Assembly (NCBI GenBank): GCA_016932755.1
Contig: JAFGCE010000085.1
Coordinates: 1 to 55,568 of the forward strand
DNA length: 55,568 nt
Source of the DNA: Candidatus Woesearchaeota archaeon
Lineage (GTDB): Archaea; Nanobdellota; Nanobdellia; Woesearchaeales; JAGWAF01
Direction of reading: 5' to 3'
Shown here: positions 1 through 55,568 of the stretch, in pieces
Layout of the letters: the number at the start of each line of letters is the position of its first letter
Position numbering within the stretch: the stretch's first letter is position 1
Translations under genes and position numbers: made by a program
Notes under the pieces: generated by a model
Database searches by the model: none
What the model saw: the letters and a program-made list of their open reading frames with translations, nothing else
Told to the model about the DNA's origin: nothing

Positions 1-38
1 AAGAAATAGATAAAAAAATTGGTTTTTATACAAATTCG

Positions 39-659
39 GTGGATATCACTTCTACAAGCGTCTTAAGCAATGCGGTACTTAAAAATATAAATAAAGCAAG
101 TGAAAAATTACCAAAGGGTAATGTCGGAAAATTATTTGAAACTTTCTCAGCAATACACTCTGAAAGCTTAAGGAGGTTAGAAGAAAACAAAGGGTACTTA
201 GTAAGAGAAACAGTCAATGAAAGTAAAGTTGATGGATACCTGAAAAACGTTTTATTATTTTTTAATCTTAAACTTAAAAAAGAAATTGAAAAAATGAATC
301 CCCAACCTAAATTAGAGAGACTAAAAGCTATGAGACCCACGTCTTCTATGTGGCGCACCATTAAACAGGTAAAATATGATGCAATTATAAGAGAATGCCC
401 GCATTACGGAACTTTAAAAAATAAATTTGTAGACTTCCCTCCTGATATGGGGGACATTGCATTATTGGCGCAAGCCATTTATTTTCACGAGTTATTTTCA
501 AAAGCTAAACTTAAATTTTACCTGGCTTCTACGGACCATCATTTTGTTGAAATTGAAAAGAATGACACGGTCAATGATTTTGTCCCAAGCAAAATTAAAG
601 AAGAATTTGGGTTTGAGTGTTTGAGGCCCAGTAAAGTTTTGGATCAGCTGAAACATTAA
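39..659 (+). CDS. hypothetical protein (possibly 5'-truncated by window edge)
   Basis: 206-aa ORF starting at a GTG. The same frame has no stop back to nt 3, so the gene may begin upstream of the window. No motif I can name confidently. Confidence 0.4.
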   Translation: MDITSTSVLSNAVLKNINKASEKLPKGNVGKLFETFSAIHSESLRRLEENKGYLVRETVNESKVDGYLKNVLLFFNLKLKKEIEKMNPQPKLERLKAMRPTSSMWRTIKQVKYDAIIRECPHYGTLKNKFVDFPPDMGDIALLAQAIYFHELFSKAKLKFYLASTDHHFVEIEKNDTVNDFVPSKIKEEFGFECLRPSKVLDQLKH

Positions 660-660
660 C

Positions 661-670
661 TTTTTATACT
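661..670 (+). promoter_or_regulatory. TATA-like box upstream of htpX
   Basis: 'tttttatact' centred about 28 nt upstream of the ATG at 694. No SD between them, consistent with a leaderless archaeal mRNA. Confidence 0.35.
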
Positions 671-693
671 AAGATATAATTGGAATTGTTAAA

Positions 694-1545
694 ATGAGCA
701 GATGGGGGAATCAGTTCAAGACTTTTATTTTGCTTGCTTTGCTTACAGCGCTCATGCTTTGGGCAGGAGAGGCTTTCGGAGGCAGGCAGGGATTGTACAT
801 AGCTCTTGTAATTGTCCTGCTGATGAACTTTTTCACATACTGGTTTTCAGATAAGTTAGTTTTGAGAATGTACAGGGCTCAGCCTGTAACAAAGAAACAG
901 GCTCCAGAGCTTTACACATTAGTAAAAGAAGTTGCGAGTGCAGCAAAAATACCAATGCCAAAGGTTTACATAATACCCACAGACTCTCCGAACGCTTTTG
1001 CAACAGGAAGAAACCCAGAGCATGCTGCAGTTGCATGCACGCAGGGCATTATCAATTTATTGAACAAAGACGAGCTAAAAGGGGTTATTGCCCATGAGGT
1101 AAGCCATATCAAGAACCGGGACACATTAATCCAGGTTGTTGCAGCAACAATTGCAGGAGTTATTTCATATCTTGCATTTTTCGCAAGGTTTGCAGCAATC
1201 TTCGGAGGCGGAGGAAGAGACAGGGATTCAAGAGGCTTGGAACTTCTGGCATTGGCAATACTCACTCCATTAATCGCAACAATAATCCAGCTTGCAATCT
1301 CAAGGTCAAGGGAGTATCTTGCAGACGCATCCGCTGCAAAAACACTTCATAATTCAGACGGGCTTGCTTCTGCACTTCACAAACTGGAAACAGGAATAAA
1401 ACAGCATCCGTTAAGATTCGGAAGCGCCCAGACATCAAACATCTTCATTGCAAACCCTTTCTCAGGAGGGGGCATGCTTGCATTGTTCAGCACACACCCG
1501 CCAATGCAGGAAAGGATTAAGAAACTGAAAGGAATGGAACTATAA
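694..1545 (+). CDS. htpX: HtpX-type M48 zinc metalloprotease, membrane-bound
   Basis: N-terminal TM helices, HEVSH (HExxH) zinc motif followed by IKNRD, C-terminal THPP motif, and typical HtpX length (283 aa). Confidence 0.9.
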   Translation: MSRWGNQFKTFILLALLTALMLWAGEAFGGRQGLYIALVIVLLMNFFTYWFSDKLVLRMYRAQPVTKKQAPELYTLVKEVASAAKIPMPKVYIIPTDSPNAFATGRNPEHAAVACTQGIINLLNKDELKGVIAHEVSHIKNRDTLIQVVAATIAGVISYLAFFARFAAIFGGGGRDRDSRGLELLALAILTPLIATIIQLAISRSREYLADASAAKTLHNSDGLASALHKLETGIKQHPLRFGSAQTSNIFIANPFSGGGMLALFSTHPPMQERIKKLKGMEL

Positions 1546-3828
1546 ATAATCCTGGTCAACAACATCCCTTATTCTTTTTGCGATTTTGTCGCCGACTTTG
1601 TCAACTTTCTTCAGCTCTTCCTCATTAGAATTGATTATTTTCCTGACACTTCCTAACTCTCTTAACAATTCTTTTGCCAAGCCAGGACCGACATTCGGGA
1701 GAGAAGAGACAATATACTCCTGCTGTTCTTTCAGTGTCAAAGGCTTCCTGTCTCCGTGCAGGTTAAAGTCTTTTCCTGTTGTTTCCTGCTCTCTTCTTGC
1801 AATAACAGAAAGCAAAGAAGCAGTCTCTTTTGAATTTTTAGTGTAAAGCACAGGAATGCCATAGCTTATTGTGATTGTTGCAAGCATGCCCCTAATTGCA
1901 TTTGGATGGACTTTCCTGACAGAATAAATATCTTCGATTCCTTCAATTATTATAAGCGGGCGCTCAAAATTCCTTTTCAGCTCCTTTATCTGCTGCAATA
2001 ACCTTCCGTCTATAATTGAGCCAACAAAGTCTGAAACAGTCTTGTATTCAACACCAACCCTTGAGCTTAACAGAAAATCAGCAGCCTCAAGCTTTTCAAG
2101 CTTTACTGAAGCTCCTGAATCAACAAGCTCCTTCACAACTCCAGAGCCTTTTTCCCTGTAGTCAACAAAAACCTTGATATTTTCTTCCTCTTGGGCGTAT
2201 TTGTCAAGCCCTGTCTGCCCCCTTGGCTTAAGCTCAAGCTTCAGCTTTCCTCTCAAATCCTCAAGAGTCCTGTACATCCTCTTTTCCTTGTAAAAAGCGC
2301 TCCACCTGTATCCAACATCCCTTGTCTGCTCTGTCATTAAAATCATAACCCTTCCTTTTTCCTGCCTTCCGGTCCTTCCCCTTCTTTGTATGTGCCTTAT
2401 TGCAGAGGGAATTGGCTCGTAAAACAAAACCAAATCAACTCTTGGGATGTCAAGACCCTCTTCCGCAACTGAGGTTGCAATCAGGACATTGAACATTCCG
2501 TCCCTGAACATCTGAAGCATGGCAATCTGCTCTTTTTGGGTCAAACCTGTTTCCCCCTTTTTTGCCTGGCCGACAAAAATCTCTGAAAGGACATTTATTT
2601 TATCCAGTTCCTGCTTTATTTTTGATGCAGAATCCCTATACTGCGTGAAGATAATTATTTTTGTCTTGTTGTTTTCATTAACCTCTTCTTTCACTATCCT
2701 GTTCAGCTCTGCCAATTTGGGGTGCTCAATCCCGTTTTCAATCAGCGAGTCTGTTTTGATTATTGCAGACTTGATGTTTATGTCCCTCATAAGATTCTGG
2801 ACAGCCTTTACTTTTGTTGTTGCTGACTCTGATGTTAATTTGTCAAGATATTTTTTCAGCGAATTGGCGCCCTGAGTCTCAATCAGCTCCAAAGCGTGCT
2901 GGACCTTTATCGCCTCTGCTGTCAATGACAGTGATTTCAAAGTTTCAAAGTCTTTTTCTCCCTGCGAAATCTTTGCATGAAGGCTTCTCTGCAAATCCAG
3001 CAAATCCTTTTTTCCGAAATTTGAAAGAGCAGAGGTATTGACAGAGCCGTACTTTTTCATCTCTGCAAGCTTGGACTTAAATGATGCTTCCAGGTATTTT
3101 TTTACGACAATAAATTCTTCAGGAAGGTTAACCTTGACCCATTTTATGTCCATCTCCTGCACATAAGGCTTAACATCAGGGTCGTCGTCAGTTCTTATTT
3201 CAACCTCTTCAATGTAAAGGTTTTTGCATACTTCCCTTATCTTTTCCAAATCAGAGCCAGGGGAAGCTGTCAGTGCAAGAATCTTGGGGTGTTTTGCTTT
3301 TTTGTTGTACTGCTTTGCAAGAAAAACATAGGAATAGTCCCCCACAGCCCTGTGGGCTTCGTCAACAACAAGCAGGCTCACATCCCCTATATCTATCCTG
3401 TCAGAGATAATGTCATTTTCCAGCCCCTGGGGTGTTGAAAAAACTATTTTTGCTTTCTTCCACATCTCGTGCCTTTTTTCAGGCCTGATTAAGCCTGTAA
3501 AAACAGCTAATTCTCCTTCATTAATGTCAAAATGGCTCTTGAAAGTCTGCAAATGCTGTTCAACCAACGGCTTTGTAGGAGCAATAAAAAGCATTTTTGA
3601 TTCAGGGTACTGCCTGAATCTTTGGGAAGCAAGCATCAAAGCTATCATTGTCTTTCCCATTCCTGTAGGCAGGACAACAAGGCAGTTGTTGTTTACACAA
3701 GTAGAAAGAATCGTTTCCTGGTAAAGCCTCGGGATTATGTCTTTAAGCATATACTTTTTTTGTATGATGTGCTTGTTATTTAAGTTTTCGATGCTCTCAA
3801 TGTCCTCAAGCCTGACTGCCTCAATCAT
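1540..3828 (-). CDS. hef: Hef-type helicase/nuclease (SF2 DEAH helicase + XPF/Mus81-family nuclease + C-terminal HhH)
   Basis: Walker A PTGMGKT, DEAH box (VVDEAHRA), helicase motif VI (QRRGRTGR). C-terminal XPF-like block VFVDYRE...AADF...VEYKTVSDF...IIIEG. Terminal helix-hairpin-helix-like LPNVGPGLAKELL. Confidence 0.85.
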   Translation of the reverse strand: MIEAVRLEDIESIENLNNKHIIQKKYMLKDIIPRLYQETILSTCVNNNCLVVLPTGMGKTMIALMLASQRFRQYPESKMLFIAPTKPLVEQHLQTFKSHFDINEGELAVFTGLIRPEKRHEMWKKAKIVFSTPQGLENDIISDRIDIGDVSLLVVDEAHRAVGDYSYVFLAKQYNKKAKHPKILALTASPGSDLEKIREVCKNLYIEEVEIRTDDDPDVKPYVQEMDIKWVKVNLPEEFIVVKKYLEASFKSKLAEMKKYGSVNTSALSNFGKKDLLDLQRSLHAKISQGEKDFETLKSLSLTAEAIKVQHALELIETQGANSLKKYLDKLTSESATTKVKAVQNLMRDINIKSAIIKTDSLIENGIEHPKLAELNRIVKEEVNENNKTKIIIFTQYRDSASKIKQELDKINVLSEIFVGQAKKGETGLTQKEQIAMLQMFRDGMFNVLIATSVAEEGLDIPRVDLVLFYEPIPSAIRHIQRRGRTGRQEKGRVMILMTEQTRDVGYRWSAFYKEKRMYRTLEDLRGKLKLELKPRGQTGLDKYAQEEENIKVFVDYREKGSGVVKELVDSGASVKLEKLEAADFLLSSRVGVEYKTVSDFVGSIIDGRLLQQIKELKRNFERPLIIIEGIEDIYSVRKVHPNAIRGMLATITISYGIPVLYTKNSKETASLLSVIARREQETTGKDFNLHGDRKPLTLKEQQEYIVSSLPNVGPGLAKELLRELGSVRKIINSNEEELKKVDKVGDKIAKRIRDVVDQDYL

Positions 3829-3889
3829 ACACTACTTTGGAGAAATTTCATTTAAATACCTCACAGGAGGATGTCCAGTGGGCAGTGCA

Positions 3890-4681
3890 TTATCTAAGCA
3901 AAGCAACAACACTTGGCAGGCTGTCAGGATTTCCTGCAAGTTTTGTATCTGCTTTAAGCATCTCATAGGATTTTTTCCGTGCATAAAAAGCCTGTATTTT
4001 TCTTCTTGCATTTCCGGATAAAATGGAGCAAACAAAATCCAACGGATTAAGGGTAAGAATTTTTGAGGGGTTATCTTCCACCCACCGCAAGCTAAGGTTC
4101 TCCAATTCAACATACCTGCTGAACAGATAAAGACCCAATTGGTCCTTGTCAAACCAATATTTATCCTGTTTTGGCCTGAAAAAAGGTTTTGGCCAGTCAT
4201 TCTCAAAATGGTAGTGCACTGGCTGTATCCCTGCAGGAGTTGAAATTTCCATAGATTCTATCTGGGGCAGCTGCATATACATCCCAAAAGGCATTGCTGC
4301 TGAAAGGGGGTCTGCTTCAGCCAAAAGCTCTGCCGCAAAGTGGGCCATATCTTCCAATTCTTCAGGAATGCTTCCTGGCTGGATGTTTGCGCGGGTGCTT
4401 ATTTCCTGTGCTGTTTCAGGAATAGTCTTTTCGTATGCACCACCATGCCTGTAAAAAATATCAAAATTTCCTATATGATGCTCTTCTACATCAGCAAAGC
4501 CGTCAAGAAGAACCCCTTTTTCAGTAACATGCTTTTCTCCAATCAGCCCGGCTTCATGTATTATCTTGTAAGAAAGCTCAAATATATCCCTCGGCATGGT
4601 CCTTTCAGCGCCTCTTGTTACTCTGGCAGTGAGGTTGTATTTTGGCTTTCCCGGGTTAAACATAAACAGAAGAAAATTCAA
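3890..4681 (-). CDS. hypothetical protein
   Basis: 263-aa ORF filling the gap between flanking genes on the same strand. No recognisable motif. Confidence 0.5.
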   Translation of the reverse strand: MNFLLFMFNPGKPKYNLTARVTRGAERTMPRDIFELSYKIIHEAGLIGEKHVTEKGVLLDGFADVEEHHIGNFDIFYRHGGAYEKTIPETAQEISTRANIQPGSIPEELEDMAHFAAELLAEADPLSAAMPFGMYMQLPQIESMEISTPAGIQPVHYHFENDWPKPFFRPKQDKYWFDKDQLGLYLFSRYVELENLSLRWVEDNPSKILTLNPLDFVCSILSGNARRKIQAFYARKKSYEMLKADTKLAGNPDSLPSVVALLR

Positions 4682-4719
4682 GATGTTTTTATAATTTTGC
4701 TGTCTGGGTTGGTGGCAAC

Positions 4720-5325
4720 TCAGTAATCATGCCCTGGGCAAAGAATCTTGAATGGATAGTTAATTAATTTCATCAGTGATTTTGGCATTTCTTCCGGCAA
4801 AGAATTAGGCAGGTCAGTCCTTCCCAAGACCTTTTCCTTGAAAATAGTGTCTCCTGAAAATAGGATTTGCTGTTCCCTCAAATAAATGCAGATGCTCCCT
4901 TTTGTATGCCCCTGTGTTTTTATTATCTCAATCTTTGGATTATTAATCCGGCTAACCGGCTTCAGCTCAGCTTTCTGGAACTTTTCAGCCATTTCCTTGT
5001 TCAGGACAGTTCCTTCAGGGTCTTTTTTGAATGATTCAATCTCTTCTTCAGAAGCAAAAAACTCAGCATTTGGGAACAAATCAAAATTCCCGATATGGTC
5101 GTAATGCAGATGAGTAAAAATAACCTTCCTGACCATCCTCGGGTCAATTATGTGCTCAATAAACTCAGCCTCTTTTCTTTTGCTTCTCTCGCCTGCGTCA
5201 ATCACTATGGGTTCATCTAGCCTTAGAAGGTATATGTTGCTTCCAGCAGGTATCTTCCATATCCCTTTGTCAATATTCTGCACTATGTATGATTTTTCTT
5301 TCATGAAGATAATAGCTTGCTGCAA
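4720..5325 (-). CDS. MBL-fold metallo-hydrolase
   Basis: THLHYDHIGN (HxHxDH) motif, downstream GHTKGS and terminal PGHD motifs typical of the metallo-beta-lactamase fold. Alternative start at 5304. Confidence 0.8.
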   Translation of the reverse strand: MQQAIIFMKEKSYIVQNIDKGIWKIPAGSNIYLLRLDEPIVIDAGERSKRKEAEFIEHIIDPRMVRKVIFTHLHYDHIGNFDLFPNAEFFASEEEIESFKKDPEGTVLNKEMAEKFQKAELKPVSRINNPKIEIIKTQGHTKGSICIYLREQQILFSGDTIFKEKVLGRTDLPNSLPEEMPKSLMKLINYPFKILCPGHDY

Positions 5326-5620
5326 ACCCTGCTACAAAAAGAAGGATTACAATCTTCCTGTCTCCGTAAAAAGAGCCGAGAGTCAGCCCTATCAATGCTC
5401 CGATTGTTATTATTGATGCAGGAATCTTCAATTTTTTCTTGAACCTGAACCACCATCTTCCGAAAGCAGCTCCGAACAAGACGCTGATTATGTACAGAAT
5501 AACTGCAGAGCCTGCTGAAATCCCAACAATAAATCCCACTATCAGGAGAACAAGGGCGAAAAATTCAGCCCAGTTGTCCATAAACCAATCTGCTTTTTTT
5601 CCAATCATCCTTGCCACCAT
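5270..5620 (-). CDS. small integral membrane protein
   Basis: 116 aa with 3-4 hydrophobic helices. Overlaps both neighbours slightly, so it looks operonic. Confidence 0.45.
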   Translation of the reverse strand: MVARMIGKKADWFMDNWAEFFALVLLIVGFIVGISAGSAVILYIISVLFGAAFGRWWFRFKKKLKIPASIITIGALIGLTLGSFYGDRKIVILLFVAGFAASYYLHERKIIHSAEY

Positions 5621-6360
5621 GTGCTTTCAAAAAACACATAAAACAACAGCCAAACAGCCCCTCCAATTAGCAAAGCCAGGATATAAGAGTAAACTCCCAG
5701 GCTGTACAGCACAAGATATCCTGCTATTGAGCCGAAAATAAATGCATATGTCAGCCTTGAGTAAAACAAAAGCCTGCTTCCGTCAAGAGGGGGTATTGGC
5801 AGTAAGTTCAAAACTGCAAAAAGCCAGCTGAATAAAAAGAATTTTTGTGCAAAAACAGAATCCATCGGAATAAGGTGAAGGTTAACCTGCAAAAACTTTA
5901 CCAAAGTCGCGACCAATATGTTGGCTATAGGGCCCATCAGGGCTATAATGCCGAAAGCCTGCACATTCGGGCCATACCTGAAATATCCAAGCCTGTGCAC
6001 AGCAAGATGGTGTATCCACACTCCTGTTGCAGCAAAGAAAAGAAGCTTTCCGTTTGAGAGTATTGCAAGCAAAAGCGCAATTATAATCCCGTACCACCAA
6101 ACCTTGACTTCTGTCTTAAATCCGACTTTGAGTGCTGCAAGCCTCTGGCCTGCTTCATGTATAAATATGCCAAGAGCAACGATTATTATCGCCCTAAAGA
6201 AATTGCCCAGCCCTACAAAAATGTCAAATTTTTCATAACCCCATTCGTTATAAGAAAATATGAATGCGAAGACAAGGACTACAATAGCGAGCGCTTTCAG
6301 CTCCTGCCTGCTGAACCTGAAATATCTCTTTACAGTGTCAAGATATGTTCTTCCTCCCAT
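5605..6360 (-). CDS. site-2 protease (M50) family membrane protein with an atypical zinc motif
   Basis: Polytopic membrane protein carrying the M50 signature LNLLPIPPLDGSRL. The expected HExxH reads HEAGQ (6145-6159). Confidence 0.7.
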   Translation of the reverse strand: MGGRTYLDTVKRYFRFSRQELKALAIVVLVFAFIFSYNEWGYEKFDIFVGLGNFFRAIIIVALGIFIHEAGQRLAALKVGFKTEVKVWWYGIIIALLLAILSNGKLLFFAATGVWIHHLAVHRLGYFRYGPNVQAFGIIALMGPIANILVATLVKFLQVNLHLIPMDSVFAQKFFLFSWLFAVLNLLPIPPLDGSRLLFYSRLTYAFIFGSIAGYLVLYSLGVYSYILALLIGGAVWLLFYVFFESTWWQG

Positions 6361-6398
6361 AAATAAACCCTGTTTTTCTTTGTTTAAATACTTTTTCT

Positions 6399-7103
6399 TT
6401 AACCGACAGTGTAAGAATAGCTTATTTGCGGTTTTGCCAGCGCTTCCTTCACAAGCCCTATAATCTCCTCCTCATGTCCTGCCCCGATTATTGCAAGAAT
6501 CTTTTCATCAGGATTTTTATGCATTATGCCTGCAAGCTTTTCAGCCATTATCCTGTTTCTTTCATCAACAAGGACATAGTAAAGGTTCGGATATCTTTTC
6601 TTAACCTTTGATGTCAGCTTTTTTATTACACTCTGGCTCGGGACTTTTGCAAGGTCAAACACAACCTCCCTCTTCCTTAGGACAACAGCCTTTAAAATAT
6701 CAATAACAAAATTCCATTTCTCTTTCCAGCTGAATACTTTTGATATTTTTGCCATTGTTATGGAAATATCCTGGTCAATAAGGTAAACCCGGATATTCTT
6801 CTCTTTGGCAAGCTCAAAAGCCTTTTTCATCTCAGAGCCAGGAGCAACTCCTGTCTCTTTCCCGAGCTTTTTCTCAGCCCATGCTCCAAGCAGGTTAAAC
6901 AAGAATCCTTTGAGCCCGATTTTCTTCAATTCCCTTAAGCCTGGCTTTGGCCTTTCCTTTTCAAACAAAGCCGCCAGCCTCTGCCTGTCAAGCTCAAGTG
7001 CGATTATACCCGGCTTTTTGTTTTTTATTTCATCCTCTACTTCCTTCAGGCTCTGCTTGGCTATATGGGACGTGCCCAGCACATAAAGGTTTTTGTATTT
7101 CAT
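6399..7103 (-). CDS. TraB/PrgY family protein
   Basis: N-terminal YVLGTSHIAKQS and C-terminal IIGAGHEEEI motifs typical of the TraB family. I prefer the ATG at 7103 (MKYKNLYVLGTSH) over the ORF-track start at 7157. Confidence 0.65.
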   Translation of the reverse strand: MKYKNLYVLGTSHIAKQSLKEVEDEIKNKKPGIIALELDRQRLAALFEKERPKPGLRELKKIGLKGFLFNLLGAWAEKKLGKETGVAPGSEMKKAFELAKEKNIRVYLIDQDISITMAKISKVFSWKEKWNFVIDILKAVVLRKREVVFDLAKVPSQSVIKKLTSKVKKRYPNLYYVLVDERNRIMAEKLAGIMHKNPDEKILAIIGAGHEEEIIGLVKEALAKPQISYSYTVG

Positions 7104-7220
7104 GCAGATAAACCGGAAGACAGTGGTTAAAAAGCTTTCTAATAACCAGTTTGCCATAACAAAAACTTTATATAGTAATTAGTGCTTGTATGGATTATAC
7201 CTAAATGGAGGGGATTCACT

Positions 7221-7496
7221 ATGCTTAAGATGAAGAAGATTTCAGAAACATATGAAATGAAAGTTTTTACTGATACTGGGGACTACTTCGGCGATATCGA
7301 GGAGTCAATCATCACGCAGACAAAAGTGTTTGGATGGAGAGTCAGGGCTACAAAGAATTCTTTCCTGAATAAAGTGCTTGGAAGCGCTAAGGGGGTTATT
7401 GTTCCTCACCAGCTTGTGAAAAGCATTGGTGACATAATGATAATCTCAAAAGCAGCAGTTCCTTCGTATTCAGGAGAGGAAGAAGAGGCAGAATAA
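7221..7496 (+). CDS. PRC-barrel domain protein
   Basis: Small beta-rich protein (KVFTDTGDYFGDIEESII...VIVPHQLVKSIGDIMII) with an acidic tail. ATG at 7221 is preceded by GGAGGGG (7207-7213). Confidence 0.55.
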   Translation: MLKMKKISETYEMKVFTDTGDYFGDIEESIITQTKVFGWRVRATKNSFLNKVLGSAKGVIVPHQLVKSIGDIMIISKAAVPSYSGEEEEAE

Positions 7497-7526
7497 ATTT
7501 TTTATTCTAGTGTGGTGAAAACATCA

Positions 7527-7542
7527 CCACAAAATATTTAAA
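7527..7542 (+). promoter_or_regulatory. BRE/TATA-like promoter element (ccacaaaatatttaaa) for the TrmB gene
   Basis: A 16-mer identical to 9202-9217. It starts 38 nt upstream of the ATG at 7565. Confidence 0.5.
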
Positions 7543-7564
7543 TTGCTAAATCTTAGCTTGTTCT

Positions 7565-8284
7565 ATGGACACGCAGTTTCTTGAAGACATCGGGCTGACA
7601 AAGACAGAAGCAAAAGTCTATCTTGCTGTTCTTGACCTCGGCTCTGCCCTTGCAGGGACAATCTCCCAGAAAGCAGGGATTCATAGAAGGTCTGTTTATG
7701 ACTCACTTGAAAGGCTGATAGAAAAAGGGCTTGTTTCTTTTATCTCAAGAAACAACAGGAAATGGTTTGAGGCTGTGGAGCCAAAAAGGCTTATCCAGAT
7801 AGCTGAGGAGAAGATGCAGAACCTCAAGCAGATAGTGCCCAAGCTTGAGATGAAGCACGGCATGACAAAGGAAAAAGAGGAAACTGTTTTCTTCAAGGGA
7901 AAGCAGGCGCTGAAGACTGTTTTTGACGACCAAATCCAGGAAAAAAGGACAATATATGTCACAGGAGCGTCTGCTGAAGCATCTGACATACTCAAGTATT
8001 ATTTCACTCATTATGACAAGAAAAGAAAAGCAAACAGGATACATGTGAAGATGATTTTTCCTGAGGACTCAAGAAAAAGCGAAATGCTGAAGAATGTTCC
8101 GCTGAGCGAGATAAAGTTCCTTCCGCACAAATACCTTTCGCCTGTCGGCACAAATGTCTATGGAGACAAGGTTGCGATTGTTGTATGGACAGACGAGCCG
8201 ATAGCAATATTAATAAAGAACAAAGTTGTAGCAGAAGCTTATAAAAGGTATTTCAATTTTATGTGGGAGAGGGCAAAAAAATGA
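7565..8284 (+). CDS. TrmB-family transcriptional regulator
   Basis: N-terminal winged HTH: GLTKTEAKVYLAVLDLGSALAGTISQKAGIHRRSVYDSLERLIEKGLV. Typical TrmB length. Confidence 0.8.
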   Translation: MDTQFLEDIGLTKTEAKVYLAVLDLGSALAGTISQKAGIHRRSVYDSLERLIEKGLVSFISRNNRKWFEAVEPKRLIQIAEEKMQNLKQIVPKLEMKHGMTKEKEETVFFKGKQALKTVFDDQIQEKRTIYVTGASAEASDILKYYFTHYDKKRKANRIHVKMIFPEDSRKSEMLKNVPLSEIKFLPHKYLSPVGTNVYGDKVAIVVWTDEPIAILIKNKVVAEAYKRYFNFMWERAKK

Positions 8285-8700
8285 CAGCTGAATTTTTGGC
8301 AAAAGATGTCGCATTAAGCGTTTTTACAGCATGGTTTCTGGCGCAGGTTGCCCTCAAAATACTTATTTCAAGCTGCAGGAAGAAGCAGGTCATGTGGAGA
8401 GCAGCTGTAACAGGAGGGGGCATGCCAAGCGGGCACGCAACCCTTGTGGCTGCGCTTTCAACAGCAGTCGGGTTAAGCCAGGGATTTAGCTCTGTCATGT
8501 TCATAATAACCATAGTTTTTTCAATTCTTGTAATTCACGAAACTTTGCAGGCAAAAAAGGTTATTGTTGACTTTCTTGCAGCAATAGCAGAAAAACACCC
8601 AAAACGGCATTTGCTTGAGGAGCTCAGCCACAGCATCAAGGAAGCGGCAGCAGGAGTAGCTATAGGCGTTATTGTTGTTCTCTTATTTTATTATATATAA
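8281..8700 (+). CDS. divergent PAP2 / acid-phosphatase-like membrane protein (DUF212-like)
   Basis: GGMPSGHATLVAALSTAVG motif in a small polytopic protein. ATG at 8281 overlaps the TrmB stop as ATGA. Confidence 0.6.
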   Translation: MTAEFLAKDVALSVFTAWFLAQVALKILISSCRKKQVMWRAAVTGGGMPSGHATLVAALSTAVGLSQGFSSVMFIITIVFSILVIHETLQAKKVIVDFLAAIAEKHPKRHLLEELSHSIKEAAAGVAIGVIVVLLFYYI

Positions 8701-9132
8701 TCATCTTAATGGGTCTACTGTCTGGAACAATGACTTAAGCCCTTTTTTGAGGCTGGGTTTCTCTGTTATTTTGTCATGAGTATATGGGTAGATAATCCAT
8801 CTCTTTTCAAGCTCAGAATTCGGGTTTACAAACATAACAGACAGTTTTGGGAAGCAAACAAGCCTGCTCCAGTTTTCAGTGATAATGTCAAGGTTTTCCT
8901 TCTTATTCAGGACAACAAGCGTGACAAAATTATCATTCAGCTTCCCGATTATCTGGTTAATATCTTTTATCACAGGAGCAATAATGCAGTATTTGTCGCC
9001 TGTTTTTGTTTTGATAACCAAGTCCCACCCGTCTTTTTCTTCTTCTATTGACGCTATTGCTTTTGTAAGGACATCCTTATTTTTGATGTAGTTGACAGTC
9101 CATTCTTTCAGCACGCCAAACTCATTTTTCAT
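8701..9132 (-). CDS. hypothetical protein
   Basis: 143-aa ORF with good coding fill. No recognisable motif. Confidence 0.5.
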   Translation of the reverse strand: MKNEFGVLKEWTVNYIKNKDVLTKAIASIEEEKDGWDLVIKTKTGDKYCIIAPVIKDINQIIGKLNDNFVTLVVLNKKENLDIITENWSRLVCFPKLSVMFVNPNSELEKRWIIYPYTHDKITEKPSLKKGLKSLFQTVDPLR

Positions 9133-9201
9133 AATTTGTGATTGTTAATTGGGGTTTAAAAATTTAACTAAGTTCGTCCACTTCGCCCACTGGACATCCT
9201 C

Positions 9202-9217
9202 CCACAAAATATTTAAA
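9202..9217 (+). promoter_or_regulatory. BRE/TATA-like promoter element (ccacaaaatatttaaa) for the Cas4-like gene
   Basis: Identical 16-mer to 7527-7542. It starts 37 nt upstream of the ATG at 9239. Confidence 0.5.
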
Positions 9218-9238
9218 CAATCTAACAACACAAAACCC

Positions 9239-10087
9239 ATGATTCCTGTAACTGCTCTTTCATCATACCTTTACTGCCCCAGAAAGCTGTTTATCGAAAG
9301 GGTTCTTGGTATCAAAATTGAATTGCCGAAAGAGGCGATTATCAAAGGCTCAATAAGGCACGAGGTTTATGAAAAAATAAACAAGGCACAGGAAGAGCTT
9401 GTCAAATCAATAAAAAGCAAGGACTGGGCTTTTATTTACGAGATTTACAGGGCAAGATACATTAGGATACTGAAGAAAGTAATTATCACAAACAAAGAAC
9501 AGCTCAGGCTGATAGAAACCCCGCTAACAGACTTCTTCAGGGAAATAAAGCCAATGATAGAGAATGAGGCAGAATACAGGGCTATGGGCATATTTGATTT
9601 TGCAGGAAGGACAGGATTCCTGGGTGAAGAGCTGTGGGAAAACCTTATTCCTAAAACAAAGCCTGAATACAGGATTTCTTCTGACAGCCTGGGGCTGAGA
9701 GGGATAATAGATGAACTGCAGGTTTATGAGAATTTTTTTGTTCCTGTGGAATTCAAGACAGGAAAAATGCCAAATGAGGGGGTGTGGCCAGGCCACAAGA
9801 TACAGGTAGGGGCGTATGCGCTTCTTTTGGAGGAAAATTTTGGGGTTCAAATAACAAAAGCTGTAGTAAGGTATCTTGACACAAACACAACAAGGGATGT
9901 GCTTATAAACCCCTTTTTAAAAGAAGAAGTAAAATCGCTTATAATCCGGGTTCAGGAACTGCTCAATTCAGCTGAAATTCCGGGGTTTGCTGACAACGAA
10001 AACAAGTGCAGCGCATGTGATTTAAAAGACGTGTGCCATGATAAAAAGGCACTTGAACTAAAAACAAAAGATTTAAATAGAACATAA
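9239..10087 (+). CDS. Cas4-family (DUF83) PD-(D/E)xK exonuclease with a 4-Cys cluster, stand-alone
   Basis: N-terminal YLYCPRKLF, RecB motifs GIIDEL / VPVEFKTGK / QVGAYALLLEE, and C-terminal CSACDLKDVC. Start moved to 9239 (MIPVTAL) because the promoter 16-mer lies inside the longer ORF. Confidence 0.75.
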   Translation: MIPVTALSSYLYCPRKLFIERVLGIKIELPKEAIIKGSIRHEVYEKINKAQEELVKSIKSKDWAFIYEIYRARYIRILKKVIITNKEQLRLIETPLTDFFREIKPMIENEAEYRAMGIFDFAGRTGFLGEELWENLIPKTKPEYRISSDSLGLRGIIDELQVYENFFVPVEFKTGKMPNEGVWPGHKIQVGAYALLLEENFGVQITKAVVRYLDTNTTRDVLINPFLKEEVKSLIIRVQELLNSAEIPGFADNENKCSACDLKDVCHDKKALELKTKDLNRT

Positions 10088-10128
10088 TAAATATTTAATT
10101 CAGAATTTTAAGGGGTTAGGTGAATTAA

Positions 10129-10392
10129 ATGGCCGAAGAAGATAAAAAATTTTCAAAACAGCTTATAGGAAAAACAGTAGTCAGCAAAGCAGGAAAAAGG
10201 TTTGGCGAGTTGGGAGACATTATCTTTGAGACAAGGTCCGGAGAACTTATCCATATGGTTCTTCAGAATCCTACATCATACACTGAAAAACTGGAACTTG
10301 AGAAAAACAAGGAAGGACAGATTCTTATTCCTTTCAGTGCAGTGATTGCTATCGGCGACTTCATGGTTGTGTCAGAGGAAGACATAATCTAA
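10129..10392 (+). CDS. PRC-barrel domain protein
   Basis: LIGKTVVSKAGKRFGELGDIIFE...ILIPFSAVIAIGDFMVV pattern. AGGTGA SD upstream. Confidence 0.55.
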   Translation: MAEEDKKFSKQLIGKTVVSKAGKRFGELGDIIFETRSGELIHMVLQNPTSYTEKLELEKNKEGQILIPFSAVIAIGDFMVVSEEDII

Positions 10393-10426
10393 TTTTTTTG
10401 TTTTGCCTGCTTCTTGTTTTTTAAGA

Positions 10427-10439
10427 AAAGTATATAAAG
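10427..10439 (+). promoter_or_regulatory. TATA-like box upstream of rfcS
   Basis: 'aaaagtatataaa' centred about 28 nt upstream of the ATG at 10462. Confidence 0.4.
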
Positions 10440-10461
10440 AAAGCCAGTTTTCTAAAAACCT

Positions 10462-11421
10462 ATGACAGATGCAATCTGGACTGAAAAATACAGGCCTAAG
10501 AAGTTTTCTGACATAAAGGGCCAAAAGGAAATTGTAAAAAGGGTAAAGGCATTTGTCGAGCAGAAAAACATGCCGCACCTTCTTTTTGCAGGGCCTGCAG
10601 GAACAGGGAAAACATCACTTTCACTTGTTATAGCAAGAACACTGTTTGGGGAAGAATGGAGAGCGAACTTTCTTGAGCTTAATGCATCTGACGAAAGGGG
10701 GATAGATGTTGTAAGAAACAAGGTAAAGGATTTTGCAAGAACAAGGGCAATAGGCGATGTTCCTTTCAAGATAATCTATCTTGACGAGTGCGATGCATTG
10801 ACAAAAGAAGCGCAGCAGGCTTTGAGAAGGACAATGGAAAATTATACCCAAACATGCAGGTTTATCCTGGCTGCAAACTACAGCAGCAAGATCATTGACC
10901 CGATACAGAGCAGGTGCGCGGTTTTCAAATTCAGGCCTTTGGATAAAAAGGACATATTTTCTATACTGGAAAATATAAGCAGGACAGAAAAACTGAAGAT
11001 AGGCCCGAAAGCAGAGGAAGCGCTGTTTGAAGTCAGCGATGGAGACTGCAGGAAAGCTGAAAACATCCTGCAGAGCTGCGCTGCAATAAGCAATGAGATA
11101 ACTGAGGACTTTATTTTTTCACTTGCCTCGGCAGCAAAGCCAAAGGAGGTAAAGGGCATACTTGTGCTTGCAGTTGAAGGAAAATTTATTGACGCGAGGA
11201 ACAAGCTTCTTGATGTAATGCTCAGCTACGGCCTAAGCGGCCTTGACATAATAAAGCAGATACAGAAAGAGGTTTGGGAGCTTGAGCTTGAGAACAGGAA
11301 AAAGGCAGCTCTTGTTGACAAGTGCGGGGAGATTGAGTTTAGGATGGTTGAGGGCAGTGATGAGTTCCTGCAGCTCGAGGCGCTGCTGGCTTTTTTTTCT
11401 CAAATAAAAAATAAAGAATAA
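10462..11421 (+). CDS. rfcS: replication factor C small subunit
   Basis: WTEKYRP N-terminus, Walker A GPAGTGKTS, DECD box, SRC motif (IQSRCAVFKF). 319 aa. Confidence 0.92.
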   Translation: MTDAIWTEKYRPKKFSDIKGQKEIVKRVKAFVEQKNMPHLLFAGPAGTGKTSLSLVIARTLFGEEWRANFLELNASDERGIDVVRNKVKDFARTRAIGDVPFKIIYLDECDALTKEAQQALRRTMENYTQTCRFILAANYSSKIIDPIQSRCAVFKFRPLDKKDIFSILENISRTEKLKIGPKAEEALFEVSDGDCRKAENILQSCAAISNEITEDFIFSLASAAKPKEVKGILVLAVEGKFIDARNKLLDVMLSYGLSGLDIIKQIQKEVWELELENRKKAALVDKCGEIEFRMVEGSDEFLQLEALLAFFSQIKNKE

Positions 11422-11439
11422 GAAAATAAAAAAATAAAT

Positions 11440-12372
11440 TTATTCTCCGCTGTGCCTTACAAGGATTTGTGTTGAGGTTGAGCTTTCATAGTCATACCCC
11501 AAGTCTATCCTCAAAGGAAGCTGGTAATCCCCTGGGTTAGGTATTGTCAAAGTGCATGAGACTGTCTTTGTTCCTCCGAACAGCTTGACAAACCCTTCTG
11601 TTTCTTCGCTTAGACCTGAACACTCTAAACCGGAGATCCCTGCATCAACTTTCACATAAATCCTGTCCTCAAATGCCATTGACTCCTTGTTGCACAAGGT
11701 ATCTTGCTCATAGATGCTTCCTGTTCCTGAATGAGTTATAGTGAAGCTGAACCCGACTTTCTCGCTTGACCTTGCGCTCTCTGTAAAGCTTGTTACCTGG
11801 ACAGGAGCTGCTGAGTTGAACAGTGTCTTTGCTTCGTTTATTGTGCAGATTCCTCCTTCCTGAGGGTTAAGTATGTTCTCCCTTACACAAAGCTGGCTTA
11901 CAGCAGTTGTTCCATACCTGTAGCAGACATCAGCCCTGATAGGGTATGTAAGCTCTGAGCCTGTGATAGACTCCCGGTGGTTGAAGTTTGTGAACTCAAC
12001 AAGCACAGGAGGGGATTCAAGCAAAGTTCCTGTAGGGTCTCTCTGCTTCTTTGGCAAATCCTCAGGCGCGTTCTTTGCAAGCTGGGATTCAGCGAGATTG
12101 AACTGCTCAGCCCTTATTCCGCTGATTTTTACCTTTATATTGTTTTTCGGGATATCCCATTCGCCGTCATTCTTCAGCCTGACAACGATGTCAAAAGGGA
12201 AGTCCCCGCCGTCAAAAACTTCTGCAGGAGGCGAATCCTCAAAGCTTATTGAAACTCCGCTTGTTCCGCCAAGGAATGGAGTTCCAGCTCCAGGGAGCTG
12301 ACCCTCTCCTTCACCGCAGCCTGTTAAAAACAGCATGCTTATTACCGCCATTGCAAAAATGTATTTTTTCAT
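11440..12372 (-). CDS. secreted lipoprotein, paralog A of a tandem triplet
   Basis: Signal peptide plus lipobox LTGC. Shares blocks with the next two genes (G..G(V/L)xIxF, CY.Y.T.A...C(V/I), final Y..PL.(I/V)...Y.Y..S). GAGGTAA SD. Confidence 0.7.
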   Translation of the reverse strand: MKKYIFAMAVISMLFLTGCGEGEGQLPGAGTPFLGGTSGVSISFEDSPPAEVFDGGDFPFDIVVRLKNDGEWDIPKNNIKVKISGIRAEQFNLAESQLAKNAPEDLPKKQRDPTGTLLESPPVLVEFTNFNHRESITGSELTYPIRADVCYRYGTTAVSQLCVRENILNPQEGGICTINEAKTLFNSAAPVQVTSFTESARSSEKVGFSFTITHSGTGSIYEQDTLCNKESMAFEDRIYVKVDAGISGLECSGLSEETEGFVKLFGGTKTVSCTLTIPNPGDYQLPLRIDLGYDYESSTSTQILVRHSGE

Positions 12373-12400
12373 TTTTCATTACCTCGTTTTTTTATTTTGA

Positions 12401-13345
12401 TTATGGAGTCTGAACTATTTCTATCTGCTTTGACACTGTTGACATGTACCCATAGTCAACTTCAACTGTCAGGGGGGTTGTATAAGCAGGTCCTGTGCCA
12501 AGATTGCCGAGCTCGCAGAACACTGTTGCCTGGCCGTTAATAAGCCTGACATTTCCCTCATTGTCCATTGGCTTGCAGCTTGGCGTTATTGTTTTTCCGG
12601 CTACACTTACTCCTGTTAGCCTTACAACATCAATCTCATTGAATTCAAGACCTCTTGTATGGTATGGGTTGCATTTAGCCAGGTAATCCCCTCCATATTT
12701 GAAAACAGTACCTCCGCCAACATTAGATATATGTATCTTGAATCTTGTAATCCTAGGAGTGGGGTCAACTTCAACAGTTGTTACAGCTATAGGAGCTCCC
12801 TGTGTTCCAAAGCTTACCGGGCCTGGTGTGCAGACTTTCCTTTCAGTTGTTGATGCAAAAGGGTTTGGGTCAATGCATACATTGTCGCTTGCTGTTGTTT
12901 TGTATCCATAGCATACAGTTGCAAGGACAGTTGCAGGATACCTGTCAACCTTTTTCATACTCAGAGGATACACCTGCCCGCTGAACTGGATTGTGTCATA
13001 CCCTCCGTCAGCGTTGTATTCAGTTATTCCCTCAAATTCTGAAGGAAGCCTTTCTCCGTTTGTTGATATTCCGGTTATGATTCCTATGTCAAATCCGCTA
13101 AGGTAAATTCTGTCCCCTCCGAATCCGGTAGCATAAGAGCCTTTGTTTCTCAGCTCGATTATCACATCAAAGGGCTCGTCGTCATACATCTGGGTCCTCG
13201 GGTAGTTCGGCATAAAATTAATTACAAGACCCTGGCTGCCGGTCCTGTAGCCAGCTACAGGCTCTTTCCTTCCGCCAAGCCCCTCCCTGCAGCCGGAAAA
13301 AGCTATCATAAGAACTAAAATAGATATCACCAATGCTTTTTTCAT
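12401..13345 (-). CDS. secreted lipoprotein, paralog B
   Basis: Signal peptide plus lipobox FSGC, with the same conserved blocks as 11440 and 13387. ATG at 13345 has AAGAGG 9 nt upstream; an ATG at 13354 is also possible. Confidence 0.7.
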   Translation of the reverse strand: MKKALVISILVLMIAFSGCREGLGGRKEPVAGYRTGSQGLVINFMPNYPRTQMYDDEPFDVIIELRNKGSYATGFGGDRIYLSGFDIGIITGISTNGERLPSEFEGITEYNADGGYDTIQFSGQVYPLSMKKVDRYPATVLATVCYGYKTTASDNVCIDPNPFASTTERKVCTPGPVSFGTQGAPIAVTTVEVDPTPRITRFKIHISNVGGGTVFKYGGDYLAKCNPYHTRGLEFNEIDVVRLTGVSVAGKTITPSCKPMDNEGNVRLINGQATVFCELGNLGTGPAYTTPLTVEVDYGYMSTVSKQIEIVQTP

Positions 13346-13386
13346 TTTATACATCCTCTTAGCAAATGCTTATTTAAATTTTTTGC

Positions 13387-14370
13387 TTAAACCTGTTTTC
13401 TTACAAGCACTTGTTTTGATATAGTGAAAGTATATCCGTAACTCATGTCAATCATCAGAGGGGTTGTATACGTTCCTCTTGATTTGGGTATCCCTTCTGC
13501 CAGCGTGCATCTGATGTAATCTTCATCACGCTCAAGCTTTACATAGCCTGTCTTGCTTTCTTCCGAGCCTTCATATTTTGGGGTGCAGTCAAGCTGTACG
13601 CTTCTGTCTGAAAGATACGCATTCAAGCCGACAACATTCCATGCCTTGCTCGCGATTCCGGTTGCCTTGCACGCGTTTTGGTACAGCCCCAGCTCTACAG
13701 GCAGGCCGTTTCCCATGTTTTTGACATAAATCATGTATGTTGGTATTATCAGCTCTTCATTTTCATGAGGCATCATCTTCTGCTCAATTTTTGTTATAGC
13801 TATTGGCGCTCCCTGTCCTGCAGGCAGTTCCTGGCCTCCCTGGGTTCTTGTCCCCATTCCGATTGTCGTTGGAGTGCATGCTTTTTGCGCCTGCCTTTCC
13901 CCGAATATGTCAGGGTCAACGCAGACTGTTGCTGTTGCCTCTGTCCTGTATGGATAGCATGCTGTCAGGGCAATGTTTGTTGTGATTGTCTCAGACTGGG
14001 GGTCAAGTTTTGCAGCTTCAACCTGGATTGTTTTCCTATCAATACCTCCAATAGGGTCGTACAAAGATTTTCCTGCCAAATCAAAATTTTCAAAGCCGTC
14101 CTGGTATTCCTGCGACCTTACATAAAGATACTCTTCAGTGCTCAGGACGAGAATCCCTCCCTTTATATCATAAGCTCCCTGGTTTGACATTTCAATAGAA
14201 ACAGGGAACACTTCGCCTAAATAAACCTCTCCTGGAGGGCTTTGTTCCATAAAGCTCATTTCAAGCCCCTGCGTTCCAACATGCACTTCGACAGGTTTTG
14301 GTGTTGCAGGACCTCCGCAGGCTGCGATTAACATAAGCCCAATTATTGCAAAAATAAATTTTATTTTCAT
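13387..14370 (-). CDS. secreted lipoprotein, paralog C
   Basis: MKIKFIFAIIGLMLIAAC lipobox start at 14370 with GGAGGC upstream. Same blocks as the paralogs (TACYPYRTEATATVCVDPD; YTTPLMIDMSYGYTFTISKQ). Confidence 0.7.
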   Translation of the reverse strand: MKIKFIFAIIGLMLIAACGGPATPKPVEVHVGTQGLEMSFMEQSPPGEVYLGEVFPVSIEMSNQGAYDIKGGILVLSTEEYLYVRSQEYQDGFENFDLAGKSLYDPIGGIDRKTIQVEAAKLDPQSETITTNIALTACYPYRTEATATVCVDPDIFGERQAQKACTPTTIGMGTRTQGGQELPAGQGAPIAITKIEQKMMPHENEELIIPTYMIYVKNMGNGLPVELGLYQNACKATGIASKAWNVVGLNAYLSDRSVQLDCTPKYEGSEESKTGYVKLERDEDYIRCTLAEGIPKSRGTYTTPLMIDMSYGYTFTISKQVLVRKQV

Positions 14371-14371
14371 T

Positions 14372-16636
14372 TTAGCCTCCAGTGATAGCAAGCTCGCCGG
14401 TTTTTTCATCCTTGTTCCCATTAACATCTTCTGTGATAAGCCTGTAGCTGTAGCCAGTTGTGCCGATGCTGCCTAAATTTCTTGAGTGTGATTTATCAAA
14501 AGTAACTTCGTTTGGCGTTGGGAAGACAGAATAAGGGCGCAGGGTTTCAAAATACTCGAATATGTCGTTTGAAGGCTCGTCAGTTTGCCACGAAACAACA
14601 ACAGAACCGCCCTCCTGCTTTACTGCCCTGAAGTGTTCTATTTTAGGAGGGGTGATGTCATATGTTTCTGATGCTCCAGCCACAATAGAAGTTGGCTGGA
14701 CTGCCTTGACATCAATAACTTTTTCCTTTTCAAGATTATAAGTATAATCTACTGTGACCTTGAAATATTTTGTTGATATCGGAGAGACTCCCAGGATTTT
14801 GTCATAATTTGCTTTGTTGACCCTCATATATCCTCTATAGCTCTTGAAATTTCCTGTGTAAAGCTCACCAATGTTGTCTGTTGTTACAACATAAACATTG
14901 TTTTCGTCATCATTGCAAAGAAGGCTTTCGTTTTTAGGCAGGTCAATGCAAAGCGCCTGGCTGTAGTTCGCCCCAATATCAATCAGCTCAAACCCTTTCG
15001 GCACGATAACAACCATCCTGTTAATCTGCGTGACCATTCCATCCCAGTTGTTTTCAATTGTTATACCCAAAGTTAATGTTGTCTGCGGTTCATTGAGGTC
15101 TATGCCAACAGGAGGCTTTCCTACACTCATTCCAATACCTACAGGACCGACAGTGTATGTTGCAATGGGCTCTTTTTCAGTTATGCCATACTGCTCAAGA
15201 GGGTCAATCTCCTCCCTTCTCATGCTTCTCAGCCTGTCTAAATCCATGAAATAGCTCTTGACATAGCTCATTGTCTTGAAATTGAATTTTGCTCCCAAAG
15301 TAACTGTCTGTGCTCCTTTTTCCAACTCTCCAGACTCAAATTTGCAGTCAATATCCCTTTCGTCATATATGTCCACAAGGAAGCTTTCCTGCGGGAATAT
15401 TTTTGGAGTCACATCCCTTTTTTGGCGGTCGCTCTTGCAGTATAAATCCACGTTCATTGCCTCATCCAAAGTCTGGACAATAAGTGTTGCGTATAATGTC
15501 ACAGGTCTGTTTTCATAGAAGACAGGATCTGCCTGCTTTATATCCTCAAGATAAACCCCGAGCTTTGCCTGCGCGTTTTCATCAACCTTTCCTGTGTAAT
15601 AATCCCCTGTTGCCTTGTAAAGCTGTTTTTGGTAATAGGTCTGTATTGCATTTATGGGGTTAAGCTTAGCAAGGGTATTCTTGAATCCCTGTCCAGCCAC
15701 ATTAGCGCTGCTTATCGCATCCCCCAATGGGCCTCCAAAATTTTGACCTCCAAGAAGAGGTGCAACTACAAAGAAAACAATGCTTCCTAAAGCTCCAATT
15801 ACAAGAACAGTCAAAAACAGCCCAATAGCTATCCCTCTTGAATCAGGGTCTCTTAATGCAAGCAGGAACACAATAACAAGGAATATTACAATCGGCATGA
15901 TTGCAAGCGCCCTGTTCATGAGATAGAATGAAATAGTTGCAAACCCTGTAAGAGCCAGAATAAAAGTCCATCCTTTTTTTTCAACACCAAGGAAGCCAGG
16001 TCTTTTTGTTCTTCCGGCCCCTCCAAGTTCCTTTGCTTCTTTTTTGAGGGATTTTATTTCCCCTTTTTCTTTTCTTACAGCCCTCCATGACATAATGACT
16101 GAGATAGTATACCAAGGCATGACATCCAGGAACGGAATGAATTCCATCAAAGCCATTTTTTTGTAGTATTTGCCGAGCATGAAAGAGAAAAAAATCTGCA
16201 TAGGTATATCAGCAGCCCATTCCCCTGCTTCTGAGCTAAAAAGTGTGACTATGCTTATAATTATGTCAACAATATCATAAATCAGCGCAACAACAAGGCA
16301 AATAAGTATCTTTGTTGTTGAAGGAATAGTAGACCTTATTTCTTTTATCTTTCTCTTTATCTCGCTCGTCATTGTTTTCTTGATTGCCTGAGTTTCAGCT
16401 TCCTGCTCTTCCTGTTCTTCGTGCTCTCTTTTTATTTCACCCTGCTGTATCTTGGTTGCCTGCTCTTCCTGTTGCTTTTCCTTCTGGAGCTGCTCAAAAA
16501 CATCCTTGTAAAGTTCGCCTTCAGCAGAATATGAGCCTCCCCCGCCAGCACCGGGGAAGGCCATATAGGTCAGGTAATTGGTTTTTACCTTCTTAAGTTT
16601 AGAAATACCACCCTCTTTTTTCCCTGCTGGTTCCAT
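14372..16636 (-). CDS. polytopic membrane protein with a large extracellular C-terminal region (FN3-like end)
   Basis: E/Q/K-rich N-terminus, at least 6 hydrophobic helices, then about 450 aa of beta-rich sequence. It ends in an FN3-like segment (VVVSWQTDEPSND...YSYRLITEDVNGN). AGAGGTAA SD. Confidence 0.65.
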   Translation of the reverse strand: MEPAGKKEGGISKLKKVKTNYLTYMAFPGAGGGGSYSAEGELYKDVFEQLQKEKQQEEQATKIQQGEIKREHEEQEEQEAETQAIKKTMTSEIKRKIKEIRSTIPSTTKILICLVVALIYDIVDIIISIVTLFSSEAGEWAADIPMQIFFSFMLGKYYKKMALMEFIPFLDVMPWYTISVIMSWRAVRKEKGEIKSLKKEAKELGGAGRTKRPGFLGVEKKGWTFILALTGFATISFYLMNRALAIMPIVIFLVIVFLLALRDPDSRGIAIGLFLTVLVIGALGSIVFFVVAPLLGGQNFGGPLGDAISSANVAGQGFKNTLAKLNPINAIQTYYQKQLYKATGDYYTGKVDENAQAKLGVYLEDIKQADPVFYENRPVTLYATLIVQTLDEAMNVDLYCKSDRQKRDVTPKIFPQESFLVDIYDERDIDCKFESGELEKGAQTVTLGAKFNFKTMSYVKSYFMDLDRLRSMRREEIDPLEQYGITEKEPIATYTVGPVGIGMSVGKPPVGIDLNEPQTTLTLGITIENNWDGMVTQINRMVVIVPKGFELIDIGANYSQALCIDLPKNESLLCNDDENNVYVVTTDNIGELYTGNFKSYRGYMRVNKANYDKILGVSPISTKYFKVTVDYTYNLEKEKVIDVKAVQPTSIVAGASETYDITPPKIEHFRAVKQEGGSVVVSWQTDEPSNDIFEYFETLRPYSVFPTPNEVTFDKSHSRNLGSIGTTGYSYRLITEDVNGNKDEKTGELAITGG

Positions 16637-16669
16637 GGTCTACCAATTACCTCTTTTTTAGGAGAAGAA

Positions 16670-17857
16670 TCACTTGTCGTTCATAGTGACTTTCAAATCA
16701 ACAATCTTGAGCACAGTCTTTGGCTTTATCTCAACATAGTTTCTTGCGCCCTCTTCAACCCAGGTGTTTATGTTTCTCCTGTAAACAGCGGTTTTCTGGT
16801 CAAGATAAGCGAGATGCCCGTTGACATTGATTTCAGCTTCCTTGTCCTCATCGTCATCAACAAAGTTAATCTCAAGCCAGACATCCTTGTCTCCGTCAAC
16901 AATTTCATCATAGCTTGTGCTGTTTATATCAAAATAGTCGAGATAAGTCTTGACGTCTTTCAGGTCTGTTTTTACCTTAATCAGCTCAATCCTGTAATTT
17001 CCCTTGTCTGTCTTGAAAACAAGCGTGTTTTTTCCCGGATTAAGCTCTGTCGTGAAAATATCCTGCCTGTTCATGCTTTCGCAGTCAGGCACAGCGCTGA
17101 ATACCTCCCGGTTGTTCAGCAGAACCTGGAGCCTGCCTACCGCCTGCTGTGTGCATACAGGATAGAAGTCAAGCCTTGCGCTCTCAATGTTGTAGTATTC
17201 GTCATTAGTGATTGTGAATATGTTCCTGCTCTCCTGCTGGCTTATGTCTCTTATGTCTCCTGTAACCTGCAGGTCTTCTATGCTGTACTCATTTGTTGTC
17301 CAGAACTTTATGCCTACCCCTCCTACGCTGAACACGAGATTGTTTTCCCCTTCTTTCAGAAGCTCGTTTCTCAGCTCTATAGGCCCTACATTAAGCTGGC
17401 TCACTTCATATTCAAATACCTGGACTCCGTTCAGTGAAATCATAAGCTTTCCTTTTGCTTTTGGCGCTTCAAAAGACAGACCGACATTTCCTGTGTTCTT
17501 GAGGTCTGTTATATAGAAAGTAACATTTTCTGTTTTCTTGTCAAACCAGCCGTTTCTTATGTAGAAAGGATTGACAGCCTCAATGACTTCAGCCTCTGTT
17601 TTTTCCGAGAGGTACACATTCGGGATTGTATGTTCATACTCTGCAGCTCCGACATATTCAAGCCTCATGGATGTTGCGTTCAGGAGGGTTATGTTCTCCT
17701 CATCAGCGCTTACGCTTGCTGTCCCTGTTCCGTCTTCCAAAAGCTCTTCCCTTTCCTCTGGAGGAAGGAATAAAATATACGCAATAAGAATCGCGGCAAT
17801 AATCCCAATTAAAATAGCGGCTTGCGCCCCTGATTGCTGGCCTTTTTTCTTCAACAT
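16670..17857 (-). CDS. pilin-like (class III signal peptide) surface protein
   Basis: N-terminus MLKKKGQQSGAQAAILIGIIAAILIAYILF: basic residues, a G-Q junction, then a hydrophobic helix. AGGTGA SD. First gene of the minus-strand surface operon. Confidence 0.6.
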   Translation of the reverse strand: MLKKKGQQSGAQAAILIGIIAAILIAYILFLPPEEREELLEDGTGTASVSADEENITLLNATSMRLEYVGAAEYEHTIPNVYLSEKTEAEVIEAVNPFYIRNGWFDKKTENVTFYITDLKNTGNVGLSFEAPKAKGKLMISLNGVQVFEYEVSQLNVGPIELRNELLKEGENNLVFSVGGVGIKFWTTNEYSIEDLQVTGDIRDISQQESRNIFTITNDEYYNIESARLDFYPVCTQQAVGRLQVLLNNREVFSAVPDCESMNRQDIFTTELNPGKNTLVFKTDKGNYRIELIKVKTDLKDVKTYLDYFDINSTSYDEIVDGDKDVWLEINFVDDDEDKEAEINVNGHLAYLDQKTAVYRRNINTWVEEGARNYVEIKPKTVLKIVDLKVTMNDK

Positions 17858-17912
17858 ACAATCACCTTTTTTTCTATTTTTAGCACTCTGACTGATATAC
17901 TAAAAATATGAC

Positions 17913-17928
17913 AAAGTATATATAAATG
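17913..17928 (+). promoter_or_regulatory. TATA-like box upstream of pelota
   Basis: 'aaagtatatataaatg' centred about 28 nt upstream of the ATG at 17949. Confidence 0.4.
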
Positions 17929-17948
17929 TTTTTCTTTTTCCAGAGGGA

Positions 17949-19007
17949 ATGAAACAAATACACCTTAATTTGAAGCATGGAATCGCAAAAATAGAGGTTC
18001 AGTCGCAGGATGACCTGTGGTACCTGAGCCAGATTATTGACACAGGCGATTTTGTTAAAGGAAAAACCCTGAGGAAGATACAAAAAGGAAGCGAAGAAAA
18101 GTCAAGGCAGGTAAAAAAAGCGGTTTTTCTTAAGATAGAGGTAGGGAAAGTTGAATTCAGCAAAACTTCTGCAGTGCTCAGGGTTGGGGGAAAGGTTGCT
18201 GAAGGCCCTGAGGATGTTGCAAAAGGCTCATGGCACAGCTTTAGCATAGAGCCTGGAACAACAATAACCCTTGAAAAGCAGCGCTGGCTTTCATACCAGC
18301 TGGAGAAGCTGAAGGAAGCATGCAAATCCAAAGTCCCGAAAATACTAATCTGTGTTTTTGACAGGGAAGAGGCATATTTTGCTTTGATGAAGAAATACGG
18401 CTATGAGCTGCTGTCCAGACTAAAAGGAAAAGTGCAGAAAAAGGCTGTTGAGGAAAAGGTTAAGCCAAGCTTCTATTCTGAAATCATAAAACTGCTGGAA
18501 GAATATGACAAAAGGCACAGCCTTGAGAAGATTATCCTTGCGAGCCCGGCATTCTGGAAGGAGGATCTGATGAAAGAGATGAGAACCAGCCAGCTGAAGC
18601 CGAAGATTGTCCTTGCAACATGCTCGTCAGTAGGAGAAAACGGAATTGACGAGGTTTTGAAAAGGCCTGAGACAATGGAAGCGCTGAGGGAGGAGAGGGC
18701 TGCAAAGGAAATCAATCTTGTCGAGAAAGTTCTCGGGGAGATTTCAAAAGACGGAAAGTCTGCCTACGGAATAAAGGAAGTGGAGCAGGCTGCATCAGCA
18801 GGCGCTGTTGAAATGCTCCTTGTTACAGACGAGCTTATACAAAAACTGAGGGAGAAGGAAAAATACGGGCAGCTGGATGCACTAATGAAGGCAGTAGACT
18901 CTTCAAAGGGCTCAATCACGATAATATCATCAGAGCATGAAGGCGGAAAAAAGCTTTCCGGTTTGGGGGGAATAGCCGCCTTGCTGAGATACAAGCTGAA
19001 TTACTAA
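17949..19007 (+). CDS. pelA: Pelota (Dom34) mRNA surveillance / ribosome rescue factor
   Basis: 352 aa with the N-terminal Sm-like block (EDLWYLSQIIDTGD), the central eRF1-like domain and the C-terminal GGIAALLRY motif. Confidence 0.9.
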   Translation: MKQIHLNLKHGIAKIEVQSQDDLWYLSQIIDTGDFVKGKTLRKIQKGSEEKSRQVKKAVFLKIEVGKVEFSKTSAVLRVGGKVAEGPEDVAKGSWHSFSIEPGTTITLEKQRWLSYQLEKLKEACKSKVPKILICVFDREEAYFALMKKYGYELLSRLKGKVQKKAVEEKVKPSFYSEIIKLLEEYDKRHSLEKIILASPAFWKEDLMKEMRTSQLKPKIVLATCSSVGENGIDEVLKRPETMEALREERAAKEINLVEKVLGEISKDGKSAYGIKEVEQAASAGAVEMLLVTDELIQKLREKEKYGQLDALMKAVDSSKGSITIISSEHEGGKKLSGLGGIAALLRYKLNY

Positions 19008-20423
19008 CTACTTCTTTTTCAGGAGCCTGCCTCTCTCTATAAGAACTTTCATCGCCCTTGCAGCTTTTTTCAAATCGTTAAAATCAGGGATGTCATTCTC
19101 CTCAAGAAGCCTTCCTCCCTGCTTGCTGTAAAGCCCGCCCATATATGTGCAGAGAATCGGTTTTCCCGGGAACTTTTTCTGCGCCTGGATAACCCTAAGT
19201 GCGTCTTCTTTTGGGTCAGTCATTGTCTGCAGCGTCTGTATCACAATCAATCCGTGGATATAATCCTCATCCAGCAATGTGTTTACTGCAACCTCATATC
19301 TTTCAGGCAGGGCATCCCCTATAATATCAAGAGGGTTTCTCCTGGAATATGCTGGGTGCATCTTCCCGCTTTTGTCAAGCTTTTTCAGTGTGGATTCTTT
19401 CAGCTCAACAACATTAACCCCCAACTCTTCGCAGCTGTCTGCACACAGTACTCCGCACCCTCCTCCATTAGTCACAATTGCTACAGCATTCTCCCTGCAG
19501 GGAGGCTGGTAGGCCAGGGCTTTTGCCAAATCAAAAAGCTCCTCAACAGTATCTGCCTGTATCACTCCTGCCTGCCTGAATGCTGCTTTGTAGATTTCAT
19601 AGCTTCCTGCAAGGCTTCCTGTATGGGAGCTTATTGCTTTTTCTCCTGCAGATGTCCTGCCCGCTTTCAGGACAATTATGGGCTTTGTTTTGCTCACTTT
19701 TTTGCATACTTCAATAAACCTGTTTCCGTCTTTCAGCCCCTCAACATAAAGGGCGATTGCTTTTGTCTGGGGGTCTGCCGCAAGGAACTCAATAAAATCA
19801 TGAACATCAAGGTCTGCCTTGTTTCCGTAGCTGATAACAGCGCTTAAGCCGTATCTTTCGGCAACAGCCCAGTCAATTATGCTGTCTGCAAGCGCTCCTG
19901 ACTGGGAGATAAATCCGACAGGGCCTTCAGGAGGCATTGTCGGCGCAAAGCTTGCATTAAGGTTTTTATTCGGCCTGATTATCCCGAGGCAGTTAGGCCC
20001 TACAAGCCGCATCCCGTATTTTTCTGCGATCTTCAGGACTTCATTCTGCAGCTTTTCGCCTTCTCCGCCGACTTCTGCAAACCCTGCAGAGATTATTATT
20101 GCAAAAGGAATTTTCTTTTTTCCGCAGTCCTTGAGAACCAATGGAACAACTTTTGCAGGAACAGAAATAACCGCCAAATCAACCTCTCCGGGAACATCTT
20201 TTATCTGGCTGTAGCATTTTATTCCGAGGACATAATCAGCTTTTGGGTTCACAGGATAGACTTTTCCTGGAAAAGACTTGCAGTACTCGCTGCTCAAAAC
20301 ACAGCCTCTTACAAGGCTTTTCAATACCCCATATCCGACAGATTTGGGGTCTCTTGATGCTCCGATTACAGCAATGCTTGAAGGGCTGAACAGCTTTTCA
20401 AGGTCTTGTTTTTTTGCTTTCAT
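19008..20423 (-). CDS. acdA: acetyl-CoA synthetase (ADP-forming) / NDP-forming acyl-CoA synthetase, alpha subunit
   Basis: CoA-binding N-terminus (PSSIAVIGASRDPKSVG), CoA-ligase domains, and a phosphohistidine loop SSHTGSLAGS. Confidence 0.85.
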   Translation of the reverse strand: MKAKKQDLEKLFSPSSIAVIGASRDPKSVGYGVLKSLVRGCVLSSEYCKSFPGKVYPVNPKADYVLGIKCYSQIKDVPGEVDLAVISVPAKVVPLVLKDCGKKKIPFAIIISAGFAEVGGEGEKLQNEVLKIAEKYGMRLVGPNCLGIIRPNKNLNASFAPTMPPEGPVGFISQSGALADSIIDWAVAERYGLSAVISYGNKADLDVHDFIEFLAADPQTKAIALYVEGLKDGNRFIEVCKKVSKTKPIIVLKAGRTSAGEKAISSHTGSLAGSYEIYKAAFRQAGVIQADTVEELFDLAKALAYQPPCRENAVAIVTNGGGCGVLCADSCEELGVNVVELKESTLKKLDKSGKMHPAYSRRNPLDIIGDALPERYEVAVNTLLDEDYIHGLIVIQTLQTMTDPKEDALRVIQAQKKFPGKPILCTYMGGLYSKQGGRLLEENDIPDFNDLKKAARAMKVLIERGRLLKKK

Positions 20424-21082
20424 TTTTCAGATATTATCCTTGCATCCACAACAACCGCTGATTTTTCATTTACAATAACAGGATTAAGGTCAATTTCGGT
20501 TATTTTCTTGTTTTTGAGCCCGATGCTTGACACAGCCATCAGGATTTTTACAAGCGCATTGATATTGACAGAAGCCTGCCCCCTTGCTCCTTTCAGGATT
20601 GGGTATCCCTTAATTTCCTCAATCATCTCGATGCAGTCATCTTTTGTAAGAGGAGCAATCCTGAAGGACACGTCTTTCATCACTTCAACAAAAACACCGC
20701 CAAGCCCGAACATAACAACAGCCCCGAACTGCGGGTCTCTCTTAAGCCCGATTATCACTTCTCTGCCTGACTCCATTTTCTGGACAAGGATTCCTTCAGG
20801 CTTTGCCTTTATCTTTTCTTTTGCGCTTTTTGTTATCTCATCAAAAGCAGCAGCAACCTCTTTCTCGTTTTTTAAATCAACTTTCACTCCGCCAACGTCA
20901 CTTTTATGCACCACTTTCTTAGAAATAATTTTCATAGCCACAGGAAAACCAATTTTGGCTGCAAATCTTGCTGCCTGCTCTGGTTTTTTGGCAATTTTCC
21001 ATTCTGCATATAGCACAGAGAACCTTTTAAGAATGCCAAAAGCCTTCTCCGTCTCAATCATCTTTTGCATTAGTGCTGTCAT
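20420..21082 (-). CDS. acdB: acetyl-CoA synthetase (ADP-forming), beta subunit (ATP-grasp)
   Basis: ATP-grasp_5-like sequence (FPVAMKIISKKVVHKSDVGGVKVDL...). 4-nt overlap with the alpha-subunit gene. Confidence 0.8.
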   Translation of the reverse strand: MTALMQKMIETEKAFGILKRFSVLYAEWKIAKKPEQAARFAAKIGFPVAMKIISKKVVHKSDVGGVKVDLKNEKEVAAAFDEITKSAKEKIKAKPEGILVQKMESGREVIIGLKRDPQFGAVVMFGLGGVFVEVMKDVSFRIAPLTKDDCIEMIEEIKGYPILKGARGQASVNINALVKILMAVSSIGLKNKKITEIDLNPVIVNEKSAVVVDARIISEK

Positions 21083-21321
21083 GCGCCTTCTCTTTAAATA
21101 ATTTAATGAGTATTCAATAGGTATAAAATAATCATTATCTTAGACTACAACAATACTTATATATTATATGGCTTTTAGTTATTACTCTAAAGTGCACAAC
21201 CCTTTTTGCAAGTTAATTTATACCGCACTAACTAGGGGTAAAAAAACGTAACATATTAATAGTAGTAGTATTTATTTACCCGGTGAAGTAATAACTTCGC
21301 AAAAAAAGGGGGAGGATAGAA

Positions 21322-22122
21322 ATGATAGTAAAAGAAGAATTTTTGAGCAAGCTGAGGCGCTATTTTTCGCTGAATTTATACGAGGTTAAGATATGGGCTG
21401 CTCTGCTTTCGAGAGGTGTCTCAACAGCAGGAGAGCTTTCTGACATAGCAAACGTTCCACGATCAAGAAGCTATGATGTCCTTGAAAGCCTCGAGAAAAA
21501 AGGTTTTGTTGTTATGAAGCTAGGCAAGCCTATCAAATATATCGCTGTTCCGCCAACAGAGGTTGTCGAAAGGGTAAAGAAAAACATGAGGTCGGATGCA
21601 GAGGAAAAAGTAAAAAGGCTTGAAGATTTGAAAAGTACAGAAGTGCTCCAGGAGCTTACAACTCTCCACACCCAGGGAGTTGAGCTTGTTGAGCCTGCAG
21701 ACCTTTCAGGAAGCCTGAGGGGAAGGCACAACCTATACAACCATCTTGAGCTTACAATAAGAAATGCAGAAAATTCAGTAACAATGATGACTACAACACA
21801 GGGATTGATGAGAAAGATAGAGGGACTGAAGCCGACATTTGACAAGCTTAAGAAAAGGGGAGTAAAGATAAGAATAGCAGCGCCTATCACAAAAGAATCT
21901 GCGCCTGCGATAAAAGAGCTGGGCAATGTTGCTGAAGTGAGGCATACAGACGCAAAAGCAAGGTTCTGTGTTGTGGACGGAAAAGAACTGATATTCATGG
22001 TTCTTGACGACAAGGATGTCCACCCAACATACGATGTGGGCATATGGGTAACAACTCCTTTCTTTGCAGGAGCTGTGGAAAACCTGTTTGACCTTGCATG
22101 GAAAGGCATGAAAAAGGCTTAA
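21322..22122 (+). CDS. TrmB-family transcriptional regulator
   Basis: N-terminal wHTH: LNLYEVKIWAALLSRGVSTAGELSDIANVPRSRSYDVLESLEKKGFV. GGGGGAGG SD. Confidence 0.8.
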   Translation: MIVKEEFLSKLRRYFSLNLYEVKIWAALLSRGVSTAGELSDIANVPRSRSYDVLESLEKKGFVVMKLGKPIKYIAVPPTEVVERVKKNMRSDAEEKVKRLEDLKSTEVLQELTTLHTQGVELVEPADLSGSLRGRHNLYNHLELTIRNAENSVTMMTTTQGLMRKIEGLKPTFDKLKKRGVKIRIAAPITKESAPAIKELGNVAEVRHTDAKARFCVVDGKELIFMVLDDKDVHPTYDVGIWVTTPFFAGAVENLFDLAWKGMKKA

Positions 22123-22195
22123 GCCTTTTTTTCTTTCTTTTATTTTATTTTCAGTAAGGTTTTTATAGGTTTTTAGTTATTTTGGTGTTTATAAG

Positions 22196-23728
22196 ATGGC
22201 AGACCTCAAGAAGATAATAGAGGGGTTACACCCGCTGGAGAGAAAGACTCTTCCTGCTTTAGCTGGCTGCAGTTCCCTGCCTGACATTACAGCGAAGACA
22301 AAGCTGAAGGAAGTTGAGGTAATGAGAGCGCTTCAGTGGCTTGAAAACAAGGGCATACTGAAGATAAAGAAAGGCCTGAAAGAGGTTGTTGTTCTTGACA
22401 AGAACGGAAAGGAGTACCTGGAGAAGGGGCTGCCTGAGAAAAGGGTGCTTAAGGCATTGACAAAGGGGGATATACTCCTCGGGGATGTTGTGAAAAAAGC
22501 AGGCATTGAACCAGGGGAATTCAATGTTTCTCTCGGTGTTTTGAAAAAAAAGGCTGCAATCCTGATTGACGGAAAAACAGTTAAGATAACAGAGCCTGGA
22601 AAGAAATTCCTGGAAAAGGAAAGCTTTGAGGAAAAGCTGCTGAAAAAGCTTTCTGAAAGGGAGGTTGAGCTGAAGGAGCTTAAAGACGAGGAAAAGTTTG
22701 CGTTTGACAATCTTTCAAAAAGAAAGCAGATTATCAAATCGTCACTGCTGAAGCTTGTGGGCATTGAGCTGACAGAGCTTGGCAAAAAGGCGGCAAATGA
22801 AAAGATATCTGAGGGGAAGACAGCAGACAGGCTGACAGCATCCATGCTCAAGACAGGAGCATGGAAAGGAAAAACATTCAGGAGATATGATGTAAAGATT
22901 AATGTGCCTGAAATAACCGGCGCAAAAAGGCATTTTATAAGCCAGGCAGTTGAATATATCAGAAAAATCTGGATTGAGATGGGGTTCAAGGAAATGAAAG
23001 GAAGCCTTGTTCAGACTGCATTCTGGGATTTGGATGCATTGTTCGTTCCCCAGGACCATCCTGCAAGGCAGATGCAGGACACTTATTATCTCAAAGACCC
23101 GGCAGCAGGAAAACTTCCCTCCCCATTATGGAAAAAAGTAAAAGAAGTCCACGAAAACGGAGGGGACACAGGCTCAAAAGGATGGGGCGGGAAATGGTCA
23201 GAGGAAGCTGCAAAGCAGAATCTTTTGAGAACACATACAACCGTCTTGTCTGCGCAGACTATCAGCGCTTTAAAAGAGTCAGACCTTCCTGCAAAATTCT
23301 TCTCAGTTGCAAAGGTTTTCAGGAATGAGGCGCTGGACTGGAAGCACTTGTTTGAGCTTACTCAGGTTGAGGGAATTGTTGTTGACCCAAAGGCTAACAT
23401 GAAATACCTCAAGGGATACCTGAAGGAGTTTTTTGCAAAAATGGGATACCCTGATGTAAGGATAAGGCCAGGGCATTTCCCTTACACAGAGCCGAGCGCA
23501 GAGGTTGATGTCCTTCACCCTGAGAAAAACGAATGGATTGAGCTGGGAGGCTCAGGAATATTCAGGCCTGAAGTTGTAAAGCCTTTATTGGGTATAGAAG
23601 TCCCTGTGCTCGCATGGGGGCTTGGGATGGAAAGAACTGTCTCAGAATACTTCAAGATTAATGACATACGAGAACTTTACAAGAATGATTTAAGACAGAT
23701 AAGGAACATGAAAACCTGGATGAGATAA
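22196..23728 (+). CDS. pheS: phenylalanine--tRNA ligase alpha subunit (archaeal type)
   Basis: Class II aaRS motifs (FVPQDHPARQMQDTYY; FRNEALDWKHLFELTQVEG; GSGIFRPEV...AWGLGMER). 510 aa with an archaeal N-terminal extension. Confidence 0.93.
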   Translation: MADLKKIIEGLHPLERKTLPALAGCSSLPDITAKTKLKEVEVMRALQWLENKGILKIKKGLKEVVVLDKNGKEYLEKGLPEKRVLKALTKGDILLGDVVKKAGIEPGEFNVSLGVLKKKAAILIDGKTVKITEPGKKFLEKESFEEKLLKKLSEREVELKELKDEEKFAFDNLSKRKQIIKSSLLKLVGIELTELGKKAANEKISEGKTADRLTASMLKTGAWKGKTFRRYDVKINVPEITGAKRHFISQAVEYIRKIWIEMGFKEMKGSLVQTAFWDLDALFVPQDHPARQMQDTYYLKDPAAGKLPSPLWKKVKEVHENGGDTGSKGWGGKWSEEAAKQNLLRTHTTVLSAQTISALKESDLPAKFFSVAKVFRNEALDWKHLFELTQVEGIVVDPKANMKYLKGYLKEFFAKMGYPDVRIRPGHFPYTEPSAEVDVLHPEKNEWIELGGSGIFRPEVVKPLLGIEVPVLAWGLGMERTVSEYFKINDIRELYKNDLRQIRNMKTWMR

Positions 23729-23729
23729 A

Positions 23730-25379
23730 ATGCCTTCAATAAAAATAAACAAGGAAGTTGTTGAAAAGCTTGTTGGGAAGAAAGTACCTATTGACCAGCT
23801 GAAGGACAGAATCAGCATGCTTGGCACAGACCTTGAAGGGATTGAGGGAAACGAGATTAGTGTTGAAATATTCCCAAACAGGCCTGATTTGCTGAGCGAG
23901 CAGGGGCTTGCAAGGGCATTAAGCTCATTTATCGGAGCAAAGACAGGCTTGAGAAAGTACAGAGTCGGGAAGTCGGGCGAAAAAGTTATTATTGACAAGT
24001 CTGTAAAGGATGTAAGGCCTTTCACGGCATGCGCGATTGTTAAAGGGCTGAAGTTTGATGACGAGAAAATAAAGGAGATAATCCAGATTCAGGAAAAGCT
24101 CCATGTAACTTACGGAAGAAACAGGAAGAAATGCGCTATAGGAGTTTATCCGTATGAAAAGATAAAGCCGCCTATAAAATTTATCGCAAAAAAACCAGGC
24201 GAGATTAAGTTCCAGCCTCTCGAGGCATTCAAGGAAATGACAGGCTTGCAGATTCTGAGCCAGCATCCTACGGGAAGGGAGTACGGCTATCTGCTGGAAG
24301 GAAAAGACAAGTTCCCGATTTTTGTTGATTCAACAAATCAGGTATTGTCCATGCCTCCTATCATAAACTCTGAGCAGACAGGCAAAATCACAGAAAAAAC
24401 AACAGACGTGTTTGTCGAATGCTCTGGCTTTGATTTTGATGTTCTTCACAAATGCCTGAACATAATCGCAGCAGCGCTTGCTGACATGGGAGGAAAGATT
24501 TACTCAATGGAGTTAAGCTATCCGGACAGGAAAGTCACAACACCCAATCTTGAGCCTGTGCCTATGAAATTTGACACCAAATACATAAGCAGGATAATAG
24601 GGGTTGACTTCAAGGAATCAGAGATAAAAAAATATCTTGAAATGATGGGTTACGGCTATGAAAAAGGAAAAGCGCTTGTTCCTGCTTACAGGGCAGATGT
24701 TATGCACCCGATTGACCTGGCTGAAGACATCTGCATTGCTTACGGATATGAAAACCTTAAGGAAGAGATACCGAAAGTCGCTACAAACGCAGAAGAGGAC
24801 AAGTTCTATGTTTTCAAGGACAGGATAGCAAATATCTTTGTCGGATTGGGAATCCTGGAAGTAAAAACCTATCATCTCACTTCAAAGGAAAACCAGACAA
24901 AGAAGATGAAGTCTGATATCAGTGTCATTGAGCTTGCAAACCCAAATTCAAAGGAGTACCATGTTTTAAGGGCATGGATTATCCCAAGCCTTATGGAAGT
25001 TTTGGCAGGCAACAAGCACAATGAATACCCTCAGCACATATTTGACATTGGCACGATTTTCAAGAAGGGAAAGACAGACACAGGAGTTGAGGAGGCTGAC
25101 AGGCTGGGTGTTGTCCTGTGCAATGAAAAAGCAGACTTTACAGAGATAAAGCAGGTTCTTGACTATCTTATGAAGATGCTGGATGTGAAATACGAAATAG
25201 AAGAAACAGACAATTCAAGCTTTATTCCGGGAAGAGCCGGGAGAATTTCTGTCAAAGGGAAGAATGTTGCTTATGTTGGGGAAATTAATCCAGAGGTTCT
25301 TACAAGCTGGGAAATGCAGATGCCTGTAGCTGCTTTGGAAATTAACCTAACAGATTTATTTGAAGCAATCAAAAAATAA
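23730..25379 (+). CDS. pheT: phenylalanine--tRNA ligase beta subunit (archaeal type)
   Basis: B3/4 and B5 domain-like sequence (IEIFPNRPDLLSEQGLARAL...). Immediately follows pheS. 549 aa. Confidence 0.93.
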   Translation: MPSIKINKEVVEKLVGKKVPIDQLKDRISMLGTDLEGIEGNEISVEIFPNRPDLLSEQGLARALSSFIGAKTGLRKYRVGKSGEKVIIDKSVKDVRPFTACAIVKGLKFDDEKIKEIIQIQEKLHVTYGRNRKKCAIGVYPYEKIKPPIKFIAKKPGEIKFQPLEAFKEMTGLQILSQHPTGREYGYLLEGKDKFPIFVDSTNQVLSMPPIINSEQTGKITEKTTDVFVECSGFDFDVLHKCLNIIAAALADMGGKIYSMELSYPDRKVTTPNLEPVPMKFDTKYISRIIGVDFKESEIKKYLEMMGYGYEKGKALVPAYRADVMHPIDLAEDICIAYGYENLKEEIPKVATNAEEDKFYVFKDRIANIFVGLGILEVKTYHLTSKENQTKKMKSDISVIELANPNSKEYHVLRAWIIPSLMEVLAGNKHNEYPQHIFDIGTIFKKGKTDTGVEEADRLGVVLCNEKADFTEIKQVLDYLMKMLDVKYEIEETDNSSFIPGRAGRISVKGKNVAYVGEINPEVLTSWEMQMPVAALEINLTDLFEAIKK

Positions 25380-25382
25380 AAT

Positions 25383-25562
25383 TTATTTCTTCTTAACAGC
25401 GAAATAATAGACTATTGCTGTTATTATGCTGAAGACGATAGCTAAAACAATCCATACTATCTTATGGGAGTCTTTCATCTTTTTCTGCTTTGTCATAACA
25501 TCAAAGATTACCCACACAGCACAAACAAGCCCTATCAGCCCAACAAGTGTTCCGAATACCAT
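25383..25562 (-). CDS. small two-helix membrane protein (PLD-nuclease N-terminal-like)
   Basis: 59 aa from the ATG at 25562: MVFGTLVGLIGLVCAVWVIFDV...IVWIVLAIVFSIITAIVYYF. The longer ORF-track version overlaps the L14e tail and is rejected. Confidence 0.45.
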   Translation of the reverse strand: MVFGTLVGLIGLVCAVWVIFDVMTKQKKMKDSHKIVWIVLAIVFSIITAIVYYFAVKKK

Positions 25563-25572
25563 TTTGCACCTC

Positions 25573-25980
25573 TTATTTTTTCTTTCGCGAATTTGGAATC
25601 TCAGATTCCAATTTTTCTTCTTTTTTTGCTGCAGGTTTTTCTTTCTTTTTCTCTGCTTTTGACACTTTTTTTGCAAGCTCTTCTGTTTTCTCTTCTTTCT
25701 TCTTTCTTGCTTTCTTAGGCCTTTCTGCAGCTTTCCTTGGCTTTGTCTCTTTAACTTCAAGATTCAATTTTTTGAATTCAGAAACAACATCAGAATGGGT
25801 TGCCTTTGCCTTTATCTTTACTACCTGGCCCAAGGGCTCAAGGTGAAGGATATTGCACTTTCTCCTTCTTGTCTGCCCGTCTATCATAACAAAATTCTTG
25901 TCCAGAACTTCAACAACAACGCATTTCAAGCCTGCGTCCCTGCCAGCGATTTTTACGCATAATCTTCCAACTTCAATCAT
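25573..25980 (-). CDS. rpl14e: 50S ribosomal protein L14e with a Lys-rich C-terminal extension
   Basis: KOW-like start MIEVGRLCVKIAGRDAGLKCVVVEVLDKNFVMIDG, followed by about 55 aa of K/E-rich tail. Confidence 0.85.
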   Translation of the reverse strand: MIEVGRLCVKIAGRDAGLKCVVVEVLDKNFVMIDGQTRRRKCNILHLEPLGQVVKIKAKATHSDVVSEFKKLNLEVKETKPRKAAERPKKARKKKEEKTEELAKKVSKAEKKKEKPAAKKEEKLESEIPNSRKKK

Positions 25981-26032
25981 TTTTCCCTCCTATCTTCCTG
26001 TTAAGCAGCTGTTGCCATTACTGCGGAAGATT

Positions 26033-26299
26033 TCACTTTCTTGCTTTTTCAATTATCTTTTTTCTGGTGCAGGATGAGCACAAAACACCGCCGTAAGGTC
26101 TCTGAGGCCTTTTTGCTGTCTTAGGCATGTTCTGCATCTTATGGGGTCTTTCCCTAGGCACGCCTGGCAAAACTTTGCCGCAGCCGGCGCATTTGGCTTT
26201 AGACGGCTTTCTCTTCTTGAAAGCCATTACTGTCTTTCCCCCAGGAGTTCTCCTGAAGACTCTCCTCATGCTTCTTGATTTATGCTTTCCTGATACCAT
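26033..26299 (-). CDS. rpl34e: 50S ribosomal protein L34e
   Basis: RSMRRVFRRTPGGKTV start and zinc-ribbon Cys pairs (CAGCG ... CSSC). 88 aa. Confidence 0.9.
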   Translation of the reverse strand: MVSGKHKSRSMRRVFRRTPGGKTVMAFKKRKPSKAKCAGCGKVLPGVPRERPHKMQNMPKTAKRPQRPYGGVLCSSCTRKKIIEKARK

Positions 26300-26380
26300 A
26301 ACAGTGCAGGAAACTGGTTTTATTTAAAAAGCTTGCTGAAATTGGCTGATTGCAACTAAAACCAAATACCAAACCACAAC

Positions 26381-26390
26381 CTTTATATAT
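26381..26390 (+). promoter_or_regulatory. TATA-like box of the arsR-iscS-iscU operon
   Basis: 'ctttatatat' centred about 26 nt upstream of the ATG at 26412. The same 10-mer occurs at 44607-44616. Confidence 0.45.
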
Positions 26391-26392
26391 AA

Positions 26393-26414
26393 CATATGAA
26401 TTAGATTTCATATG
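26393..26414 (+). promoter_or_regulatory. perfect 8-bp inverted repeat (catatgaa-N6-ttcatatg), candidate operator
   Basis: Read directly. It lies between the TATA box and the start codon and includes the start codon, so it covers the predicted transcription start. Confidence 0.5.
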
Positions 26415-26714
26415 AAATGCCCATCATATAATCTGTTTTTTGAGACAATCGCAACAAAGGTAAGAATGGAGATAATGTGCCTTCTGAGGGAAGGACCTAA
26501 ATCTGTCAGCCAGATATGCAAAATTCTCGGAGAAGAACAGAGCAAAATCTCCCACAACCTCAAGAAAATGGCTGAATGCCACATACTTGATGTAAAGCAA
26601 GAAGGAAAGCAGAGAATCTACTCATTAAACAAGGATACAATCATACCCATCCTTGATTTGGTTGAAAAACATGTCCACAAATACTGCGGCCAGGAGTGCA
26701 TGAAGAAAAAATGA
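26412..26714 (+). CDS. ArsR/SmtB-family winged-HTH regulator
   Basis: 100 aa: VRMEIMCLLREGPKSVSQICKILGEEQSKISHNLKKMAECHILDVKQEGKQRIY. C-terminal Cys pair (YCGQEC). ATGA overlap with iscS. Confidence 0.75.
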   Translation: MKCPSYNLFFETIATKVRMEIMCLLREGPKSVSQICKILGEEQSKISHNLKKMAECHILDVKQEGKQRIYSLNKDTIIPILDLVEKHVHKYCGQECMKKK

Positions 26715-27877
26715 AAAAAATAATCTACCTTGACAATGGCGCAACAACAATGGCTGCTCCTGAAGTTGTTCAAGTTATGAACAAGTATCATTCTGAAAAA
26801 TACGGAAACGCATCCTCCCTGCACAGGCTTGGACGAGAGGCAAGTATGGCAATTGACGACGCAAGAAGAACTATTGCAAAATCAATAGGAGCCAAAGAGA
26901 CAGAAATCATATTTACATCAGGAGGGACAGAATCAAACAATTTTGCAATAAAGGGAATTGCATTTGCAAACAAAGGCAAAGGAAAACACATCATAACAAC
27001 AAAAATAGAGCATGACTGCGTTCTTAACAGCTGCAAATGGCTTAAGGAGGAAGGATTTGAAGTTACATACCTTAACGTTGACAAAGAAGGGTTTGTAAAT
27101 CCAGATGATTTGGATAAAGCAATAAGGAAAGACACCGTCCTTGTTACAGTTATCCACGGAAACAACGAGATTGGGACAATACAAGACTTGGAGAAATTAT
27201 ATGCAATATGCAAAAAGCACAATGTTTATTTTCACACAGATGCATGCCAGTCATACACAAAAACAGAGGTTTCAGCAAAGCACGCAGACTTAATAACATT
27301 AAATGCGCATAAAATCCACGGCCCAAAAGGAGTCGGAGTTCTTTACATAAAAAAAGGAACAAAAATAACTCCTGTTGCCCACGGAGGAGGGCATGAGTTC
27401 AGCCTGAGGTCTGGAACAGAAAATGTTCCTGGAATTGTCGGATTCGCAAAAGCTGTCCAGCTTGCAATGGACAGGAAGCATGTTGCATACATGGCAAAGC
27501 TGAGAGACAGGCTAACAGAAGGGCTTCTGGAAGTTCCTGGCACGATACTTAACGGACCAAGAGGGGGCAAGAGGCTTTGCAATAATGTCAATATAAGCTT
27601 CAAATACATAGAAGGCGAGGCAATAGGTACACATCTTGATTCAGAGGGAATCTGCAGCTCAACAGGCTCAGCTTGCTCGTCAAAATCTCTTGAGCCAAGC
27701 CATGTTCTGATGGCAATAGGAATGAAGCCTGAAGACGCCCACGGAAGCCTGAGGCTTACATTAAGCAGATACACTACAGAAGATGAAATTGACAAAGCAC
27801 TTGAAGTCCTGCCAAATGTTGTTGAAAAATTAAGGAAGATTTCTCCGCTTACAAGGGTGATTAAGCGTGTACTCTAA
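26711..27877 (+). CDS. iscS: cysteine desulfurase (IscS/NifS class)
   Basis: IYLDNGATT start, PLP-lysine context (LNAHKIHGPKG), active-site loop SSTGSACSS. Start placed at 26711 (ATGA coupling). Confidence 0.92.
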   Translation: MKKIIYLDNGATTMAAPEVVQVMNKYHSEKYGNASSLHRLGREASMAIDDARRTIAKSIGAKETEIIFTSGGTESNNFAIKGIAFANKGKGKHIITTKIEHDCVLNSCKWLKEEGFEVTYLNVDKEGFVNPDDLDKAIRKDTVLVTVIHGNNEIGTIQDLEKLYAICKKHNVYFHTDACQSYTKTEVSAKHADLITLNAHKIHGPKGVGVLYIKKGTKITPVAHGGGHEFSLRSGTENVPGIVGFAKAVQLAMDRKHVAYMAKLRDRLTEGLLEVPGTILNGPRGGKRLCNNVNISFKYIEGEAIGTHLDSEGICSSTGSACSSKSLEPSHVLMAIGMKPEDAHGSLRLTLSRYTTEDEIDKALEVLPNVVEKLRKISPLTRVIKRVL

Positions 27878-28250
27878 GAAAGTTCTGGATAAGTTTAAGG
27901 ACCCAAAAAATATGGGGGAAATAGAAAATGCAGACGGGCTTGGAAAGGTAGGCAATCCTGTGTGCGGGGATGTCATGTGGGTCTATATTAAAGTAAAAAA
28001 CAACAAGATAGAGGATGTCAAGGTAAAGACATTCGGGTGTGTTGCAGCTATAGCCACATCTTCAATGATGACCGAGCTCGCAAAAGGAAAAACACTTGAG
28101 GAAGCTGAAAAAATAACAAACATGGATGTTGCAGAAGCGTTAGAAGGACTTCCTCCTATAAAGATGCACTGTTCTAATTTAGCGGCAGATGCACTGCATA
28201 AAGCTATTGAAGATTACAGAAATAAAAAAAAGAAAAAAATAATCCGCTAG
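27867..28250 (+). CDS. iscU: Fe-S cluster assembly scaffold IscU/NifU-like
   Basis: Conserved GNPVCGD, FGCVAAIATSS and KMHCSNLA Cys motifs. GTG start overlapping the iscS end. Confidence 0.9.
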   Translation: MYSKKVLDKFKDPKNMGEIENADGLGKVGNPVCGDVMWVYIKVKNNKIEDVKVKTFGCVAAIATSSMMTELAKGKTLEEAEKITNMDVAEALEGLPPIKMHCSNLAADALHKAIEDYRNKKKKKIIR

Positions 28251-28720
28251 CCAGCTTCTCTGTTCAGCTCAAAGTCGAAACTGAGCAAAAAATCCTCTGC
28301 CCTTTCCCCAAGCTGTTCTCTAAAAAGCTGATAAACGTCTTTGCAAAAGCAGTGGGCGCAGACTCTCATGTCTCTTCCGCATATGATACAGTTAACTCCG
28401 TCCTGTGTATAGGCATCAAAAATCCCTGTGTAATCCCTTAGCTTTGGCACAAGGGATGGGTTAAAGTCGGCGAGCCAATGCTCGACTTCCCTCTGCAGGC
28501 ACTCTGGGCATATTGGGTTTGTGATTGCCTCTTGGCAAATCACACATTTTTCTTTTTGCGGCATTTTTGTCACCTCGGTTTTTTTGGTTACCAAGGGACA
28601 GGCAACACACCACTTTTTTCTGGCTCGTTTAGAAGTTGGCGATGCATTGCAAGTCCCGTGATTTTGAGCGGTTCTTAGCAACACATCGGATAATCGCCGA
28701 ATGTCTTGATCTGAGAGCAC
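28247..28720 (-). CDS. Cys-rich double zinc-ribbon protein (start uncertain)
   Basis: CVIC..CPEC and CIIC..CAHC pairs. The ORF-track start is a GTG at 28720. An internal ATG at 28564 is preceded by a perfect GAGGTGA and would give 105 aa. Confidence 0.5.
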   Translation of the reverse strand: MLSDQDIRRLSDVLLRTAQNHGTCNASPTSKRARKKWCVACPLVTKKTEVTKMPQKEKCVICQEAITNPICPECLQREVEHWLADFNPSLVPKLRDYTGIFDAYTQDGVNCIICGRDMRVCAHCFCKDVYQLFREQLGERAEDFLLSFDFELNREAG

Positions 28721-28887
28721 CCTTTAGCCTTGACAACCAGAACTTCCCAGTTGAACCTTCTATGTTCCTGGCTAAATATTGAGTGCTTCATAATACTCTA
28801 TCCTGCGCGATACCAATATTTAAGCTTTTCGCAAAAAAGCATTTTTTGGGGTTACTTTTTTAAACTTCCTTTGGTTTTGAGAATAAG

Positions 28888-29754
28888 ATGAAAAAATCAG
28901 ACAAAGCATTTGTAAAGAAAATAGAGAACAAGGTAAAGGAAACAATAAAAAAATACAAGCTTTTTAACAAGGGAGAAAAGATTCTTGTAGCAGCCTCAGG
29001 GGGAAAAGACAGCACAACCGTGCTTTATATTCTCAAAAAATTGGGGTATAACATCGAAGCAGTAACAATAGATGTTGCTATGGGAAGTTACACAAAAAAT
29101 AACCTTAAAAATTTAACTGAATTCTGCAAAAAAGAAAAGATAAACCTTTATTCAATGTCGCTCAGGGAGGAGTTCGGCGGCTCTGTCTGCTACATAAAGT
29201 CTGCATTGTCTTCAAAGGGAATAAAGCTTAATTCATGCGCTGTCTGCGGTGTTCTGAGAAGGTATCTTGTAAATAAGGCGGCAAAAAGGCTGAAAGCAAA
29301 GAAGCTTGTTACAGGGCACAATCTTGATGATGAAGCGCAGTCAATAATGATGAATTTTTTCAGAAACACGCTGCATTGGTCTGCAAGGCTAGGCCCAAAA
29401 TCAGGGATTGAGGGCGCAAAAGGCTTTATCCCGAGGGTAAAGCCGCTTTATTTTATTCCTGAAAAAGATATTGCAAGATATTCAAAAATAATGAAATTTC
29501 CTGTTTATTACGGCAAATGCCCATGCAGTGCAGAAGTTTTCAGGAGATTTACAGGAAACTTATTGAATGATTATGAAAAAACAAACCCGAAGCTAAAGGA
29601 AAATATTGCTGATTATTTCCTGAAGTCTCTTCCAAAACTCAAGCAGAAATACAAATTCGGGAATGCCAGGAGATGCATACAATGCGGAGAGCCTTCAAAA
29701 GAAGCAGTCTGCAGGGCATGCCAGATAATCTCGCAGGTAAAAGCTAAGGTTTAA
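28888..29754 (+). CDS. PP-loop ATP pyrophosphatase, TtuA/Ncs6-type tRNA 2-thiolation enzyme
   Basis: SGGKDS PP-loop, central CAVCG, GHNLDDEAQ, and C-terminal CIQCGE...CRAC zinc finger. Confidence 0.8.
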   Translation: MKKSDKAFVKKIENKVKETIKKYKLFNKGEKILVAASGGKDSTTVLYILKKLGYNIEAVTIDVAMGSYTKNNLKNLTEFCKKEKINLYSMSLREEFGGSVCYIKSALSSKGIKLNSCAVCGVLRRYLVNKAAKRLKAKKLVTGHNLDDEAQSIMMNFFRNTLHWSARLGPKSGIEGAKGFIPRVKPLYFIPEKDIARYSKIMKFPVYYGKCPCSAEVFRRFTGNLLNDYEKTNPKLKENIADYFLKSLPKLKQKYKFGNARRCIQCGEPSKEAVCRACQIISQVKAKV

Positions 29755-29779
29755 ATAAAACTCTTCTCTACAATAAACC

Positions 29780-30370
29780 ATGTATGTTGATATTGTTTTC
29801 CCGGATGGAAACGAAAAGGAATTTTTGGAAACAGCGGAAAAGCTGGGCTACAGCAGGCTGGTTTTTGTTTATGAAAAACAGATTCCAGAAGCCCCAAAAT
29901 CAAAAATCAAGATAATCACAGGGCTGGTTGCAGAGGAAAAAACAATCCAAAGGGCAAAAAACCTTGCAGGTTTGGTCCTTGTTAAGTCATCCAGAAATGA
30001 CAGGTGGGTTCTGGAAAAATCAAAAGCAGACATCCTGTTTGGGCTGGAAGAAGGGCAGAGAAAAGATTTTATGCACCACAGGGCTTCAGGATTGAACCAG
30101 ATACTGTGCAAGATTGCAAAACAAAAAGACAAGATGATTGCATTCTCTTTTTCAGCAATACTTAACTCTAAAGGAGAGAGGAGAGCCCAGCTTTTGGGCA
30201 AGATGATGCAGAACATCAAATTCTGCAGGAAATACAAAGTCAGGACAATACTCGCTTCTTTTGCAAAAACACCTTACGGCATGAGGGCGCCTAATGACCT
30301 TGTTAGTTTCGGTGTCAGCCTTGGGATGCATCCAAAAGAAGCAAAGGATTCAATGAGCTGGACAAAATGA
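29780..30370 (+). CDS. rnp3: RNase P protein component 3 (Rpp30/Pop family)
   Basis: From memory, the C-terminal half aligns with archaeal Rpp30 (KYKVR..L.S.A....R.P.DL.S.GV..GM....AK.S.S). 196 aa. Confidence 0.7.
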   Translation: MYVDIVFPDGNEKEFLETAEKLGYSRLVFVYEKQIPEAPKSKIKIITGLVAEEKTIQRAKNLAGLVLVKSSRNDRWVLEKSKADILFGLEEGQRKDFMHHRASGLNQILCKIAKQKDKMIAFSFSAILNSKGERRAQLLGKMMQNIKFCRKYKVRTILASFAKTPYGMRAPNDLVSFGVSLGMHPKEAKDSMSWTK

Positions 30371-31548
30371 ATAGCCTGTGGTTTTTTTTGCCTGGGATAC
30401 TCTATCTTGGCATTATAACATCTTATACAGACATAAAGTACGGCAAGATAAAGAACAGGGACATTGTTATTGGGATTTGTTATGCTTTTGCTGTTTATCT
30501 TGGGTTTATAATTTATTCACTAATAACAAAACAGGGAATAAATTATACCTATTTTCTTGAGCTTTGCACAAACACATTTTTTGCTTTGGCAATAGCTTTT
30601 GGATTGTGGTATTTCAAGCTCTGGTCTGCGGGAGACGGAAAATTATTTTTTGCTTTTGCTTTGCTGGTTCCTTTTGAGGTATATCAATATGGGAAGTATG
30701 ATTGGATTCCTTCCCTCACTTTGCTGTTTAATGTGTTTATCATAGGATTGTTTGCGATGCTTTTGCTGATACTCAAGAATGCAAGGATAAATGATTATGC
30801 AAAGATGTTAAAGACTTTTTTTAAGAATTTTTTTGGGCCTGTGAGGTTAGCAAAGAGCGCAGTTTCCTTGTTTGCAATGTTCTGGCTTATTGACATCGTA
30901 TTTTCTTATTTAGGATGGGAAGGAAACCGCGTTTTGAAATATTTATTTACATTTTTGATTCTTTCCCTGATTCCTGCATTAACCAGTACATTTCCAGCAG
31001 GGAACAAAAAATTCCAAATTGAGTACATTGAATTGTACATTTTTGGGGCAGTATCTGTTGTCAGGCTGGTCATAGACAAATCTGTTTATTCCAGTAGTTT
31101 TTTAGTGGAATTTATCATGATGCTCATTATCTGGAGGATTTTCAGGTCATTAATGAGGCATGGGTTAAGCTCTTTAAGCAAGGACGTGTTTTCTAAGGAA
31201 ATTTCTGTTAAAAAATTGAAACCCGGGATGATACTATCTGACAAAATAACTAAGGTTAAGAAACTAAGCAAAGACGAAATAAAAAAAGTGAAAGACAAAG
31301 AAATGATATTTGTGACTAAGGGGAATGCTTCTTATATCCTTGGGGGGTATAAATCCGCAAAAGAATATATTGATGTCGAATCTGAGGGGCTGGAGAAAGA
31401 GCATATAGAAAAAATAAGAAAAACCGGGCTTAAGAAAGTAAGAATCTCTACAACACTGCCGTTTGCCCCCCTTCTTTTCATGGGTGTTCTAGCGACATTG
31501 TTAATCAAAGGAAACATTTTAATATTAAGGTATTTTCTCTTGAAATAG
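30367..31548 (+). CDS. A24-family prepilin/preflagellin-type aspartic peptidase with a long C-terminal extension
   Basis: First catalytic Asp context SYTDIKYGKIKN and second Asp in WSAGDGKLFFAF (GxGDxK-like). Polytopic. About 150 aa of extra C-terminal sequence. Confidence 0.75.
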   Translation: MNSLWFFLPGILYLGIITSYTDIKYGKIKNRDIVIGICYAFAVYLGFIIYSLITKQGINYTYFLELCTNTFFALAIAFGLWYFKLWSAGDGKLFFAFALLVPFEVYQYGKYDWIPSLTLLFNVFIIGLFAMLLLILKNARINDYAKMLKTFFKNFFGPVRLAKSAVSLFAMFWLIDIVFSYLGWEGNRVLKYLFTFLILSLIPALTSTFPAGNKKFQIEYIELYIFGAVSVVRLVIDKSVYSSSFLVEFIMMLIIWRIFRSLMRHGLSSLSKDVFSKEISVKKLKPGMILSDKITKVKKLSKDEIKKVKDKEMIFVTKGNASYILGGYKSAKEYIDVESEGLEKEHIEKIRKTGLKKVRISTTLPFAPLLFMGVLATLLIKGNILILRYFLLK

Positions 31549-31558
31549 GGGTGATTAT

Positions 31559-31996
31559 ATGCCAGATTCCGGTAATCTTAGAATAGAAAACAATCAATTA
31601 ACCATCTCTGTTAATCCCAAGCTTTATCCTTTGGAGGCAGTTTATTCTGCAGCCTACGTTTTCATGGACAGGGCTTATATTGTTCTGGACGGTGACCCAG
31701 ACAAAGGAATACTTGTTAAAATGAAGCTCAAAAAAGAAGGTTCTTTGGAGACACTTGGAAATGAATTCAACAATGAGCTGCTTAATTATTCTGACTATCT
31801 AACTAGAGCAAAAGAGACAAAAATTATAAGAGAATTGCTACTGCAAAGAGCGATAATAACCAACGATTCTTCTGTAGCAGAAAGCATAGATTTTGATGAG
31901 CTTGAGAATCTTGAGGAAGAATTTTTAGATGACCCCGAGGGGATAGCTATCCCGTGGGAAGAAAAATATGGCAAAGATGAAAATAAACCTGAATAA
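31559..31996 (+). CDS. hxsD: HxsD-like protein (His-Xaa-Ser system accessory protein)
   Basis: From memory, the HxsD family is named for an LLNDYxLRE-like motif. Here: NEFNNELLNYSDYLTRAKE after an (N.K.Y..EA...A...F) N-terminal block. GGGGTGA SD. Sits next to HxsB- and HxsA-like genes. Confidence 0.6.
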   Translation: MPDSGNLRIENNQLTISVNPKLYPLEAVYSAAYVFMDRAYIVLDGDPDKGILVKMKLKKEGSLETLGNEFNNELLNYSDYLTRAKETKIIRELLLQRAIITNDSSVAESIDFDELENLEEEFLDDPEGIAIPWEEKYGKDENKPE

Positions 31997-32171
31997 TAAA
32001 TTCTATAAAAAGGAGGCAATAGAAAAAGCAATTGCGGCATTTAAGGAAGTGTGCCCTTGCAGAATTATTAATTGTTCTTTTGAGGTTGAGATCAATGCAG
32101 AAGATGATGCTGTTGCAGACGAGTTTTGTAATTTTGTCCTTGGCATAACAAAAGACAGCATGCTTTTCTAA
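31968..32171 (+). CDS. short HxsD-like paralog
   Basis: 67 aa. MKINLNNKFYKKEAIEKAIAAF aligns with VNPKLYPLEAVYSAAYVF of the preceding protein, and ADEFCNFVLG with NEFNNELLN. Overlaps the upstream gene by 29 nt. Confidence 0.4.
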   Translation: MAKMKINLNNKFYKKEAIEKAIAAFKEVCPCRIINCSFEVEINAEDDAVADEFCNFVLGITKDSMLF

Positions 32172-32173
32172 AA

Positions 32174-33553
32174 ATGGGGTATACTATAAACAATTACAGA
32201 TTCAGGGAACTTGATGATAACTATTTTATCACAACAGACAGCGGGAGCTGGATCGCTTTAAACAAGGATGAATTTAACAGCCTTAAATCCAAAAAAATTG
32301 ATGAAAAATTAAAGCAAAAGCTTTTGCAAAGGGAAATACTCTTAGATGAAACAAACGAAAATGAATTTGTTAATGACTTAAGGAAAAGGAACAGCTTTCT
32401 TTTCCAGGGAGCTTCTTTGCATATTGTTGTAGTTACTTTGAGATGCAACATGAACTGTGTCTACTGCCATGCAAGCTCAGTAAGCCAGGATAAGAAGGGG
32501 TTTGATATGGATAAGGACACTGCGAAAAAAACAGTAGACTTCATATTCCAGTCCCCAAGCCCAAATATAACAATAGAATTCCAGGGGGGTGAGCCACTTC
32601 TTAACTGGGAAATTCTCAAGTTTATTGTCGGTTACGCAAAGCAGAAAAACAGAACAGCAAACAAAAAACTTAGTTTTTCTGTTGTTACAAATCTTTCAAT
32701 GATGGATGAAGAAAAAATGCAGTATCTAATCAGGGAAAGGATCCTTGTTTGCACTTCTCTGGACGGGCCAAAAGAGCTGCATGACAAAAACAGGATATTT
32801 GCAAGTTCCAGCAATTATGGGCAGGTTGTTTTTTGGATTAAAAAATTCATGGAGGAATACAAAAAGAAAAAAATAGAGAATGCCCGGATAAATGCTCTGG
32901 TAACATTGACAAAAAAAAGCCTCGGATATCCTGAAGAGATAGTTGATGAATACGTTAACCTTGGGTTGAATTTTATCCATCTTAGATTCCTAAACAATCT
33001 CGGCGTTGCACAAAAAATATGGCCACAAATAAGCTATTCTGTTGAAGAATACCTTGCTTTTTGGGAAAAAGCCATGGGAAGAATAAAAAAACATCAAAAA
33101 GATGGAAAAGAAATCTCAGAAAGGATTGTTGACATAATAGCTCACAAGATAGGGACAAAATACGACCCAAATTATTTGGACCTGAGAAGCCCCTGCGGGG
33201 TTGCAATAGGGCAACTTGCCTACCATTATAATGGGGATGTTTACACATGTGATGAGGGCAGGATGGTAGGAGATGAAATTTTTCTTTTGGGCAATGTGAA
33301 AAAAGACAGCTATAAGGATGCAGTAACCTGTGACAAGGCTTGCGCTGTCCTGAATGCCTCAATAAATGACCAGTTTGTCTGCGATGCATGCGCGTACAAG
33401 CCTTACTGCGGGCTTTGCCCTGTCTGCAGTTTTTCAGAAGAAGGGAGCATAATTGGAAAGGTTAGCCAGTCTGCGAGATGCAGGATTTTCAAAAGGCAGT
33501 TTGACTGGGTTGTTAAGGAAAGATTTATAAATCAAAAAAAGGACAATAAATAA
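32174..33553 (+). CDS. hxsB: radical SAM/SPASM maturase, HxsB-like
   Basis: CNMNCVYC at 32444-32467, GGEPLL, and a C-terminal SPASM-type Cys cluster (CGV...YTCDEG...CDACAYKPYCGLCPVC...ARC). 459 aa. Confidence 0.8.
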   Translation: MGYTINNYRFRELDDNYFITTDSGSWIALNKDEFNSLKSKKIDEKLKQKLLQREILLDETNENEFVNDLRKRNSFLFQGASLHIVVVTLRCNMNCVYCHASSVSQDKKGFDMDKDTAKKTVDFIFQSPSPNITIEFQGGEPLLNWEILKFIVGYAKQKNRTANKKLSFSVVTNLSMMDEEKMQYLIRERILVCTSLDGPKELHDKNRIFASSSNYGQVVFWIKKFMEEYKKKKIENARINALVTLTKKSLGYPEEIVDEYVNLGLNFIHLRFLNNLGVAQKIWPQISYSVEEYLAFWEKAMGRIKKHQKDGKEISERIVDIIAHKIGTKYDPNYLDLRSPCGVAIGQLAYHYNGDVYTCDEGRMVGDEIFLLGNVKKDSYKDAVTCDKACAVLNASINDQFVCDACAYKPYCGLCPVCSFSEEGSIIGKVSQSARCRIFKRQFDWVVKERFINQKKDNK

Positions 33554-33564
33554 AAAGAGGTAAG

Positions 33565-33948
33565 ATGGCATCAGTATACAGCAGAATTCCAGTTTTTAAG
33601 AAAAAAATAAGCTCTTTTCTTGCAAAAGAAGACGGCAAGATTAGCAAGGAGAATTTGATTAAAGCAGGCATCTTGGCAGCAATCCTTTCTGCAGGAGCAG
33701 CTGCAAGCGCAAAACAGGTTTCTGCCAGTGTAAGCTGCGACCCGTCATGCAGTGGAAACCCAGACCCGCCTAATGAACTCAATGTAGATAAAGACCTTGA
33801 CCCTATCCATTATAATTTTTTGCGCTTGGGCAAGTCCGGAGGAGCTTTTCAGGGAACCCACGAGCACTGTATAGAATCCTGTCATGTAAGCCATTCCTCT
33901 CATGGCAGCCATGGCAGCCATGGCAGCCATAATTCAACAGGCTGGTGA
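33565..33948 (+). CDS. hxsA: His-Xaa-Ser repeat precursor-like protein (HxsA-like)
   Basis: 127 aa. Basic N-region plus hydrophobic AGILAAILSAGAAASA, two C-x2-S-C motifs, and C-terminal HVS-HSS-HGS-HGS-HGS-HNS-TGW. GAGGT SD. Confidence 0.75.
   Translation: MASVYSRIPVFKKKISSFLAKEDGKISKENLIKAGILAAILSAGAAASAKQVSASVSCDPSCSGNPDPPNELNVDKDLDPIHYNFLRLGKSGGAFQGTHEHCIESCHVSHSSHGSHGSHGSHNSTGW
33883..33936 (+). repeat. six in-frame His-Xaa-Ser codon triplets, including a perfect 3 x 9-bp tandem repeat (catggcagc, 33901-33927)
   Basis: Read directly from the sequence. Confidence 0.95.
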
Positions 33949-33970
33949 TTATTTTAACAGGCATAATAAA

Positions 33971-34543
33971 ATGGTATCCGAAAAAAGACCAACAATTCTT
34001 TTTTTTGTTTTAATCTTATTCGTTCTCATAGCTCTTGCTTTTTTGATTTATTTCTTTATGATGAGAGAGCCTGAACCAAAAATAAACGAGAGGGAGACAG
34101 TACAATTAGATATCATGATCTCCGAAACAAAAGGCATAACAGATTGCGAAGCCTTAAACTTCACTAATCAGAGTGTTAATTTCACAGATGAGCTATCCCC
34201 TGAAGAATGCAAAAGTTTGCTGTACTTACGAGAAATAGTTAAAAGAGGGGACTGCTCCTTGTCTCCTGCGGGCTACTTTGACGAGGAAATAATACTTGAA
34301 GGTGAAGTAACAAAATACTGCGAAGCCATAATTTCAGGGGATGCAAGCAAATGCAGCGATATAAATGTAGACACGATGAAGATTAGTTGCCGGTATTTTG
34401 CTGCAAGACTTGTCCAAGCGTACAGGGAAAAGAATGCAGCCCTGTGCGAATTAAATAAAGATGAGAGTTATACAGTACCTATTGAAAGCGAGGATTATTT
34501 TTTCCCATTAGATGTCTGCAAAGCATTGTCTGCAATGCCTTAA
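33971..34543 (+). CDS. N-terminally membrane-anchored Cys-rich protein
   Basis: ATG at 33971 (MVSEKRPTILFFVLILFVLIALAFLIYFFMM), then about 150 aa with 8 Cys. Last gene of the plus-strand Hxs string. Confidence 0.55.
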   Translation: MVSEKRPTILFFVLILFVLIALAFLIYFFMMREPEPKINERETVQLDIMISETKGITDCEALNFTNQSVNFTDELSPEECKSLLYLREIVKRGDCSLSPAGYFDEEIILEGEVTKYCEAIISGDASKCSDINVDTMKISCRYFAARLVQAYREKNAALCELNKDESYTVPIESEDYFFPLDVCKALSAMP

Positions 34544-36837
34544 TTCTCTTCATTGACTACCTCTATTTTTTTGGAAATATCATCTAACTTGCTGAACAAT
34601 TCCTTATTATCCAAGAATTTATTTTTTACTAAAAAAACTGGAAAATTTATTTCAAAATCAGAAGTTGATGAAGCATATTTTGAGAACATAAACGGGGAAA
34701 TTTCGCTAAAAAATCCTTTTGCCCCGGGCTTCCAATAAGGGTGCATGTTGAATACCTTGATTCCTGAATTTAGATAGCTCTGGAAATGTACCGTGCCTGG
34801 TTTTATCTGGAAAGGGTATGCTAATAATGAAGTATTTTCTGATTTTAAATTATGAAAAAATTCATAAGAAGCGTCCATATCCTCTTTTTTCTCTTGGGGA
34901 GAGCCAAAAATATAAGAGTAAGTCACTTTAAGATTAGAATTCCCGATAACAGGAATTATTTTCTTTATATGATCAATATACTCTTGTGGATTTTGGCTTT
35001 TATTGAAAAATTTTATGATGCTTGGGAATACGGATTCAATGCCTATAAAGAATTCGAGATTCTTGTTTTCTAATTTTTTAATTAGCTCTTTTGAAAAACT
35101 ATCAATCCTTGTCTGCAGACTGAATCTCATATCAAATTTGCCGAATAAGTTCAGCAAATTTTTCCCTCTTTCGCAACTAGGGTTAAATGACGAATCCTTA
35201 ATTTGTATTGCATTAATGTCATAAAGCTTGGATAATCTTGCCAGCTGGTTTTTAACATAATCCTCACTAAAGACGGTGCGGGGAGAGCAGGAATTATGCA
35301 TACAGAAACTGCATTTATTGGTGCATCCGACCGAAGTAAAGATTTCCGCCCTCTTGCCATAACTCTTGATGTTAAAACCCTCAAAGTCGTCATAGTCAAA
35401 AACAACCGGATTTTCCTCAGACGGTCTTCCGTAATTTATTTTGCGTGCATCTGTATTTTTTTTTAGGTAAATCTTTTCAATTAATTCAAGAACTTCCTTC
35501 CTTCCTGTGGCTATGTAGCTCTCATCCCCCTTGCAATTTCTGATTATGCAAGACAGAATTTTTGGCTCCAAAAAAAAGGAGTAAAAAATTATTTTCGTAT
35601 TTGAATCCTTCTTTAGCCTCTCTATTAGCTCAAGTGAGAATAGTATGTCTGATCTGGGTGTGGCAGAAAACACTAGTATTTTGGGGCTCATGCCAAGCAC
35701 TTTATTTTTTATTGAATCAATTGCTTTCTCTCTTTTTTCCCTTATCTCTTCCTCTTTTTTGGAGTCATAAAGCCCCCTTATGCAGGAAGAGAAATCAAGC
35801 CCTGTGCACCTGTCCTTGAATTTTTGTTTTGCTTCTTTCAGGAGCATAGCAAAATGAGGGAAGGGAGGTCTTCCGCTCGCATTTCTTTCTAGCACAGGTA
35901 TCCAAATGAATAGCGTGTCTTGGTGATTTTTTTTGGGCAATGTGGGGTAGTACTTAAGGTATTCTTTCCAATATCCCTCGCATTTATCGGAATACGCACA
36001 TTTTTCGCATTTGTAAATTTTTGTCCTTGCTATACTCTTCCTGTTTTTTTCAACTGATTTATTTATGAAGTCAGGAGCTATATGCTCGGTATGGAATGTT
36101 TGTGTTTCGTGTAGCTCGCTGATTTGGCTGTGGTACTCTTCATTTACATAGCATAAAGGGTAATACCTAACATGCCAGTGTCTTGCTTTTATTTCTCTTC
36201 CAAATTTTAAAAGATTGTTTACATAAGGCGAAACCTGCTCATAAGTGGGGACAACTTCCAAGAAATTATTCTTTGTAGCGCCATGGGTGGGATCCACGAA
36301 TATAAATTCAGAGTTCCGTATCCCCATACCAAAAATTAATTTGCCTATCTCCAGAAGATTTTTATAATTTTGTTTAACAATTGTTGTATTAGAGCCAATA
36401 TTTTTGAATCCAATCTCCTGCAGGTTTTTTATGCCTTCTCTTAGCTGTTCAAAACTTCCGGGAACTTGTGTTAATTTGTCATGGAGCTCTGCATTATGCC
36501 CGTGTATTGAAAAGACGATATGGCTGAGCCCGCATTCGATAATTTTTCTTGCAAAATCCTTTTTTGAGAACATTCTGCCGTTAGTGGCAATCATTATTGT
36601 CCGGAAATCAAGTTTTTTTGCAAATGCAATAATCCCTAAAATATCCTTCCTTATTGTAGGTTCTCCCCCGATAAATTCTATGTAATCTGCCCCGCTTTTT
36701 TTTGCATTAATAATATCCTTCTTCACTTCCTCGGTCGTTTTATCTTTTATCTTCTGTCTTTTGTTTTCATTGCAGCAGAAAATACATTTGTTGTTGCATG
36801 AATACCCCATAAGTATTACTGTTTTCTTAATTTTCAT
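34540..36837 (-). CDS. dual radical SAM protein (HxsC-like-type module + class-B-like second radical SAM domain)
   Basis: CNNKCIFC at 36775-36798 with a module-ending CEKCAYSDKCEGYWKEY. Second core VGCTNKCSFC at 35302-35325, preceded by a Rossmann-like segment. ATG at 36837 preferred over the TTG at 36858. Confidence 0.8.
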   Translation of the reverse strand: MKIKKTVILMGYSCNNKCIFCCNENKRQKIKDKTTEEVKKDIINAKKSGADYIEFIGGEPTIRKDILGIIAFAKKLDFRTIMIATNGRMFSKKDFARKIIECGLSHIVFSIHGHNAELHDKLTQVPGSFEQLREGIKNLQEIGFKNIGSNTTIVKQNYKNLLEIGKLIFGMGIRNSEFIFVDPTHGATKNNFLEVVPTYEQVSPYVNNLLKFGREIKARHWHVRYYPLCYVNEEYHSQISELHETQTFHTEHIAPDFINKSVEKNRKSIARTKIYKCEKCAYSDKCEGYWKEYLKYYPTLPKKNHQDTLFIWIPVLERNASGRPPFPHFAMLLKEAKQKFKDRCTGLDFSSCIRGLYDSKKEEEIREKREKAIDSIKNKVLGMSPKILVFSATPRSDILFSLELIERLKKDSNTKIIFYSFFLEPKILSCIIRNCKGDESYIATGRKEVLELIEKIYLKKNTDARKINYGRPSEENPVVFDYDDFEGFNIKSYGKRAEIFTSVGCTNKCSFCMHNSCSPRTVFSEDYVKNQLARLSKLYDINAIQIKDSSFNPSCERGKNLLNLFGKFDMRFSLQTRIDSFSKELIKKLENKNLEFFIGIESVFPSIIKFFNKSQNPQEYIDHIKKIIPVIGNSNLKVTYSYIFGSPQEKKEDMDASYEFFHNLKSENTSLLAYPFQIKPGTVHFQSYLNSGIKVFNMHPYWKPGAKGFFSEISPFMFSKYASSTSDFEINFPVFLVKNKFLDNKELFSKLDDISKKIEVVNEEN

Positions 36838-37747
36838 TTTTATCTTTCCCGAATTCAATCAAGATGCCCGAAAATTTATCCCTTTTTTCAATAATGTCTT
36901 GGCTTGCATTTGGGATACTTATTGAATCTTTGCTTAAGGTTAATTTTTTGGTTATAAGGAGGGTTTTTCTAAATTTTTCGGAGGGCATATTCAAATTTTT
37001 TCCAGTGCCATTCCCCCCAAACTGGAGACACTTGCTAAATTTGACAGTTCCTGCCGAGAAATAGTTGTTGAATGTTATCTGGAACCTTGTGTCGTGAAAC
37101 AGCCGTATTCCATGCGAGCAGTCAAACCAAAGCAGGATTGGCTTGGACAGCCATCCTGAAATTTTATCTGCAAATGGCTGATTTATTTTTTCAATAAATG
37201 CCAGGATTTCCTTGTTGTATTTGATAGTTTTTTCGCAGCCGAAACTGCATGGCTGGTGAAAGCTCAATGAGAGGTTATGGGGATACAAAAGCCAGTTGCA
37301 GTAGCAGGACTTAATTCCTTTGAGTTTTTTTAGTAAATGTTCGTGCGCTTCCTCCTTATTTTTTTTGATTAGACTGGCTTGGTCATTTATGCAGCAGAGA
37401 GGATAGCCAAGAGCTTTTGCAAAGTCGAGCATTTCTTTTTCTGTTTGCTTTTCGTATTTGTTTTCAGGGTCATTCAGGGAGTAGTATTCTGCCAGTTCCT
37501 TGTCTTTGGAAATATATGCTGGAAGCAACAAGCCTCTTCCCTTTCCAAAAGAAACATGTACATCAAAAAGTTTGAAAATCTTGGCAAACTTTTCTTTATT
37601 TTCTTTGTGCACATGCATCTTAGCCAAGTTTTTGATTCCGCTTATTACAGCATAACTATTTGCGCTTATTGGGAAAAAAGATATGACTTTGTCATGTATC
37701 TTCTTGTATTTCTTTAGTTGCTGCTCGCTGCATCTTGTCTTGTCCAT
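36827..37747 (-). CDS. hypothetical Cys-motif protein (GYPLCC ... HQPCSFGCE)
   Basis: 306-aa ORF embedded in the coupled operon. Conserved-looking Cys/His motifs; no family named. Confidence 0.6.
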   Translation of the reverse strand: MDKTRCSEQQLKKYKKIHDKVISFFPISANSYAVISGIKNLAKMHVHKENKEKFAKIFKLFDVHVSFGKGRGLLLPAYISKDKELAEYYSLNDPENKYEKQTEKEMLDFAKALGYPLCCINDQASLIKKNKEEAHEHLLKKLKGIKSCYCNWLLYPHNLSLSFHQPCSFGCEKTIKYNKEILAFIEKINQPFADKISGWLSKPILLWFDCSHGIRLFHDTRFQITFNNYFSAGTVKFSKCLQFGGNGTGKNLNMPSEKFRKTLLITKKLTLSKDSISIPNASQDIIEKRDKFSGILIEFGKDKNEN

Positions 37748-37750
37748 TTT

Positions 37751-38620
37751 TTATTTTCCCGTGTCTTTCACTGGCATGAACTCATTTTCGCCAAAAAAAT
37801 CTAGATAGCTTTTCCATATTCCAGAGCATTCGCTCTTTTTTTGACACAAACTGCACTTTTCAGCAAAAACAACTGATGAAGAGTCCGCAGTGACCCCTTT
37901 TGAATACTCCCACAGCCCTTTTGGCAGGGTGCAGTGGGGGAAATGGAACAGCCATACTTTATATCCTTTTGAAATCAATTTTTTTATTGGAGCCTCGAGA
38001 ACTTCAGATAGCTTAGTTATCCTCTCAGCTACAAATTTGGCATTCTTGCCGGCAGTTCCTGTCAATTTCGGGTTCATAATAACTATTGAATTAAAGTTGC
38101 GGCTTTCAAAGTTATCAATTATAAAATCTGCAATTTCGTTGAAATGCGCGTAATTCATCTTGTGGAGCAGAATCCTTAGCTCAATCTTCACATTGTTTTT
38201 GGCAAGATTTTTTATTCCCGCTATCTTGTACTTGAAACTTGCAGGGTTTCTTGCTATTGAGTTTTGTATTTTAGGATTATGCCCGTATAAAGTCGTGATT
38301 ATCTTTAGGTTTTTTATCTTTGAGATTCTTTCAGTGAATTTGTTATAATAAAATGACTGGGCGTTTGTCAGAATCCCAATCTCATGCGGGTTCTTTTTTT
38401 CAATATACTTTAAAATTTCCAGCAAATCCTTCCTTAAAGTAGGCTCCCCTCCATTTATCTCTATATGGCTGTGAGACTTCAAAATTTCATCAGCCTCCTT
38501 TTTGATATCTTCAAGAGAGGGGTTTTCCATTCCGTATCTTCTTGAGACAGGGCAGGATATGCAGTTGTCATTGCAATTGTATACCACAGGCACAAATGTT
38601 TTATTCTTTATTTTGTTCAT
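37751..38620 (-). CDS. radical SAM protein (single module of the locus-specific paralog family)
   Basis: CNDNCISC at 38552-38575, GGEPTLRKDL, C-terminal CSLCQKKSECSGIWKSY. Confidence 0.8.
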   Translation of the reverse strand: MNKIKNKTFVPVVYNCNDNCISCPVSRRYGMENPSLEDIKKEADEILKSHSHIEINGGEPTLRKDLLEILKYIEKKNPHEIGILTNAQSFYYNKFTERISKIKNLKIITTLYGHNPKIQNSIARNPASFKYKIAGIKNLAKNNVKIELRILLHKMNYAHFNEIADFIIDNFESRNFNSIVIMNPKLTGTAGKNAKFVAERITKLSEVLEAPIKKLISKGYKVWLFHFPHCTLPKGLWEYSKGVTADSSSVVFAEKCSLCQKKSECSGIWKSYLDFFGENEFMPVKDTGK

Positions 38621-40823
38621 TCTTTATTTCTCCGCAAACACTTTTTAAAAAACATAGACTGCACAATCTATTTTTTTCATCTAGGAAACAGTCTTGGTTT
38701 CCGAGATTATTAAATTCTCCTAAAAAGTTGATATACTCAGCGAGAGAAGGGGCATAGCTTTCATAATCTTCAAAATACTCGGGCTCAAAGAACTCAAAAT
38801 GAAGGGGCACTTTTTTATCTTCAGCAAAGGAAATTATGCCTGGCAGGTATTTCTTAAATGAGGACGGCGAAAAACAGAGCTTTTTTGCATTTAAAACGCC
38901 TCTTCCTTTTGGGGCAAATTTCTGGATATTGAACTTATTGACCCCGATTTCATGAAATTCCTTTATAACAGGCAAGATGTCATTCAGGTTGTCCTTAATA
39001 CAGACATAATTTATCCTGACATTAACCCATTCTCTGACAAGATTTATTATGCCTCTTCTTGTTTCTTTGTACGCCCCTTTTACCTGTGTTATTCTGTCGT
39101 GGGTCTGCTCGCTTCCATGAACAGCGACTATTGCACTATTTAATCCGCTCTTGGCTGTGGCTCTAGCGAATTCTTTATTGGAAAATCTCCTGCCGTTTGT
39201 TACAACTCCAATTCTCTGTATTTTCCTGTCAGCGAAAAATCTGATTAGCTTTAGCAGGCTCTTTGCGTATATTGTCGGCTCACCGCCTGTAAAAAATATT
39301 TCTTCGGGCTTCTTTTCCAGTATTTTTTTAACCTGGAACAAAACTTCTTCTTCATTTTTTTTGGCTTTGCTATCCCTATTATTGTCCCAGCAAAAAATGC
39401 AGTTGTTGTTGCAGCTATGCCCGAGGATTATATTTATTGATTTTGGCATGTGTTTTTGTTTCTTTAGCTGCAGGTATCTTTTAATAATAACTGATAAATC
39501 AAAGAAAAATAACGAATAAAGAAACCTTTCTTGAGCTTTTTCAGGAAGGAAAAACATTCTGTTTTTTTCTATCCTTGCCATATTTATCCCTTCCAGTTCT
39601 TTCACTTCTTTCCTGAAATCCTGGAGAAACTCAGATTTGAACAGCGATTTGTACTCAGGAAACCTTATGTATTGCCGGCATGCCAATTCGCATAAGAGGT
39701 AATACCTCTTTTGGCTTTTCTCATCAAGTATAACCCCCTCCGCAGACAGTTCATTAGTTCTGTACCTAACCTTATTAAATATATAAGAGCAGGAATATCT
39801 CCCGATGCCGAAACAGCTGCTTTCCATTCTATTGTCAAAAGAATACTCAAAGTCAAACGAATGCCTTTTTTTTGACAGCAAAAACCATGGAGAGGCTGTC
39901 CTTATGTTGTCCAACAAGGGTCTGTGTAATTCATAATCCTTAACTTTCTCTTTAATGAGCCGGGATAATATTTTGATTTTTTTATTAAGCTGGTTGTAAT
40001 AAAATTTAACATCACCCTTAAAATTATTATCAAGGTATTGATTTGTCGGCTGGAGGGGGTAAAGGGAGATTGAAGACGGGTTAAGTTCGACAAGTTTCTT
40101 TAGGCTTTCAAAAACAGTATTGGCTGAATCCTTTTTAAGACCGACGATTAAATCCAGGCCAACATGCTTTATTCCATACTCCTTCACAAGCCTAACCATC
40201 TTTTTTATTTTTTCATAATCTTGATAAGACCTGTTTTCGGATTCAAGAACCTCTTTATCGAGTGACTGAACCCCCAATGATATAGAGTTAATGCCGTATT
40301 TTTCCAATATCCTCAATTTTTCCTGGTTCAGGCTGTCGGGATTGCTTTCAAATGTTTTTTTCCCTTTCTTTTCAAATTCAAAATTGGCGAATAGGTTTTT
40401 CAGGAGCACATCAATCTGCTTTTCAGATAATATGCTGGGGGTTCCTCCGCCTATATAGAGGCTTTTGAACTTTATGCCTTTGAATACGCTGCTGAAGCAT
40501 TTCATTTGACCAACCAAACCCGAAACATATTCATTTATCTCGTTTTCAGAAGAAACCTTTTTTGAGATGTACATGCAGTATTTGCATTTGCTCCTGCAGA
40601 ACGGAATATGGAGGTAGAATTGAAGGCTATCCCTGGATTTCCCAGATTTTATTTCTGCTGCTCTTTCGCTCCATAACCCTTTTATTTCATGCAAACTAAA
40701 ATTTTTCTTTGGCATGACCAAATCCAGGATATCAGGCAGCAAAAAATTATTTTTGTATCCACTTTTTTTAAGCAAATCAGCAACTTCCCCAAAAAATTTT
40801 ATTTTTTGATGTGCAAACTTCAT
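38601..40823 (-). CDS. fusion of a HemN/HemW-like radical SAM domain and a second radical SAM module
   Basis: N-terminal LHIPFCRSKCKYC (40575-40598), YIGGGTPS, ISLGVQS (HemN-like). C-terminal CNNNCIFC (39390-39413), GGEPTIY, ending CSLCFLKSVCG. Confidence 0.8.
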   Translation of the reverse strand: MKFAHQKIKFFGEVADLLKKSGYKNNFLLPDILDLVMPKKNFSLHEIKGLWSERAAEIKSGKSRDSLQFYLHIPFCRSKCKYCMYISKKVSSENEINEYVSGLVGQMKCFSSVFKGIKFKSLYIGGGTPSILSEKQIDVLLKNLFANFEFEKKGKKTFESNPDSLNQEKLRILEKYGINSISLGVQSLDKEVLESENRSYQDYEKIKKMVRLVKEYGIKHVGLDLIVGLKKDSANTVFESLKKLVELNPSSISLYPLQPTNQYLDNNFKGDVKFYYNQLNKKIKILSRLIKEKVKDYELHRPLLDNIRTASPWFLLSKKRHSFDFEYSFDNRMESSCFGIGRYSCSYIFNKVRYRTNELSAEGVILDEKSQKRYYLLCELACRQYIRFPEYKSLFKSEFLQDFRKEVKELEGINMARIEKNRMFFLPEKAQERFLYSLFFFDLSVIIKRYLQLKKQKHMPKSINIILGHSCNNNCIFCWDNNRDSKAKKNEEEVLFQVKKILEKKPEEIFFTGGEPTIYAKSLLKLIRFFADRKIQRIGVVTNGRRFSNKEFARATAKSGLNSAIVAVHGSEQTHDRITQVKGAYKETRRGIINLVREWVNVRINYVCIKDNLNDILPVIKEFHEIGVNKFNIQKFAPKGRGVLNAKKLCFSPSSFKKYLPGIISFAEDKKVPLHFEFFEPEYFEDYESYAPSLAEYINFLGEFNNLGNQDCFLDEKNRLCSLCFLKSVCGEIKNEQNKE

Positions 40824-42751
40824 TTTTTGTAGATTTTTCCGTTTGTTACTTCAAGATAATCCCCTGTTTTTATTAGGTCTGTACAGCCGTCTACTCCAAC
40901 TAAGCAAGGAATTTCCAGCTCCCTGCACACTATTGCAGCGTGAGATATCAAACCGCCTCTTTCTGTGATTACACCCCTGCAGACAGCCATGGCAGTAACA
41001 AGGGAGGGAGAGGTTTCTTCAGCTACAAGAATATCCCCGGGATTTACCTCTTCCTTGCGCCCAACAAAATCAATGATTTTTGCTTTTCCCTCAAAGTTTC
41101 CAGGTGAAGCTATTTTTCCATTCAGAGGAAATCTTCTTTTTTTTCCTGTAGGGACCTCTTTCTTTGCTTCCCTGATTTTTTCTGCCTCTCTGATTATCTG
41201 GGGGATGGTTTTTTCTAGTATAACTCTGAATGGGAGTTTACATAGGGGATTAATGTCGCTTTTTGTTTCCATGTAAAACAATCTTGCATAGTTATGTGAT
41301 ACTACCTCAATAAAATAATTGTTTGCGTCATGCAGCCACAGCAGTTTTTGCAGGTTGTTGACAACAGGAACGTTGGATTCTAATTTTTGCCCGCTTTTTT
41401 TTTGCAATTTCATCCTTAATTCCATAGCGGATTTGCCAGGCATTTTTTTTATCAACCCGGGCTGCGAAAGTATATTAGAGTATAATGCTTTTCCGCTTTT
41501 GAAAATAGAAAGAAGATTCATGCTGGTAAGAGTCAATTTATCAGGCCTAAAAATATCCGGTCTGCTCTCCTCATTTATTTTGAGTTTTTCCTGCAAATAT
41601 TCCTTGAGTGCAAAAATCAGGAACCTGTTGATTAGGTAGTCAATAAAAAACAAAGTTATCTGGAACCTCTTGAATTTGATGATATAGTCTTTCGCACTTT
41701 TCTCCTTTTCCAGCGAGGTTTGGGCTTGCTTTTCCTGAAACTTAAGAATTTTTTCAATAAACTTGTCTATTATCTTTTTATCTAATATTTTTATATAAGT
41801 TTCCTCTATAATTTTAGAATACGAGCCGTAATCTATGAGTATATCAGAGGACTTTTTTTCCATGCTCTGTATTCTTGTCCTGAAACCCAGCTTTTCCAGC
41901 AATAAGTTAAGGTTGCTTAAGGATACATCTTCAACATGCAGCCCATGTTTTTCTGCACTTCGGAATATAAAATGCTCTCTTACCCTTAGCGGTGCAGTAA
42001 TCTTCCTCATCTGGGTTATCCATACTTTTCCGTTTCTGACAACAAATTCAAGGTCAGCATTTTCCCAACCAAACTCATTTATTTCCTTGGGCAGGTTTTT
42101 GAAGCTGTTTATGAATCCATAATTTTTAACTTTCTTGTCGTTCAAAAGCAAAAATCCATTTTTTAGCGCAAAAATTTTAGGATTTATCCTGCCGAGCTCC
42201 ACATCAGATGAAGAGCCTTCAGCAAATTCAACAAAAAGAGAGCTGTCTTTTTTATTGTAAAATGCAACGCCTCCCAAATCAGGTTCTATGTATTCCTGGA
42301 TTATTACCCCCATTCCTGTTTTCTGCTTGATTCCCTTTGTTCTAATGTATTCTGCAGCCCTGGGGTTAAACTGGCTGTGCCATACTTTCTTGATATTTTC
42401 CGGTATATGTTTTGCAGGGCACTTAATTGAGTCAAACAATCCTGCAAAACTGTGCTTTTCAGTATCCTCAAAAAAATATGAAGACCGCAGAATCGGATTT
42501 TTTATGTTAAGATTGATTAACCCCTTGTTTATCTCGCTTAATAGATTGTCGTCAAACATGTTTTCAAATATAATTTTCTTCATCTGGTTTTTGTCTAGGT
42601 TACTAAAATCCGGTTTTTTCAAATGATCAAAAAATACAGAACTGTCTAAAACAAGGAAATTCGGGCAAAGGTTTTTTTTGTCTAATCTTATTAGATTTTC
42701 AGCCTTCGCCCCGATTCCTGTTTTTTTATTCTTGATTATTATGCTGTGCAT
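40820..42751 (-). CDS. PEP-utilising enzyme family phosphotransferase (N-terminal PPDK-type ATP-grasp, C-terminal swivel-His domain)
   Basis: N-terminal GIGAKAENLIRL...FLVLDSSVF. C-terminal PGDILVAEETSPSLV...ERGGLISHAAIVCRELEIPCLVG. ATGA overlap with the downstream gene. Confidence 0.8.
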   Translation of the reverse strand: MHSIIIKNKKTGIGAKAENLIRLDKKNLCPNFLVLDSSVFFDHLKKPDFSNLDKNQMKKIIFENMFDDNLLSEINKGLINLNIKNPILRSSYFFEDTEKHSFAGLFDSIKCPAKHIPENIKKVWHSQFNPRAAEYIRTKGIKQKTGMGVIIQEYIEPDLGGVAFYNKKDSSLFVEFAEGSSSDVELGRINPKIFALKNGFLLLNDKKVKNYGFINSFKNLPKEINEFGWENADLEFVVRNGKVWITQMRKITAPLRVREHFIFRSAEKHGLHVEDVSLSNLNLLLEKLGFRTRIQSMEKKSSDILIDYGSYSKIIEETYIKILDKKIIDKFIEKILKFQEKQAQTSLEKEKSAKDYIIKFKRFQITLFFIDYLINRFLIFALKEYLQEKLKINEESRPDIFRPDKLTLTSMNLLSIFKSGKALYSNILSQPGLIKKMPGKSAMELRMKLQKKSGQKLESNVPVVNNLQKLLWLHDANNYFIEVVSHNYARLFYMETKSDINPLCKLPFRVILEKTIPQIIREAEKIREAKKEVPTGKKRRFPLNGKIASPGNFEGKAKIIDFVGRKEEVNPGDILVAEETSPSLVTAMAVCRGVITERGGLISHAAIVCRELEIPCLVGVDGCTDLIKTGDYLEVTNGKIYKK

Positions 42752-44531
42752 TTTTTTGTCCTAGAATAATCTTGCTTCCAGGCTGGTCCATGGAAATATA
42801 TTTTTCATAATTGCTTTTTGCGACATCTATCAGGTTTTTTGGGGGTATGGTTGTTGTTATTATGCTAACCCCTTTTCTAAAAAGGGCTTTCGGATAAAGC
42901 AAGGCACTTCTTCCGAAAATAAAAACCATCTTTGCCTGTAGGGCATTTCTTATTATGCTTTCAAATGTGCCATTAGGGATGGTAGAGCCTGATAGCACCA
43001 GCACATCACTTTTTTTTATTATATCTTCTTTTACTTCCTTGTAAAAAAACGCCTCCTTGCCCGTTTCCTTCTTGAATTTAGCATATTCCTTTTCTATTTG
43101 CTGTTTTCTTTTATGGTCTGTAAAAAATCCCCTGTCAAAGATGTGGATTTCGGCTGCTTTTGAATATTCAACAAACCCATGCAGTGCGAATCCAACTTGG
43201 GAGATTACAGGATTTTCCGCGCTTTTTTCTTGGGGGTATTCTTCCAGTGTGTTTTTTTTGATTATGCTGCTTTTAATCAGGGCTGCGGAATTAAGCGCTG
43301 CTGTATAAAGGCTGAATAATCTTGCATTGTTCCTGAAGGGAATTGTGAACCCGTCCTTTTTTAGGTTTAGTTCTGAATCAACATAAAAATCCCTTAACCA
43401 TTCATTCTCCAGTTCTTTCCATCCGCCTATGCACAGGCATGTCCCGCAAAATCCCTTGTCATTGACAGCAACAGGATAAAATGAAAGCAAAGCCTCCTTG
43501 ATTAATATTTTTGAAACGCTTAACTCTTCAAAAAGCTCTTTGGCTGTTGCTTTCAATATATTGCCTGAAATACCCTCTTCTGTTTCAAGTTTGCTTAGTT
43601 TTTCAAATATTGGCTTTTGTTCAACCATAGCGATATGCTTTTTTATAGTATTAAACTCCTTATTTCCTAATTTTTCGGGATATTCCTTCCACGGACCCTC
43701 ACAAATCGGGTTATAACCGCAGCCATCGCACTGAGGGAATTTTGCTTTCCCTTTCTCCTTCCTTTGCTTTGTAAAGCTGTCTGTGTTCTGGTGCTTCTGC
43801 CCTCGTATTTCTGTTTCTGGAATCACTTTCTCAGAAATGTAAGCCTCATAACCAGCCATCTGGCAGTAAGGCATTGCCTCTGCCATAACTTTTTTGCCTG
43901 CATCAATCCCAATCTGAAGCCCATTGTGAATGTAAGGTGCTGCCAGAGATATTGAAGGGACAATACTGTCAAAATTATTCCATGCATTCCCCATTGGGTG
44001 GACAAAAGCAAACTGGAACTGGTCAACATTAAGATTCACAAGCAGTTTTGCTATATCAGGCAGATTCCTGTAGTTCGGCTTTACAACAACTGTGTTTGTA
44101 AGGACATACTGCCCAAGTGATTTCAGGTTTTTTATTCCCTGAACAGTCTGTCTGAAGCTTCCAGGAGCTCTTGTAAGGAAGTCATGCTGTTCTGCGCAAT
44201 AGCCGTGTATTGCAGGGGAAAACTCTGTTGCCCCTGCTTTTATTGCTTTTTTGCAGAAATTAAGCGATGAGAACATCCTGCCGTTTGTCTGGATTTGTAT
44301 TGTTTTATAGCCAAGACTTTTTGCATATTCAACAATATCAAGAAAATCTTTTCTTATAGTAACCTCTCCGCCTGTAAGAACAACTCCTTCACATCTTTTT
44401 CTTGAATCTTCCAAATCTTTTTTTATCCCTTCCAGAGACCGGTTTCCTTTGCATTTGTTGTCTGCTTGGACACAGAATCTGCAGTTATTGTTGCAAATAA
44501 ATCCAGTCTTGATATCCACCCTTTTTCCCAT
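42726..44531 (-). CDS. radical SAM module fused to a DUF4213/DUF364-like (putative chelation, Rossmann-like) domain
   Basis: CNNNCRFC at 44472-44495, GGEVTIRKDF, CDGCGYNPICEGPWKEY. C-terminal AALNSAAL...DVLVLSGSTIPNGTFESII...VFIFGRSALLYPKALFRKGVS resembles the DUF364 pattern. Confidence 0.7.
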   Translation of the reverse strand: MGKRVDIKTGFICNNNCRFCVQADNKCKGNRSLEGIKKDLEDSRKRCEGVVLTGGEVTIRKDFLDIVEYAKSLGYKTIQIQTNGRMFSSLNFCKKAIKAGATEFSPAIHGYCAEQHDFLTRAPGSFRQTVQGIKNLKSLGQYVLTNTVVVKPNYRNLPDIAKLLVNLNVDQFQFAFVHPMGNAWNNFDSIVPSISLAAPYIHNGLQIGIDAGKKVMAEAMPYCQMAGYEAYISEKVIPETEIRGQKHQNTDSFTKQRKEKGKAKFPQCDGCGYNPICEGPWKEYPEKLGNKEFNTIKKHIAMVEQKPIFEKLSKLETEEGISGNILKATAKELFEELSVSKILIKEALLSFYPVAVNDKGFCGTCLCIGGWKELENEWLRDFYVDSELNLKKDGFTIPFRNNARLFSLYTAALNSAALIKSSIIKKNTLEEYPQEKSAENPVISQVGFALHGFVEYSKAAEIHIFDRGFFTDHKRKQQIEKEYAKFKKETGKEAFFYKEVKEDIIKKSDVLVLSGSTIPNGTFESIIRNALQAKMVFIFGRSALLYPKALFRKGVSIITTTIPPKNLIDVAKSNYEKYISMDQPGSKIILGQKNAQHNNQE

Positions 44532-44606
44532 GCAGTTTTTAAATTACTGAATGTTAATAAATTTATTGATAATCTAGTATATAATCCATATATCAAATAT
44601 CACAAG

Positions 44607-44616
44607 CTTTATATAT
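44607..44616 (+). promoter_or_regulatory. TATA-like box in the divergent intergenic region
   Basis: 'ctttatatat' 45-54 nt upstream of the ATG at 44661, with AGAGGT SD at 44652-44657. A second TATA-like 'tatatac' on the minus strand (about 44576-44590) faces the radical SAM operon. Confidence 0.4.
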
Positions 44617-44660
44617 GAAAATAGGGTAAAATTACCTATTTTATTTAAAAAAGAGGTAAA

Positions 44661-47243
44661 ATGATAGATAGGAAAATATTCCTGATTTTTGTAGTGTTAT
44701 TTGTAGTTCCAATATTTCTTTCTTCTGAGGCAAACGCCCAGACATATAAGTGCAACCTCCCGCCGCTTTGGGACAAAACCACCACGGGATCAATTAATGT
44801 AGGCGAAATACTAAAAGCAAACATGTTCTTGTGCCCTACAAACCATGAAGCTCCAGGCAAGCCTTCATGCCCTCCGACTTATGACAGCGGTGTTGAGCCA
44901 GCTTTGTTTTTCGGAGGTGACGCTGACTATGCAACACAGGAAGGAACAGATTACGCAGAGTATGGGGCAAGAGAAGCAGGGGTGGCAACAACTGACTGGT
45001 CTATCACATTTGAAACTGAAGGAGTCTGCTACCAAGGCTATGAAGGGCAGTATTATGTATGGTTCCAGGTTGACACAATGGGAACCCTCCCAAGTGAAGC
45101 CCCAACAGACGGCTACTGCTATGGTCCTGCGCACTATGTTGACTGGGACACTGAACAATACTGCACTGAAAACTGCAAAGGGCATTCTGTTGAGTGGGCA
45201 GACGGGCTTGAATGCTGCGGTGATGATGACAATATCTCAGCAACAGGAGGAGATGCGCCTGACTGCCTTAAGTCAAAAGGAAGCGGGCTATGTGTATCAA
45301 CAACAAATGCAGGATGGGAATGGGTAATAAAAGGGCAGCCAGAAGACATCGGAGACATAAAAGACCTTGCCTGCGCAAACATTTCAATTGTTGCCAACAG
45401 CACCCATATAATGAGATGTGCTGCAGGAACAGTGCCAAACCCAGGCTCAACAACCCCCTTTGATTTTACTTATATAGGCAAAGAAGACAAGCTAAATGCT
45501 TATGCATGTTTTATTGATGATGCGGGAAAAGCGCAGATAGCACAGTGCGCAGACGCGCCTATAGGTGATATTTATGGCGGCATAAGAAAAGCTCCGGGAG
45601 AGTCTATACTAAAAAAAATCGGGGATGAAAATGTAACTTATTACTGCACAAGGCACAGGGAATATGGAACTCATGTAACAGAATGGAAATCTGATTTGGA
45701 CAATTTGAACAAAGCAAACAAGGAAGACTGCCAGAATGCAAAGCTCCCGACAGGCGCAGTTGCAGGATACAAATGGACAGGCTCAAAATGCTGTTCAGAG
45801 GCAGACGACAAAAACGAATATTATAATGACAAGGAAGGATATAATGCAACAGACCCTTACCCAGGAGGATGCTGGAACAGCCAGTATATCGGAGAAGGAA
45901 CAAGACCTCCTGGAAGAACAGTATTTGACATAATCAACTATAAAGGAGGGTTTGAAGGATGCAGCCTTCCTGAAACCGACCCGTCTCTTGCTTTAAGAGA
46001 CTCTCACACAGGCGGGCTTCTTGTAAATAACAACCCATACTGCAGGGTGCTTGTCGATGCAACAGGGATAGGAAACAATCTCTTCTGCTCGTACAGCGGA
46101 AACTGGATTTCAACAGATGCTGGCGAAACAGTGGATAAATTATCCCAGGATAAAACAAGCAGGGGATGCTGCGCTCCAGACCAGTGCTGGAACGGAGTTG
46201 AGTGCATAGAAGACCAGTCAACAAAATCAACCCCCGAAACATACGACGGCTACAGATGCATACTGGGAAACTGGACTAATGAGACAATTTTGAAATACAC
46301 TCCTGACGGAAGCGCGTCAGGCTACTGCCCGCTTGAATCACAGTGCCTTGTCAATCCTTCGGAGTTTGCGGATGTAAACTGCATTGGCAACAGGGAATAT
46401 CTTGGGAAAAATTTCTGCGAAGAAGGCCAATGGACATCAAGGGCAAAAATGCTTGCAGTTGCCCTGCTTAGATATGCAAACCTAAAGTCATCAGACGATT
46501 ACACATTATTCTGCGACACATATGAAAACATCCTGAACTTCTACAACTATCAGGTTGGAGGCAATTATGTCCTTAACTACATGGGAGATGTTCACTGCCA
46601 GGGCAAGGCGTGTGTCAACGAGTTTTGCGTCTTGAGATACAAGGACGGAGTTGCATTCGGAACATCGCTGAATGAACCAGTTAACTCATCAAGAAGCTTC
46701 CTGAAATCCCTGGACCAGCAGGCTTCACTTTGCGACAGCGCAAGAGCCAAAGACAACCAGTATCACAGGTGCGGAAGCTCAAACATCTGGTATAATGAAA
46801 ATCAGGGAACTCTGATACAGCTTCCTACAGACGACGCATTCGGCTCTGTCTCATGGCAGGAGGCATTTGTCGCGTTTATAAAAAATCCTTTTGATACAAT
46901 AAAAAACTGGATAGTGCCGAGAACAACAGGGCTTGACTTTTTTGACCAGACAAGGATGTTCACAAAAGTTTATGCAGAGGTTCACGGAGACAAAAAGGTG
47001 TTCGCATTCATGGAAGAGGGGCAGACTGTCTATATCGGAGGATGGCCTGTTTCAGGAATGGACTATGTCGGTCTTGAATACCAGGGAATGGATTTCACTC
47101 CGTGCGACCTGATAAGGCACTATGATTCAACAATAAGCTGTTCAGCTGACCAGACAATTTTTGCGCAGTCAAGAAGACCTGGACAGCCGTCAAACCTTGT
47201 GGATGCATGGCCTGACCTGACAGCAAAACTAAGGGTAAGGTAA
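44661..47243 (+). CDS. secreted Cys-rich large protein
   Basis: Sec-type signal MIDRKIFLIFVVLFVVPIFLSSEANA|Q. 860 aa with many Cys; no named domain. Confidence 0.7.
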   Translation: MIDRKIFLIFVVLFVVPIFLSSEANAQTYKCNLPPLWDKTTTGSINVGEILKANMFLCPTNHEAPGKPSCPPTYDSGVEPALFFGGDADYATQEGTDYAEYGAREAGVATTDWSITFETEGVCYQGYEGQYYVWFQVDTMGTLPSEAPTDGYCYGPAHYVDWDTEQYCTENCKGHSVEWADGLECCGDDDNISATGGDAPDCLKSKGSGLCVSTTNAGWEWVIKGQPEDIGDIKDLACANISIVANSTHIMRCAAGTVPNPGSTTPFDFTYIGKEDKLNAYACFIDDAGKAQIAQCADAPIGDIYGGIRKAPGESILKKIGDENVTYYCTRHREYGTHVTEWKSDLDNLNKANKEDCQNAKLPTGAVAGYKWTGSKCCSEADDKNEYYNDKEGYNATDPYPGGCWNSQYIGEGTRPPGRTVFDIINYKGGFEGCSLPETDPSLALRDSHTGGLLVNNNPYCRVLVDATGIGNNLFCSYSGNWISTDAGETVDKLSQDKTSRGCCAPDQCWNGVECIEDQSTKSTPETYDGYRCILGNWTNETILKYTPDGSASGYCPLESQCLVNPSEFADVNCIGNREYLGKNFCEEGQWTSRAKMLAVALLRYANLKSSDDYTLFCDTYENILNFYNYQVGGNYVLNYMGDVHCQGKACVNEFCVLRYKDGVAFGTSLNEPVNSSRSFLKSLDQQASLCDSARAKDNQYHRCGSSNIWYNENQGTLIQLPTDDAFGSVSWQEAFVAFIKNPFDTIKNWIVPRTTGLDFFDQTRMFTKVYAEVHGDKKVFAFMEEGQTVYIGGWPVSGMDYVGLEYQGMDFTPCDLIRHYDSTISCSADQTIFAQSRRPGQPSNLVDAWPDLTAKLRVR

Positions 47244-47245
47244 GA

Positions 47246-48505
47246 ATGTTCAAAAAGTCGCAAGTCACAGTGTTTATCATAATAGCGATTGTGATTATAG
47301 TTATGTTTGGTTTGGGGTATTATGCAATGATTTCAAGGATAACTGAAAAAGGAGAGGAGCAGCTCTTGAGGCAGCAGATAAGCGCAGAAAAAATAAACCC
47401 CCTGAAGGATTACATTACTTCTTGCTTCAGCCTTGCCTCAGCAGACGGGCTTGAGCTTCTGGGAAAACAGGGAGGGTACATTTACAAAAGCCAGGGAGGG
47501 ATAATAGACGACCCTTTTGAAAGCCAGTCAGGGCAGGAATACATAGAATATGAGCAGACAAAGGTTCATTACGGAATTTATGCGCCAATCTCCAATGTAG
47601 GCATGATATTTTTTGCTCAGACCCCGGAATATCCATGGAGCACGTTCCCGAAAGTCTACAACCCTCTAAATCCAGATGAAATTGTTTATGAGGAAAAATA
47701 TGACGGCTATTACGGAAGGAACAAGCTTCCTCCGTTTGAAAAGCCTAAAGAAGGCTCAATACAGGAGCAGCTTGAGGCATTTACAACAAACAGCACATTA
47801 ACCTGCATAGACTGGACAAATTTCCAGCAGCAGGGGCTTGGCATAAAAACAGAAGAGCCGAATGTTTCTGTTACTTTCACAGCGGCAGATGTTACATTTA
47901 CCCTGAACTGGCCGATAGAAGTCACAGACAGCGGTACAGGCGCTGTCACAGACATTAATGAATTTGCAGTTGTTTATCCTGTAAGACTGAGGAAGATTTA
48001 TGATTTTGCAGCCCAGATAATGGACAATGATGTGGGGGACATAACCTACAGCATAGCAGCCACATCCTTGGACGGGCTTACAACTTCAGCAGTAATCCCG
48101 GATATTTTTGGGATGGACGACCTTATTGTAATACATGATGAAGAGTCAAGGATAATAGACAAGGAATACCAATTCAGGTTTATGAGAAAGAACAGGGCTC
48201 CTGCGCTTTATTATGTTGACAACAATACAGACATGGAAGGACCTGTCTGCGTTGACTCACTTGTTCAGTTTGTAGAGCCGGACAAGCTTAACATCGTTGA
48301 TTCATGCGATGACAACTCATTTGAGCTTCAGCTAAAAGCAATAGACCCTGATGAGGATAAGCTTGAGTTTACTTTTGACAGGCAGCTTCCCTATGAAATA
48401 AAGCCTGCAGACATTTATGTAAGGGCATTCAGGATAAAAATCACTGTCAGCGACGGAGAATACAAGGACTGGCAGGATGTTCAAATACCCACAAAAGAGG
48501 AATAG
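47246..48505 (+). CDS. pilin-like (class III signal) surface protein
   Basis: MFKKSQVTVFIIIAIVIIVMFGLGYYAM N-terminus. C-terminal cadherin/Ig-like segment (NRAPALYYVD...ITVSDGE). 2-nt gap to the upstream gene. Confidence 0.6.
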   Translation: MFKKSQVTVFIIIAIVIIVMFGLGYYAMISRITEKGEEQLLRQQISAEKINPLKDYITSCFSLASADGLELLGKQGGYIYKSQGGIIDDPFESQSGQEYIEYEQTKVHYGIYAPISNVGMIFFAQTPEYPWSTFPKVYNPLNPDEIVYEEKYDGYYGRNKLPPFEKPKEGSIQEQLEAFTTNSTLTCIDWTNFQQQGLGIKTEEPNVSVTFTAADVTFTLNWPIEVTDSGTGAVTDINEFAVVYPVRLRKIYDFAAQIMDNDVGDITYSIAATSLDGLTTSAVIPDIFGMDDLIVIHDEESRIIDKEYQFRFMRKNRAPALYYVDNNTDMEGPVCVDSLVQFVEPDKLNIVDSCDDNSFELQLKAIDPDEDKLEFTFDRQLPYEIKPADIYVRAFRIKITVSDGEYKDWQDVQIPTKEE

Positions 48506-48506
48506 G

Positions 48507-51500
48507 ATGAAAACAAAGAAAACAATAACCGTGCTGATTTTCCTTGTAGTTTTATTTGCAATGTCCTCTTTAGCAGGCTATACACAGAGCCTTGCAGGAT
48601 GCTGCTGTGACTTTACAGACGGCACTGCCCAGTCTGACTCTTTCCTTGAGTACACAGACTGTCTTCCTGAAAACTATTTTGTGATACCAAGGCTGATTGA
48701 CAACATTATGAACAGGACATGCAATGAGATTTGTGCATTAAGGGCTGAAGAACATGATGGAGAGGAGCCTGGTCCTGGTCCAGGAGGAAGATGCGGCGAT
48801 GCAGGATACAAGCCGGGTCCGAAAAACTTGAGGGCAACAAACATCAAGGGAGAAAAACAGATAAGGCTTATCTGGGAAGCAGAATGCCCTGTTGATTATT
48901 TCAAGGTTTTGAGATGCCAGGGAACAGACTGCAGCAATTTTGTTTTGGTTACAGACAAGGTCACAACAACTTATTTTGTAGACACCTCATCAAACCTCCT
49001 GTGGGATGAGGATTACACATACAGGATTATCGCGCACTACAACCTTCAGGGAGATTCCGAGCCTGCAAATACAATAATCAACACAGGAGATATTGAGTGC
49101 TTGAAAAGATTCAGCTCTGAAAAATTCTGTATTTCCTCAATTTATTACAATGATTTTGCCGACTATCTTAAAAATTACGGGTATGGATTCACACCTCCAG
49201 GCGATTTCATAACGAACTTCACAGGCTCTGTGCAGGACCAGTTCTTTGACAAGTTCAACAAGGCGTTTTTGTGCGGAGACGACAACAAGCTGGGAGGAGC
49301 TGACGACGTATGCGCAAGAAAAGGAATTATCGGGATATGCATTGTTGATGAAGGAGTGCCTGACTGCATAGTCCCCACAGACTGCGAGAGCATCAGCGGG
49401 GGCACATTCGGGCTTTATTACGATTTGGCTGCATGCGAAGGAACAGCAGCAGACAAGAAATTCTGCTATCTCGACAAATCAAAATCAATTGTTGACAAGT
49501 GCTACAGCTGCAGCATGAGCATGTCTTGCTACGATTACAGAAGCCAGAGGGCGTGCGAAAAAGACAACTGCGGAGTCGGAGAGTGCGTTTGGAAGGATGT
49601 ATATCCTGATATTGGCATAGGAGTCTGCGTTGATGAAAGGTTCAGCAGCTGCTATCTCTGCAATGCAATTCCTACAGGGCCAAGCAGCGAGTCTTACAAT
49701 GCGGTTTTTGAGCAGTGCTCTGAGGCAAAATCAGACGCGCTTGCAACAGCAGAGCATCCATGCTACTGGAAAGGATGGAAAAGCCTTAGCTGTGACGAGG
49801 TAACCTGCAGGACATACAAGAGCCCTTCAGAATGCGGCTCGCCTTCAGGAGGAATACAGCTTTACCCGAACAACACAATTAAGGCAGGGAGCGTGGACTC
49901 CTGCGATATAGGCGTATGCCAGTGGAGACCTAACCCTCTTAACCCTGAACAAGGAGACTGCCTGAAAAACGCAGACGGAGATTCAGGATTATGGCCTGAC
50001 TGCTCTGCAGCAAAAGACGAGGAAGCGTGTGAGCTTGATTATATCCCTCCGGACACGACAATAGTTGCTTCAGGAGCTTTGGGTGTTTATGACAAGCTGA
50101 ACATAAATATATTTGACAAGATAAGCAGGACAGACCCCGGAGAATACAAGACAGGAAGCAAGGCGCTTGGTTATACAACCTACTTCTGCCACTATCCTGA
50201 AGGCCAGGCTGAATGCGATGTCCATAACAATCCTTTGAGCACAAGAGTCAGCTCGCTTATGCTTAGCTACCTTACTTTGCACAACACTGAGGTTATCGAA
50301 GGGCAGGAAAAGCTTGCAGACCTTGCAGTCGGGTTCAATTATATCAAATATTATTCTGTTGACCCAAGCAAAAACCCAGGTCCTGTAAAAGAAGTCAGGG
50401 TTTATGCATGCGCAAGATGTGTTGGTCCGCAGATAATAGATTATTCAATTGAAAATGCAATCACAATAGGCAACAGGCATTACACAAACAATTTGAGGCC
50501 TGTGCTTAAGGCATCTTTTGACATTGATGCTGAAATAACAACAGCAGAGATTGACACTGTCCAGGGGACATTCATTTCTCCTCTCAGCTACAAGGCTGAC
50601 AACGGGAAAAACTACACATTTGTGACAGAAAGTGCGCTGGATGAAGGGGAGTATGTTTTCAGGATTAATGCAAGGGATGATGAAGGAACATACATGAACG
50701 AAGAATTTGTCCTTCCGTTCACTGTTGACCTGACTGCAGGAAAAGTTAACTTCACTGTTGACGGAATGCCTGCTGAAGGTGTCCTCATAAACAAGACAAA
50801 AGCAAATCTCGGAATTGCGCTTGAGGAGCAGGTTTCAGAAATAAAGATTTTCATGAACGGAAGGGAAATAACAGGCGCGTTCGCACAGCAGCAAAACAGG
50901 ATTTTCACAGCCCAGAATGTTGAGCTTGATGAAGGAACTCTTGTTTTGAGCATAACTGCAAAAGACCTTGCTGGGAACACTATCAATGCAGACACAACAT
51001 TTTTTGTCAACGGAAGACCTCCTGTTATCAAGCTCAGATACCCAAGCTTCGGGGTAAGCCCGAACTTCAAGTTCAACATAACTGTTGAAACATTAAACAG
51101 AGTAAGCTGCAGATTCCTTTATGATGTAAAGATTCCTGACAATGTCAGCTTTGATGATTTGGAGAGATTTGACAGCACAGACAGCAATTACCATATAATA
51201 AATGAATTCACAAGAATCCCAGACGGAGATTATAGCGAGCACACATTTCATGTGTTCTGTAATGACCCATTATGGGGGAGGGCTAACGCGTCATTCAAGA
51301 TTTCAGTTGACACAACAAATCCTGCAATAACCGCTGCATATGCAGACCCTGCAATAATCAAGGAAGCAATAGCCGAAAACAAATACAGGACTTACCTCAA
51401 AGTAAGCACCAACGAGCCTACGCTGTGCAAATACAGCGACACAACGCAGGCATACAGCAGCATGGAATATGAATTCCCAGGATATATTGCAACCCCCCAT

Positions 51501-55568: not shown

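Follow-up and report, generated by a model that had tools for sequence, protein, structure and literature searches.

The closest described relatives of the locus studied here belong to the Hxs system, HxsA–D (Haft & Basu 2011, as cited in PMC9062424). In E. coli, HXS protects against phages by keeping their DNA from entering the cell (Li et al., Nat Commun 2026, PMC13128918); it is the first bacterial defence shown to act on phage DNA in this way. The view of the initial annotation that the product and function of Hxs are unknown is therefore outdated. The cassette comprises four genes in the order HxsD-B-C-A, its HxsA carries a peptidoglycan-binding domain, and HxsC binds HxsD (PMC13128918). 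One HxS repeat was seen to change in mass by +8 Da, and a published survey placed 99.7% of HXS systems in Pseudomonadota. NCBIfam models exist for HxsA3-type variants (NF038309, NF038315, NF038332, NF038313), for which we found no describing paper, and our literature search likewise returned no paper describing archaeal HxsB loci in their multi-enzyme form. The earlier impression that Hxs has no archaeal version is wrong for databases, as NCBI already annotates HxsB in many MAGs of Woesearchaeota and Nanoarchaeota, the contig analyzed here included.

The window, i.e., the whole stretch of DNA analyzed, is a 55.6-kb contig from a Woesearchaeota (DPANN) archaeon. ORF calling resolved its Hxs locus (~30367–44531, ~14 kb) into 12 genes on two convergent strands:

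30367–31548, plus strand: A24L, a prepilin-type (A24) aspartyl peptidase, polytopic, with an archaeal PepC C-terminal domain
31559–31996, plus strand: HxsD-like protein 1, 145 aa (TIGR03976 [HxsD] 46.6 bits, cut-off 50)
31968–32171, plus strand: HxsD-like protein 2, 67 aa (NF038315 [HxsD_rel] 50.7 bits, cut-off 41)
32174–33553, plus strand: HxsB radical SAM/SPASM maturase, 459 aa (TIGR03978 462.8 bits, cut-off 370)
33565–33948, plus strand: HxsA-like precursor, 127 aa, with six HxS repeats
33971–34543 (NCBI start), plus strand: membrane-anchored Cys-rich protein, 190 aa; the ORF opens at 33902
34540–36858, minus strand: P6, HxsC4-like radical SAM domain (residues 1–310) and class-B-like radical SAM domain (~310–772), 772 aa
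36827–37747, minus strand: P7, four-Cys motif protein (LGYPxCC ... H.PCxxxC) of unknown fold, 306 aa
37751–38620, minus strand: P8, HxsC-type radical SAM enzyme, 289 aa (TIGR03977 173.3 bits, cut-off 267.9)
38601–40823, minus strand: P9, HemN-like (class C-type) radical SAM domain and HxsC-like radical SAM domain, 740 aa
40820–42751, minus strand: P10, RPH/PigC-type phosphotransferase (ATP-grasp, helical middle, C-terminal swivel-His), 643 aa
42726–44531, minus strand: P11, HxsC4-like radical SAM domain and DUF364, 601 aa

All 11 ORFs of the initial annotation were recovered with identical coordinates, and its enzyme roster proved essentially correct by Pfam and NCBIfam matches. The two gene strings converge at 34540–34543, as it had described, with a 4-nt overlap. 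Minus-strand neighbours overlap by 26, 4, or 20 nt or are separated by a 3-nt gap, and P7 and P6 overlap by 32 nt with the TTG start of P6 or by 11 nt with the ATG at 36837. Each of the seven CxxxCxxC motifs was present, with starting residues (HxsB C91; P6 C21 and C512; P8 C16; P9 C76 and C471; P11 C13) that convert exactly to the nucleotide coordinates reported earlier, and Pfam Radical_SAM was detected in all five radical SAM proteins of both strands.

For comparison, ~90 relatives were gathered (92 loci; L-numbers such as L001 are labels of related HxsB loci), and linkage was counted over the 28 loci with enough flank. The plus string encodes HxsB, the two HxsD-like proteins, and an HxsA3-like precursor, and its family memberships uphold the Hxs-type assignment: HxsB scores 462.8 bits, the 67-aa protein passes NF038315, and the precursor leader matches HxsA3. 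HxsB contains the Pfam domains Radical_SAM, Fer4_12, and SPASM and lies among syntenic housekeeping genes (TtuA, RNase P p30); its >120 homologues at 52–78% identity come, where the source is named, mostly from Woesearchaeota or Nanoarchaeota. HxsD membership was taken as at least 50 bits to TIGR03976 or at least 41 bits to NF038315, and it is the 67-aa protein (labelled 'HxsD-like protein' by NCBI) that qualifies. The 145-aa protein has an LLN..DYLTR-type motif and is present in 24 of the 28 well-flanked loci, and its homologues in related loci match Pfam HxsD (PF27806).

Like the HXS systems of E. coli and other Pseudomonadota, the window combines HxsB with HxsD-family proteins and HxsC-type enzymes that carry a C-terminal auxiliary Cys motif, and its presumed substrate likewise has tandem C-terminal HxS repeats, an N-terminal region that would be removed, and a hydrophobic export signal. 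The host, however, is an archaeon, and the locus has 12 genes instead of four, four HxsC-like domains instead of one, two HxsD-like proteins, a dedicated A24 peptidase, and extra HemN-like, class-B-like, RPH-like, DUF364, and P7 modules. Its genes run D-D'-B-A-TM towards a convergent HxsC array, whereas the canonical order is D-B-C-A. Unlike canonical HxsA, the precursor has a 30-residue basic leader and no peptidoglycan-binding domain, its Xaa residues are G/S rather than basic, and its mature part is net acidic.

HxsC is absent from the plus string, and the minus string contains four HxsC/HxsC4-like domains, for all of which HxsC or HxsC4 is the top family (P6 N-half: NF038332 [HxsC4] 149.5 bits, HxsC 94.6 bits; P11 N-half: HxsC4 153.3 bits, HxsC 101.5 bits; P9 C-half: HxsC 109.2 bits). 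None of the four reaches the TIGR03977 cut-off of 267.9 bits, the best being P8 at 173.3 bits. A C-terminal CxxCx(4-7)C motif is found in all four window domains (each time as CxxCx5C, at residue 284 in the P6 N-domain) and in 96 of 97 HxsC-like domains of related loci, which group into conserved clades. P8 is the nearest of the four to canonical HxsC; its clade, with 17 sequences from 16 loci, is represented once per locus. In Bacillota loci L013 and L014, the HxsC genes pass the TIGR03977 cut-off and have P8 as their best phmmer match.

The same domains recur beside HxsB elsewhere: at least one HxsC-like domain adjoins it in 25 of the 28 loci, at least three in 18, and at least four in 16. 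Orthologues of the P11 N-half, P8, and the P6 N-half occur together, in varying order, in archaeal MAG loci L001, L003, L007, L009, and L011. The recurrence of the same gene set around HxsB in dozens of independent loci is more than chance. Weaker matches of the minus-strand domains to AhbD, NirJ, MoaA, and HemN models, together with the known occurrence of DUF364 and class-B-like domains in cofactor contexts, could indicate two unrelated pathways lying side by side, with the minus string making or modifying a cofactor (tetrapyrrole, molybdopterin, or B12-type). We regard this as very improbable, given that HxsC or HxsC4 scores best for the four domains, that the plus string lacks the HxsC an Hxs system needs, that no other cofactor-pathway genes are present, and that HxsC-like arrays flank HxsB in archaea and bacteria alike and in many gene orders; these co-occurrence data argue strongly against it. 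The earlier proposal that both strings form one system was thus borne out, with the minus string supplying HxsC and multi-HxsC arrays flanking HxsB in most related loci. In L004, the closest syntenic relative, no HxsC-like gene lies within 10 kb; in a relative of close synteny, the position of the window's 10-kb array is taken by just one PapB-like enzyme.

The additional modules are also shared. Subsets of the related loci contain HemN-like (9 of 92), RPH-like phosphotransferase, class-B-like, DUF364, and P7-like accessories. Hxs coupled to a phosphotransferase, to a HemN-like enzyme, or to DUF364, for which the initial annotation knew of no precedent, thus also exists outside the window. In P6, the C-half (310–725) aligns end to end with an L003 protein (26% identity, E 7e-20) that carries Pfam B12-binding and Radical_SAM domains, and residues 455–672 match the PhpK family core (53.6 bits). 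The class-B-like label of the initial annotation has only homology of this kind in its favour: enzymes of class B carry a B12-binding domain at the N-terminus, ahead of the radical SAM core, and B12-binding (PF02310) was not detected in P6 even at E ≤ 5. The N-half of P9 scores 120–168 bits with HemZ, HemW, HemN, and ChuW models, all under cut-offs; among PDB sequences, P9 matches 1OLT (HemN) and 9P2U (NocN, a class C methyltransferase), and the same fusion type is present in L001 and L007. Class C enzymes, which transfer methyl groups using two SAM molecules, combine a HemN-type radical SAM core with HemN_C, and Pfam HemN_C was undetected at the same relaxed threshold. DUF364 (PF04016) spans residues 489–563 of P11 (50.7 bits, gathering cut-off 23) and is fused to HxsC-like domains in L009 and L011 as well; its usual N-terminal partner DUF4213 was the third domain named earlier for which no match was found in the locus at E ≤ 5.

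Multi-radical-SAM RiPP clusters (thiopeptide NocN/TbtI-type, PhpK-type) resemble the window locus in that a ribosomal peptide would be tailored by radical SAM enzymes depending on its leader, and in having a HemN-like domain related to NocN together with a class-B-like domain. The window locus differs in its core enzymes, as HxsB and HxsC are not employed by known RiPP classes. In its counterparts to the class B and class C enzymes of those clusters, which are at most putative methyltransferases, B12-binding and HemN_C domains are not detectable.

The initial annotation had read P10 as a PEP-utilising enzyme, in agreement with its Pfam domains (PPDK_N 71.4 bits; PEP-utilizers mobile domain 80.1 bits). 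It has no PEP/pyruvate TIM barrel (no PF02896 match), and its phospho-His lies within GGLISHAAI. The best fold matches of its AlphaFold model are rifampin phosphotransferase structures (RPH-Lm; 5HV3, 5HV1, 5FBS; E ~1e-22), compared with 2e-10 for PPDK. By domain order, phospho-His, and the absent TIM barrel, the sequence and model of P10 fit the RPH/PigC-type phosphotransferases, and RPH and PigC/RedH-type enzymes share its three-domain order. Identity is 16%, however, and the middle substrate domain of P10 is shorter and modelled at low confidence. P10 falls under every NCBIfam equivalog cut-off, so no named enzyme is its orthologue, and its substrate is presumably a peptide or modified residue, whereas those of RPH and PigC are an antibiotic or a pyrrole. 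Homologues lie inside the Hxs arrays of L001, L045, L116, and L121.

In the precursor, a basic leader is followed by a hydrophobic segment with ASA|KQ at its end, a spacer that contains Cys (GTHEHC..SCH), and six HxS triplets before a C-terminal Trp; the precursor terminus, ...HVSHSSHGSHGSHGSHNSTGW, contains the six triplets reported previously. The leader scores 32.5 bits with HxsA3 (NF038309, cut-off 65) and the tail 23.2 bits with HxsA4 (cut-off 55), and the precursor has neither a Pfam domain nor a peptidoglycan-binding domain. By its sequence it is clearly homologous to the leader-type precursors that adjoin HxsB. Its architecture recurs in ~50 of these and in 97 representative clusters: the leader is basic, a single hydrophobic segment follows, the HxS repeats are of the G/S type, and W or Y usually stands at the C-terminus. 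In leader-type precursors the Xaa position holds G or S but never K/R, and the net charge of the mature part is neutral to negative (mean -2.6). In Bacillota and on IMG/VR contigs, HxsA3-type cassettes have the same leader (FL.EE.G.I...G, then a hydrophobic segment), HxsB, HxsD, and HxsC, and, in L013, L015, L123, and L131, an A24-like peptidase. These cassettes are simple, with one HxsC passing TIGR03977 and no accessory enzymes, whereas the window array is complex and its HxsC-like domains and precursor stay under the curated cut-offs.

Of the 78 residues in the tail of the precursor, 9 are His and 4 are Cys, and a conserved GTH.HC..CH motif precedes the repeats. This composition would suit a secreted or surface metal-binding peptide, the working hypothesis of the initial annotation: a metallophore or buffer whose modified His/Cys tail binds extracellular Ni, Zn, Cu, or Fe. 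In the same direction, G/S at Xaa would give flexible His arrays without basic residues for DNA binding, the AxA site after the hydrophobic segment would permit release, and three archaeal loci carry a fusion of DUF364 to an HxsC-like domain. Such a peptide is nevertheless unlikely in our view. No transporter, receptor, or metal-responsive regulator was found in or beside any examined locus, many members of the precursor family have no Cys, and the sole characterised homologous system is anti-phage (PMC13128918); the 'metal-chelation-type domain' of the initial annotation goes back to 'heavy-metal chelation' in the Pfam name of DUF364 only.

The gene following the precursor encodes the membrane-anchored Cys-rich protein, which has no family match. 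Proteins with the same N-terminal TM segment and (D/N)xxxC...C repeats follow HxsA in L003, L004, L007, L008, L009, L011, and L045; they are conserved in position and composition only and are not linked by phmmer.

A24L lies outside the coordinates of the initial annotation, yet it is a conserved component. It belongs to peptidase family A24 on the evidence of two Asp motifs and a family HMM match (Arc_PepC 25.8 bits, cut-off 23.4; Peptidase_A24 20.7 bits, below the cut-off of 26.5), and the catalytic motifs SY.D[IL][KR]..[KR]I.N and W.AGD[GA]K[LF]F are kept in 27 homologues, all in HxsB loci. The gene is located directly upstream of HxsD in L002–L004, L007–L010, L043, L048, L064, L073, L083, and L107, and elsewhere within the cluster in bacterial loci. 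An A24 peptidase is present in 16 of the 28 well-flanked loci and, in this sample, only with leader-type and never with Sec-signal-type precursors; about half of the leader-type loci have none within 10 kb. The junction motif is K-[AT]-G and so departs from [KR]-G, the classical form in class III signal peptides. We propose A24L as a candidate leader peptidase of the precursor.

Processing by prepilin-type peptidases is typical of surface filament subunits, and homologues of secreted proteins of 860, 419, and 1845 aa adjoin the Hxs core, in differing arrangements, in the window, L004, L007, and L048 (partial giant-protein matches in L002, L008, L010, and L058). Combined with the strong conservation of HxsB in its housekeeping context, this could point to a structural or adhesive DPANN surface component that acts with giant secreted proteins in host attachment or surface-layer organisation, rather than to a defence effector. 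That, too, seems improbable: neither a pilus/archaellum assembly ATPase nor a platform gene was found among the examined window ORFs or the genes of annotated loci, bacterial members of the family have no giant proteins, and the linkage is possibly plain synteny among related Woesearchaeota.

We consider it somewhat probable that ~30367–44531 is one leader-type (HxsA3-like) HxS maturation system with the following pathway and a role as an envelope barrier. The sequence data demonstrate family memberships, gene linkage, and motif conservation, from which we infer substrate relationships, step order, topology, the role of the peptidase, and the biological function. The 127-aa HxsA-like precursor would be made in the cytoplasm, where HxsB and the two HxsD-like proteins would recognise its conserved basic leader. 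The C-terminal tail (TH.HC..CH, six HxS, terminal W) would then be modified by the radical chemistry of HxsB and the four HxsC-like domains, with lineage-specific tailoring by the HemN-like (class C-type), class-B-like, RPH-like phosphotransferase, DUF364, and P7 modules; by analogy with RPH, the phosphotransferase may pass the ATP beta-phosphate via His~P onto a hydroxyl group. The hydrophobic segment would carry the tail across the membrane, the A24-type aspartyl peptidase would cut off the leader at the cytoplasmic face, and the AxA site might allow additional release of the tail. The product would reside on or outside the cell envelope, beside the membrane-anchored Cys-rich protein.

Its function is most likely that of an envelope-displayed, heavily modified HxS effector, and by homology with E. 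coli HXS it most likely forms a barrier in the envelope that keeps out viral or foreign DNA. Because E. coli HxsA is basic, whereas leader-type precursors have a neutral or acidic mature part, the electrostatic DNA-binding mechanism proposed for the former is not directly transferable, and the 52–78% identity of HxsB in a syntenic housekeeping context makes the locus less like a mobile defence island. Against this explanation as a whole we also counted that HxsC, the 145-aa HxsD, and HxsA are below the curated equivalog cut-offs. The K-[AT]-G junction, the gaps in A24 peptidase distribution, L004 without an HxsC-like gene, and the lack of a peptidoglycan-binding domain were counted in the same way.

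Uncultured archaea and bacteria commonly carry the multi-enzyme Hxs form, and the window locus with its ~90 relatives delineates a much larger and enzymatically more diverse HXS family there. As a tentative and rather doubtful extension, leader-type multi-HxsC loci of DPANN and uncultured bacteria might constitute a distinct, undescribed maturation class, in which an A24-processed precursor with a G/S HxS tail is rebuilt by as many as seven or more radical SAM domains and an RPH-like phosphotransferase into a new envelope-displayed peptide chemistry; in Woesearchaeota this class would be near-core and giant-protein-linked, serving virus exclusion or host contact. That about a quarter of a 55.6-kb contig is given to Hxs in a genome-reduced DPANN archaeon suggests importance to the cell. 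The A24-type peptidase provides a candidate HXS processing protease, the natural 'add-on' enzymes may offer clues to HxS repeat modification, and the family includes simple and complex variants for heterologous reconstitution.

Among these add-ons, P7 matches DUF483 weakly (19.6 bits, below the cut-off of 25), and its AlphaFold model, at pLDDT 44, is too poor to use. Six Hxs loci contain P7-like ORFs (L003, L044, L046, L063, L068, and L112), and the one in L003 is fused to an HxsC-like domain.

The window spans an entire contig (55,568 bp) from a Candidatus Woesearchaeota (DPANN) MAG. Its Hxs region (locus tags JW707_05090-05150) comprises two gene strings that converge with a 4-nt overlap, the minus-strand genes overlapping or lying 3 nt apart. 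The initial annotation had described these convergent strings as an Hxs-type locus with seven radical SAM cores, and its reading of the sequence proved accurate: every listed ORF was found at its coordinates, and the seven CxxxCxxC motifs (HxsB C91; P6 C21 and C512; P8 C16; P9 C76 and C471; P11 C13) lie at exactly the nucleotide positions reported. The components are as follows, with P6–P11 denoting the minus-strand products and bit scores referring to the best family model.

30367-31548, plus strand: A24-type peptidase
31559-31996, plus strand: HxsD-like protein (145 aa); HxsD model, 46.6 bits, narrowly below the cut-off of 50
31968-32171, plus strand: second HxsD-like protein (HxsD', 67 aa); NF038315, 50.7 bits, passing the cut-off of 41
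32174-33553, plus strand: HxsB; TIGR03978, 462.8 bits, passing the cut-off of 370
33565-33948, plus strand: HxsA-like precursor (127 aa); leader matches HxsA3 and tail matches HxsA4, both under cut-off
33971-34543, plus strand: membrane-anchored Cys-rich protein
34540-36858, minus strand: P6; N-half HxsC/HxsC4, 150 bits; C-half whose radical SAM core is closest to the PhpK family
36827-37747, minus strand: P7; four-Cys motif, with a weak DUF483 match as the only family signal
37751-38620, minus strand: P8; HxsC/HxsC4, 173 bits
38601-40823, minus strand: P9; N-half HemN-like; C-half HxsC/HxsC4, 109 bits
40820-42751, minus strand: P10; PPDK_N and swivel-His domains
42726-44531, minus strand: P11; N-half HxsC/HxsC4, 153 bits; DUF364 in the C-half

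The locus is flanked by archaeal housekeeping genes (Hef/XPF-type helicase-nuclease, RFC, aRF1, PheRS, cysteine desulfurase, TtuA/NcsA, and RNase P p30). G+C content is 0.36-0.39 over ~30-45 kb, i.e., the whole Hxs locus, compared to 0.40-0.46 in both flanks, and this could reflect either acquisition or different codon usage. Rfam and tRNA scans of the 55,568-bp window found no Rfam family and no tRNA, and PADLOC (2023), which is without Hxs models, was uninformative, returning only generic viperin-like radical SAM matches. Elsewhere in the window, a Cas4/PD-(D/E)XK-type nuclease is encoded at 9149-10087 (plus strand), and five consecutive minus-strand ORFs (310, 317, 346, 754, and 395 aa) at 11440-17857 gave no hits to Pfam at E<=1e-5.

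For four minus-strand domains (P8, P11 N-half, P6 N-half, and P9 C-half), the top family was HxsC or HxsC4, a point missed by the initial annotation. All four carry a C-terminal CxxCx5C motif, which is common to 96 of the 97 HxsC-like domains of related loci. The plus string encodes no HxsC; therefore, the missing core enzyme is supplied by the minus string. HxsC-like domains fall into three old clades: one with a single P8/HxsC-type copy per locus, one containing the P9 C-half, and a large one of multi-copy HxsC4-like domains. Recent tandem duplication was rejected as their origin on account of the age and separate conservation of these clades. A lenient Pfam scan found no recognition domain at the HxsB N-terminus.

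To place the locus among its relatives, we examined the best 120 of 5,819 HxsB matches at E<=1e-20, all with 52-78% identity. Those with a named source were mostly MAGs of Woesearchaeota, Nanoarchaeota, or Nanobdellota, and many were already labelled HxsB by NCBI or JGI. Neighbourhoods were obtained by exact look-up, a genome scan, a metagenome scan with the HxsB alignment, and an IMG/VR scan, and all stop-to-stop ORFs were annotated by phmmer using the window domains as queries. The genome scan used exact 8-mer patterns and yielded 7 archaeal loci only, a number that is no measure of prevalence among Woesearchaeota genomes. Gene content was counted for the 28 loci that extend at least 2.5 kb upstream and at least 8 kb downstream of HxsB.

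Gene content of the 28 well-flanked HxsB loci
HxsD: 24/28
Recognisable HxS precursor: 18/28
A24-type peptidase: 16/28
At least one HxsC-like domain: 25/28
At least three HxsC-like domains: 18/28
At least four HxsC-like domains: 16/28

Orthologues of P11 N-half, P8, and P6 N-half occur together in five loci (L001, L003, L007, L009, and L011), two of which (L001 and L007) share the HemN-HxsC fusion of the window. P10-like genes are found in the arrays of L001, L045, L116, and L121, DUF364 fusions in L009 and L011, and P7-like ORFs in six loci. The possibility that two unrelated pathways lie side by side, which the initial annotation had raised against its own single-system reading, is now unlikely, because HxsC-like and accessory genes recur around HxsB across related loci, and the two strings are thus not neighbours by chance. 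In L001, which comes from the second MAG with a P10 homologue and is the only locus with a close P10 relative, the contig edge falls just past the array, before any core is seen. The array there comes immediately after RNase P p30, an arrangement that would fit an inversion of the entire Hxs module with respect to the window, and at 5168-6224 the TtuA/NcsA gene adjoining RNase P p30 is broken into two ORFs (231 and 127 aa).

Some multi-HxsC loci are bacterial based on their flanking genes (PlsY/FakA/DegV in L065, Lnt in L072, YgeY in L121). Simple cassettes, with HxsC and HxsA3 over curated cut-offs, were found in the Bacillota loci L013 and L014 and in IMG/VR contigs. The latter (L123-L137) are 15 predicted viral or proviral contigs with HxsB, HxsC, and HxS-repeat genes; none of the 15 has an expanded array, and their simple cassettes fit the movement of HXS on mobile elements in bacteria.

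Gene by gene, the related locus L004 corresponds to the window on either side of the array (PheRS, TtuA, RNase P p30, peptidase, HxsD, HxsD', HxsB, HxsA, and transmembrane protein on one side; 860-, 418-, and 1850-aa proteins on the other). A single PapB-like SPASM radical SAM gene (12435-13592) replaces the 10-kb six-gene array of the window (34540-44531), with no HxsC-like gene within 10 kb of it. This exchange shows that the array is variable and the core conserved. Many metagenome loci (L008, L074, L084, L090, L098, and L113-L115) have similar 'short HxsB-like' radical SAM genes after the precursor.

Among the accessory enzymes, the P9 N-half matches HemN (1OLT) and the class C methyltransferase NocN (9P2U) in PDB sequences; an exact look-up found no identical protein on record for P9 with this start codon. 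P10 has the phospho-His motif GGLISHAAI, and a Pfam scan found no PEP/pyruvate TIM barrel, on which ground a PEP synthase was rejected. The best fold match of its AlphaFold model (pLDDT 68) is rifampin phosphotransferase (E ~1e-22, versus 2e-10 for PPDK). The P6 C-half aligns end to end with an L003 protein carrying B12-binding and Radical_SAM domains; B12-binding, HemN_C, and DUF4213 domains, all listed for a Pfam check in the initial annotation, were not directly detectable even in a lenient scan. Modelling of P7 with AlphaFold on an alignment of 2 sequences gave an unusable structure (pLDDT 44), and a literature search for DUF483 returned only unrelated DUF483x families. Word-based searches found one full-length relative each for P10 and P7, a rarity attributable to limited sensitivity, since phmmer detected more distant relatives inside Hxs arrays of the fetched loci.

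The window precursor, whose C-terminal end is HVSHSSHGSHGSHGSHNSTGW, belongs to a leader type with one common architecture: a basic leader ([IL]P.[IL]KK.I..FL..E[ED]GKI.K....K.G), one ~20-residue hydrophobic segment, often ending in AxA, a spacer, and 3 to 55 H-[GS]-S repeats, with a C-terminal W or Y in 35 of 48 proteins. The mature part has a mean net charge of -2.6, in a neutral to acidic range, and neither K nor R occurs as Xaa. A GTH.HC..CH motif is an extra of the Woesearchaeota subgroup, and at least seven loci have a membrane-anchored Cys-repeat protein after the precursor. A metal-binding product, the working hypothesis of the initial annotation, is a rival explanation for the locus. 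Some HxS precursors (L046 from 1855, L064 from 4443, P0155; L054, L055, L068, and L088) run into extra C-terminal segments, in some cases Hint/intein-like (CCFPAGTM...KIKVGE...), in others a conserved CCPF..WNG..F.IENNILP domain, in proteins of 277-600 aa.

The 393-aa membrane protein at 30367-31548, beyond the range initially annotated, is a prepilin-type aspartyl peptidase, and both catalytic Asp motifs are kept in 27 homologues. In Woesearchaeota-type loci its gene immediately precedes HxsD; bacterial loci have it at other positions in the cluster. Within this sample, it occurs only beside long-basic-leader precursors and never beside Sec-signal-type HxsA. The A24-type peptidase belongs to the Hxs system.

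In E. coli, HxsC binds HxsD, a +8 Da change was located in the final HxS repeat of the mature HXS protein, and that protein blocks phage DNA entry (PMC13128918). In the window, the HxS tail would first be modified in the cytoplasm, under guidance of the leader, by HxsB, both HxsD-like proteins, and the HxsC-like domains; lineage-specific tailoring would follow, through class C-like and class B-like radical SAM chemistry, P10-catalysed phosphoryl transfer, and the functions of DUF364 and P7. The product would then be exported via the hydrophobic segment, the leader cut off by the A24-type peptidase, the tail possibly freed at the AxA site, and the product displayed at the envelope. Of this scheme, the analysis establishes the family memberships and gene linkages only; substrates, step order, topology, and function are inferred. 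The best analogy available is an anti-viral role, weakened by the non-basic repeats, lack of a wall-binding domain, and housekeeping-like conservation.

The window locus resembles canonical Hxs in HxsB, the HxsD-like proteins, and substrate logic, but differs in gene number, gene order, precursor type, protease, and accessory enzymes, and its HxsC-like and HxsA-like proteins score under equivalog cut-offs. A 2026 survey assigned 99.7% of HXS systems to Pseudomonadota (PMC13128918), and our literature search found no paper on multi-HxsC or archaeal forms. Models for variant components (HxsA3, HxsA4, HxsC4, and HxsD_rel) already exist in NCBIfam, and NCBI already names HxsB in these archaea. The window locus is typical of a large uncharacterised clade and not a one-off.

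Three large secreted proteins (860, 419, and 1845 aa; 44661-54014, plus strand) adjoin the Hxs core; the first is Cys-rich with a Sec signal and the last has Big_13, TSP3, and fn3 domains. Giant-protein loci were noted in the window, L004, L007, L048, L002, L010, and L058, and the homologues follow the core in the window and L004, but lie upstream of it in divergent orientation in L007 and L048. This proximity may reflect a functional link or mere synteny among Woesearchaeota; a surface or adhesion role of the Hxs product together with these proteins is a further rival explanation. In the 1845-aa secreted repeat protein (48477-54014), three CGG[TA]C..C motifs (residues 1280-1384) fit CxxxCxxC; none of them is a radical SAM site, which calls for care with scans by motif alone.

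What the first reader, a model, noticed from the sequence alone, without database searches (positions are those of the whole stretch)
33565..33948. Precursor-like protein: signal-like N-terminus, two C-x2-S-C motifs and a C-terminal (His-Xaa-Ser)6 tract
The protein has a 33-aa basic N-region, then the hydrophobic AGILAAILSAGAAASA with an ASA|K signal-peptidase-like site. The predicted mature part of about 78 aa contains SCDPSCSG and HEHCIESC. It ends in HVS-HSS-HGS-HGS-HGS-HNS-TGW. Cys residues are the usual substrates of SPASM-type radical SAM enzymes (thioether formation). Ser hydroxyls are plausible targets for the nearby phosphotransferase. The alternating His tract looks like a metal-binding site. 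The alternative cut IK-A|G would mimic the K-[A/G/S] class III sites of the pilin-like proteins in this window.
Basis: partly seen in the sequence, partly recalled or inferred. Interest (0 to 1): 0.75.

Follow-up and report, generated by a model that had tools for sequence, protein, structure and literature searches.

The report
Archaeal His-Xaa-Ser precursor protein (HxsA-like)
This small gene encodes the substrate protein of a radical-SAM "His-Xaa-Ser" maturation system, a kind so far tested only in bacteria (as an antiphage system); here it is an undescribed archaeal (Woesearchaeota) variant that travels with its own prepilin-peptidase-like membrane protease.

Summary
ORF 33565-33948 (+) encodes exactly the 127-aa protein described, with six tandem His-Xaa-Ser units (0 of 200,000 shuffles reach four).

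It is a real, conserved gene: 669 representative clusters in metagenomes. About 30 related loci place it right after a radical-SAM/SPASM gene that passes NCBI's HxsB model (462.8 bits, cut-off 370).

The operon reads A24-like GxGD protease, HxsD, HxsD-like, HxsB, HxsA-like, then a membrane-anchored Cys-repeat protein. A battery of HxsC-like radical-SAM genes lies opposite.

The window protein fails every curated HxsA cut-off, but shorter relatives pass HxsA4. It is therefore a divergent member of the HxsA3/HxsA4 branch.

The parts conserved family-wide are:
- a 33-aa leader;
- Gly35 (G/A/S in 98%);
- an 11-14-aa apolar stretch;
- a [V/A]-x-A site (VSA|S55 in this protein);
- an H-x-N-x-L...G-T-H-x-H hairpin.

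The Cys pairs are clade-specific (40 of 170 relatives have no Cys), so Cys thioethers cannot be the system's defining chemistry.

Most likely the leader guides radical-SAM modification of the His/Ser-rich C-terminal part. The protein is then exported and its leader removed. The product's role is inferred only by analogy with the bacterial antiphage HXS system.

Verdict: a new variant of a known kind, of moderate interest.

The parts
30367..31548 (+). A24-like (GxGD, prepilin-peptidase-type) intramembrane aspartyl protease with an Arc_PepC-type soluble domain. It is the first gene of the conserved core module.
   Evidence: Pfam gives Arc_PepC 25.8 bits (cut-off 23.4) and Peptidase_A24 20.7 bits (below 26.5). 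There are 105 homologues; many carry PF01478 or PF06819 and some are named CpaA. D22 and D90 (AGDGKL) are invariant in 80 sequences. The YxDIKxGKIxN, AGDGKLF and PFAP motifs are conserved in 9 orthologues. The AF2 model has pLDDT 93.5. The Foldseek top PDB hit is FlaK 3s0x (prob 1.00, TM 0.53 on target, E 0.1). It lies directly upstream of HxsD, or beside HxsA, in nearly all related loci.
31559..31996 (+). HxsD-type small protein (145 aa)
   Evidence: TIGR03976 HxsD scores 46.6 bits, just under the cut-off of 50. Orthologues carry a precomputed PF27806:HxsD hit. It is 45-60% identical in the related loci.
31968..32171 (+). HxsD-like small protein (67 aa); its start overlaps the end of HxsD
   Evidence: NF038315 HxsD_rel scores 50.7 bits, above the cut-off of 41. 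It is conserved in most loci.
32174..33553 (+). HxsB, a radical SAM/SPASM maturase
   Evidence: TIGR03978 scores 462.8 bits against a cut-off of 370. Pfam finds Radical_SAM, Fer4_12 and SPASM. It is 36.7% identical to annotated Aeromonas HxsB. The nearest solved structure is the thioether maturase CteB 5wgg (E 1.4e-26).
33565..33948 (+). HxsA-like precursor (127 aa), the finding itself
   Evidence: for the sequence. 100% identical to hypothetical protein JW707_05110 of a Candidatus Woesearchaeota archaeon. 669 representative relatives at E<=1e-3. It matches HxsA3 at the N-terminus (32.5 bits) and HxsA4 at the C-terminus (23.2 bits), both below cut-off.
33565..33669 (+). Conserved leader, residues 1-35 (IPVFKKKISSFLAKEDGKISKENLIKAG). 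It ends at the near-invariant Gly35, the candidate A24-type cleavage point.
   Evidence: In 176 relatives E22 and G24 are 100% conserved, P9 97%, F18 94%, I26 94%, K28 98% and K33 72%. Position 35 is G 93%, A 3%, S 2%. AF2 predicts helices at 4-21 and 28-48 at low confidence.
33670..33726 (+). Apolar h-region (residues 36-49) plus c-region K50-Q-V52-S-A54. It holds two candidate signal-peptidase-I sites, ASA|K50 and VSA|S55.
   Evidence: The apolar run after Gly35 has a median of 11 aa. It is followed by K-x-[V 31%/A 27%]-x-A(64%). The motif occurs in 135 of 176 relatives against 86 +/- 6 in shuffles. The -1 Ala lies 16-19 aa after Gly35.
33736..33750 (+). First Cys pair, C58-D-P-S-C62 (clade-specific)
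   Evidence: Present only in the closest subclade, P0001-P0007 and P0010. 40 of 170 relatives have no Cys.
33805..33876 (+). Conserved core, residues 81-104: H82-x-N84-x-L86 ... G97-T98-H99-x-H101. It is a predicted beta-hairpin and also holds C102.
   Evidence: Both motifs occur at a fixed 15-residue spacing in 141 of 176 relatives. N is 85% conserved and the second His 78%. AF2 predicts strands 81-91 and 94-104 with pLDDT about 72.
33883..33936 (+). (His-Xaa-Ser)x6 tract, residues 107-124, followed by T-G-W
   Evidence: The 9-nt DNA repeat is at 33901-33930. This is the only part that aligns with bacterial HxsA (hhalign, 19 columns). The C-terminal residue is W or Y in 101 of 170 relatives.
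33971..34543 (+). N-terminally membrane-anchored Cys-repeat protein (190 aa). It is a positionally conserved downstream partner.
   Evidence: A protein of this type follows HxsA in L001, L003, L016 and L017, but the sequences barely align. No family hits. The longer ORF from 33902 reads the HxS repeat in another frame (MAAMAAMAA), which is probably an artefact.
34540..36858 (-). Double radical-SAM protein (772 aa): an HxsC4/HxsC-like N-terminal domain plus a second radical-SAM domain
   Evidence: HxsC4 149.5 bits, HxsC 94.6 bits and PhpK-family residues 455-672, all below cut-offs. Pfam finds Radical_SAM twice.
36827..37747 (-). 306-aa protein with a weak DUF483 match
   Evidence: PF04467 19.6 bits, below the cut-off of 25. 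No NCBIfam hit.
37751..38620 (-). HxsC-like radical SAM protein (289 aa). It lacks the N-terminal domain of about 100 aa found in bacterial HxsC.
   Evidence: TIGR03977 scores 173.3 bits, below the cut-off of 267.9. It is 26% identical to residues 117-376 of Aeromonas HxsC.
38601..40823 (-). Fusion of a HemN/HemW-like radical-SAM domain and an HxsC-like radical-SAM domain (740 aa)
   Evidence: STM4012/HemZ/HemW-type match at residues 56-258; HxsC 109 bits at residues 464-674.
40820..42751 (-).
   Evidence: PF00391 80.1 bits and PF01326 71.4 bits. Not found in the other loci. L003 has an APH-like kinase instead.
42726..44531 (-). HxsC4/HxsC-like radical SAM domain fused to DUF364 (601 aa)
   Evidence: HxsC4 153.3 bits and HxsC 101.5 bits, both below cut-offs. 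Pfam finds Radical_SAM and DUF364 at 50.7 bits. It is the best-conserved HxsC-like paralogue, 60-77% identical in L003, L006, L008 and L009.

Best explanation
ORF 33565-33948 encodes the substrate protein (HxsA-type, HxsA3/HxsA4 branch) of an archaeal His-Xaa-Ser radical-SAM maturation system.

Shown here:
- It is a real, widely conserved gene.
- It is the fifth gene of a tightly packed operon: A24-like GxGD protease, HxsD, HxsD-like, HxsB, HxsA.
- Its most conserved part is the N-terminal 35 residues, not the His tract.

Inferred mechanism:
1. The Lys-rich leader (residues 1-33) is the docking element. It presents the protein to HxsB (a SPASM radical-SAM enzyme with an N-terminal extension of about 80 aa), helped by the two HxsD proteins.
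2. HxsB acts on the universally conserved hairpin H82-x-N-x-L...G-T-H99-x-H101.
3. The four HxsC-like radical-SAM paralogues encoded opposite tailor the HxS repeats.
4. The apolar stretch (residues 36-49) takes the C-terminal part across the membrane.
5. The leader is removed at the membrane. The operon's own A24-like protease would cut after Gly35, and/or signal peptidase would cut after V52-S53-A54.
6. This leaves a His/Ser-rich modified product of about 73 aa, ending in Trp, outside the cell.

By analogy with bacterial HXS, the product is an envelope-located effector, possibly antiviral. Consistent with archaea lacking murein, it has no peptidoglycan-binding domain. The two C-x3-C pairs are an add-on of this subclade (disulfides, a metal site, or extra cross-links). 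They are not the system's defining target.
For: Sequence and ribosome-binding site.

Family models:
- HxsB is above the curated cut-off and HxsD-like is above its cut-off. HxsD is 3.4 bits under. HxsA3 and HxsA4 match partially.
- Relatives P0031, P0028 and P0022 pass the HxsA4 cut-off over their full length.
- All 32 first-round relatives hit HxsA3 and 28 hit HxsA4.
- The family is large: 669 representative clusters.

Synteny:
- A24-like, HxsD, (HxsD-like), HxsB, HxsA occur in that order in window, L001, L003-L010, L013, L014, L015, L020, L027, L029, L030, L033-L035, L038 and L041/42.
- In the rearranged L017/L018 the A24-like gene stays next to HxsA while HxsD and HxsB move 8 kb away.
- L015 also has a separate canonical A24 peptidase.
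- Gene gaps in the window are 2-11 nt or overlaps.

Conservation:
- Leader and Gly35 statistics.
- The [V/A]-x-A site occurs in 135 of 176 relatives against 86 +/- 6 in shuffles.
- Core motifs lie at a fixed 15-aa spacing and are predicted as a hairpin.

Protease: the A24-like catalytic Asp residues are invariant and FlaK is the top structural match.

HxsC-like paralogues: they are absent where tandem HxS repeats are absent (L010, L013/L043). Across loci rho = 0.53, p = 0.035, n = 16.

Bacterial precedent (PMC13128918): HxsB, HxsC and HxsD are all required for non-canonical N-terminal cleavage. They are also required for a +8 Da modification inside an HxS repeat of an exported HxsA.
Against: - No biochemical data exist for any archaeal member.
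- The window protein fails all four curated HxsA cut-offs. Only 19 low-complexity columns align with canonical bacterial HxsA. The link to HXS therefore rests on context (HxsB, HxsD), not on HxsA homology.
- No gene here reaches the HxsC cut-off.
- The two candidate cleavage sites cannot be told apart in silico, and SignalP was not available.
- The A24 link is genomic only. Pilin-like genes (homologues of 44661-48505) also recur near the A24-like gene in several loci. L036 lacks the adjacent A24-like gene.
- The correlation between repeat number and HxsC-like paralogues is weak, limited by flank length, and not corrected for phylogeny.
- An antiviral role is pure analogy. There is no PADLOC match. 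The module sits among housekeeping genes rather than in an obvious defence island.
Confidence: 0.7

Rival explanations
1. This is a Cys-targeted RiPP. The SPASM enzyme forms thioether (sacti- or ranthipeptide-like) bridges from the two C-x2-S-C motifs. The Ser residues of the HxS tract are phosphorylated by the nearby phosphotransferase. The His tract binds metal.
For: - After HxsB itself, the best matches of the window's HxsB are thioether or Cys-peptide maturases: PapB 142 bits, SCIFF 132 bits, CcpM 130 bits. The nearest structure is CteB.
- Four Cys in two C-x3-C pairs are conserved in the nearest subclade.
- A PEP-utiliser/PPDK-like phosphotransferase lies in the radical-SAM cluster, and L003 has an APH-like kinase.
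Against: - 40 of 170 relatives have no Cys and 21 have only one, yet they keep HxsB.
- Bacterial HxsA has no Cys. Its mapped modification lies on S-H-R-S-S (PMC13128918).
- The phosphotransferase is not conserved across loci.
- Thioethers or disulfides could still be a subclade-specific extra.
Confidence: 0.12
2. It is a type IV pilin-like protein (class III signal peptide substrate). The A24-like protease removes residues 1-35. The new hydrophobic N-terminus then drives assembly into a surface filament, or anchors the protein, and displays the His-rich tail. The radical-SAM genes would decorate a structural subunit.
For: - A dedicated A24-like protease gene is in the operon and has invariant catalytic Asp residues.
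- Position 35 is G/A/S in 98% of relatives and is followed by apolar residues.
- Pilin-like ORFs and large surface proteins are common in this window and near the module elsewhere.
Against: - The apolar run after Gly35 is only about 11 aa (14 here). It is followed by Lys and a conserved [V/A]-x-A site. The pilin-like ORFs of the same window have more than 20 apolar residues.
- The leader is 35 aa and is the most conserved part of the protein, unlike short class III leaders (established knowledge).
- No pilus assembly ATPase or platform gene lies in the conserved module.
Confidence: 0.1
3. It is an ordinary secreted His-rich (metal-binding) protein that is not post-translationally modified. Its position next to radical-SAM genes would reflect conserved gene order in small DPANN genomes, not function.
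For: - His-rich tails commonly bind Ni, Zn or Cu (general knowledge).
- The module sits beside housekeeping genes: RNase P p30 and a PP-loop ATPase.
- A DUF364 'putative heavy-metal chelation' domain is fused to one radical-SAM gene.
Against: - The adjacency survives deep divergence. HxsB falls to 41-47% identity and the A24-like protein to 25-30% in L013, L030 and L035, and it survives rearrangement in L017.
- The strongly conserved 33-aa leader has no role in a plain secreted protein.
- HxsB-family enzymes are required for HxsA processing in bacteria.
Confidence: 0.05

Closest known systems
Bacterial HXS (His-Xaa-Ser) system HxsD-HxsB-HxsC-HxsA. It was defined in silico by Haft & Basu 2011 (cited from PMC13128918; the paper itself was not readable here). 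Li et al., Nat Commun 2026 (PMC13128918) showed it to be an antiphage system.
   Same: - An HxsB-type SPASM radical-SAM enzyme above the curated cut-off.
- HxsD-type small protein(s).
- HxsC-related radical-SAM enzymes.
- A small exported protein with an N-terminal hydrophobic signal and tandem HxS repeats.
- Non-trivial N-terminal processing is expected.
   Different: - The host is archaeal (Woesearchaeota/DPANN). Li et al. report 99.7% of systems in Pseudomonadota and never mention archaea.
- The gene order is A24-like, D, D-like, B, A, with the C-like genes opposite, instead of D-B-C-A.
- There is an extra, highly conserved 33-aa leader before the signal-like stretch.
- There is no peptidoglycan-binding domain.
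- The repeats are neutral (HGS/HSS) rather than basic (HRS).
- There are 4-7 HxsC-like paralogues, each lacking the bacterial N-terminal domain, instead of one HxsC.
- There is a dedicated GxGD protease.
- Only the repeat aligns with bacterial HxsA.
NCBIfam HxsA4 (NF038313), HxsA3 (NF038309), HxsC4 (NF038332) and HxsD-like (NF038315). These are database-only families with no paper found.
   Same: - The architecture is the same: leader, apolar stretch, H-rich core, HxS repeats, aromatic end.
- Shorter relatives of the window protein pass HxsA4 over their full length.
- The window's 67-aa protein passes HxsD-like.
   Different: - The window protein scores 23.2 bits against a cut-off of 55 (HxsA4, C-terminus only) and 32.5 against 65 (HxsA3, N-terminus only).
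- It belongs to a longer subclade with a 25-aa insert carrying C-x3-C and an H-x-H-C-x3-C motif.
- The window's radical-SAM genes reach only about 150 bits against the HxsC4 cut-off of 500.
SCIFF/CteB and ranthipeptide (PapB) thioether RiPP systems
   Same: - A SPASM radical-SAM maturase with an N-terminal extension.
- A small precursor with a conserved leader and a variable core.
- CteB is the nearest solved structure.
   Different: - Those substrates are defined by conserved Cys donors. Here Cys is dispensable across the family.
- This precursor carries a signal-like segment and is much longer.
Class III signal peptides and their A24 peptidases (FlaK, PibD, PilD)
   Same: - A GxGD protease with both catalytic Asp motifs, with FlaK as the top structural match.
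- A substrate candidate with a basic N-region, then G/A/S, then apolar residues.
   Different: - The leader is 35 aa and conserved, rather than short and variable.
- The apolar segment is about 11-14 aa instead of more than 20 aa, and is followed by an SPase-I-like site.
- The protease is a distinct paralogue, about 34% identical over 89 aa to the canonical A24 of L015.

Membership tests
His-Xaa-Ser (HXS) system | An HxsB radical SAM/SPASM maturase encoded with the repeat protein | tested here: met
   TIGR03978 scores 462.8 bits against a cut-off of 370. The gene ends 11 nt before the ORF. SPASM domain PF13186 scores 22.2 bits against 21.5.
His-Xaa-Ser (HXS) system | An HxsC radical SAM maturase (TIGR03977) adjacent to HxsB | tested here: not met
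   The best candidate, 37751-38620, scores 173.3 bits against a cut-off of 267.9. It lies on the opposite strand and lacks the bacterial N-terminal domain. Three further HxsC-like domains score 95-109 bits.
His-Xaa-Ser (HXS) system | An HxsD small protein (TIGR03976; LYW and LLNDYxLRE motifs) | tested here: inconclusive
   46.6 bits against a cut-off of 50. Variant motifs are visible in the sequence (KLYP, ELLNYSDYLTR). Orthologues carry PF27806:HxsD. A second gene passes HxsD-like, 50.7 bits against 41.
His-Xaa-Ser (HXS) system | A small protein with tandem His-Xaa-Ser repeats | tested here: met
   Six tandem units at residues 107-124.
His-Xaa-Ser (HXS) system | HxsA equivalog model TIGR03979, and a peptidoglycan-binding domain as in E. 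coli and Aeromonas HxsA | tested here: not met
   The window protein does not hit TIGR03979 at E<=0.01. There is no Pfam domain. The protein ends 3 residues after the repeats. hhalign aligns only the repeat.
His-Xaa-Ser (HXS) system | Radical-SAM-dependent covalent modification and N-terminal processing of HxsA; antiviral phenotype | not testable with these tools
   This needs expression and MS, or infection assays. It is known only for E. coli HXS (PMC13128918).
NCBIfam HxsA4 (NF038313) / HxsA3 (NF038309) | Whole-protein score at or above the curated cut-off | tested here: not met
   HxsA4 scores 23.2 bits against 55 (residues 97-125 only). HxsA3 scores 32.5 bits against 65 (residues 9-48 only). 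Relatives P0031 (71.6), P0028 (59.9) and P0022 (55.1) do pass HxsA4.
Sec-type signal peptide (signal peptidase I substrate) | A basic n-region, a 7-15-aa h-region, and small residues at -3 and -1 | tested here: inconclusive
   The h-region is 14 aa. There are two A/V-x-A sites, A49 and A54. The family motif is enriched, 135 of 176 against 86 +/- 6. However, the n-region is 33 aa and highly conserved, which is atypical. SignalP or DeepTMHMM could not be run.
Class III (type IV pilin-like) signal peptide | A short basic leader ending in [K/R]-[G/A/S], followed by an uninterrupted hydrophobic helix of about 20 aa or more, with a cognate A24 peptidase | tested here: inconclusive
   The A24-like gene is present and syntenic. 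Position 35 is G/A/S in 98% of relatives. However, Lys is at -3, not -2. The leader is 35 aa. The apolar run is only 11-14 aa.
Thioether RiPPs (sactipeptide / ranthipeptide / SCIFF) | Conserved Cys donors in the core peptide | tested here: not met
   40 of 170 family members have no Cys and 21 have one. H-x-H-C-x3-C occurs in 18 of 176.
Peptidase family A24 (for gene 30367-31548) | Two catalytic Asp residues, the second in a GxGD motif, in a polytopic membrane protein | tested here: met
   D22 and D90 (A-G-D-G-K-L) are invariant in 80 homologues. FlaK is the top fold match. Arc_PepC is above its cut-off. PF01478 itself is below gathering for this sequence (20.7 against 26.5) but is recorded for many homologues.

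The most novel reading that the evidence does not exclude
In DPANN archaea the HXS-type system has recruited a dedicated paralogue of the prepilin/preflagellin GxGD intramembrane protease as the leader peptidase of a radical-SAM-modified, exported protein. Cleavage would occur after the near-invariant Gly35. A variable battery of HxsC paralogues would tailor the individual HxS repeats, while HxsB acts on the conserved H-x-N-x-L...G-T-H-x-H hairpin. Some family members would instead end the tract with a self-cleaving Hint domain. The product would be an archaeal cell-surface effector, possibly blocking viral genome entry as in bacteria. [quoted passage not shown]
Probability: 0.35. Interest if true: 0.75.

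Novelty: new variant of a known kind. Interest (0 to 1): 0.55.

Why it matters
- The HXS system received its first experimental function only in 2026, as an antiphage system that blocks DNA entry. That study reported it as essentially confined to Pseudomonadota.
- This finding and its relatives show a large, unpublished archaeal branch: at least 669 clusters at 50% identity, with every organism-labelled locus archaeal (mostly DPANN). Its architecture is different.
- It has no murein-binding domain and a long conserved leader. It also has a dedicated GxGD protease, two HxsD proteins and up to seven radical-SAM domains.
- If the inferred mechanism holds, two things follow. It would be the first link between prepilin-peptidase-type proteases and RiPP-like protein maturation. 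It would also give a natural series (0 to 12 HxS repeats, 0 to 7 HxsC paralogues) for working out what HxsB and HxsC each do. That chemistry is still unsolved in the bacterial system (+8 Da, structure unknown).
- It may also point to an envelope-level antiviral or host-interaction factor in ultra-small archaea.

Tried and rejected
- PADLOC scan of the operon proteins: only generic radical-SAM similarity to viperins, with no defence-system match.
- IMG/VR viral contigs: no relatives.
- PDB sequence search with the A24-like protein: only chance hits. FlaK was found only by fold.
- AF2 of the precursor: low confidence (pLDDT 65). It was used only for secondary-structure hints.
- hhalign against bacterial HxsA: only the low-complexity repeat aligns, so homology of the whole protein is not claimed.
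- Conservation of the PPDK-like phosphotransferase and the DUF483-like gene: none in other loci, so they were dropped from the core model.
- Taxonomy of the wider family via cluster look-up: no names returned.
- Haft & Basu 2011 (PMC3133131): not held.
- Literature search for HxsA3, HxsA4, HxsC4 and the TIGR numbers: nothing. A search for DPANN + RiPP + radical SAM returned five papers; by title and abstract none concerns this system, and none was opened.
- Promoter/terminator scan: uninformative for an archaeon.
- Rfam and tRNA scans of the window: empty.
- Rejected: the ORF being a chance or alternative-frame artefact. The overlapping 33902-start ORF is the artefact.
- Rejected: Cys thioethers as the family-defining chemistry.
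Full report
**1. The observation**

Window 33565-33948 (+) is an ATG-to-TGA ORF of 127 codons.

- A GAGGT motif lies 7 nt upstream of the ATG.
- The numbering is K33-A34-G35, apolar 36-49, A47-S48-A49|K50 and V52-S53-A54|S55.
- The Cys pairs are C58-x3-C62 and C102-x3-C106.
- The conserved His residues are H82, H99 and H101.
- The (HxS)6 tract covers residues 107-124 and is followed by T-G-W.
- The tract holds a perfect 9-nt DNA repeat at 33901-33930.
- In 200,000 shuffles of the protein none reached four tandem HxS units. No other (HxS)>=3 tract exists in any frame of the window.

The ORF that starts at 33902 in another frame (MAAMAAMAA...) is that repeat read out of frame. The downstream gene most likely starts at 33971.

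**2. It is a real, conserved gene**

The protein is 100% identical to hypothetical protein JW707_05110 of a Candidatus Woesearchaeota archaeon, on a contig of exactly the window's length.

- A word-indexed search found 32 relatives.
- A profile search of 1.84 billion representatives found 669 at E<=1e-3 and 191 at E<=1e-10.
- Loci from species-representative genomes are all archaeal. They are titled Woesearchaeota, Nanoarchaeota/Nanoarchaeia or Nanobdellota, and several are 'uncultured Methanosarcinales' automated bins.
- Nothing was found in IMG/VR viral contigs.

**3. Context**

NCBIfam scans and Pfam scans give the following map.

| Coordinates | Strand | Assignment | Score |
|---|---|---|---|
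| 30367-31548 | + | A24-like peptidase | Arc_PepC above cut-off |
| 31559-31996 | + | HxsD | 46.6 bits vs 50 |
| 31968-32171 | + | HxsD-like | 50.7 bits vs 41 |
| 32174-33553 | + | HxsB | 462.8 bits vs 370; SPASM present |
| 33565-33948 | + | the ORF | see section 4 |
| 33971-34543 | + | membrane-anchored Cys-repeat protein | no family hit |

On the minus strand, 34540-44531 forms a cluster with seven radical-SAM domains in total, counting HxsB. It contains:
- four HxsC/HxsC4-like domains, all below curated cut-offs;
- a HemN-like domain;
- a second domain of the 772-aa protein;
- a PEP-utiliser/PPDK-like phosphotransferase;
- DUF364 and DUF483-like parts.

The plus-strand genes are separated by 2-11 nt or overlap. 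The RNase P p30 gene overlaps the A24-like start.

**4. Family membership of the ORF**

- The window protein matches HxsA3 only over its N-terminus: residues 9-48, 32.5 bits against a cut-off of 65.
- It matches HxsA4 only over its C-terminus: residues 97-125, 23.2 bits against 55.
- It does not hit TIGR03979.
- All 32 first-round relatives hit HxsA3 and 28 hit HxsA4.
- The shorter relatives P0031, P0028 and P0022 pass the HxsA4 cut-off end to end.

The family is therefore what NCBI curators call HxsA4, with a leader shared with HxsA3. The window protein belongs to a longer, Cys-bearing subclade that the models miss.

Against an annotated bacterial HxsA (Aeromonas salmonicida plasmid 4, operon hxsD-B-C-A), profile comparison aligns only 19 columns of the repeat. 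The assignment to the HXS kind therefore rests on HxsB, HxsD and the architecture. It does not rest on HxsA homology.

**5. Synteny**

I ran tblastn with the window's proteins on 42 related loci and used called genes.

- The order A24-like, HxsD, (HxsD-like), HxsB, HxsA appears in essentially every locus with enough upstream DNA.
- This includes deeply diverged loci. In L013/L043, L030 and L035, HxsB is 41-47% identical and the A24-like protein 25-30%.
- In the rearranged L017/L018 the A24-like gene remains beside HxsA while HxsD and HxsB sit 8 kb away.
- L015 carries a canonical 298-aa A24 peptidase about 1 kb from the Hxs-linked 374-aa paralogue. The two share only 34% identity over 89 residues.
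- One exception is L036, where no A24-like gene was detected next to HxsD or elsewhere in the 20-kb locus. An A24-like homologue (P0202) is listed with a longest contig of the same length as L036's contig (34,297 bases), so it may lie elsewhere on that contig.

The A24-like protein has invariant D22 and D90 (A-G-D-G-K-L) in 80 homologues. Its AF2 model is confident (pLDDT 93.5). The GxGD protease FlaK is its top PDB fold match (prob 1.00, target TM 0.53, E 0.1).

A caveat: pilin-like genes homologous to 44661-48505 also recur near it. It may therefore have other substrates.

**6. Anatomy across 176 relatives**

*Leader.* The leader is the most conserved part.

| Position | Conservation |
|---|---|
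| P9 | 97% |
| K12, K13 | about 90% |
| F18 | 94% |
| E22, G24 | 100% |
| I26 | 94% |
| K28 | 98% |
| K33 | 72% |
| Position 35 | G 93%, A 3%, S 2% |

*Signal-like stretch.* An apolar run follows, with a median of 11 aa (14 here). Then comes K-x-[V/A]-x-A. The Ala is 64% conserved and lies 16-19 residues after Gly35. The motif occurs in 135 of 176 relatives against 86 +/- 6 in shuffles.

*Middle region.* It is hypervariable.

*Core.* H-x-N-x-L and [G/A]-[T/S]-H-x-H sit at a fixed 15-residue spacing in 141 of 176 relatives. AF2 predicts this as a beta-hairpin at modest confidence.

*Repeats and C-terminus.*
- The longest tandem HxS run ranges from 0 to 12: three or more in 77 of 170, and 0-1 in 59 of 170.
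- The last residue is W or Y in 101 of 170.
- Cys is absent after the leader in 40 of 170.

The Cys motifs are thus a subclade feature, and even the repeats are not universal.

**7. Mechanism**

*What is shown.* The gene's existence, its conservation, the operon structure, the HxsB identity and the conservation profile.

*From the literature* (PMC13128918). In E. coli, HxsB, HxsC and HxsD are each needed for a non-canonical N-terminal cleavage of HxsA. They are also needed for a +8 Da modification within the S-H-R-S-S part of an HxS repeat. The matured protein is exported and is required for blocking phage DNA entry. HxsC binds HxsD.

*What is inferred here.*
1. The leader docks the precursor onto HxsB and the HxsD proteins. 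HxsB has an N-terminal extension of about 80 aa that partly aligns with the region preceding the core of CteB.
2. HxsB targets the universal hairpin.
3. The HxsC-like paralogues tailor the HxS repeats.
   - They are absent from loci whose precursor lacks tandem repeats (L010, L013/L043).
   - Their number tracks repeat number weakly: Spearman 0.53, p = 0.035, n = 16, uncorrected for phylogeny and limited by flank length.
4. The apolar stretch mediates export.
5. The leader is removed by the A24-like protease after Gly35, and/or by signal peptidase after A54.

The product's role is unknown. By analogy it is an envelope effector, perhaps antiviral. Metal binding by the His array is an equally untested possibility.

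**8. Rivals**

- *A pilin-like reading.* It is weakened by the short apolar segment and the downstream [V/A]-x-A site.
- *Coincidental synteny.* It is unlikely given the deep conservation and the rearranged locus.

**9. Novelty**

- The kind is known: the HXS system, and the database families HxsA3, HxsA4, HxsC4 and HxsD-like.
- No paper in the searchable library mentions those variant families or an archaeal HXS.
- The 2026 study reports 99.7% of systems in Pseudomonadota and never mentions archaea.
- The following together make this a new variant rather than just a new member:
  - a dedicated GxGD protease;
  - duplicated HxsD;
  - multiple HxsC paralogues;
  - a long conserved leader;
  - loss of the murein-binding domain.

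Interest is moderate (0.55). The identity is largely explained, while the maturation logic and the function remain open and testable.

Noticed in passing
Relatives P0059, P0081, P0096, P0118, P0159, P0043, P0056, P0103 (also truncated P0007 and P0099; locus L020 7644-8447): A subset of the precursor family continues straight after the HxS tract with 'CCFPAGT...', a Hint/intein-like autoprocessing domain. PT-HINT scores 32-36 bits against a cut-off of 27.7, and Intein_splicing scores 40.6 against 35.8. This suggests self-cleavage or C-terminal transfer at the end of the repeat tract in those members.
   Followed up: partly
window 33971-34543 (+); L001 10368-11132; L003 3018-3665; L016 1166-1771; L017 4643-5143: The gene right after the precursor always encodes a protein with an N-terminal membrane anchor and many spaced Cys residues (C-x-x-[LI] type repeats). 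The versions barely align with one another (best E about 5e-4). It is a positionally conserved but fast-evolving partner of unknown role.
   Followed up: partly
window 34540-44531 (-): This is a dense cluster with six radical-SAM domains in four genes. They include a HemN-like+HxsC-like fusion, an HxsC4-like+DUF364 fusion and a double radical-SAM 772-aa protein. There is also a PEP-utiliser/PPDK-like phosphotransferase and a DUF483-like protein. The composition varies between loci: L003 has six consecutive HxsC-like genes plus an APH-like kinase, and L017 has an oxidoreductase fusion.
   Followed up: partly
L010 (HxsA 5248-5511), L013/L043, L030, L035: Loci whose precursor has no tandem HxS repeats (for example L010, which ends ...ATHNHAVNEG) keep A24-like, HxsD, HxsB and HxsA. 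No HxsC-like radical-SAM gene lies within the DNA held. Over 16 loci, repeat number and nearby HxsC-like count correlate weakly (rho 0.53, p 0.035).
   Followed up: partly
L015 449-1345 and 2319-3443: Two A24 peptidase paralogues lie about 1 kb apart: a canonical 298-aa one and the 374-aa Hxs-linked one. They share only 34% identity over 89 residues.
   Followed up: yes
window 44661-55538 (+), and 16670-17857 (-): Several ORFs have class III-signal-like N-termini: a K-[G/A/S] motif followed by more than 20 apolar residues (16670-17857, 47246-48505, 54011-54496, 54504-55538). There is also a 1845-aa surface protein with Big_13 and TSP3 repeats. Homologues of 44661-47243 and 47246-48505 recur near the A24-like gene in L001, L006, L007, L009 and L013.
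   Followed up: partly
window 30367-30370: The stop codon of the RNase P p30 gene (29780-30370) overlaps the start codon of the A24-like gene by 4 nt. The Hxs module may therefore be co-transcribed with a housekeeping gene. In L010 the p30 and PP-loop genes lie on the other side of the module.
   Followed up: no
window 33902-34543 (+): The mechanically listed 213-aa ORF starts inside the HxS tract and reads the 9-nt repeat in another frame (MAAMAAMAA). This is very probably not the true start of the downstream gene.
   Followed up: partly
window 1-55568: No tRNA gene and no Rfam family at gathering score were found in the whole 55.5-kb contig.
   Followed up: yes

What the first reader, a model, noticed from the sequence alone, without database searches (positions are those of the whole stretch)
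34540..44531. Six-gene translationally coupled operon built around four paralogous radical-SAM modules
Neighbouring genes nearly all overlap: 42726-42751 (26 nt), 40820-40823 (ATGA), 38601-38620 (20 nt) and 36827-36837 (11 nt). The 38620/37747 pair is 3 nt apart.

Four modules are clearly paralogous: the N-termini of the 601-aa and 765-aa proteins, the C-terminus of the 740-aa protein, and the 289-aa protein. They share:
- CN(N/D)(N/K)C(I/R)(F/S)C
- GGE(P/V)T(I/L)(R/Y)
- TNG(R)xFS
- (I/V)HG...H(D)..T...G(S/A)(F/Y)......GI.NL
- a terminal C-x2-C-x5-C-x-G, followed in three of the four modules by x-WK-x-Y; the 740-aa module ends ...CGEIKNE with no WKxY

Repeated duplication and fusion of one module suggests several chemically similar modification steps at different sites. 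Six HxS units and four Cys are available in the facing precursor. Whether these modules correspond to the missing HxsC is open.
Basis: partly seen in the sequence, partly recalled or inferred. Interest (0 to 1): 0.8.

Follow-up and report, generated by a model that had tools for sequence, protein, structure and literature searches.

The report
Expanded archaeal His-Xaa-Ser maturase operon
This six-gene operon from a Woesearchaeota (DPANN) archaeon carries four HxsC-type radical-SAM modules and sits beside a His-Xaa-Ser repeat protein, forming a conserved, much enlarged archaeal version of the four-gene bacterial HXS antiphage system; what it does in archaea is untested.

Summary
Six minus-strand genes overlap exactly as described. 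Four ~290-aa radical-SAM modules are true paralogs (BLASTP 1e-11 to 6e-64), distinct from the three other radical-SAM domains in the locus.

All four score best against HxsC/HxsC4 models, but below the curated cut-offs. They share the C-terminal CX2CX5C-x-G motif with annotated bacterial HxsC.

The unit is larger than reported (30367-44531). The plus strand carries an A24-type peptidase, HxsD, a small HxsD-like protein, a bona fide HxsB, the HxS precursor and a membrane protein.

This core plus a multi-HxsC operon recurs in at least 9 other archaeal loci. It also recurs in 26 of 37 long metagenomic loci found with the 601-aa module.

Each window module has closer relatives in other genomes (34-80% identity) than among its window paralogs (26-39%). 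The duplications are therefore old. Related Bacillota systems have a single HxsC.

Best reading: leader-guided, multi-step maturation of an exported HxS-repeat protein. Function is inferred only by analogy with bacterial HXS (Li et al. 2026).

It is a new variant of a known kind. The chemistry, the substrate of each module and the biological role are untested.

The parts
42726..44531 (-). 601-aa fusion protein and first gene of the operon. The N-terminal HxsC4-like radical-SAM module is aa 1-300 (43632-44531). The C-terminal half (42729-43631) contains DUF364. This is the module type present in essentially all related archaeal loci.
   Evidence: - NCBIfam HxsC4 scores 153 bits (cut-off 500) and HxsC 101 bits.
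- Pfam hits are Radical_SAM and DUF364.
- CNNNCRFC, GGEVTIR and CDGCGYNPICEGPWKEY are present.
- Orthologs are 66-80% identical and usually first in the operon.
40820..42751 (-). 643-aa PEP-utilising-type phosphotransferase. It has an N-terminal ATP-grasp (PPDK_N, aa 54-196) and a C-terminal swivelling His domain (aa 570-635, GGLISHAAIV). It has no PEP/pyruvate TIM-barrel domain.
   Evidence: - Pfam PPDK_N and PEP-utilizers both score above their gathering thresholds.
- NCBIfam hits to PEP synthase, PigC, RedH and Rph are all far below cut-off.
- PDB sequence hits cover only the mobile domain.
- Mobile-domain fusions to the 601N-type module occur elsewhere: P0011, P0013, P0017 and L052, L063.
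38601..40823 (-). 740-aa fusion protein. The HemN-like radical-SAM domain is aa ~56-300 (39924-40658). The C-terminal HxsC-like module is aa 455-740 (38604-39461).
   Evidence: - The N-terminus hits STM4012, HemZ and HemW at 149-168 bits, below their cut-offs.
- The C-terminus hits HxsC at 109 bits.
- The same fusion occurs in L006, an 896-aa protein (HemN part 49%, module 34%).
37751..38620 (-). 289-aa stand-alone HxsC-like radical-SAM protein. Of the four modules it is the closest to canonical HxsC.
   Evidence: - TIGR03977 scores 173 bits over the full length (cut-off 268).
- It is the best window match of the Bacillota, Acidiphilium and Hymenobacter HxsC.
- In its family C16/C20/C23, GGE, C230 and C256/C259/C265 are invariant.
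- The AF2 model has pLDDT 94.
36827..37747 (-). 306-aa protein of the DUF483 family, with conserved GYPxCC and HxPCSxxC motifs. Its function is unknown. It is a recurrent fusion partner of HxsC-like modules.
   Evidence: - PF04467 scores 19.6 bits (gathering threshold 25), but 38 of 40 relatives match it.
- There are 125 representative homologs, about 14 of them C-terminal fusions.
- Fusions are seen in P0127, P0036 and the L005 609-aa protein.
- No structural neighbour was found.
34540..36837 (-). 765-aa fusion protein. The N-terminal HxsC4-like module is aa 1-300 (35938-36837). The C-terminal half (34543-35937) is a B12-type (PhpK-like) radical-SAM domain.
   Evidence: - HxsC4 scores 147 bits; PhpK-family scores 54 bits over aa 448-665.
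- Orthologs of 770-795 aa carry PF02310 B12-binding: P0019, P0031, P0034, P0038.
- A second CX3CX2C (CTNKCSFC) is visible in the translation.
33565..33948 (+). 127-aa HxsA-like precursor. It has a conserved leader (KKKISSFLAKEDGKISKENLIKAG), a short hydrophobic stretch, an AxA-like site, 4 Cys, six C-terminal HxS units and a terminal Trp.
   Evidence: - The ORF and its repeats were found.
- HxsA3 scores 32 bits (N-terminus) and HxsA4 23 bits (C-terminus), both sub-threshold.
- Homologous precursors occur in all related loci.
- Archaeal relatives score 37-53 bits on HxsA4 (cut-off 55).
32174..33553 (+). 459-aa HxsB, a radical-SAM/SPASM maturase.
   Evidence: - TIGR03978 scores 462.8 bits, above the cut-off of 370.
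- Pfam SPASM is matched.
31559..31996 (+). 145-aa HxsD.
   Evidence: - TIGR03976 scores 46.6 bits (cut-off 50).
- The 57%-identical ortholog in L001 carries PF27806 HxsD.
31968..32171 (+). 67-aa conserved small protein, tentatively a short HxsD-like paralog.
   Evidence: - It is conserved between HxsD and HxsB in the archaeal loci.
- It shows weak similarity to the HxsD N-terminus.
- The corresponding 85-aa protein of L112 hits HxsD at 32%.
30367..31548 (+). 393-aa polytopic membrane protein of the A24 (prepilin/preflagellin peptidase) type, with an Arc_PepC domain. It is the candidate leader peptidase.
   Evidence: - Arc_PepC scores 25.8 bits (above its threshold of 23.4); Peptidase_A24 scores 20.7 (below 26.5).
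- Both catalytic Asp motifs are conserved in 12 homologs, including the Bacillota ones.
33971..34543 (+). Membrane-anchored, Cys-rich protein of ~190 aa. The ORF is listed from 33902, but its first 23 codons overlap the HxS repeats in another frame. It is not conserved in other loci. Its stop overlaps the stop of the 765-aa gene (34540-34543).
   Evidence: - The translation and junction are shown.
- It has no BLAST counterpart in related loci.
- It has no Pfam hit.

Best explanation
The six genes are the enlarged 'HxsC arm' of an archaeal His-Xaa-Ser (HXS-type) protein-maturation system that spans 30367-44531.

Shown here:
- The operon encodes four HxsC-family radical-SAM modules. Each has an intact CX3CX2C/GGE SAM-cluster site and a four-Cys C-terminal auxiliary-cluster motif.
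- It also encodes a HemN-like and a B12-type radical-SAM domain, a swivelling-His phosphotransferase, a DUF364 domain and a DUF483 protein.
- It converges on a gene set for an A24-type peptidase, HxsD, a small HxsD-like protein, HxsB and an HxS-repeat precursor.
- This pairing is conserved across many DPANN-type archaeal loci.
- The 601N-type module is the constant member. The other modules and domains are a variable accessory set.

Inferred:
- HxsB and the HxsC-like enzymes bind the conserved ~35-residue leader of the precursor in the cytoplasm, probably with HxsD and the small protein.
- They install several different radical-mediated modifications on the C-terminal HxS/Cys region. Candidates are cross-linking or C-H functionalisation by the HxsC-like modules, C-methylation by the HemN-like and B12-type domains, and phosphoryl transfer by the 643-aa enzyme.
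- The leader is then removed, either by the A24-type peptidase at the conserved Gly or by signal peptidase at the AxA site.
- The modified HxS array is exposed at the outer face of the membrane.

More speculative, by analogy with bacterial HXS: the mature protein acts at the envelope, for example against incoming viral DNA.
For: Family assignment:
- For all four modules, HxsC and HxsC4 are the two top NCBIfam hits.
- An HMM of the four modules scores 115-485 bits over its full length on modules elsewhere. It scores only 30-49 bits on HxsB.
- Annotated HxsC from Acidiphilium and Hymenobacter share P-x-C-x-L-P...W...CX2CX5C-x-G-aromatic. Their best window match is the 289-aa protein.
- Mutating the second cluster of E. 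coli HxsC abolishes defence (PMC13128918).

Core genes:
- HxsB scores above its cut-off.
- HxsD scores 46.6 against a cut-off of 50, and its ortholog carries PF27806.

Synteny:
- L001/2, L005(=L003), L006, L007, L008, L010, L011, L043 and L044 all carry peptidase-HxsD-small-HxsB-HxsA plus 2 to at least 6 HxsC-like modules.
- Of 37 metagenomic loci of at least 9 kb found with the 601N module, 19 hold HxsB and 26 hold at least one core hallmark. Most of the rest are cut off inside the operon.
- Relative to L001, the whole cluster is inverted as one block next to the same TtcA-like/RNase P p30 gene pair.

Fusions and precursors:
- The operon's separate proteins and domains (DUF364, DUF483, PEP-utilizer, B12, HemN) occur fused to these modules in other genomes.
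- Precursors share the leader in all loci.
- The Bacillota relatives are bona fide HxsA3/HxsB/HxsC/HxsD systems with one HxsC and the same peptidase family.
Against: - No experiment bears on this locus.
- None of the four modules reaches the curated HxsC (268) or HxsC4 (500) cut-off.
- The operon is on the opposite strand from the precursor, so co-regulation is not shown.
- The module family also occurs without Hxs genes in a Myxococcaceae genome (L042).
- 11 of 37 long metagenomic loci show no core gene in the sequence available.
- Some fold neighbours and accessory domains act on small molecules. These are BlsE and GDGT-MAS, DUF364 Orf5 acting on methyl-SAM, and the Rph/PigC-like phosphotransferases.
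- Deep branches of the module tree are unresolved (13% bootstrap for 289 plus all HxsC).
- Against a defence role:
  - The cluster lies among housekeeping genes at a conserved chromosomal position.
  - Its core is more conserved than its flanks (HxsB 64% and 601N 66% against 45-52%).
  - PADLOC gives only generic radical-SAM hits.
Confidence: 0.7

Rival explanations
1. One module per site. The four HxsC-like modules perform the same chemistry on different HxS units or Cys residues of the precursor. The expansion would simply supply more or position-specific catalysts.
For: - All four keep identical cofactor motifs.
- Across de-duplicated archaeal loci, module number and HxS number correlate weakly (rho 0.47, p 0.036, n 20).
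Against: - The correlation vanishes among loci with at least 3 modules (rho 0.03, n 16).
- Bacillota systems with a single HxsC have 10-13 HxS units.
- L001 has 5 modules for 4 units, and L005 has up to 7 for 6 units.
- The paralogs are old, only 26-39% identical to one another, and each is tied to different fused tailoring domains.
Confidence: 0.15
2. Independent small-molecule, cofactor or lipid pathway. The operon makes or modifies a metabolite, for example a SAM-derived or envelope-lipid compound. It would then be merely a conserved neighbour of the HxsA/B/D genes, or supply a group that is attached later.
For: - Homologs occur without Hxs genes in Myxococcaceae, fused to peroxiredoxin and to a methyltransferase.
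- The one characterised DUF364 enzyme acts on 4''-methyl-SAM and co-occurs with B12 radical-SAM enzymes (PMC12930334).
- The Rph/PigC-type enzymes named among the 643-aa protein's NCBIfam matches act on small molecules (substrate class from general knowledge).
- The best structural neighbours include BlsE and GDGT-MAS.
- GT2, kinase and methyltransferase fusions occur.
Against: - The best family matches are peptide/protein-maturase HxsC types.
- Every cofactor or lipid family hit is far below its cut-off.
- Linkage to HxsB/HxsD/HxsA holds through inversions and both convergent and co-directional layouts.
- Minimal archaeal loci have only the 601N-type module as their HxsC-family partner for HxsB, HxsD and HxsA (L059, L066, L070).
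- SkfB and SuiB, both peptide maturases, are equally good structural neighbours.
Confidence: 0.15
3. Same maturation machinery, different biological role. The mature His-rich product would be a metal-binding or metal-trafficking, adhesion or host-interaction factor of an episymbiotic DPANN cell, not an antiviral barrier.
For: - The cluster sits among housekeeping genes at a conserved chromosomal position, beside large secreted Cys-rich, Ig-like and TSP3-repeat surface proteins.
- The core is more conserved than the flanking housekeeping genes.
- Repeated His-Gly-Ser units and conserved Cys pairs are typical metal ligands (sequence; general knowledge).
- No defence genes are nearby, and no viral copies were found.
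Against: - The only experimentally studied HXS system is antiviral, and its HxS repeats are all required for that (PMC13128918).
- Bacterial plasmid copies sit beside toxin-antitoxin and Abi genes.
- Nothing here measures metal binding.
Confidence: 0.3

Closest known systems
Bacterial HXS antiphage system (HxsD-HxsB-HxsC-HxsA; Haft & Basu 2011 families TIGR03976-03979; Li et al., Nat Commun 2026, PMC13128918)
   Same: - An HxS-repeat protein.
- An HxsB radical-SAM/SPASM enzyme (above cut-off here).
- HxsD.
- HxsC-type radical-SAM enzymes with a second C-terminal Fe-S motif.
- N-terminal processing and export of the repeat protein.
   Different: - The bacterial system has four genes and one HxsC. 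It is reported as 99.7% Pseudomonadota, with a fixed D-B-C-A order and a peptidoglycan-binding domain in HxsA.
- This locus is archaeal. It has four HxsC-like modules plus two other radical-SAM domains and three accessory proteins or domains in a separate convergent operon.
- It also has a dedicated A24-type peptidase, a different leader, and no PG-binding domain.
Bacillota 'HxsA3' systems (L012-L014: HxsD, A24-like peptidase, HxsC, HxsB, HxsA3)
   Same: - The same HxsB clade (35-39% identity).
- The same peptidase family, with both Asp motifs.
- A related leader (P.IK..SDF.YEEEGNI[ST]R...G) followed by a hydrophobic stretch and HxS repeats.
   Different: - They have a single HxsC that passes the TIGR03977 cut-off (282-311 bits).
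- They have no accessory radical-SAM operon.
- Their precursors pass the HxsA3 cut-off. The window precursor does not (32 bits against 65).
NCBIfam HxsA4 / HxsC4 (NF038313, NF038332)
   Same: - HxsC4 is the best-scoring model for the 601N- and 765N-type modules, matched over the full length.
- HxsA4 is the best-scoring model for most archaeal precursors (37-53 bits against a cut-off of 55).
   Different: - The modules score ~150 bits against a cut-off of 500. They are distant relatives and not members.
- The composition of the curated HxsA4/HxsC4 loci could not be inspected here.
Multi-radical-SAM RiPP pathways (for example polytheonamide Poy, ruminococcin C with two maturases); from general knowledge
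   Same: - Leader-guided modification of one ribosomal precursor by several radical-SAM enzymes.
- These include B12-type methylases.
   Different: - Here there are 7 radical-SAM domains per locus (about 10 in L003/L005).
- Most belong to one HxsC-like family.
- The product looks like an exported or anchored protein and not a secreted small peptide.
Archaeal class III signal peptide substrates with dedicated A24 peptidases (FlaK, PibD, EppA); from general knowledge
   Same: - An A24/Arc_PepC-type peptidase is encoded next to its presumed substrate.
- The substrate has a charged leader ending in a conserved Gly, followed by a hydrophobic stretch.
   Different: - The leader is ~35 residues, unusually long.
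- The hydrophobic stretch is short (12-15 residues) and is followed by an AxA-like site.
- Sec/signal peptidase I processing is therefore an equally good reading.
- No pilus-assembly genes are in the cluster.

Membership tests
Radical SAM superfamily (PF04055) | CX3CX2C cluster motif, GGE SAM-binding motif, and a Pfam score above the gathering threshold | tested here: met
   - All four modules have CX3CX2C and GGE.
- PF04055 scores 60-140 bits against a gathering threshold of 29.5 for each protein.
- The HemN-like and B12-type domains have their own CX3CX2C.
HxsC (TIGR03977, equivalog) | Whole-protein score at or above the curated cut-off of 267.9 bits | tested here: not met
   The scores are 173 bits (289 aa), 109 (740 C-terminus), 101 (601 N-terminus) and 94 (765 N-terminus). 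The Bacillota HxsC in related loci score 282-311.
HxsC (TIGR03977, equivalog) | Second, C-terminal Fe-S motif (CxxC...C), as in E. coli HxsC C342/C345 | tested here: met
   - CX2CX5C lies near the C-terminus of all four modules.
- The upstream P-x-C is invariant in the 289-aa family.
- The same motif occurs in annotated Acidiphilium and Hymenobacter HxsC.
- The functional importance of this cluster in E. coli HxsC is reported in PMC13128918.
HxsC (TIGR03977, equivalog) | Encoded next to HxsB in an HxsA/HxsD locus | tested here: inconclusive
   The modules are in the same 14-kb cluster as HxsB, HxsD and HxsA, and the association is conserved. They are not adjacent to HxsB and lie on the opposite strand.
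HxsC4 (NF038332) | Score at or above 500 bits | tested here: not met
   The 601 N-terminus scores 153 bits and the 765 N-terminus 147 bits, both matched over the full length. Stand-alone orthologs score 150-163.
HXS system (as defined by Haft & Basu 2011 and Li et al. 2026) | HxsB present (TIGR03978 at or above 370 bits) | tested here: met
   The score is 462.8 bits.
HXS system (as defined by Haft & Basu 2011 and Li et al. 2026) | HxsA: a protein with tandem His-Xaa-Ser repeats | tested here: met
   - There are six HxS units in the C-terminal 40 residues.
- The curated models are not reached: HxsA3 32 bits against 65, HxsA4 23 against 55, and no TIGR03979 hit.
HXS system (as defined by Haft & Basu 2011 and Li et al. 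2026) | HxsD present (TIGR03976 at or above 50 bits, or PF27806) | tested here: inconclusive
   The score is 46.6 bits, just below the cut-off. The 57%-identical ortholog in L001 has a precomputed PF27806 hit.
HXS system (as defined by Haft & Basu 2011 and Li et al. 2026) | [quoted passage not shown] | tested here: not met
   The unit has 12 genes. The HxsC-like genes are in a separate convergent operon. The precursor has no Pfam domain.
HXS system (as defined by Haft & Basu 2011 and Li et al. 2026) | Confers resistance to viruses by blocking DNA entry | not testable with these tools
   This is known only by analogy. PADLOC 2023 has no HXS model and gave only generic pVip hits.
SPASM / twitch auxiliary-cluster domains | A match to the SPASM model (PF13186) or its seven-Cys pattern; for twitch, a shortened domain with one auxiliary cluster | tested here: inconclusive
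   - None of the four modules hits PF13186 at E of 0.01 or better, whereas HxsB does.
- Only four conserved Cys are present, enough for one cluster.
- The top Foldseek neighbours include BlsE and SkfB, which are twitch-type enzymes by general knowledge, and the SPASM enzyme SuiB. TM is ~0.6 and identity 15-20%.
- The model coordinates could not be inspected for Cys geometry.
Peptidase A24 (prepilin/preflagellin peptidase), for the 393-aa protein | Two catalytic Asp motifs (D...I.N and GxGD-like) in a polytopic membrane protein, plus a Pfam match | tested here: met
   - 'TSYTDIKYGKIKN' and the invariant 'W.AGD.KL' are conserved in 12 homologs.
- Arc_PepC scores 25.8 bits, above its threshold of 23.4. 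PF01478 scores 20.7, below 26.5.
DUF483 (PF04467), for the 306-aa protein | Pfam score at or above the gathering threshold of 25 | tested here: inconclusive
   The window protein scores 19.6 bits. However, 38 of 40 aligned relatives match PF04467, with a best E of 1e-10.
PEP-utilising dikinase-type phosphotransferases (PEP synthase, Rph, PigC) | An ATP-grasp domain plus a swivelling His domain; for the named equivalogs, a score above cut-off | tested here: inconclusive
   - Both Pfam domains score above their thresholds, and the catalytic-His motif GGLISHAAIV is present.
- All equivalog scores (92-130 bits) are far below their cut-offs of 598-1350.

The most novel reading that the evidence does not exclude
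DPANN archaea carry a combinatorial HXS-like system. In it a small, leader-bearing and possibly pilin-like (A24-processed) HxS-repeat protein is remodelled by up to about ten radical-SAM domains and displayed on the cell surface. The 601N-type HxsC would be the invariant catalyst. A shuffled set of HxsC paralogs, methylases, phosphotransferases and glycosyltransferases would generate lineage-specific chemistry. The product would serve as an envelope barrier to viral DNA entry or as a host-interaction factor. If so, it would be among the most radical-SAM-dense protein maturation pathways described, and the first HXS-type system in archaea.
Probability: 0.3. Interest if true: 0.85.

Novelty: new variant of a known kind. 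Interest (0 to 1): 0.66.

Why it matters
HXS was shown only in 2026 to be an antiphage system. Its radical chemistry is unsolved: a +8 Da change on one HxS unit has been mapped, with no in vitro reconstitution (PMC13128918).

That survey looked only at bacteria and found an almost invariant four-gene system. The archaeal loci described here show three new things:
- The HxsC family has diversified into several conserved paralog lineages with distinct fused tailoring domains.
- A dedicated A24-type peptidase belongs to one branch of HXS systems.
- The system reaches small-genome DPANN archaea, where about 14 kb is spent on it.

This gives natural 'dissections' of the pathway, from minimal loci with one module to loci with eight. 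It also provides Rosetta-stone links for two domains of unknown function (DUF483, DUF364). Finally, it offers a set of soluble, highly conserved enzymes that may be easier to reconstitute than the E. coli ones.

Tried and rejected
- An exact-sequence look-up of the 601-aa protein in the contig index found nothing. Its identity came from the homolog search instead.
- Rfam on the whole window gave no RNA family.
- PADLOC gave only generic viperin-like radical-SAM hits and nothing for the non-radical-SAM proteins.
- The viral contig scan with the 601N module found no relatives.
- PDB sequence searches for the DUF364 half and for the 306-aa protein found nothing. A profile of DUF483 relatives against the PDB gave only spurious hits.
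- The AF2 model of the 306-aa protein (pLDDT 85) has no significant Foldseek neighbour (best 2guk, E 0.015). Its function stays unknown.
- The word-index homolog search for the 306-aa protein found one relative only. The exhaustive representative search was needed.
- The Haft & Basu 2011 paper could not be read.
- The first bootstrap script timed out. The faster version gives only moderate support: 64% for the 601 clade, 63% for 765, 51% for 289, 36% for 740, and 13% for the deep grouping of 289 with all HxsC. I therefore rest the orthology claims mainly on identity levels and shared fusion architectures.
- I considered recent tandem duplication and rejected it, because cross-genome identities exceed within-window identities.
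- I considered heme, molybdopterin or tetraether-lipid radical-SAM roles and rejected them, because all those hits are far below cut-off.
- The sigma-70 promoter and terminator scan was not used, because the organism is an archaeon.

Full report
**1. Observation**

The six minus-strand ORFs and their junctions are exactly as reported:
- 601 aa (42726-44531) and 643 aa (40820-42751) overlap by 26 nt.
- 643 aa and 740 aa (38601-40823) share an ATGA.
- 740 aa and 289 aa (37751-38620) overlap by 20 nt.
- 289 aa and 306 aa (36827-37747) are separated by 3 nt.
- 306 aa and 765 aa (ATG 36837, stop 34540) overlap by 11 nt.

Overlaps are also frequent among the plus-strand genes next door. They indicate a compact operon and are not a peculiarity.

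The four ~290-aa modules align with 25-39% identity. The invariant residues are CX3CX2C, GGE, TN and a C-terminal CX2CX5C.

Their pairwise BLASTP E-values are 1e-11 to 6e-64. Any of them against HxsB, the HemN-like domain or the B12-type domain of the same locus gives 1e-6 or worse. The paralogy is therefore specific and not just shared radical-SAM ancestry.

The 740-aa module ends C-x2-C-x5-C-G.

**2. What the six genes encode**

- *601 aa.* N-terminal module with best hit HxsC4 (NF038332, 153 bits, cut-off 500) and then HxsC (TIGR03977, 101 bits). The C-terminal half contains DUF364.
- *643 aa.* ATP-grasp (PPDK_N) plus a C-terminal swivelling-His domain (GGLISHAAIV), with no PEP/pyruvate domain. 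Among the NCBIfam families it matches, all far below cut-off, are rifampicin phosphotransferase and PigC/RedH as well as PEP synthase.
- *740 aa.* HemN/HemW/STM4012-like radical-SAM domain (149-168 bits, below cut-offs) fused to an HxsC-like module (109 bits).
- *289 aa.* Full-length match to HxsC (173 bits, cut-off 268).
- *306 aa.* DUF483 family. It scores 19.6 bits itself, but 38 of 40 relatives match PF04467.
- *765 aa.* HxsC4-like module (147 bits) fused to a PhpK-like B12-type radical-SAM domain. Orthologs carry PF02310.

The operon thus holds six radical-SAM domains, and the locus holds seven with HxsB.

**3. The unit is larger than the finding**

The plus strand carries six further genes:
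- a 393-aa polytopic membrane protein (30367-31548);
- HxsD (31559-31996; TIGR03976 46.6 bits against 50; ortholog PF27806);
- a conserved 67-aa protein (31968-32171);
- HxsB (32174-33553; 462.8 bits, above the cut-off of 370);
- the HxS precursor (33565-33948);
- a non-conserved membrane-anchored Cys-rich protein whose stop overlaps that of the 765-aa gene.

The 393-aa protein matches Arc_PepC above threshold and Peptidase_A24 just below. Both catalytic aspartate motifs are conserved in 12 homologs.

The contig is from a Candidatus Woesearchaeota archaeon. Its flanking genes are archaeal housekeeping genes: PheRS, Hef, RNase P p30 and IscS/IscU.

**4. Comparative evidence**

*Loci found through HxsB and through homologs of the 601-aa protein.* Searching GTDB genomes with the window HxsB, and looking up homologs of the 601-aa protein, gave nine further distinct archaeal loci: L001/2, L005=L003, L006, L007, L008, L010, L011, L043 and L044.
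- All have peptidase-HxsD-small protein-HxsB-HxS precursor plus an operon with 2 to at least 6 HxsC-like modules. The operon is convergent in most and co-directional in L043 and L044.
- L004 carries the peptidase, HxsD, the small protein and at least seven modules. No HxsB or precursor lies within the fetched 22.6 kb.
- L003/L005 carries eight radical-SAM genes in a row.
- Relative to L001, the whole cluster is inverted as one block next to the same TtcA-like/RNase P p30 gene pair.

*Metagenome scan with the 601N module.*
- The scan returned 80 loci, of which 37 are at least 9 kb long.
- 19 of these contain HxsB, and 26 contain at least one core hallmark.
- Most of the remaining 11 end inside the radical-SAM operon.

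*Architecture of the operons.* The 601N-type module is usually the first gene of the operon. It is the only HxsC-family member in minimal loci (L059, L066, L070). It is therefore the constant HxsC of this archaeal system, and the other modules are a variable accessory set.

*Bacillota relatives (L012-L014).* These are bona fide HxsA3/HxsB/HxsC/HxsD systems with one HxsC and the same peptidase family.

*Age of the paralogs.* Each window module has closer relatives in other genomes than in its own operon:
- 601N 66-80% identity;
- 765N 49-69%;
- 289 45-62%;
- 740C 34%, with the same HemN fusion.

Window paralogs are only 26-39% identical to one another. An NJ tree recovers these four clades with moderate bootstrap support of 64, 63, 51 and 36%. 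The deeper grouping of the 289 clade with canonical HxsC is seen in the full tree but has 13% bootstrap. It rests mainly on HMM and BLAST scores.

*Fusions.* In other genomes the modules are fused to DUF364, DUF483, the PEP-utilizer mobile domain, B12-binding domains, HemN-like domains, methyltransferases, GT2, kinases, DUF362/ferredoxin and peroxiredoxin. This links the separate proteins of this operon functionally.

**5. The modules themselves**

- In the 289-aa family, C16/C20/C23, GGE, C230 and C256/C259/C265 are invariant. Four Cys are thus available for one auxiliary cluster.
- Annotated HxsC from Acidiphilium and Hymenobacter carry the same P-x-C-x-L-P...W...CX2CX5C-x-G-aromatic signature.
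- In E. coli HxsC, mutating the second cluster reduces HxsA processing and abolishes defence (PMC13128918).
- The Pfam SPASM model is not matched by any of the four modules, although HxsB does match it.
- The AF2 model (pLDDT 94) has only distant neighbours: BlsE, GDGT-MAS, SkfB and SuiB, with TM ~0.6 and 15-20% identity.
- This is compatible with a shortened, twitch-like auxiliary domain but does not prove it.

**6. Precursors**

All loci encode 87-214-aa proteins with the same layout:
- a conserved leader (archaeal consensus P.[LI]KKKI.SFL.KE[DE]GKISKE.L.K.G);
- a 12-15-residue hydrophobic stretch;
- an AxA-like site;
- a variable region, often with a Cys pair (ACPP...EHCN);
- 2-16 C-terminal HxS units in most loci (one locus has 33), usually ending in an aromatic residue.

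Archaeal precursors score best on HxsA4 (37-53 bits, cut-off 55). The Bacillota precursors pass HxsA3.

**7. Mechanism (inference marked)**

*Shown.* The gene content, the cofactor motifs, and the conserved association with HxsB, HxsD, HxsA and the peptidase.

*Inferred.*
- The leader recruits HxsB and the HxsC-like enzymes in the cytoplasm, with HxsD and the small protein as partners. In E. coli, HxsC binds HxsD.
- Several different radical modifications are installed on the HxS/Cys region.
- The HemN-like and B12-type domains may add methyl groups.
- The 643-aa enzyme may phosphorylate a hydroxyl. Kinase and mobile-domain fusions recur elsewhere.
- DUF364 may bind a SAM-derived ligand. Its only characterised member cyclises 4''-methyl-SAM (PMC12930334).
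- The leader is then cut by the A24-type peptidase at the conserved Gly, or by signal peptidase at AxA, and the HxS array is exposed outside the membrane.

*Biological role.* Blocking viral DNA entry is only an analogy with bacterial HXS. Three observations argue against assuming it:
- The cluster has a conserved chromosomal position among housekeeping genes.
- There are no neighbouring defence genes.
- Its core is more conserved than its flanks (64-66% against 45-52%).

**8.

- Module number and HxS number correlate weakly across de-duplicated archaeal loci (rho 0.47, p 0.036, n 20).
- Among loci with at least 3 modules there is no correlation (rho 0.03).
- A single Bacillota HxsC serves 10-13 repeats.

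Together with the age and divergence of the paralogs, I favour different chemistry per module. This is not proven.

**9. Comparison and novelty**

Li et al. surveyed bacteria only. They found HXS to be 99.7% Pseudomonadota and over 99.8% four-gene. Full-text searches found no paper describing archaeal or multi-HxsC versions.

NCBIfam has sub-type models (HxsA2/3/4, HxsC4), so variant systems are partly curated. The window proteins fall below those cut-offs.

I therefore class this as a new variant of a known kind: an archaeal, peptidase-associated, multi-HxsC HXS-type system.

Noticed in passing
window 26696-28250 (+); L003 4927-6189: A cysteine desulfurase (IscS/NifS-like, 393 aa) and an IscU/NifU-like scaffold (127 aa) lie ~2 kb upstream of the cluster. 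This assignment is by reading the translations only. In the related locus L003 an aminotransferase class V gene sits inside the radical-SAM operon. It may be a local Fe-S supply for seven or more radical-SAM domains.
   Followed up: no
window 30367-44531: The whole Hxs cluster is the lowest-GC stretch of the contig (37.2% against 42.5% for the rest). The minimum 10-kb window starts at 34000. The cause, whether horizontal origin or composition of these genes, was not examined.
   Followed up: partly
window 29780-44660 versus L001 9393-20972: Relative to the related archaeal contig L001, the complete cluster (core plus radical-SAM operon) is inverted as a single block next to the same RNase P p30/TtcA-like gene pair. 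A large gene follows at the other end in both (860 aa in the window, 1113 aa in L001), but their homology was not shown.
   Followed up: partly
window 33902-33970: The listed start of the 213-aa ORF (MAAMAAMAA...) is the HGSHGSHGS repeat of the precursor read in another frame. The real start is probably Met24 at 33971, downstream of the precursor stop.
   Followed up: yes
window 34540-34543: The convergent 213-aa and 765-aa genes overlap by their stop codons (4 nt). This leaves no intergenic space for terminators between the two halves of the system.
   Followed up: no
window 44661-54014 (+): Three large genes follow the operon divergently: an 860-aa secreted Cys-rich protein, a 419-aa protein, and a 1845-aa protein with Big_13 and TSP3 repeats. 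A large gene also borders the cluster in L001 and L002. They may be surface proteins functionally related to the exported HxS protein.
   Followed up: partly
L042 (Myxococcaceae, GCA_046351675.1) 2209-5465: Two HxsC4-like modules are fused to a peroxiredoxin and to a class I methyltransferase, next to a rhomboid protease. No HxsA, HxsB or HxsD lies within 10 kb. This is a bacterial use of the module family outside HXS, and many redoxin fusions exist.
   Followed up: partly
window 28247-28720 (-); L004 7761-8120: A CxxC-rich, zinc-ribbon-like protein of 119-157 aa with no Pfam hit lies near the cluster in both the window and L004. Its role is unknown.
   Followed up: no
precursors in window 33565-33948, L001, L005, L006, L007: Several archaeal precursors share a Cys pair in the context (A/D)CP(P/A)...(E/D)HCN, just after the putative AxA cleavage site. 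Most end in Trp, Tyr or Phe. L008 and L010 lack the Cys pair, so it is not universal.
   Followed up: partly
L125 (Acidiphilium plasmid) and L126 (Hymenobacter plasmid): Canonical bacterial HXS loci on plasmids sit next to toxin-antitoxin and Abi-type genes (MbcA/RES, AbiEi). This is a defence-island-like context that the archaeal loci lack.
   Followed up: no

Follow-up and report, generated by a model that had tools for sequence, protein, structure and literature searches.

The window, the whole 55,568-nt stretch of archaeal DNA analysed here, encodes on its minus strand a predicted dikinase of the rifampicin phosphotransferase (RPH) type, which is part of an optional six-gene tailoring module beside a conserved archaeal core of A24 peptidase, HxsD, HxsB and HxsA. 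We infer the dikinase chemistry of this 643-aa protein from homology and its acceptor, an HxsA-like peptide, from the genomic context. Our preferred reading, held with moderate confidence, is that the enzyme phosphorylates HxsA or the radical-SAM-modified form of this peptide.

The dikinase open reading frame is intact (643 aa; minus strand, ATG at 42749-42751, stop at 40820-22), and its start codon is supported by an MHxII N-terminus conserved in the alignment of 15 dikinase-family members. The gene and its parts are located as follows.

40820..42751, minus strand: RPH-like dikinase gene (P0001), defined by ORF and translation, Pfam PPDK_N and PEP-utilizers matches and family alignment A1
41987..42751, minus strand: ATP-grasp domain, residues 1-255, with family-invariant residues and an AF2 pLDDT of mostly 80-93
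41132..41986, minus strand: family-specific middle domain, residues 256-540 (285 aa), presumed to bind the acceptor; mostly helical in AF2
41327..41332, minus strand: His474-Asp475 of the W-L-[H/R]-D motif, which hhalign places on an invariant L-R-E of RPH-like proteins
40820..41131, minus strand: swivel phosphohistidine domain, residues 541-643, plus stop codon (Pfam PEP-utilizers, E 9e-23)
40940..40942, minus strand: codon of His604, the predicted phosphocarrier residue (codon checked; alignment)

The original prediction had described an N-terminal ATP-grasp domain, a middle region and a C-terminal His domain in the order of RPH-type enzymes, and this layout was borne out. Pfam assigns residues 54-196 to PPDK_N (E 1e-19) and residues 570-635 of 643 to the PEP-utilizers mobile domain (E 9e-23), and both motifs quoted at the time, GIGAKAENLIRL (residues 12-23) and GGLISHAAIVCRELEIPCLVG (residues 599-619), were read from the translation. 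The RPH-type domain order was also evident from the full-length hhalign comparison with RPH-like proteins and from Foldseek. Using an AF2 model of the dikinase (pLDDT 79), the best Foldseek matches were chains of RPH-Lm, with E values of 8.6e-26 to 1e-24 over 819-853 alignment columns.

Within the ATP-grasp domain, G14, K16, R89-S90-S91, E95, S108, Q152, E235, Q247 and R249 are invariant in all 15 aligned family members. HMM alignment to 5fbs showed that K16, R89 and S108 correspond to Lys22, Arg117 and Thr136, which are ATP-site residues of RPH-Lm (PMC4844700), and every ATP-site residue mutated in that enzyme (mutants from PMC4844700) is matched by an invariant position in the 15 family members. 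We take the family-invariant E235 and Q247 as probable Mg ligands shared with RPH-Lm. The swivel domain aligns with those of PEP synthase 8a8e and RPH 5fbs. His604 is located in a GGLISH motif, 39 residues from the C-terminus, is invariant in 15/15 family members and corresponds in the alignment to the catalytic His of both RPH-Lm (GGLMTH) and PEP synthase; most members of the dikinase family keep a PEP-synthase-like GGLTSH. The protein resembles RPH-Lm (PDB 5FBS, 5FBT, 5FBU, 5HV1; PMC4844700) in the order of its domains, namely ATP-grasp, presumed acceptor domain and C-terminal swivel His, with Lys22, Arg117 and the catalytic His conserved and Thr136 represented by Ser108. It differs in its middle domain, which has about 285 aa compared with about 430 aa and no significant sequence similarity when taken alone, and in its gene context, a peptide-maturation operon instead of a stand-alone resistance gene.

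For the unassigned middle region, for which a structure check had been recommended, AF2 predicts a mostly helical domain; a profile search of the PDB gave no sequence match, and Pfam had no match for this region (about residues 256-540) either. In the alignment of 15 members, F263, D275, K361, L473, D475 and Y488 are invariant or nearly so; 13/15 members have H, R or K in column 474, and 14/15 have D in column 475. Both hhalign comparisons, full-length and middle-only, placed W-L-[H/R]-D on the L-R-E of RPH-like proteins, although for the middle domain alone the match to the corresponding RPH-like region was marginal by sequence (probability 2.7%, P=0.017). From the alignment, we infer that this L-R-E is Arg666-Glu667 of RPH-Lm, which positions the phospho-His in that enzyme (PMC4844700). 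The dyad would then be His-Asp in the window and Arg-Asp in other family members. In Foldseek searches against RPH, the whole chain scored E 1e-25, the ATP-grasp domain alone 2e-10 and the swivel domain alone 1e-5; the difference suggests, short of proof, that the middle region contributes to the whole-chain match. Due to the weak middle-only alignment and the missing PDB match, the assignment as acceptor domain is based mainly on where the domain lies in the protein and on how Foldseek ranks the whole-chain matches.

The dikinase gene belongs to a minus-strand operon (34540-44531) with seven radical-SAM cores. Its embedding among radical-SAM genes, as originally described, was clearly evident, since both direct neighbours encode radical-SAM proteins and overlap the dikinase ORF by 26 nt and 4 nt. 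The operon and the adjacent Hxs genes comprise the following features.

44532..44660, no strand: divergent intergenic region upstream of the operon, AT-rich, 129 nt, with TATA-like runs (read directly)
42726..44531, minus strand: 601-aa fusion of an HxsC4-like radical SAM with DUF364, first operon gene, 26-nt overlap with the dikinase
38601..40823, minus strand: 740-aa double radical SAM (HemN-like and HxsC-like), its frame overlapping the dikinase by 4 nt (ATGA)
37751..38620, minus strand: HxsC-like radical SAM (289 aa); TIGR03977 173 bits, below the 267.9-bit cut-off
36827..37747, minus strand: DUF483-like protein (306 aa), weak Pfam DUF483 match
34540..36858, minus strand: 772-aa fusion of an HxsC4-like radical SAM with a second, B12-type-like one (domain profiles)
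33565..33948, plus strand: HxsA-like precursor (127 aa) ending in HVSHSSHGSHGSHGSHNSTGW, with six C-terminal HxS triplets; candidate acceptor
32174..33553, plus strand: HxsB radical SAM/SPASM maturase; TIGR03978 462.8 bits, cut-off 370 bits
31559..31996, plus strand: HxsD-like small protein; TIGR03976 46.6 bits, cut-off 50 bits
30367..31548, plus strand: A24 prepilin-type peptidase of the conserved archaeal Hxs core (Pfam)

In the window, an HxsB equivalog adjoins an HxS-repeat protein, as is typical of Hxs systems. The HxsC and HxsD proteins are related but divergent, with equivalog cut-offs missed in both cases (the best HxsC-like protein reached 173 bits versus 267.9). The DUF483 domain was also seen fused to HxsC-like enzymes in two other loci (L099 and L120).

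The dikinase family is rare, with about 15-20 clusters among 1.8 billion representatives. Of 401 genomes sampled from the phylum, three contain its middle domain, and each of these belongs to the 50 genomes positive for HxsB. In all four full-length contexts read (L001, L098, L099 and the window), the dikinase gene lies among HxsC-like radical-SAM genes with overlapping frames, and three of them (L098, L099 and the window) also encode an HxsA-like peptide with about six HxS repeats. In G107 the protein is split: a 372-aa polypeptide comprises the middle and His domains and retains the His, and its gene has an HxsA-like gene immediately on one side and an A24 peptidase gene immediately on the other; no radical-SAM gene was found in the next 13 kb. 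These four contexts and the split variant strengthen the suggested link to the HxS peptide system.

Several partners are inherited together with the kinase. Orthologues of the N-terminal module of the 601-aa protein (48-71% identical) are located beside every full-length family member, those of the 740-aa protein (about 41%) immediately follow the kinase gene in L001 and L098, and those of the 772-aa protein (52-58%) are found in L001 and L099. Such orthologues of the 601-aa and 772-aa modules (48-71% identical) occur only with the kinase, whereas kinase-free Hxs loci reach 25-35%. The A24 peptidase gene adjoins HxsD-HxsB-HxsA in G001 and at loci L111, L117, L119, L120 and L131; in L099 and G107 it is the immediate neighbour of the kinase gene. 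A genome of the same genus keeps the HxsD-B-A core and none of the six-gene module. Moreover, HxS tracts of 6-8 repeats with HxsC-like arrays are also present in relatives without the kinase, showing that maturation of such tracts does not generally depend on it.

The bacterial HXS system (HxsA/B/C/D) was reportedly defined in silico by Haft and Basu in 2011. It is antiphage in E. coli, works without a kinase and consists of the four Hxs proteins in >99.8% of cases, with no kinase or phosphotransferase mentioned; 99.7% of the reported systems are from Pseudomonadota (PMC13128918). The locus studied here shares with it an HxsB above the curated cut-off as well as HxsD-like, HxsC-like and HxS-repeat HxsA-like genes. 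Unlike the bacterial system, the archaeal one counts an A24 peptidase among its core genes, carries a variable HxsC-like array and rarely includes the dikinase.

In the mechanism that we propose, the ATP-grasp domain would transfer the beta-phosphate of ATP to His604 in the swivel domain, yielding AMP and Pi. The swivel domain would then dock on the middle domain specific to this family, and the W-L-H474-D475 motif there may help to position the phospho-His. Finally, the bound acceptor would receive the phosphate on one of its hydroxyls; the most likely acceptor is the HxsA-like peptide encoded by the neighbouring His-Xaa-Ser genes. Candidate hydroxyls are those of the serines in the C-terminal (H-x-S)6 tract; alternatively, the acceptor hydroxyl might arise only through prior action of the co-inherited HxsC-like radical-SAM enzymes.

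Instead of a peptide, the acceptor might be a small molecule, such as a cofactor-like compound or metabolite made or used by the radical-SAM module, which we consider rather unlikely. All characterised RPH-family members act on small molecules, among them rifampin, phenolics and the prodigiosin bipyrrole aldehyde (PMC4844700, PMC12167813, PMC13534948), and the HemN-like, B12-type-like and DUF364 ('chelation') domains of the operon are also known in cofactor pathways. The two-component dikinases HpeHI, CreHI and PpsAB of the same superfamily phosphorylate phenolics in catabolism; the ATP-grasp domain forms one of their proteins and the acceptor and swivel domains the other, and the acceptor domain resembles the RIF-binding domain (PMC12167813). 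The 372-aa G107 protein mirrors this split, and HpeI (9goj) was among the Foldseek matches of the dikinase model, but the context of the dikinase is Hxs peptide maturation in DPANN-type archaea. In the prodiginine ligases PigC, RedH and HapC, phosphorylation turns a substrate oxygen into a leaving group for condensation (PMC13534948). They have an RPH-like architecture, and the NCBIfam PigC and RedH models match both shared domains of the dikinase (110 bits versus a cut-off of 1300). Their biosynthetic use provides a precedent for a transient-phosphate role, yet their substrates are small molecules and they have no radical-SAM or peptide context. Among the Pfam and profile domains of the operon, we found no small-molecule biosynthesis or scaffold genes. 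Furthermore, the radical-SAM partners are relatives of HxsC, which acts on HxsA in E. coli (PMC13128918), and the split enzyme lies between HxsA-like and A24 genes with no radical-SAM gene in the next 13 kb, all of which argues against a small molecule.

It is also conceivable, but improbable, that the kinase phosphorylates the finished HxsA-derived product and keeps it inert in the cell, as RPH does with rifampin. RPH is an inactivating kinase (PMC4844700), and the dikinase gene is an optional add-on to the core. However, translational coupling within a maturase operon and the co-inherited radical-SAM orthologues fit a biosynthetic step better, and HxsA products are not known to be toxic to their producer. 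Phosphotransfer to a protein of the system, such as HxsD, the A24 peptidase or one of the radical-SAM enzymes, in a regulatory relay like that from Enzyme I to HPr, is very improbable. A swivel domain also occurs in PTS Enzyme I, whose substrate is a protein, and the GGLTSH of most family members is of the PEP-synthase kind, but there is neither an HPr-like partner nor an Enzyme I-type HPr-binding or PEP-binding domain, and the domain order and top fold matches are RPH-type.

Grouping with PEP synthase or PPDK, named originally as the result that would make the protein part of central metabolism, was not observed. In the ATP-grasp tree, the dikinase family forms one group (support 100/97) beside or among RPH-like proteins and apart from the PEP synthases, with which the host genome's own PEP synthase falls. 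The same genome encodes a complete three-domain PPDK (L003) and a PEP synthase (L002), both with PF02896; in the 643-aa dikinase, Pfam detected no such PEP-utilizers_C domain (PEP/pyruvate TIM barrel, PF02896) after the swivel domain. Foldseek matches of the same AF2 model to PPDK (1e-10) and PEP synthase (1e-8) ranked behind RPH. PEP synthase models were the top NCBIfam matches, covering the two shared domains only (130 bits versus a cut-off of 598), and the cut-offs of TIGR01418 (112 bits versus 740), TIGR01828 (64 versus 843) and the Rph models NF041857 (92.5 versus 999) and NF000283 (58.7 versus 1700) were missed as well. The separate clade, the missing barrel, the canonical copies in the genome and the RPH Foldseek rank thus place the dikinase outside central metabolism, and its reading as a diverged PEP synthase or PPDK in central carbon metabolism, to which only those far-below-cut-off top models point, can practically be dismissed, given also that nearly all relatives, the same-genus genome included, have no dikinase.

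In class III/IV lanthipeptide and thioamitide pathways, Ser/Thr residues of a ribosomal peptide are O-phosphorylated before elimination by kinases with protein-kinase or APH folds and a dedicated lyase. The dikinase locus differs from these systems in having no protein-kinase or APH fold and no lyase domain among its operon proteins. Phosphorylation followed by elimination, which had been considered initially, found no support here, with no lyase-type or other phosphate-handling partner recognisable in the operon or nearby. Among the papers searched, none joined PEP-utilizing enzymes with RiPPs. Tentatively, and as a minor though real possibility, we suggest that the protein may be the first RPH-family dikinase acting on a ribosomally made peptide by O-phosphorylating serines of the HxsA (His-x-Ser)n tail. 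If this is true, a retained phosphate might give HxsA a poly-His/phospho-Ser tail that binds metals or surfaces. On the other hand, a phosphate serving as leaving group might, together with the HxsC-like enzymes, give rise to dehydroalanine or to His-to-Ser-C-beta cross-links of the histidinoalanine type.

P0001, the 643-aa kinase-like protein studied here, is encoded on the minus strand among radical-SAM genes. Its gene overlaps the upstream neighbour by 26 nt and the downstream neighbour by 4 nt (ATGA). The radical-SAM cores of the operon include four of HxsC/HxsC4-like sequence, a HemN-like core and one of the B12 type. The operon and the genes that converge on it are as follows:

34540-44531, minus strand: six-gene operon including the target, with seven radical-SAM cores
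40820-42751, minus strand: target reading frame, intact, 643 residues
Plus strand, converging on the operon: genes for RNase P p30, an A24 peptidase, an HxsD-like protein, HxsB and an HxsA-like protein
Plus strand: HxsA-like protein, 127 aa, with the C-terminal end HVSHSSHGSHGSHGSHNSTGW

HxsB of the window scored 462.8 bits against a cut-off of 370 bits. A scan for sigma-70 promoters and terminators, which is of the bacterial type and not suited to archaea, gave results at or below chance.

Pfam placed two domains in P0001, a PPDK-type ATP-grasp at residues 54-196 (E 1e-19) and, at residues 570-635, a PEP-utilizers mobile domain (E 9e-23), but no PEP/pyruvate-binding barrel. The middle region of approximately 285 residues had no Pfam match, and a search of the PDB with a five-sequence profile of this region gave no match either. 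The reading frame, the domains and the neighbouring genes thus bear out the layout described in the original prediction, i.e. an ATP-grasp domain, a middle region without assignment and a C-terminal His domain, embedded among radical-SAM genes. The NCBIfam models for PEP synthase, PigC/RedH and Rph matched the two shared domains only, all with scores far under their cut-offs (e.g. 130 versus 598 bits and 92 versus 999 bits).

AF2 modelling from the single sequence was unusable (pLDDT 33), while a 16-sequence alignment yielded a usable model (pLDDT 79, pTM 0.71) with disorder limited to residues 413-460 and 529-538. With this whole-chain model, the top ranks in Foldseek were taken by six entries of the rifampin phosphotransferase RPH-Lm (E 8.6e-26 to 6.5e-15, 813-853 columns), followed at lower scores by PPDK (1e-10), the isolated RPH ATP-grasp domain (2e-10) and isolated swivel domains (approximately 1e-5). 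Full-length profile comparison of the family with RPH-like proteins gave a probability of 100% over 634 columns and aligned the W-L-[H/R]-D motif of the family with the L-R-E that is invariant in RPH-like proteins. By its position, we infer that this L-R-E corresponds to Arg666-Glu667 of RPH-Lm, which hold the phospho-His (PMC4844700). The dyad is His474-Asp475 in the window protein and Arg or Lys followed by Asp in eight other members. When the middle regions were compared alone, the same 64-column alignment was found with a probability of 2.7% (P=0.017), so that homology of the putative acceptor domain to that of RPH is no more than plausible, and the middle domain is the uncertain part of the RPH-type assignment.

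An alignment of 15 members shows no variation at G14, K16, R89-S90-S91, E95, S108, Q152, E235, Q247, R249 and His604. When RPH-Lm (5fbs) was aligned by HMM, K16, R89 and S108 matched Lys22, Arg117 and Thr136, and His604, the predicted phosphocarrier, matched the catalytic His. The importance of all four residues in RPH has been shown by mutagenesis (PMC4844700). By all sequence criteria, P0001 is predicted to be an active RPH-type dikinase. Maximum likelihood analysis of the ATP-grasp domain united P0001 and 15 relatives in a single group (support 100/97), which is nested among proteins of the RPH-like type.

The window corresponds to contig 30 of a genome of 0.93 Mb, approximately 90% complete. 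Archaeal markers on the window, together with the origin of contigs encoding similar proteins from genomes labelled Woesearchaeota, Pacearchaeota or Nanoarchaeota, identify the host as a DPANN-type archaeon. Its genome also encodes a complete three-domain PPDK (893 aa) and a PEP synthase split across two contig ends (L005 on contig C47 and L002 on contig C9). The N-terminal part of the latter stops within the swivel domain at a contig edge and the C-terminal part begins at another edge; the gene appears to be cut by the assembly. In the ATP-grasp tree, this PEP synthase falls with PEP synthases and the PPDK forms a long separate branch. Clustering of P0001 with such enzymes, which the original prediction had named as evidence against itself, was not observed. 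A central-metabolic role as PEP synthase or PPDK is excluded by the missing barrel, the presence of both canonical enzymes elsewhere in the genome and the separate tree group.

An exhaustive search of 1.8 billion representatives returned approximately 15-20 full-length relatives of 630-670 aa, in addition to shorter ones comprising only the middle and His part or only the ATP-grasp part. Word-indexed homologue searches gave no new members, whether run with the alignment of the family or with its middle region on its own; the only close relative ever returned by this method was P0002. A contig scan keyed on the swivel motif yielded 80 loci, none with a family member, and plasmid and phage collections gave swivel-domain matches only. 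Neither the kinase nor HxsD or HxsA is covered by a PADLOC model. The representatives also included multi-swivel proteins of 1800-2650 aa, and 9-18 swivel-domain matches apiece were counted in the related genomes G005, G008, G017 and G036. In a genome of the same taxonomic family (G006, contig C154, 2821-17127, minus strand; L151), a 4768-aa reading frame combines one N-terminal PPDK_N ATP-grasp domain with ten PEP-utilizers swivel domains; the divergent spacers between these showed no match to the middle domain of the Hxs-linked family.

Of the new findings, the strongest is the connection of this family with the Hxs system. The gene for the closest relative of P0001 (40% identity; GCA_964398575.1) lies behind RNase P p30 and among five radical-SAM genes of the HxsC-like type, which overlap as in the window; HxsD and HxsB of this genome are on a 2.2-kb contig. 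Two metagenome contigs, L098 and L099, were found by a degenerate DNA pattern of the family motif. The L099 locus opens with an HxsA-like peptide, and its kinase (660 aa) comes after an A24 peptidase gene and seven radical-SAM genes, of which five are HxsC-like; in L098 radical-SAM genes flank the kinase on both sides, with an HxsA-like peptide upstream. Genome G107 encodes a 372-aa middle and swivel protein, with the His kept, directly between the HxsA-like and A24 peptidase genes; this split form mirrors the two-component dikinases HpeHI, CreHI and PpsAB (PMC12167813). In total, G107 has four genes for HxsA-like paralogues, two for HxsB and eight for radical-SAM enzymes of the HxsC-like type (C11 2520-18582; C9 965-3845; C2; C12), and its split kinase adjoins one HxsA-like paralogue on another contig than the main array.

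A survey of 401 genomes sampled from the phylum showed the middle domain in three, all within the 50 that have HxsB. Leaving out the window's genome, this amounts to 2 of 49 HxsB-positive genomes versus 0 of 351 (roughly P=0.015, with related genomes not being independent). The N-terminal modules of the 601-aa (42726-44531) and 772-aa (34540-36858) HxsC4-like fusion proteins have orthologues of 48-71% identity in every full-length kinase context, compared with a best identity of only 25-35% in kinase-free Hxs loci.

The same-genus genome G001 has an identical order of RNase P p30, A24 peptidase, HxsD, HxsB and HxsA genes, then 860-aa and 419-aa surface-protein genes. The window counterparts of the latter (44661-48505) have no family match; they are 44-47% identical to those of G001 and syntenic with them, directly after the Hxs locus. 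G001 lacks the six-gene module and has no HxsC-like gene anywhere in its genome. Between HxsA and the surface-protein genes it carries a single unrelated 385-aa radical-SAM gene, at the place where the window, with the same flanks, has a gene for a 213-aa membrane protein and the six-gene module (33902-44531 of the window compared with 10387-12280 of contig C1, L106). Relative to G001, a replacement, in either direction, is clear. In a check for signs of recent insertion, the module and the Hxs core had similar GC contents (0.370 and 0.382, respectively), and neither flanking repeats nor tRNA genes were found; these features do not point to a particular mechanism of exchange. Given the co-occurrence with HxsB, the lack of the module in G001 and the orthologues that track the kinase, the kinase belongs to a tailoring module that is optional and inherited together.

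Hxs systems are widespread in DPANN-type archaea, with HxsB in 50 of the 401 sampled genomes, 41 of them above the curated cut-off. In a published survey, Pseudomonadota account for 99.7% of HXS systems and no peptidase is listed (PMC13128918). In contrast, the conserved archaeal core consists of A24 peptidase, HxsD, HxsB and HxsA (window 30367-33948 and six further loci, L106, L111, L117, L119, L120 and L131), and the tailoring module is highly variable. At the start of the HxsA-like protein (33565-33700), a conserved leader rich in Lys, FKKKISSFLAKEDGKISKENLIKAG, precedes a hydrophobic stretch, and this leader is common to L098, L099, G001 and G107. Since an A24 peptidase is always present as well, the leader resembles a signal of class III (prepilin-type). 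Domains fused to radical SAM in related HxsC-like arrays (L110, L117, L119, L120, L099) include methyltransferase, arginase-family and DUF483 domains; one fusion of 1127 aa joins a B12-binding radical SAM to a SAM methyltransferase. This suggests that the tailoring module is hypervariable in related archaea. The varied domains fit a variable range of modifications of the peptide, which would include phosphorylation.

Taken as a sequence-based assignment, P0001 represents a subfamily of RPH-type dikinases that is new and rare, has a putative acceptor domain of its own and is linked to a His-Xaa-Ser system in archaea. We slightly favour the view that it phosphorylates HxsA or its radical-SAM-modified form. 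In E. coli HXS, N-terminal processing and a +8 Da change have been reported, and no phosphorylation (PMC13128918); a literature search never found PEP-utilising enzymes paired with RiPPs. Long HxS tracts are rejected as a predictor of the kinase: four genomes that lack the kinase have tracts of 6-8 repeats, along with arrays of two to four HxsC-like genes, and the kinase is thus no general requirement for such tracts. The original prediction stands in its observation and in part in its interpretation; the phosphorylation-elimination route that it suggested is speculation, and no lyase-type protein was found in the operon. The studied dikinases of the RPH superfamily all use small molecules, in antibiotic inactivation, phenol catabolism and prodigiosin assembly (PMC4844700, PMC12167813, PMC13534948). 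A small-molecule acceptor is a considerably less probable reading for this Hxs-linked member, an inactivating or immunity role is doubtful, and a protein-relay role is very unlikely.

If dedicated to peptide maturation, P0001 would extend what is known of the chemistry of the RPH superfamily and of the tailoring of ribosomal peptides. An archaeal Hxs variant with one additional, defined step that uses ATP gives a way to approach which residues within the HxS tract the chemistry acts on. Our results further place Hxs systems, assigned in the literature almost entirely to Pseudomonadota, widely in DPANN-type archaea.
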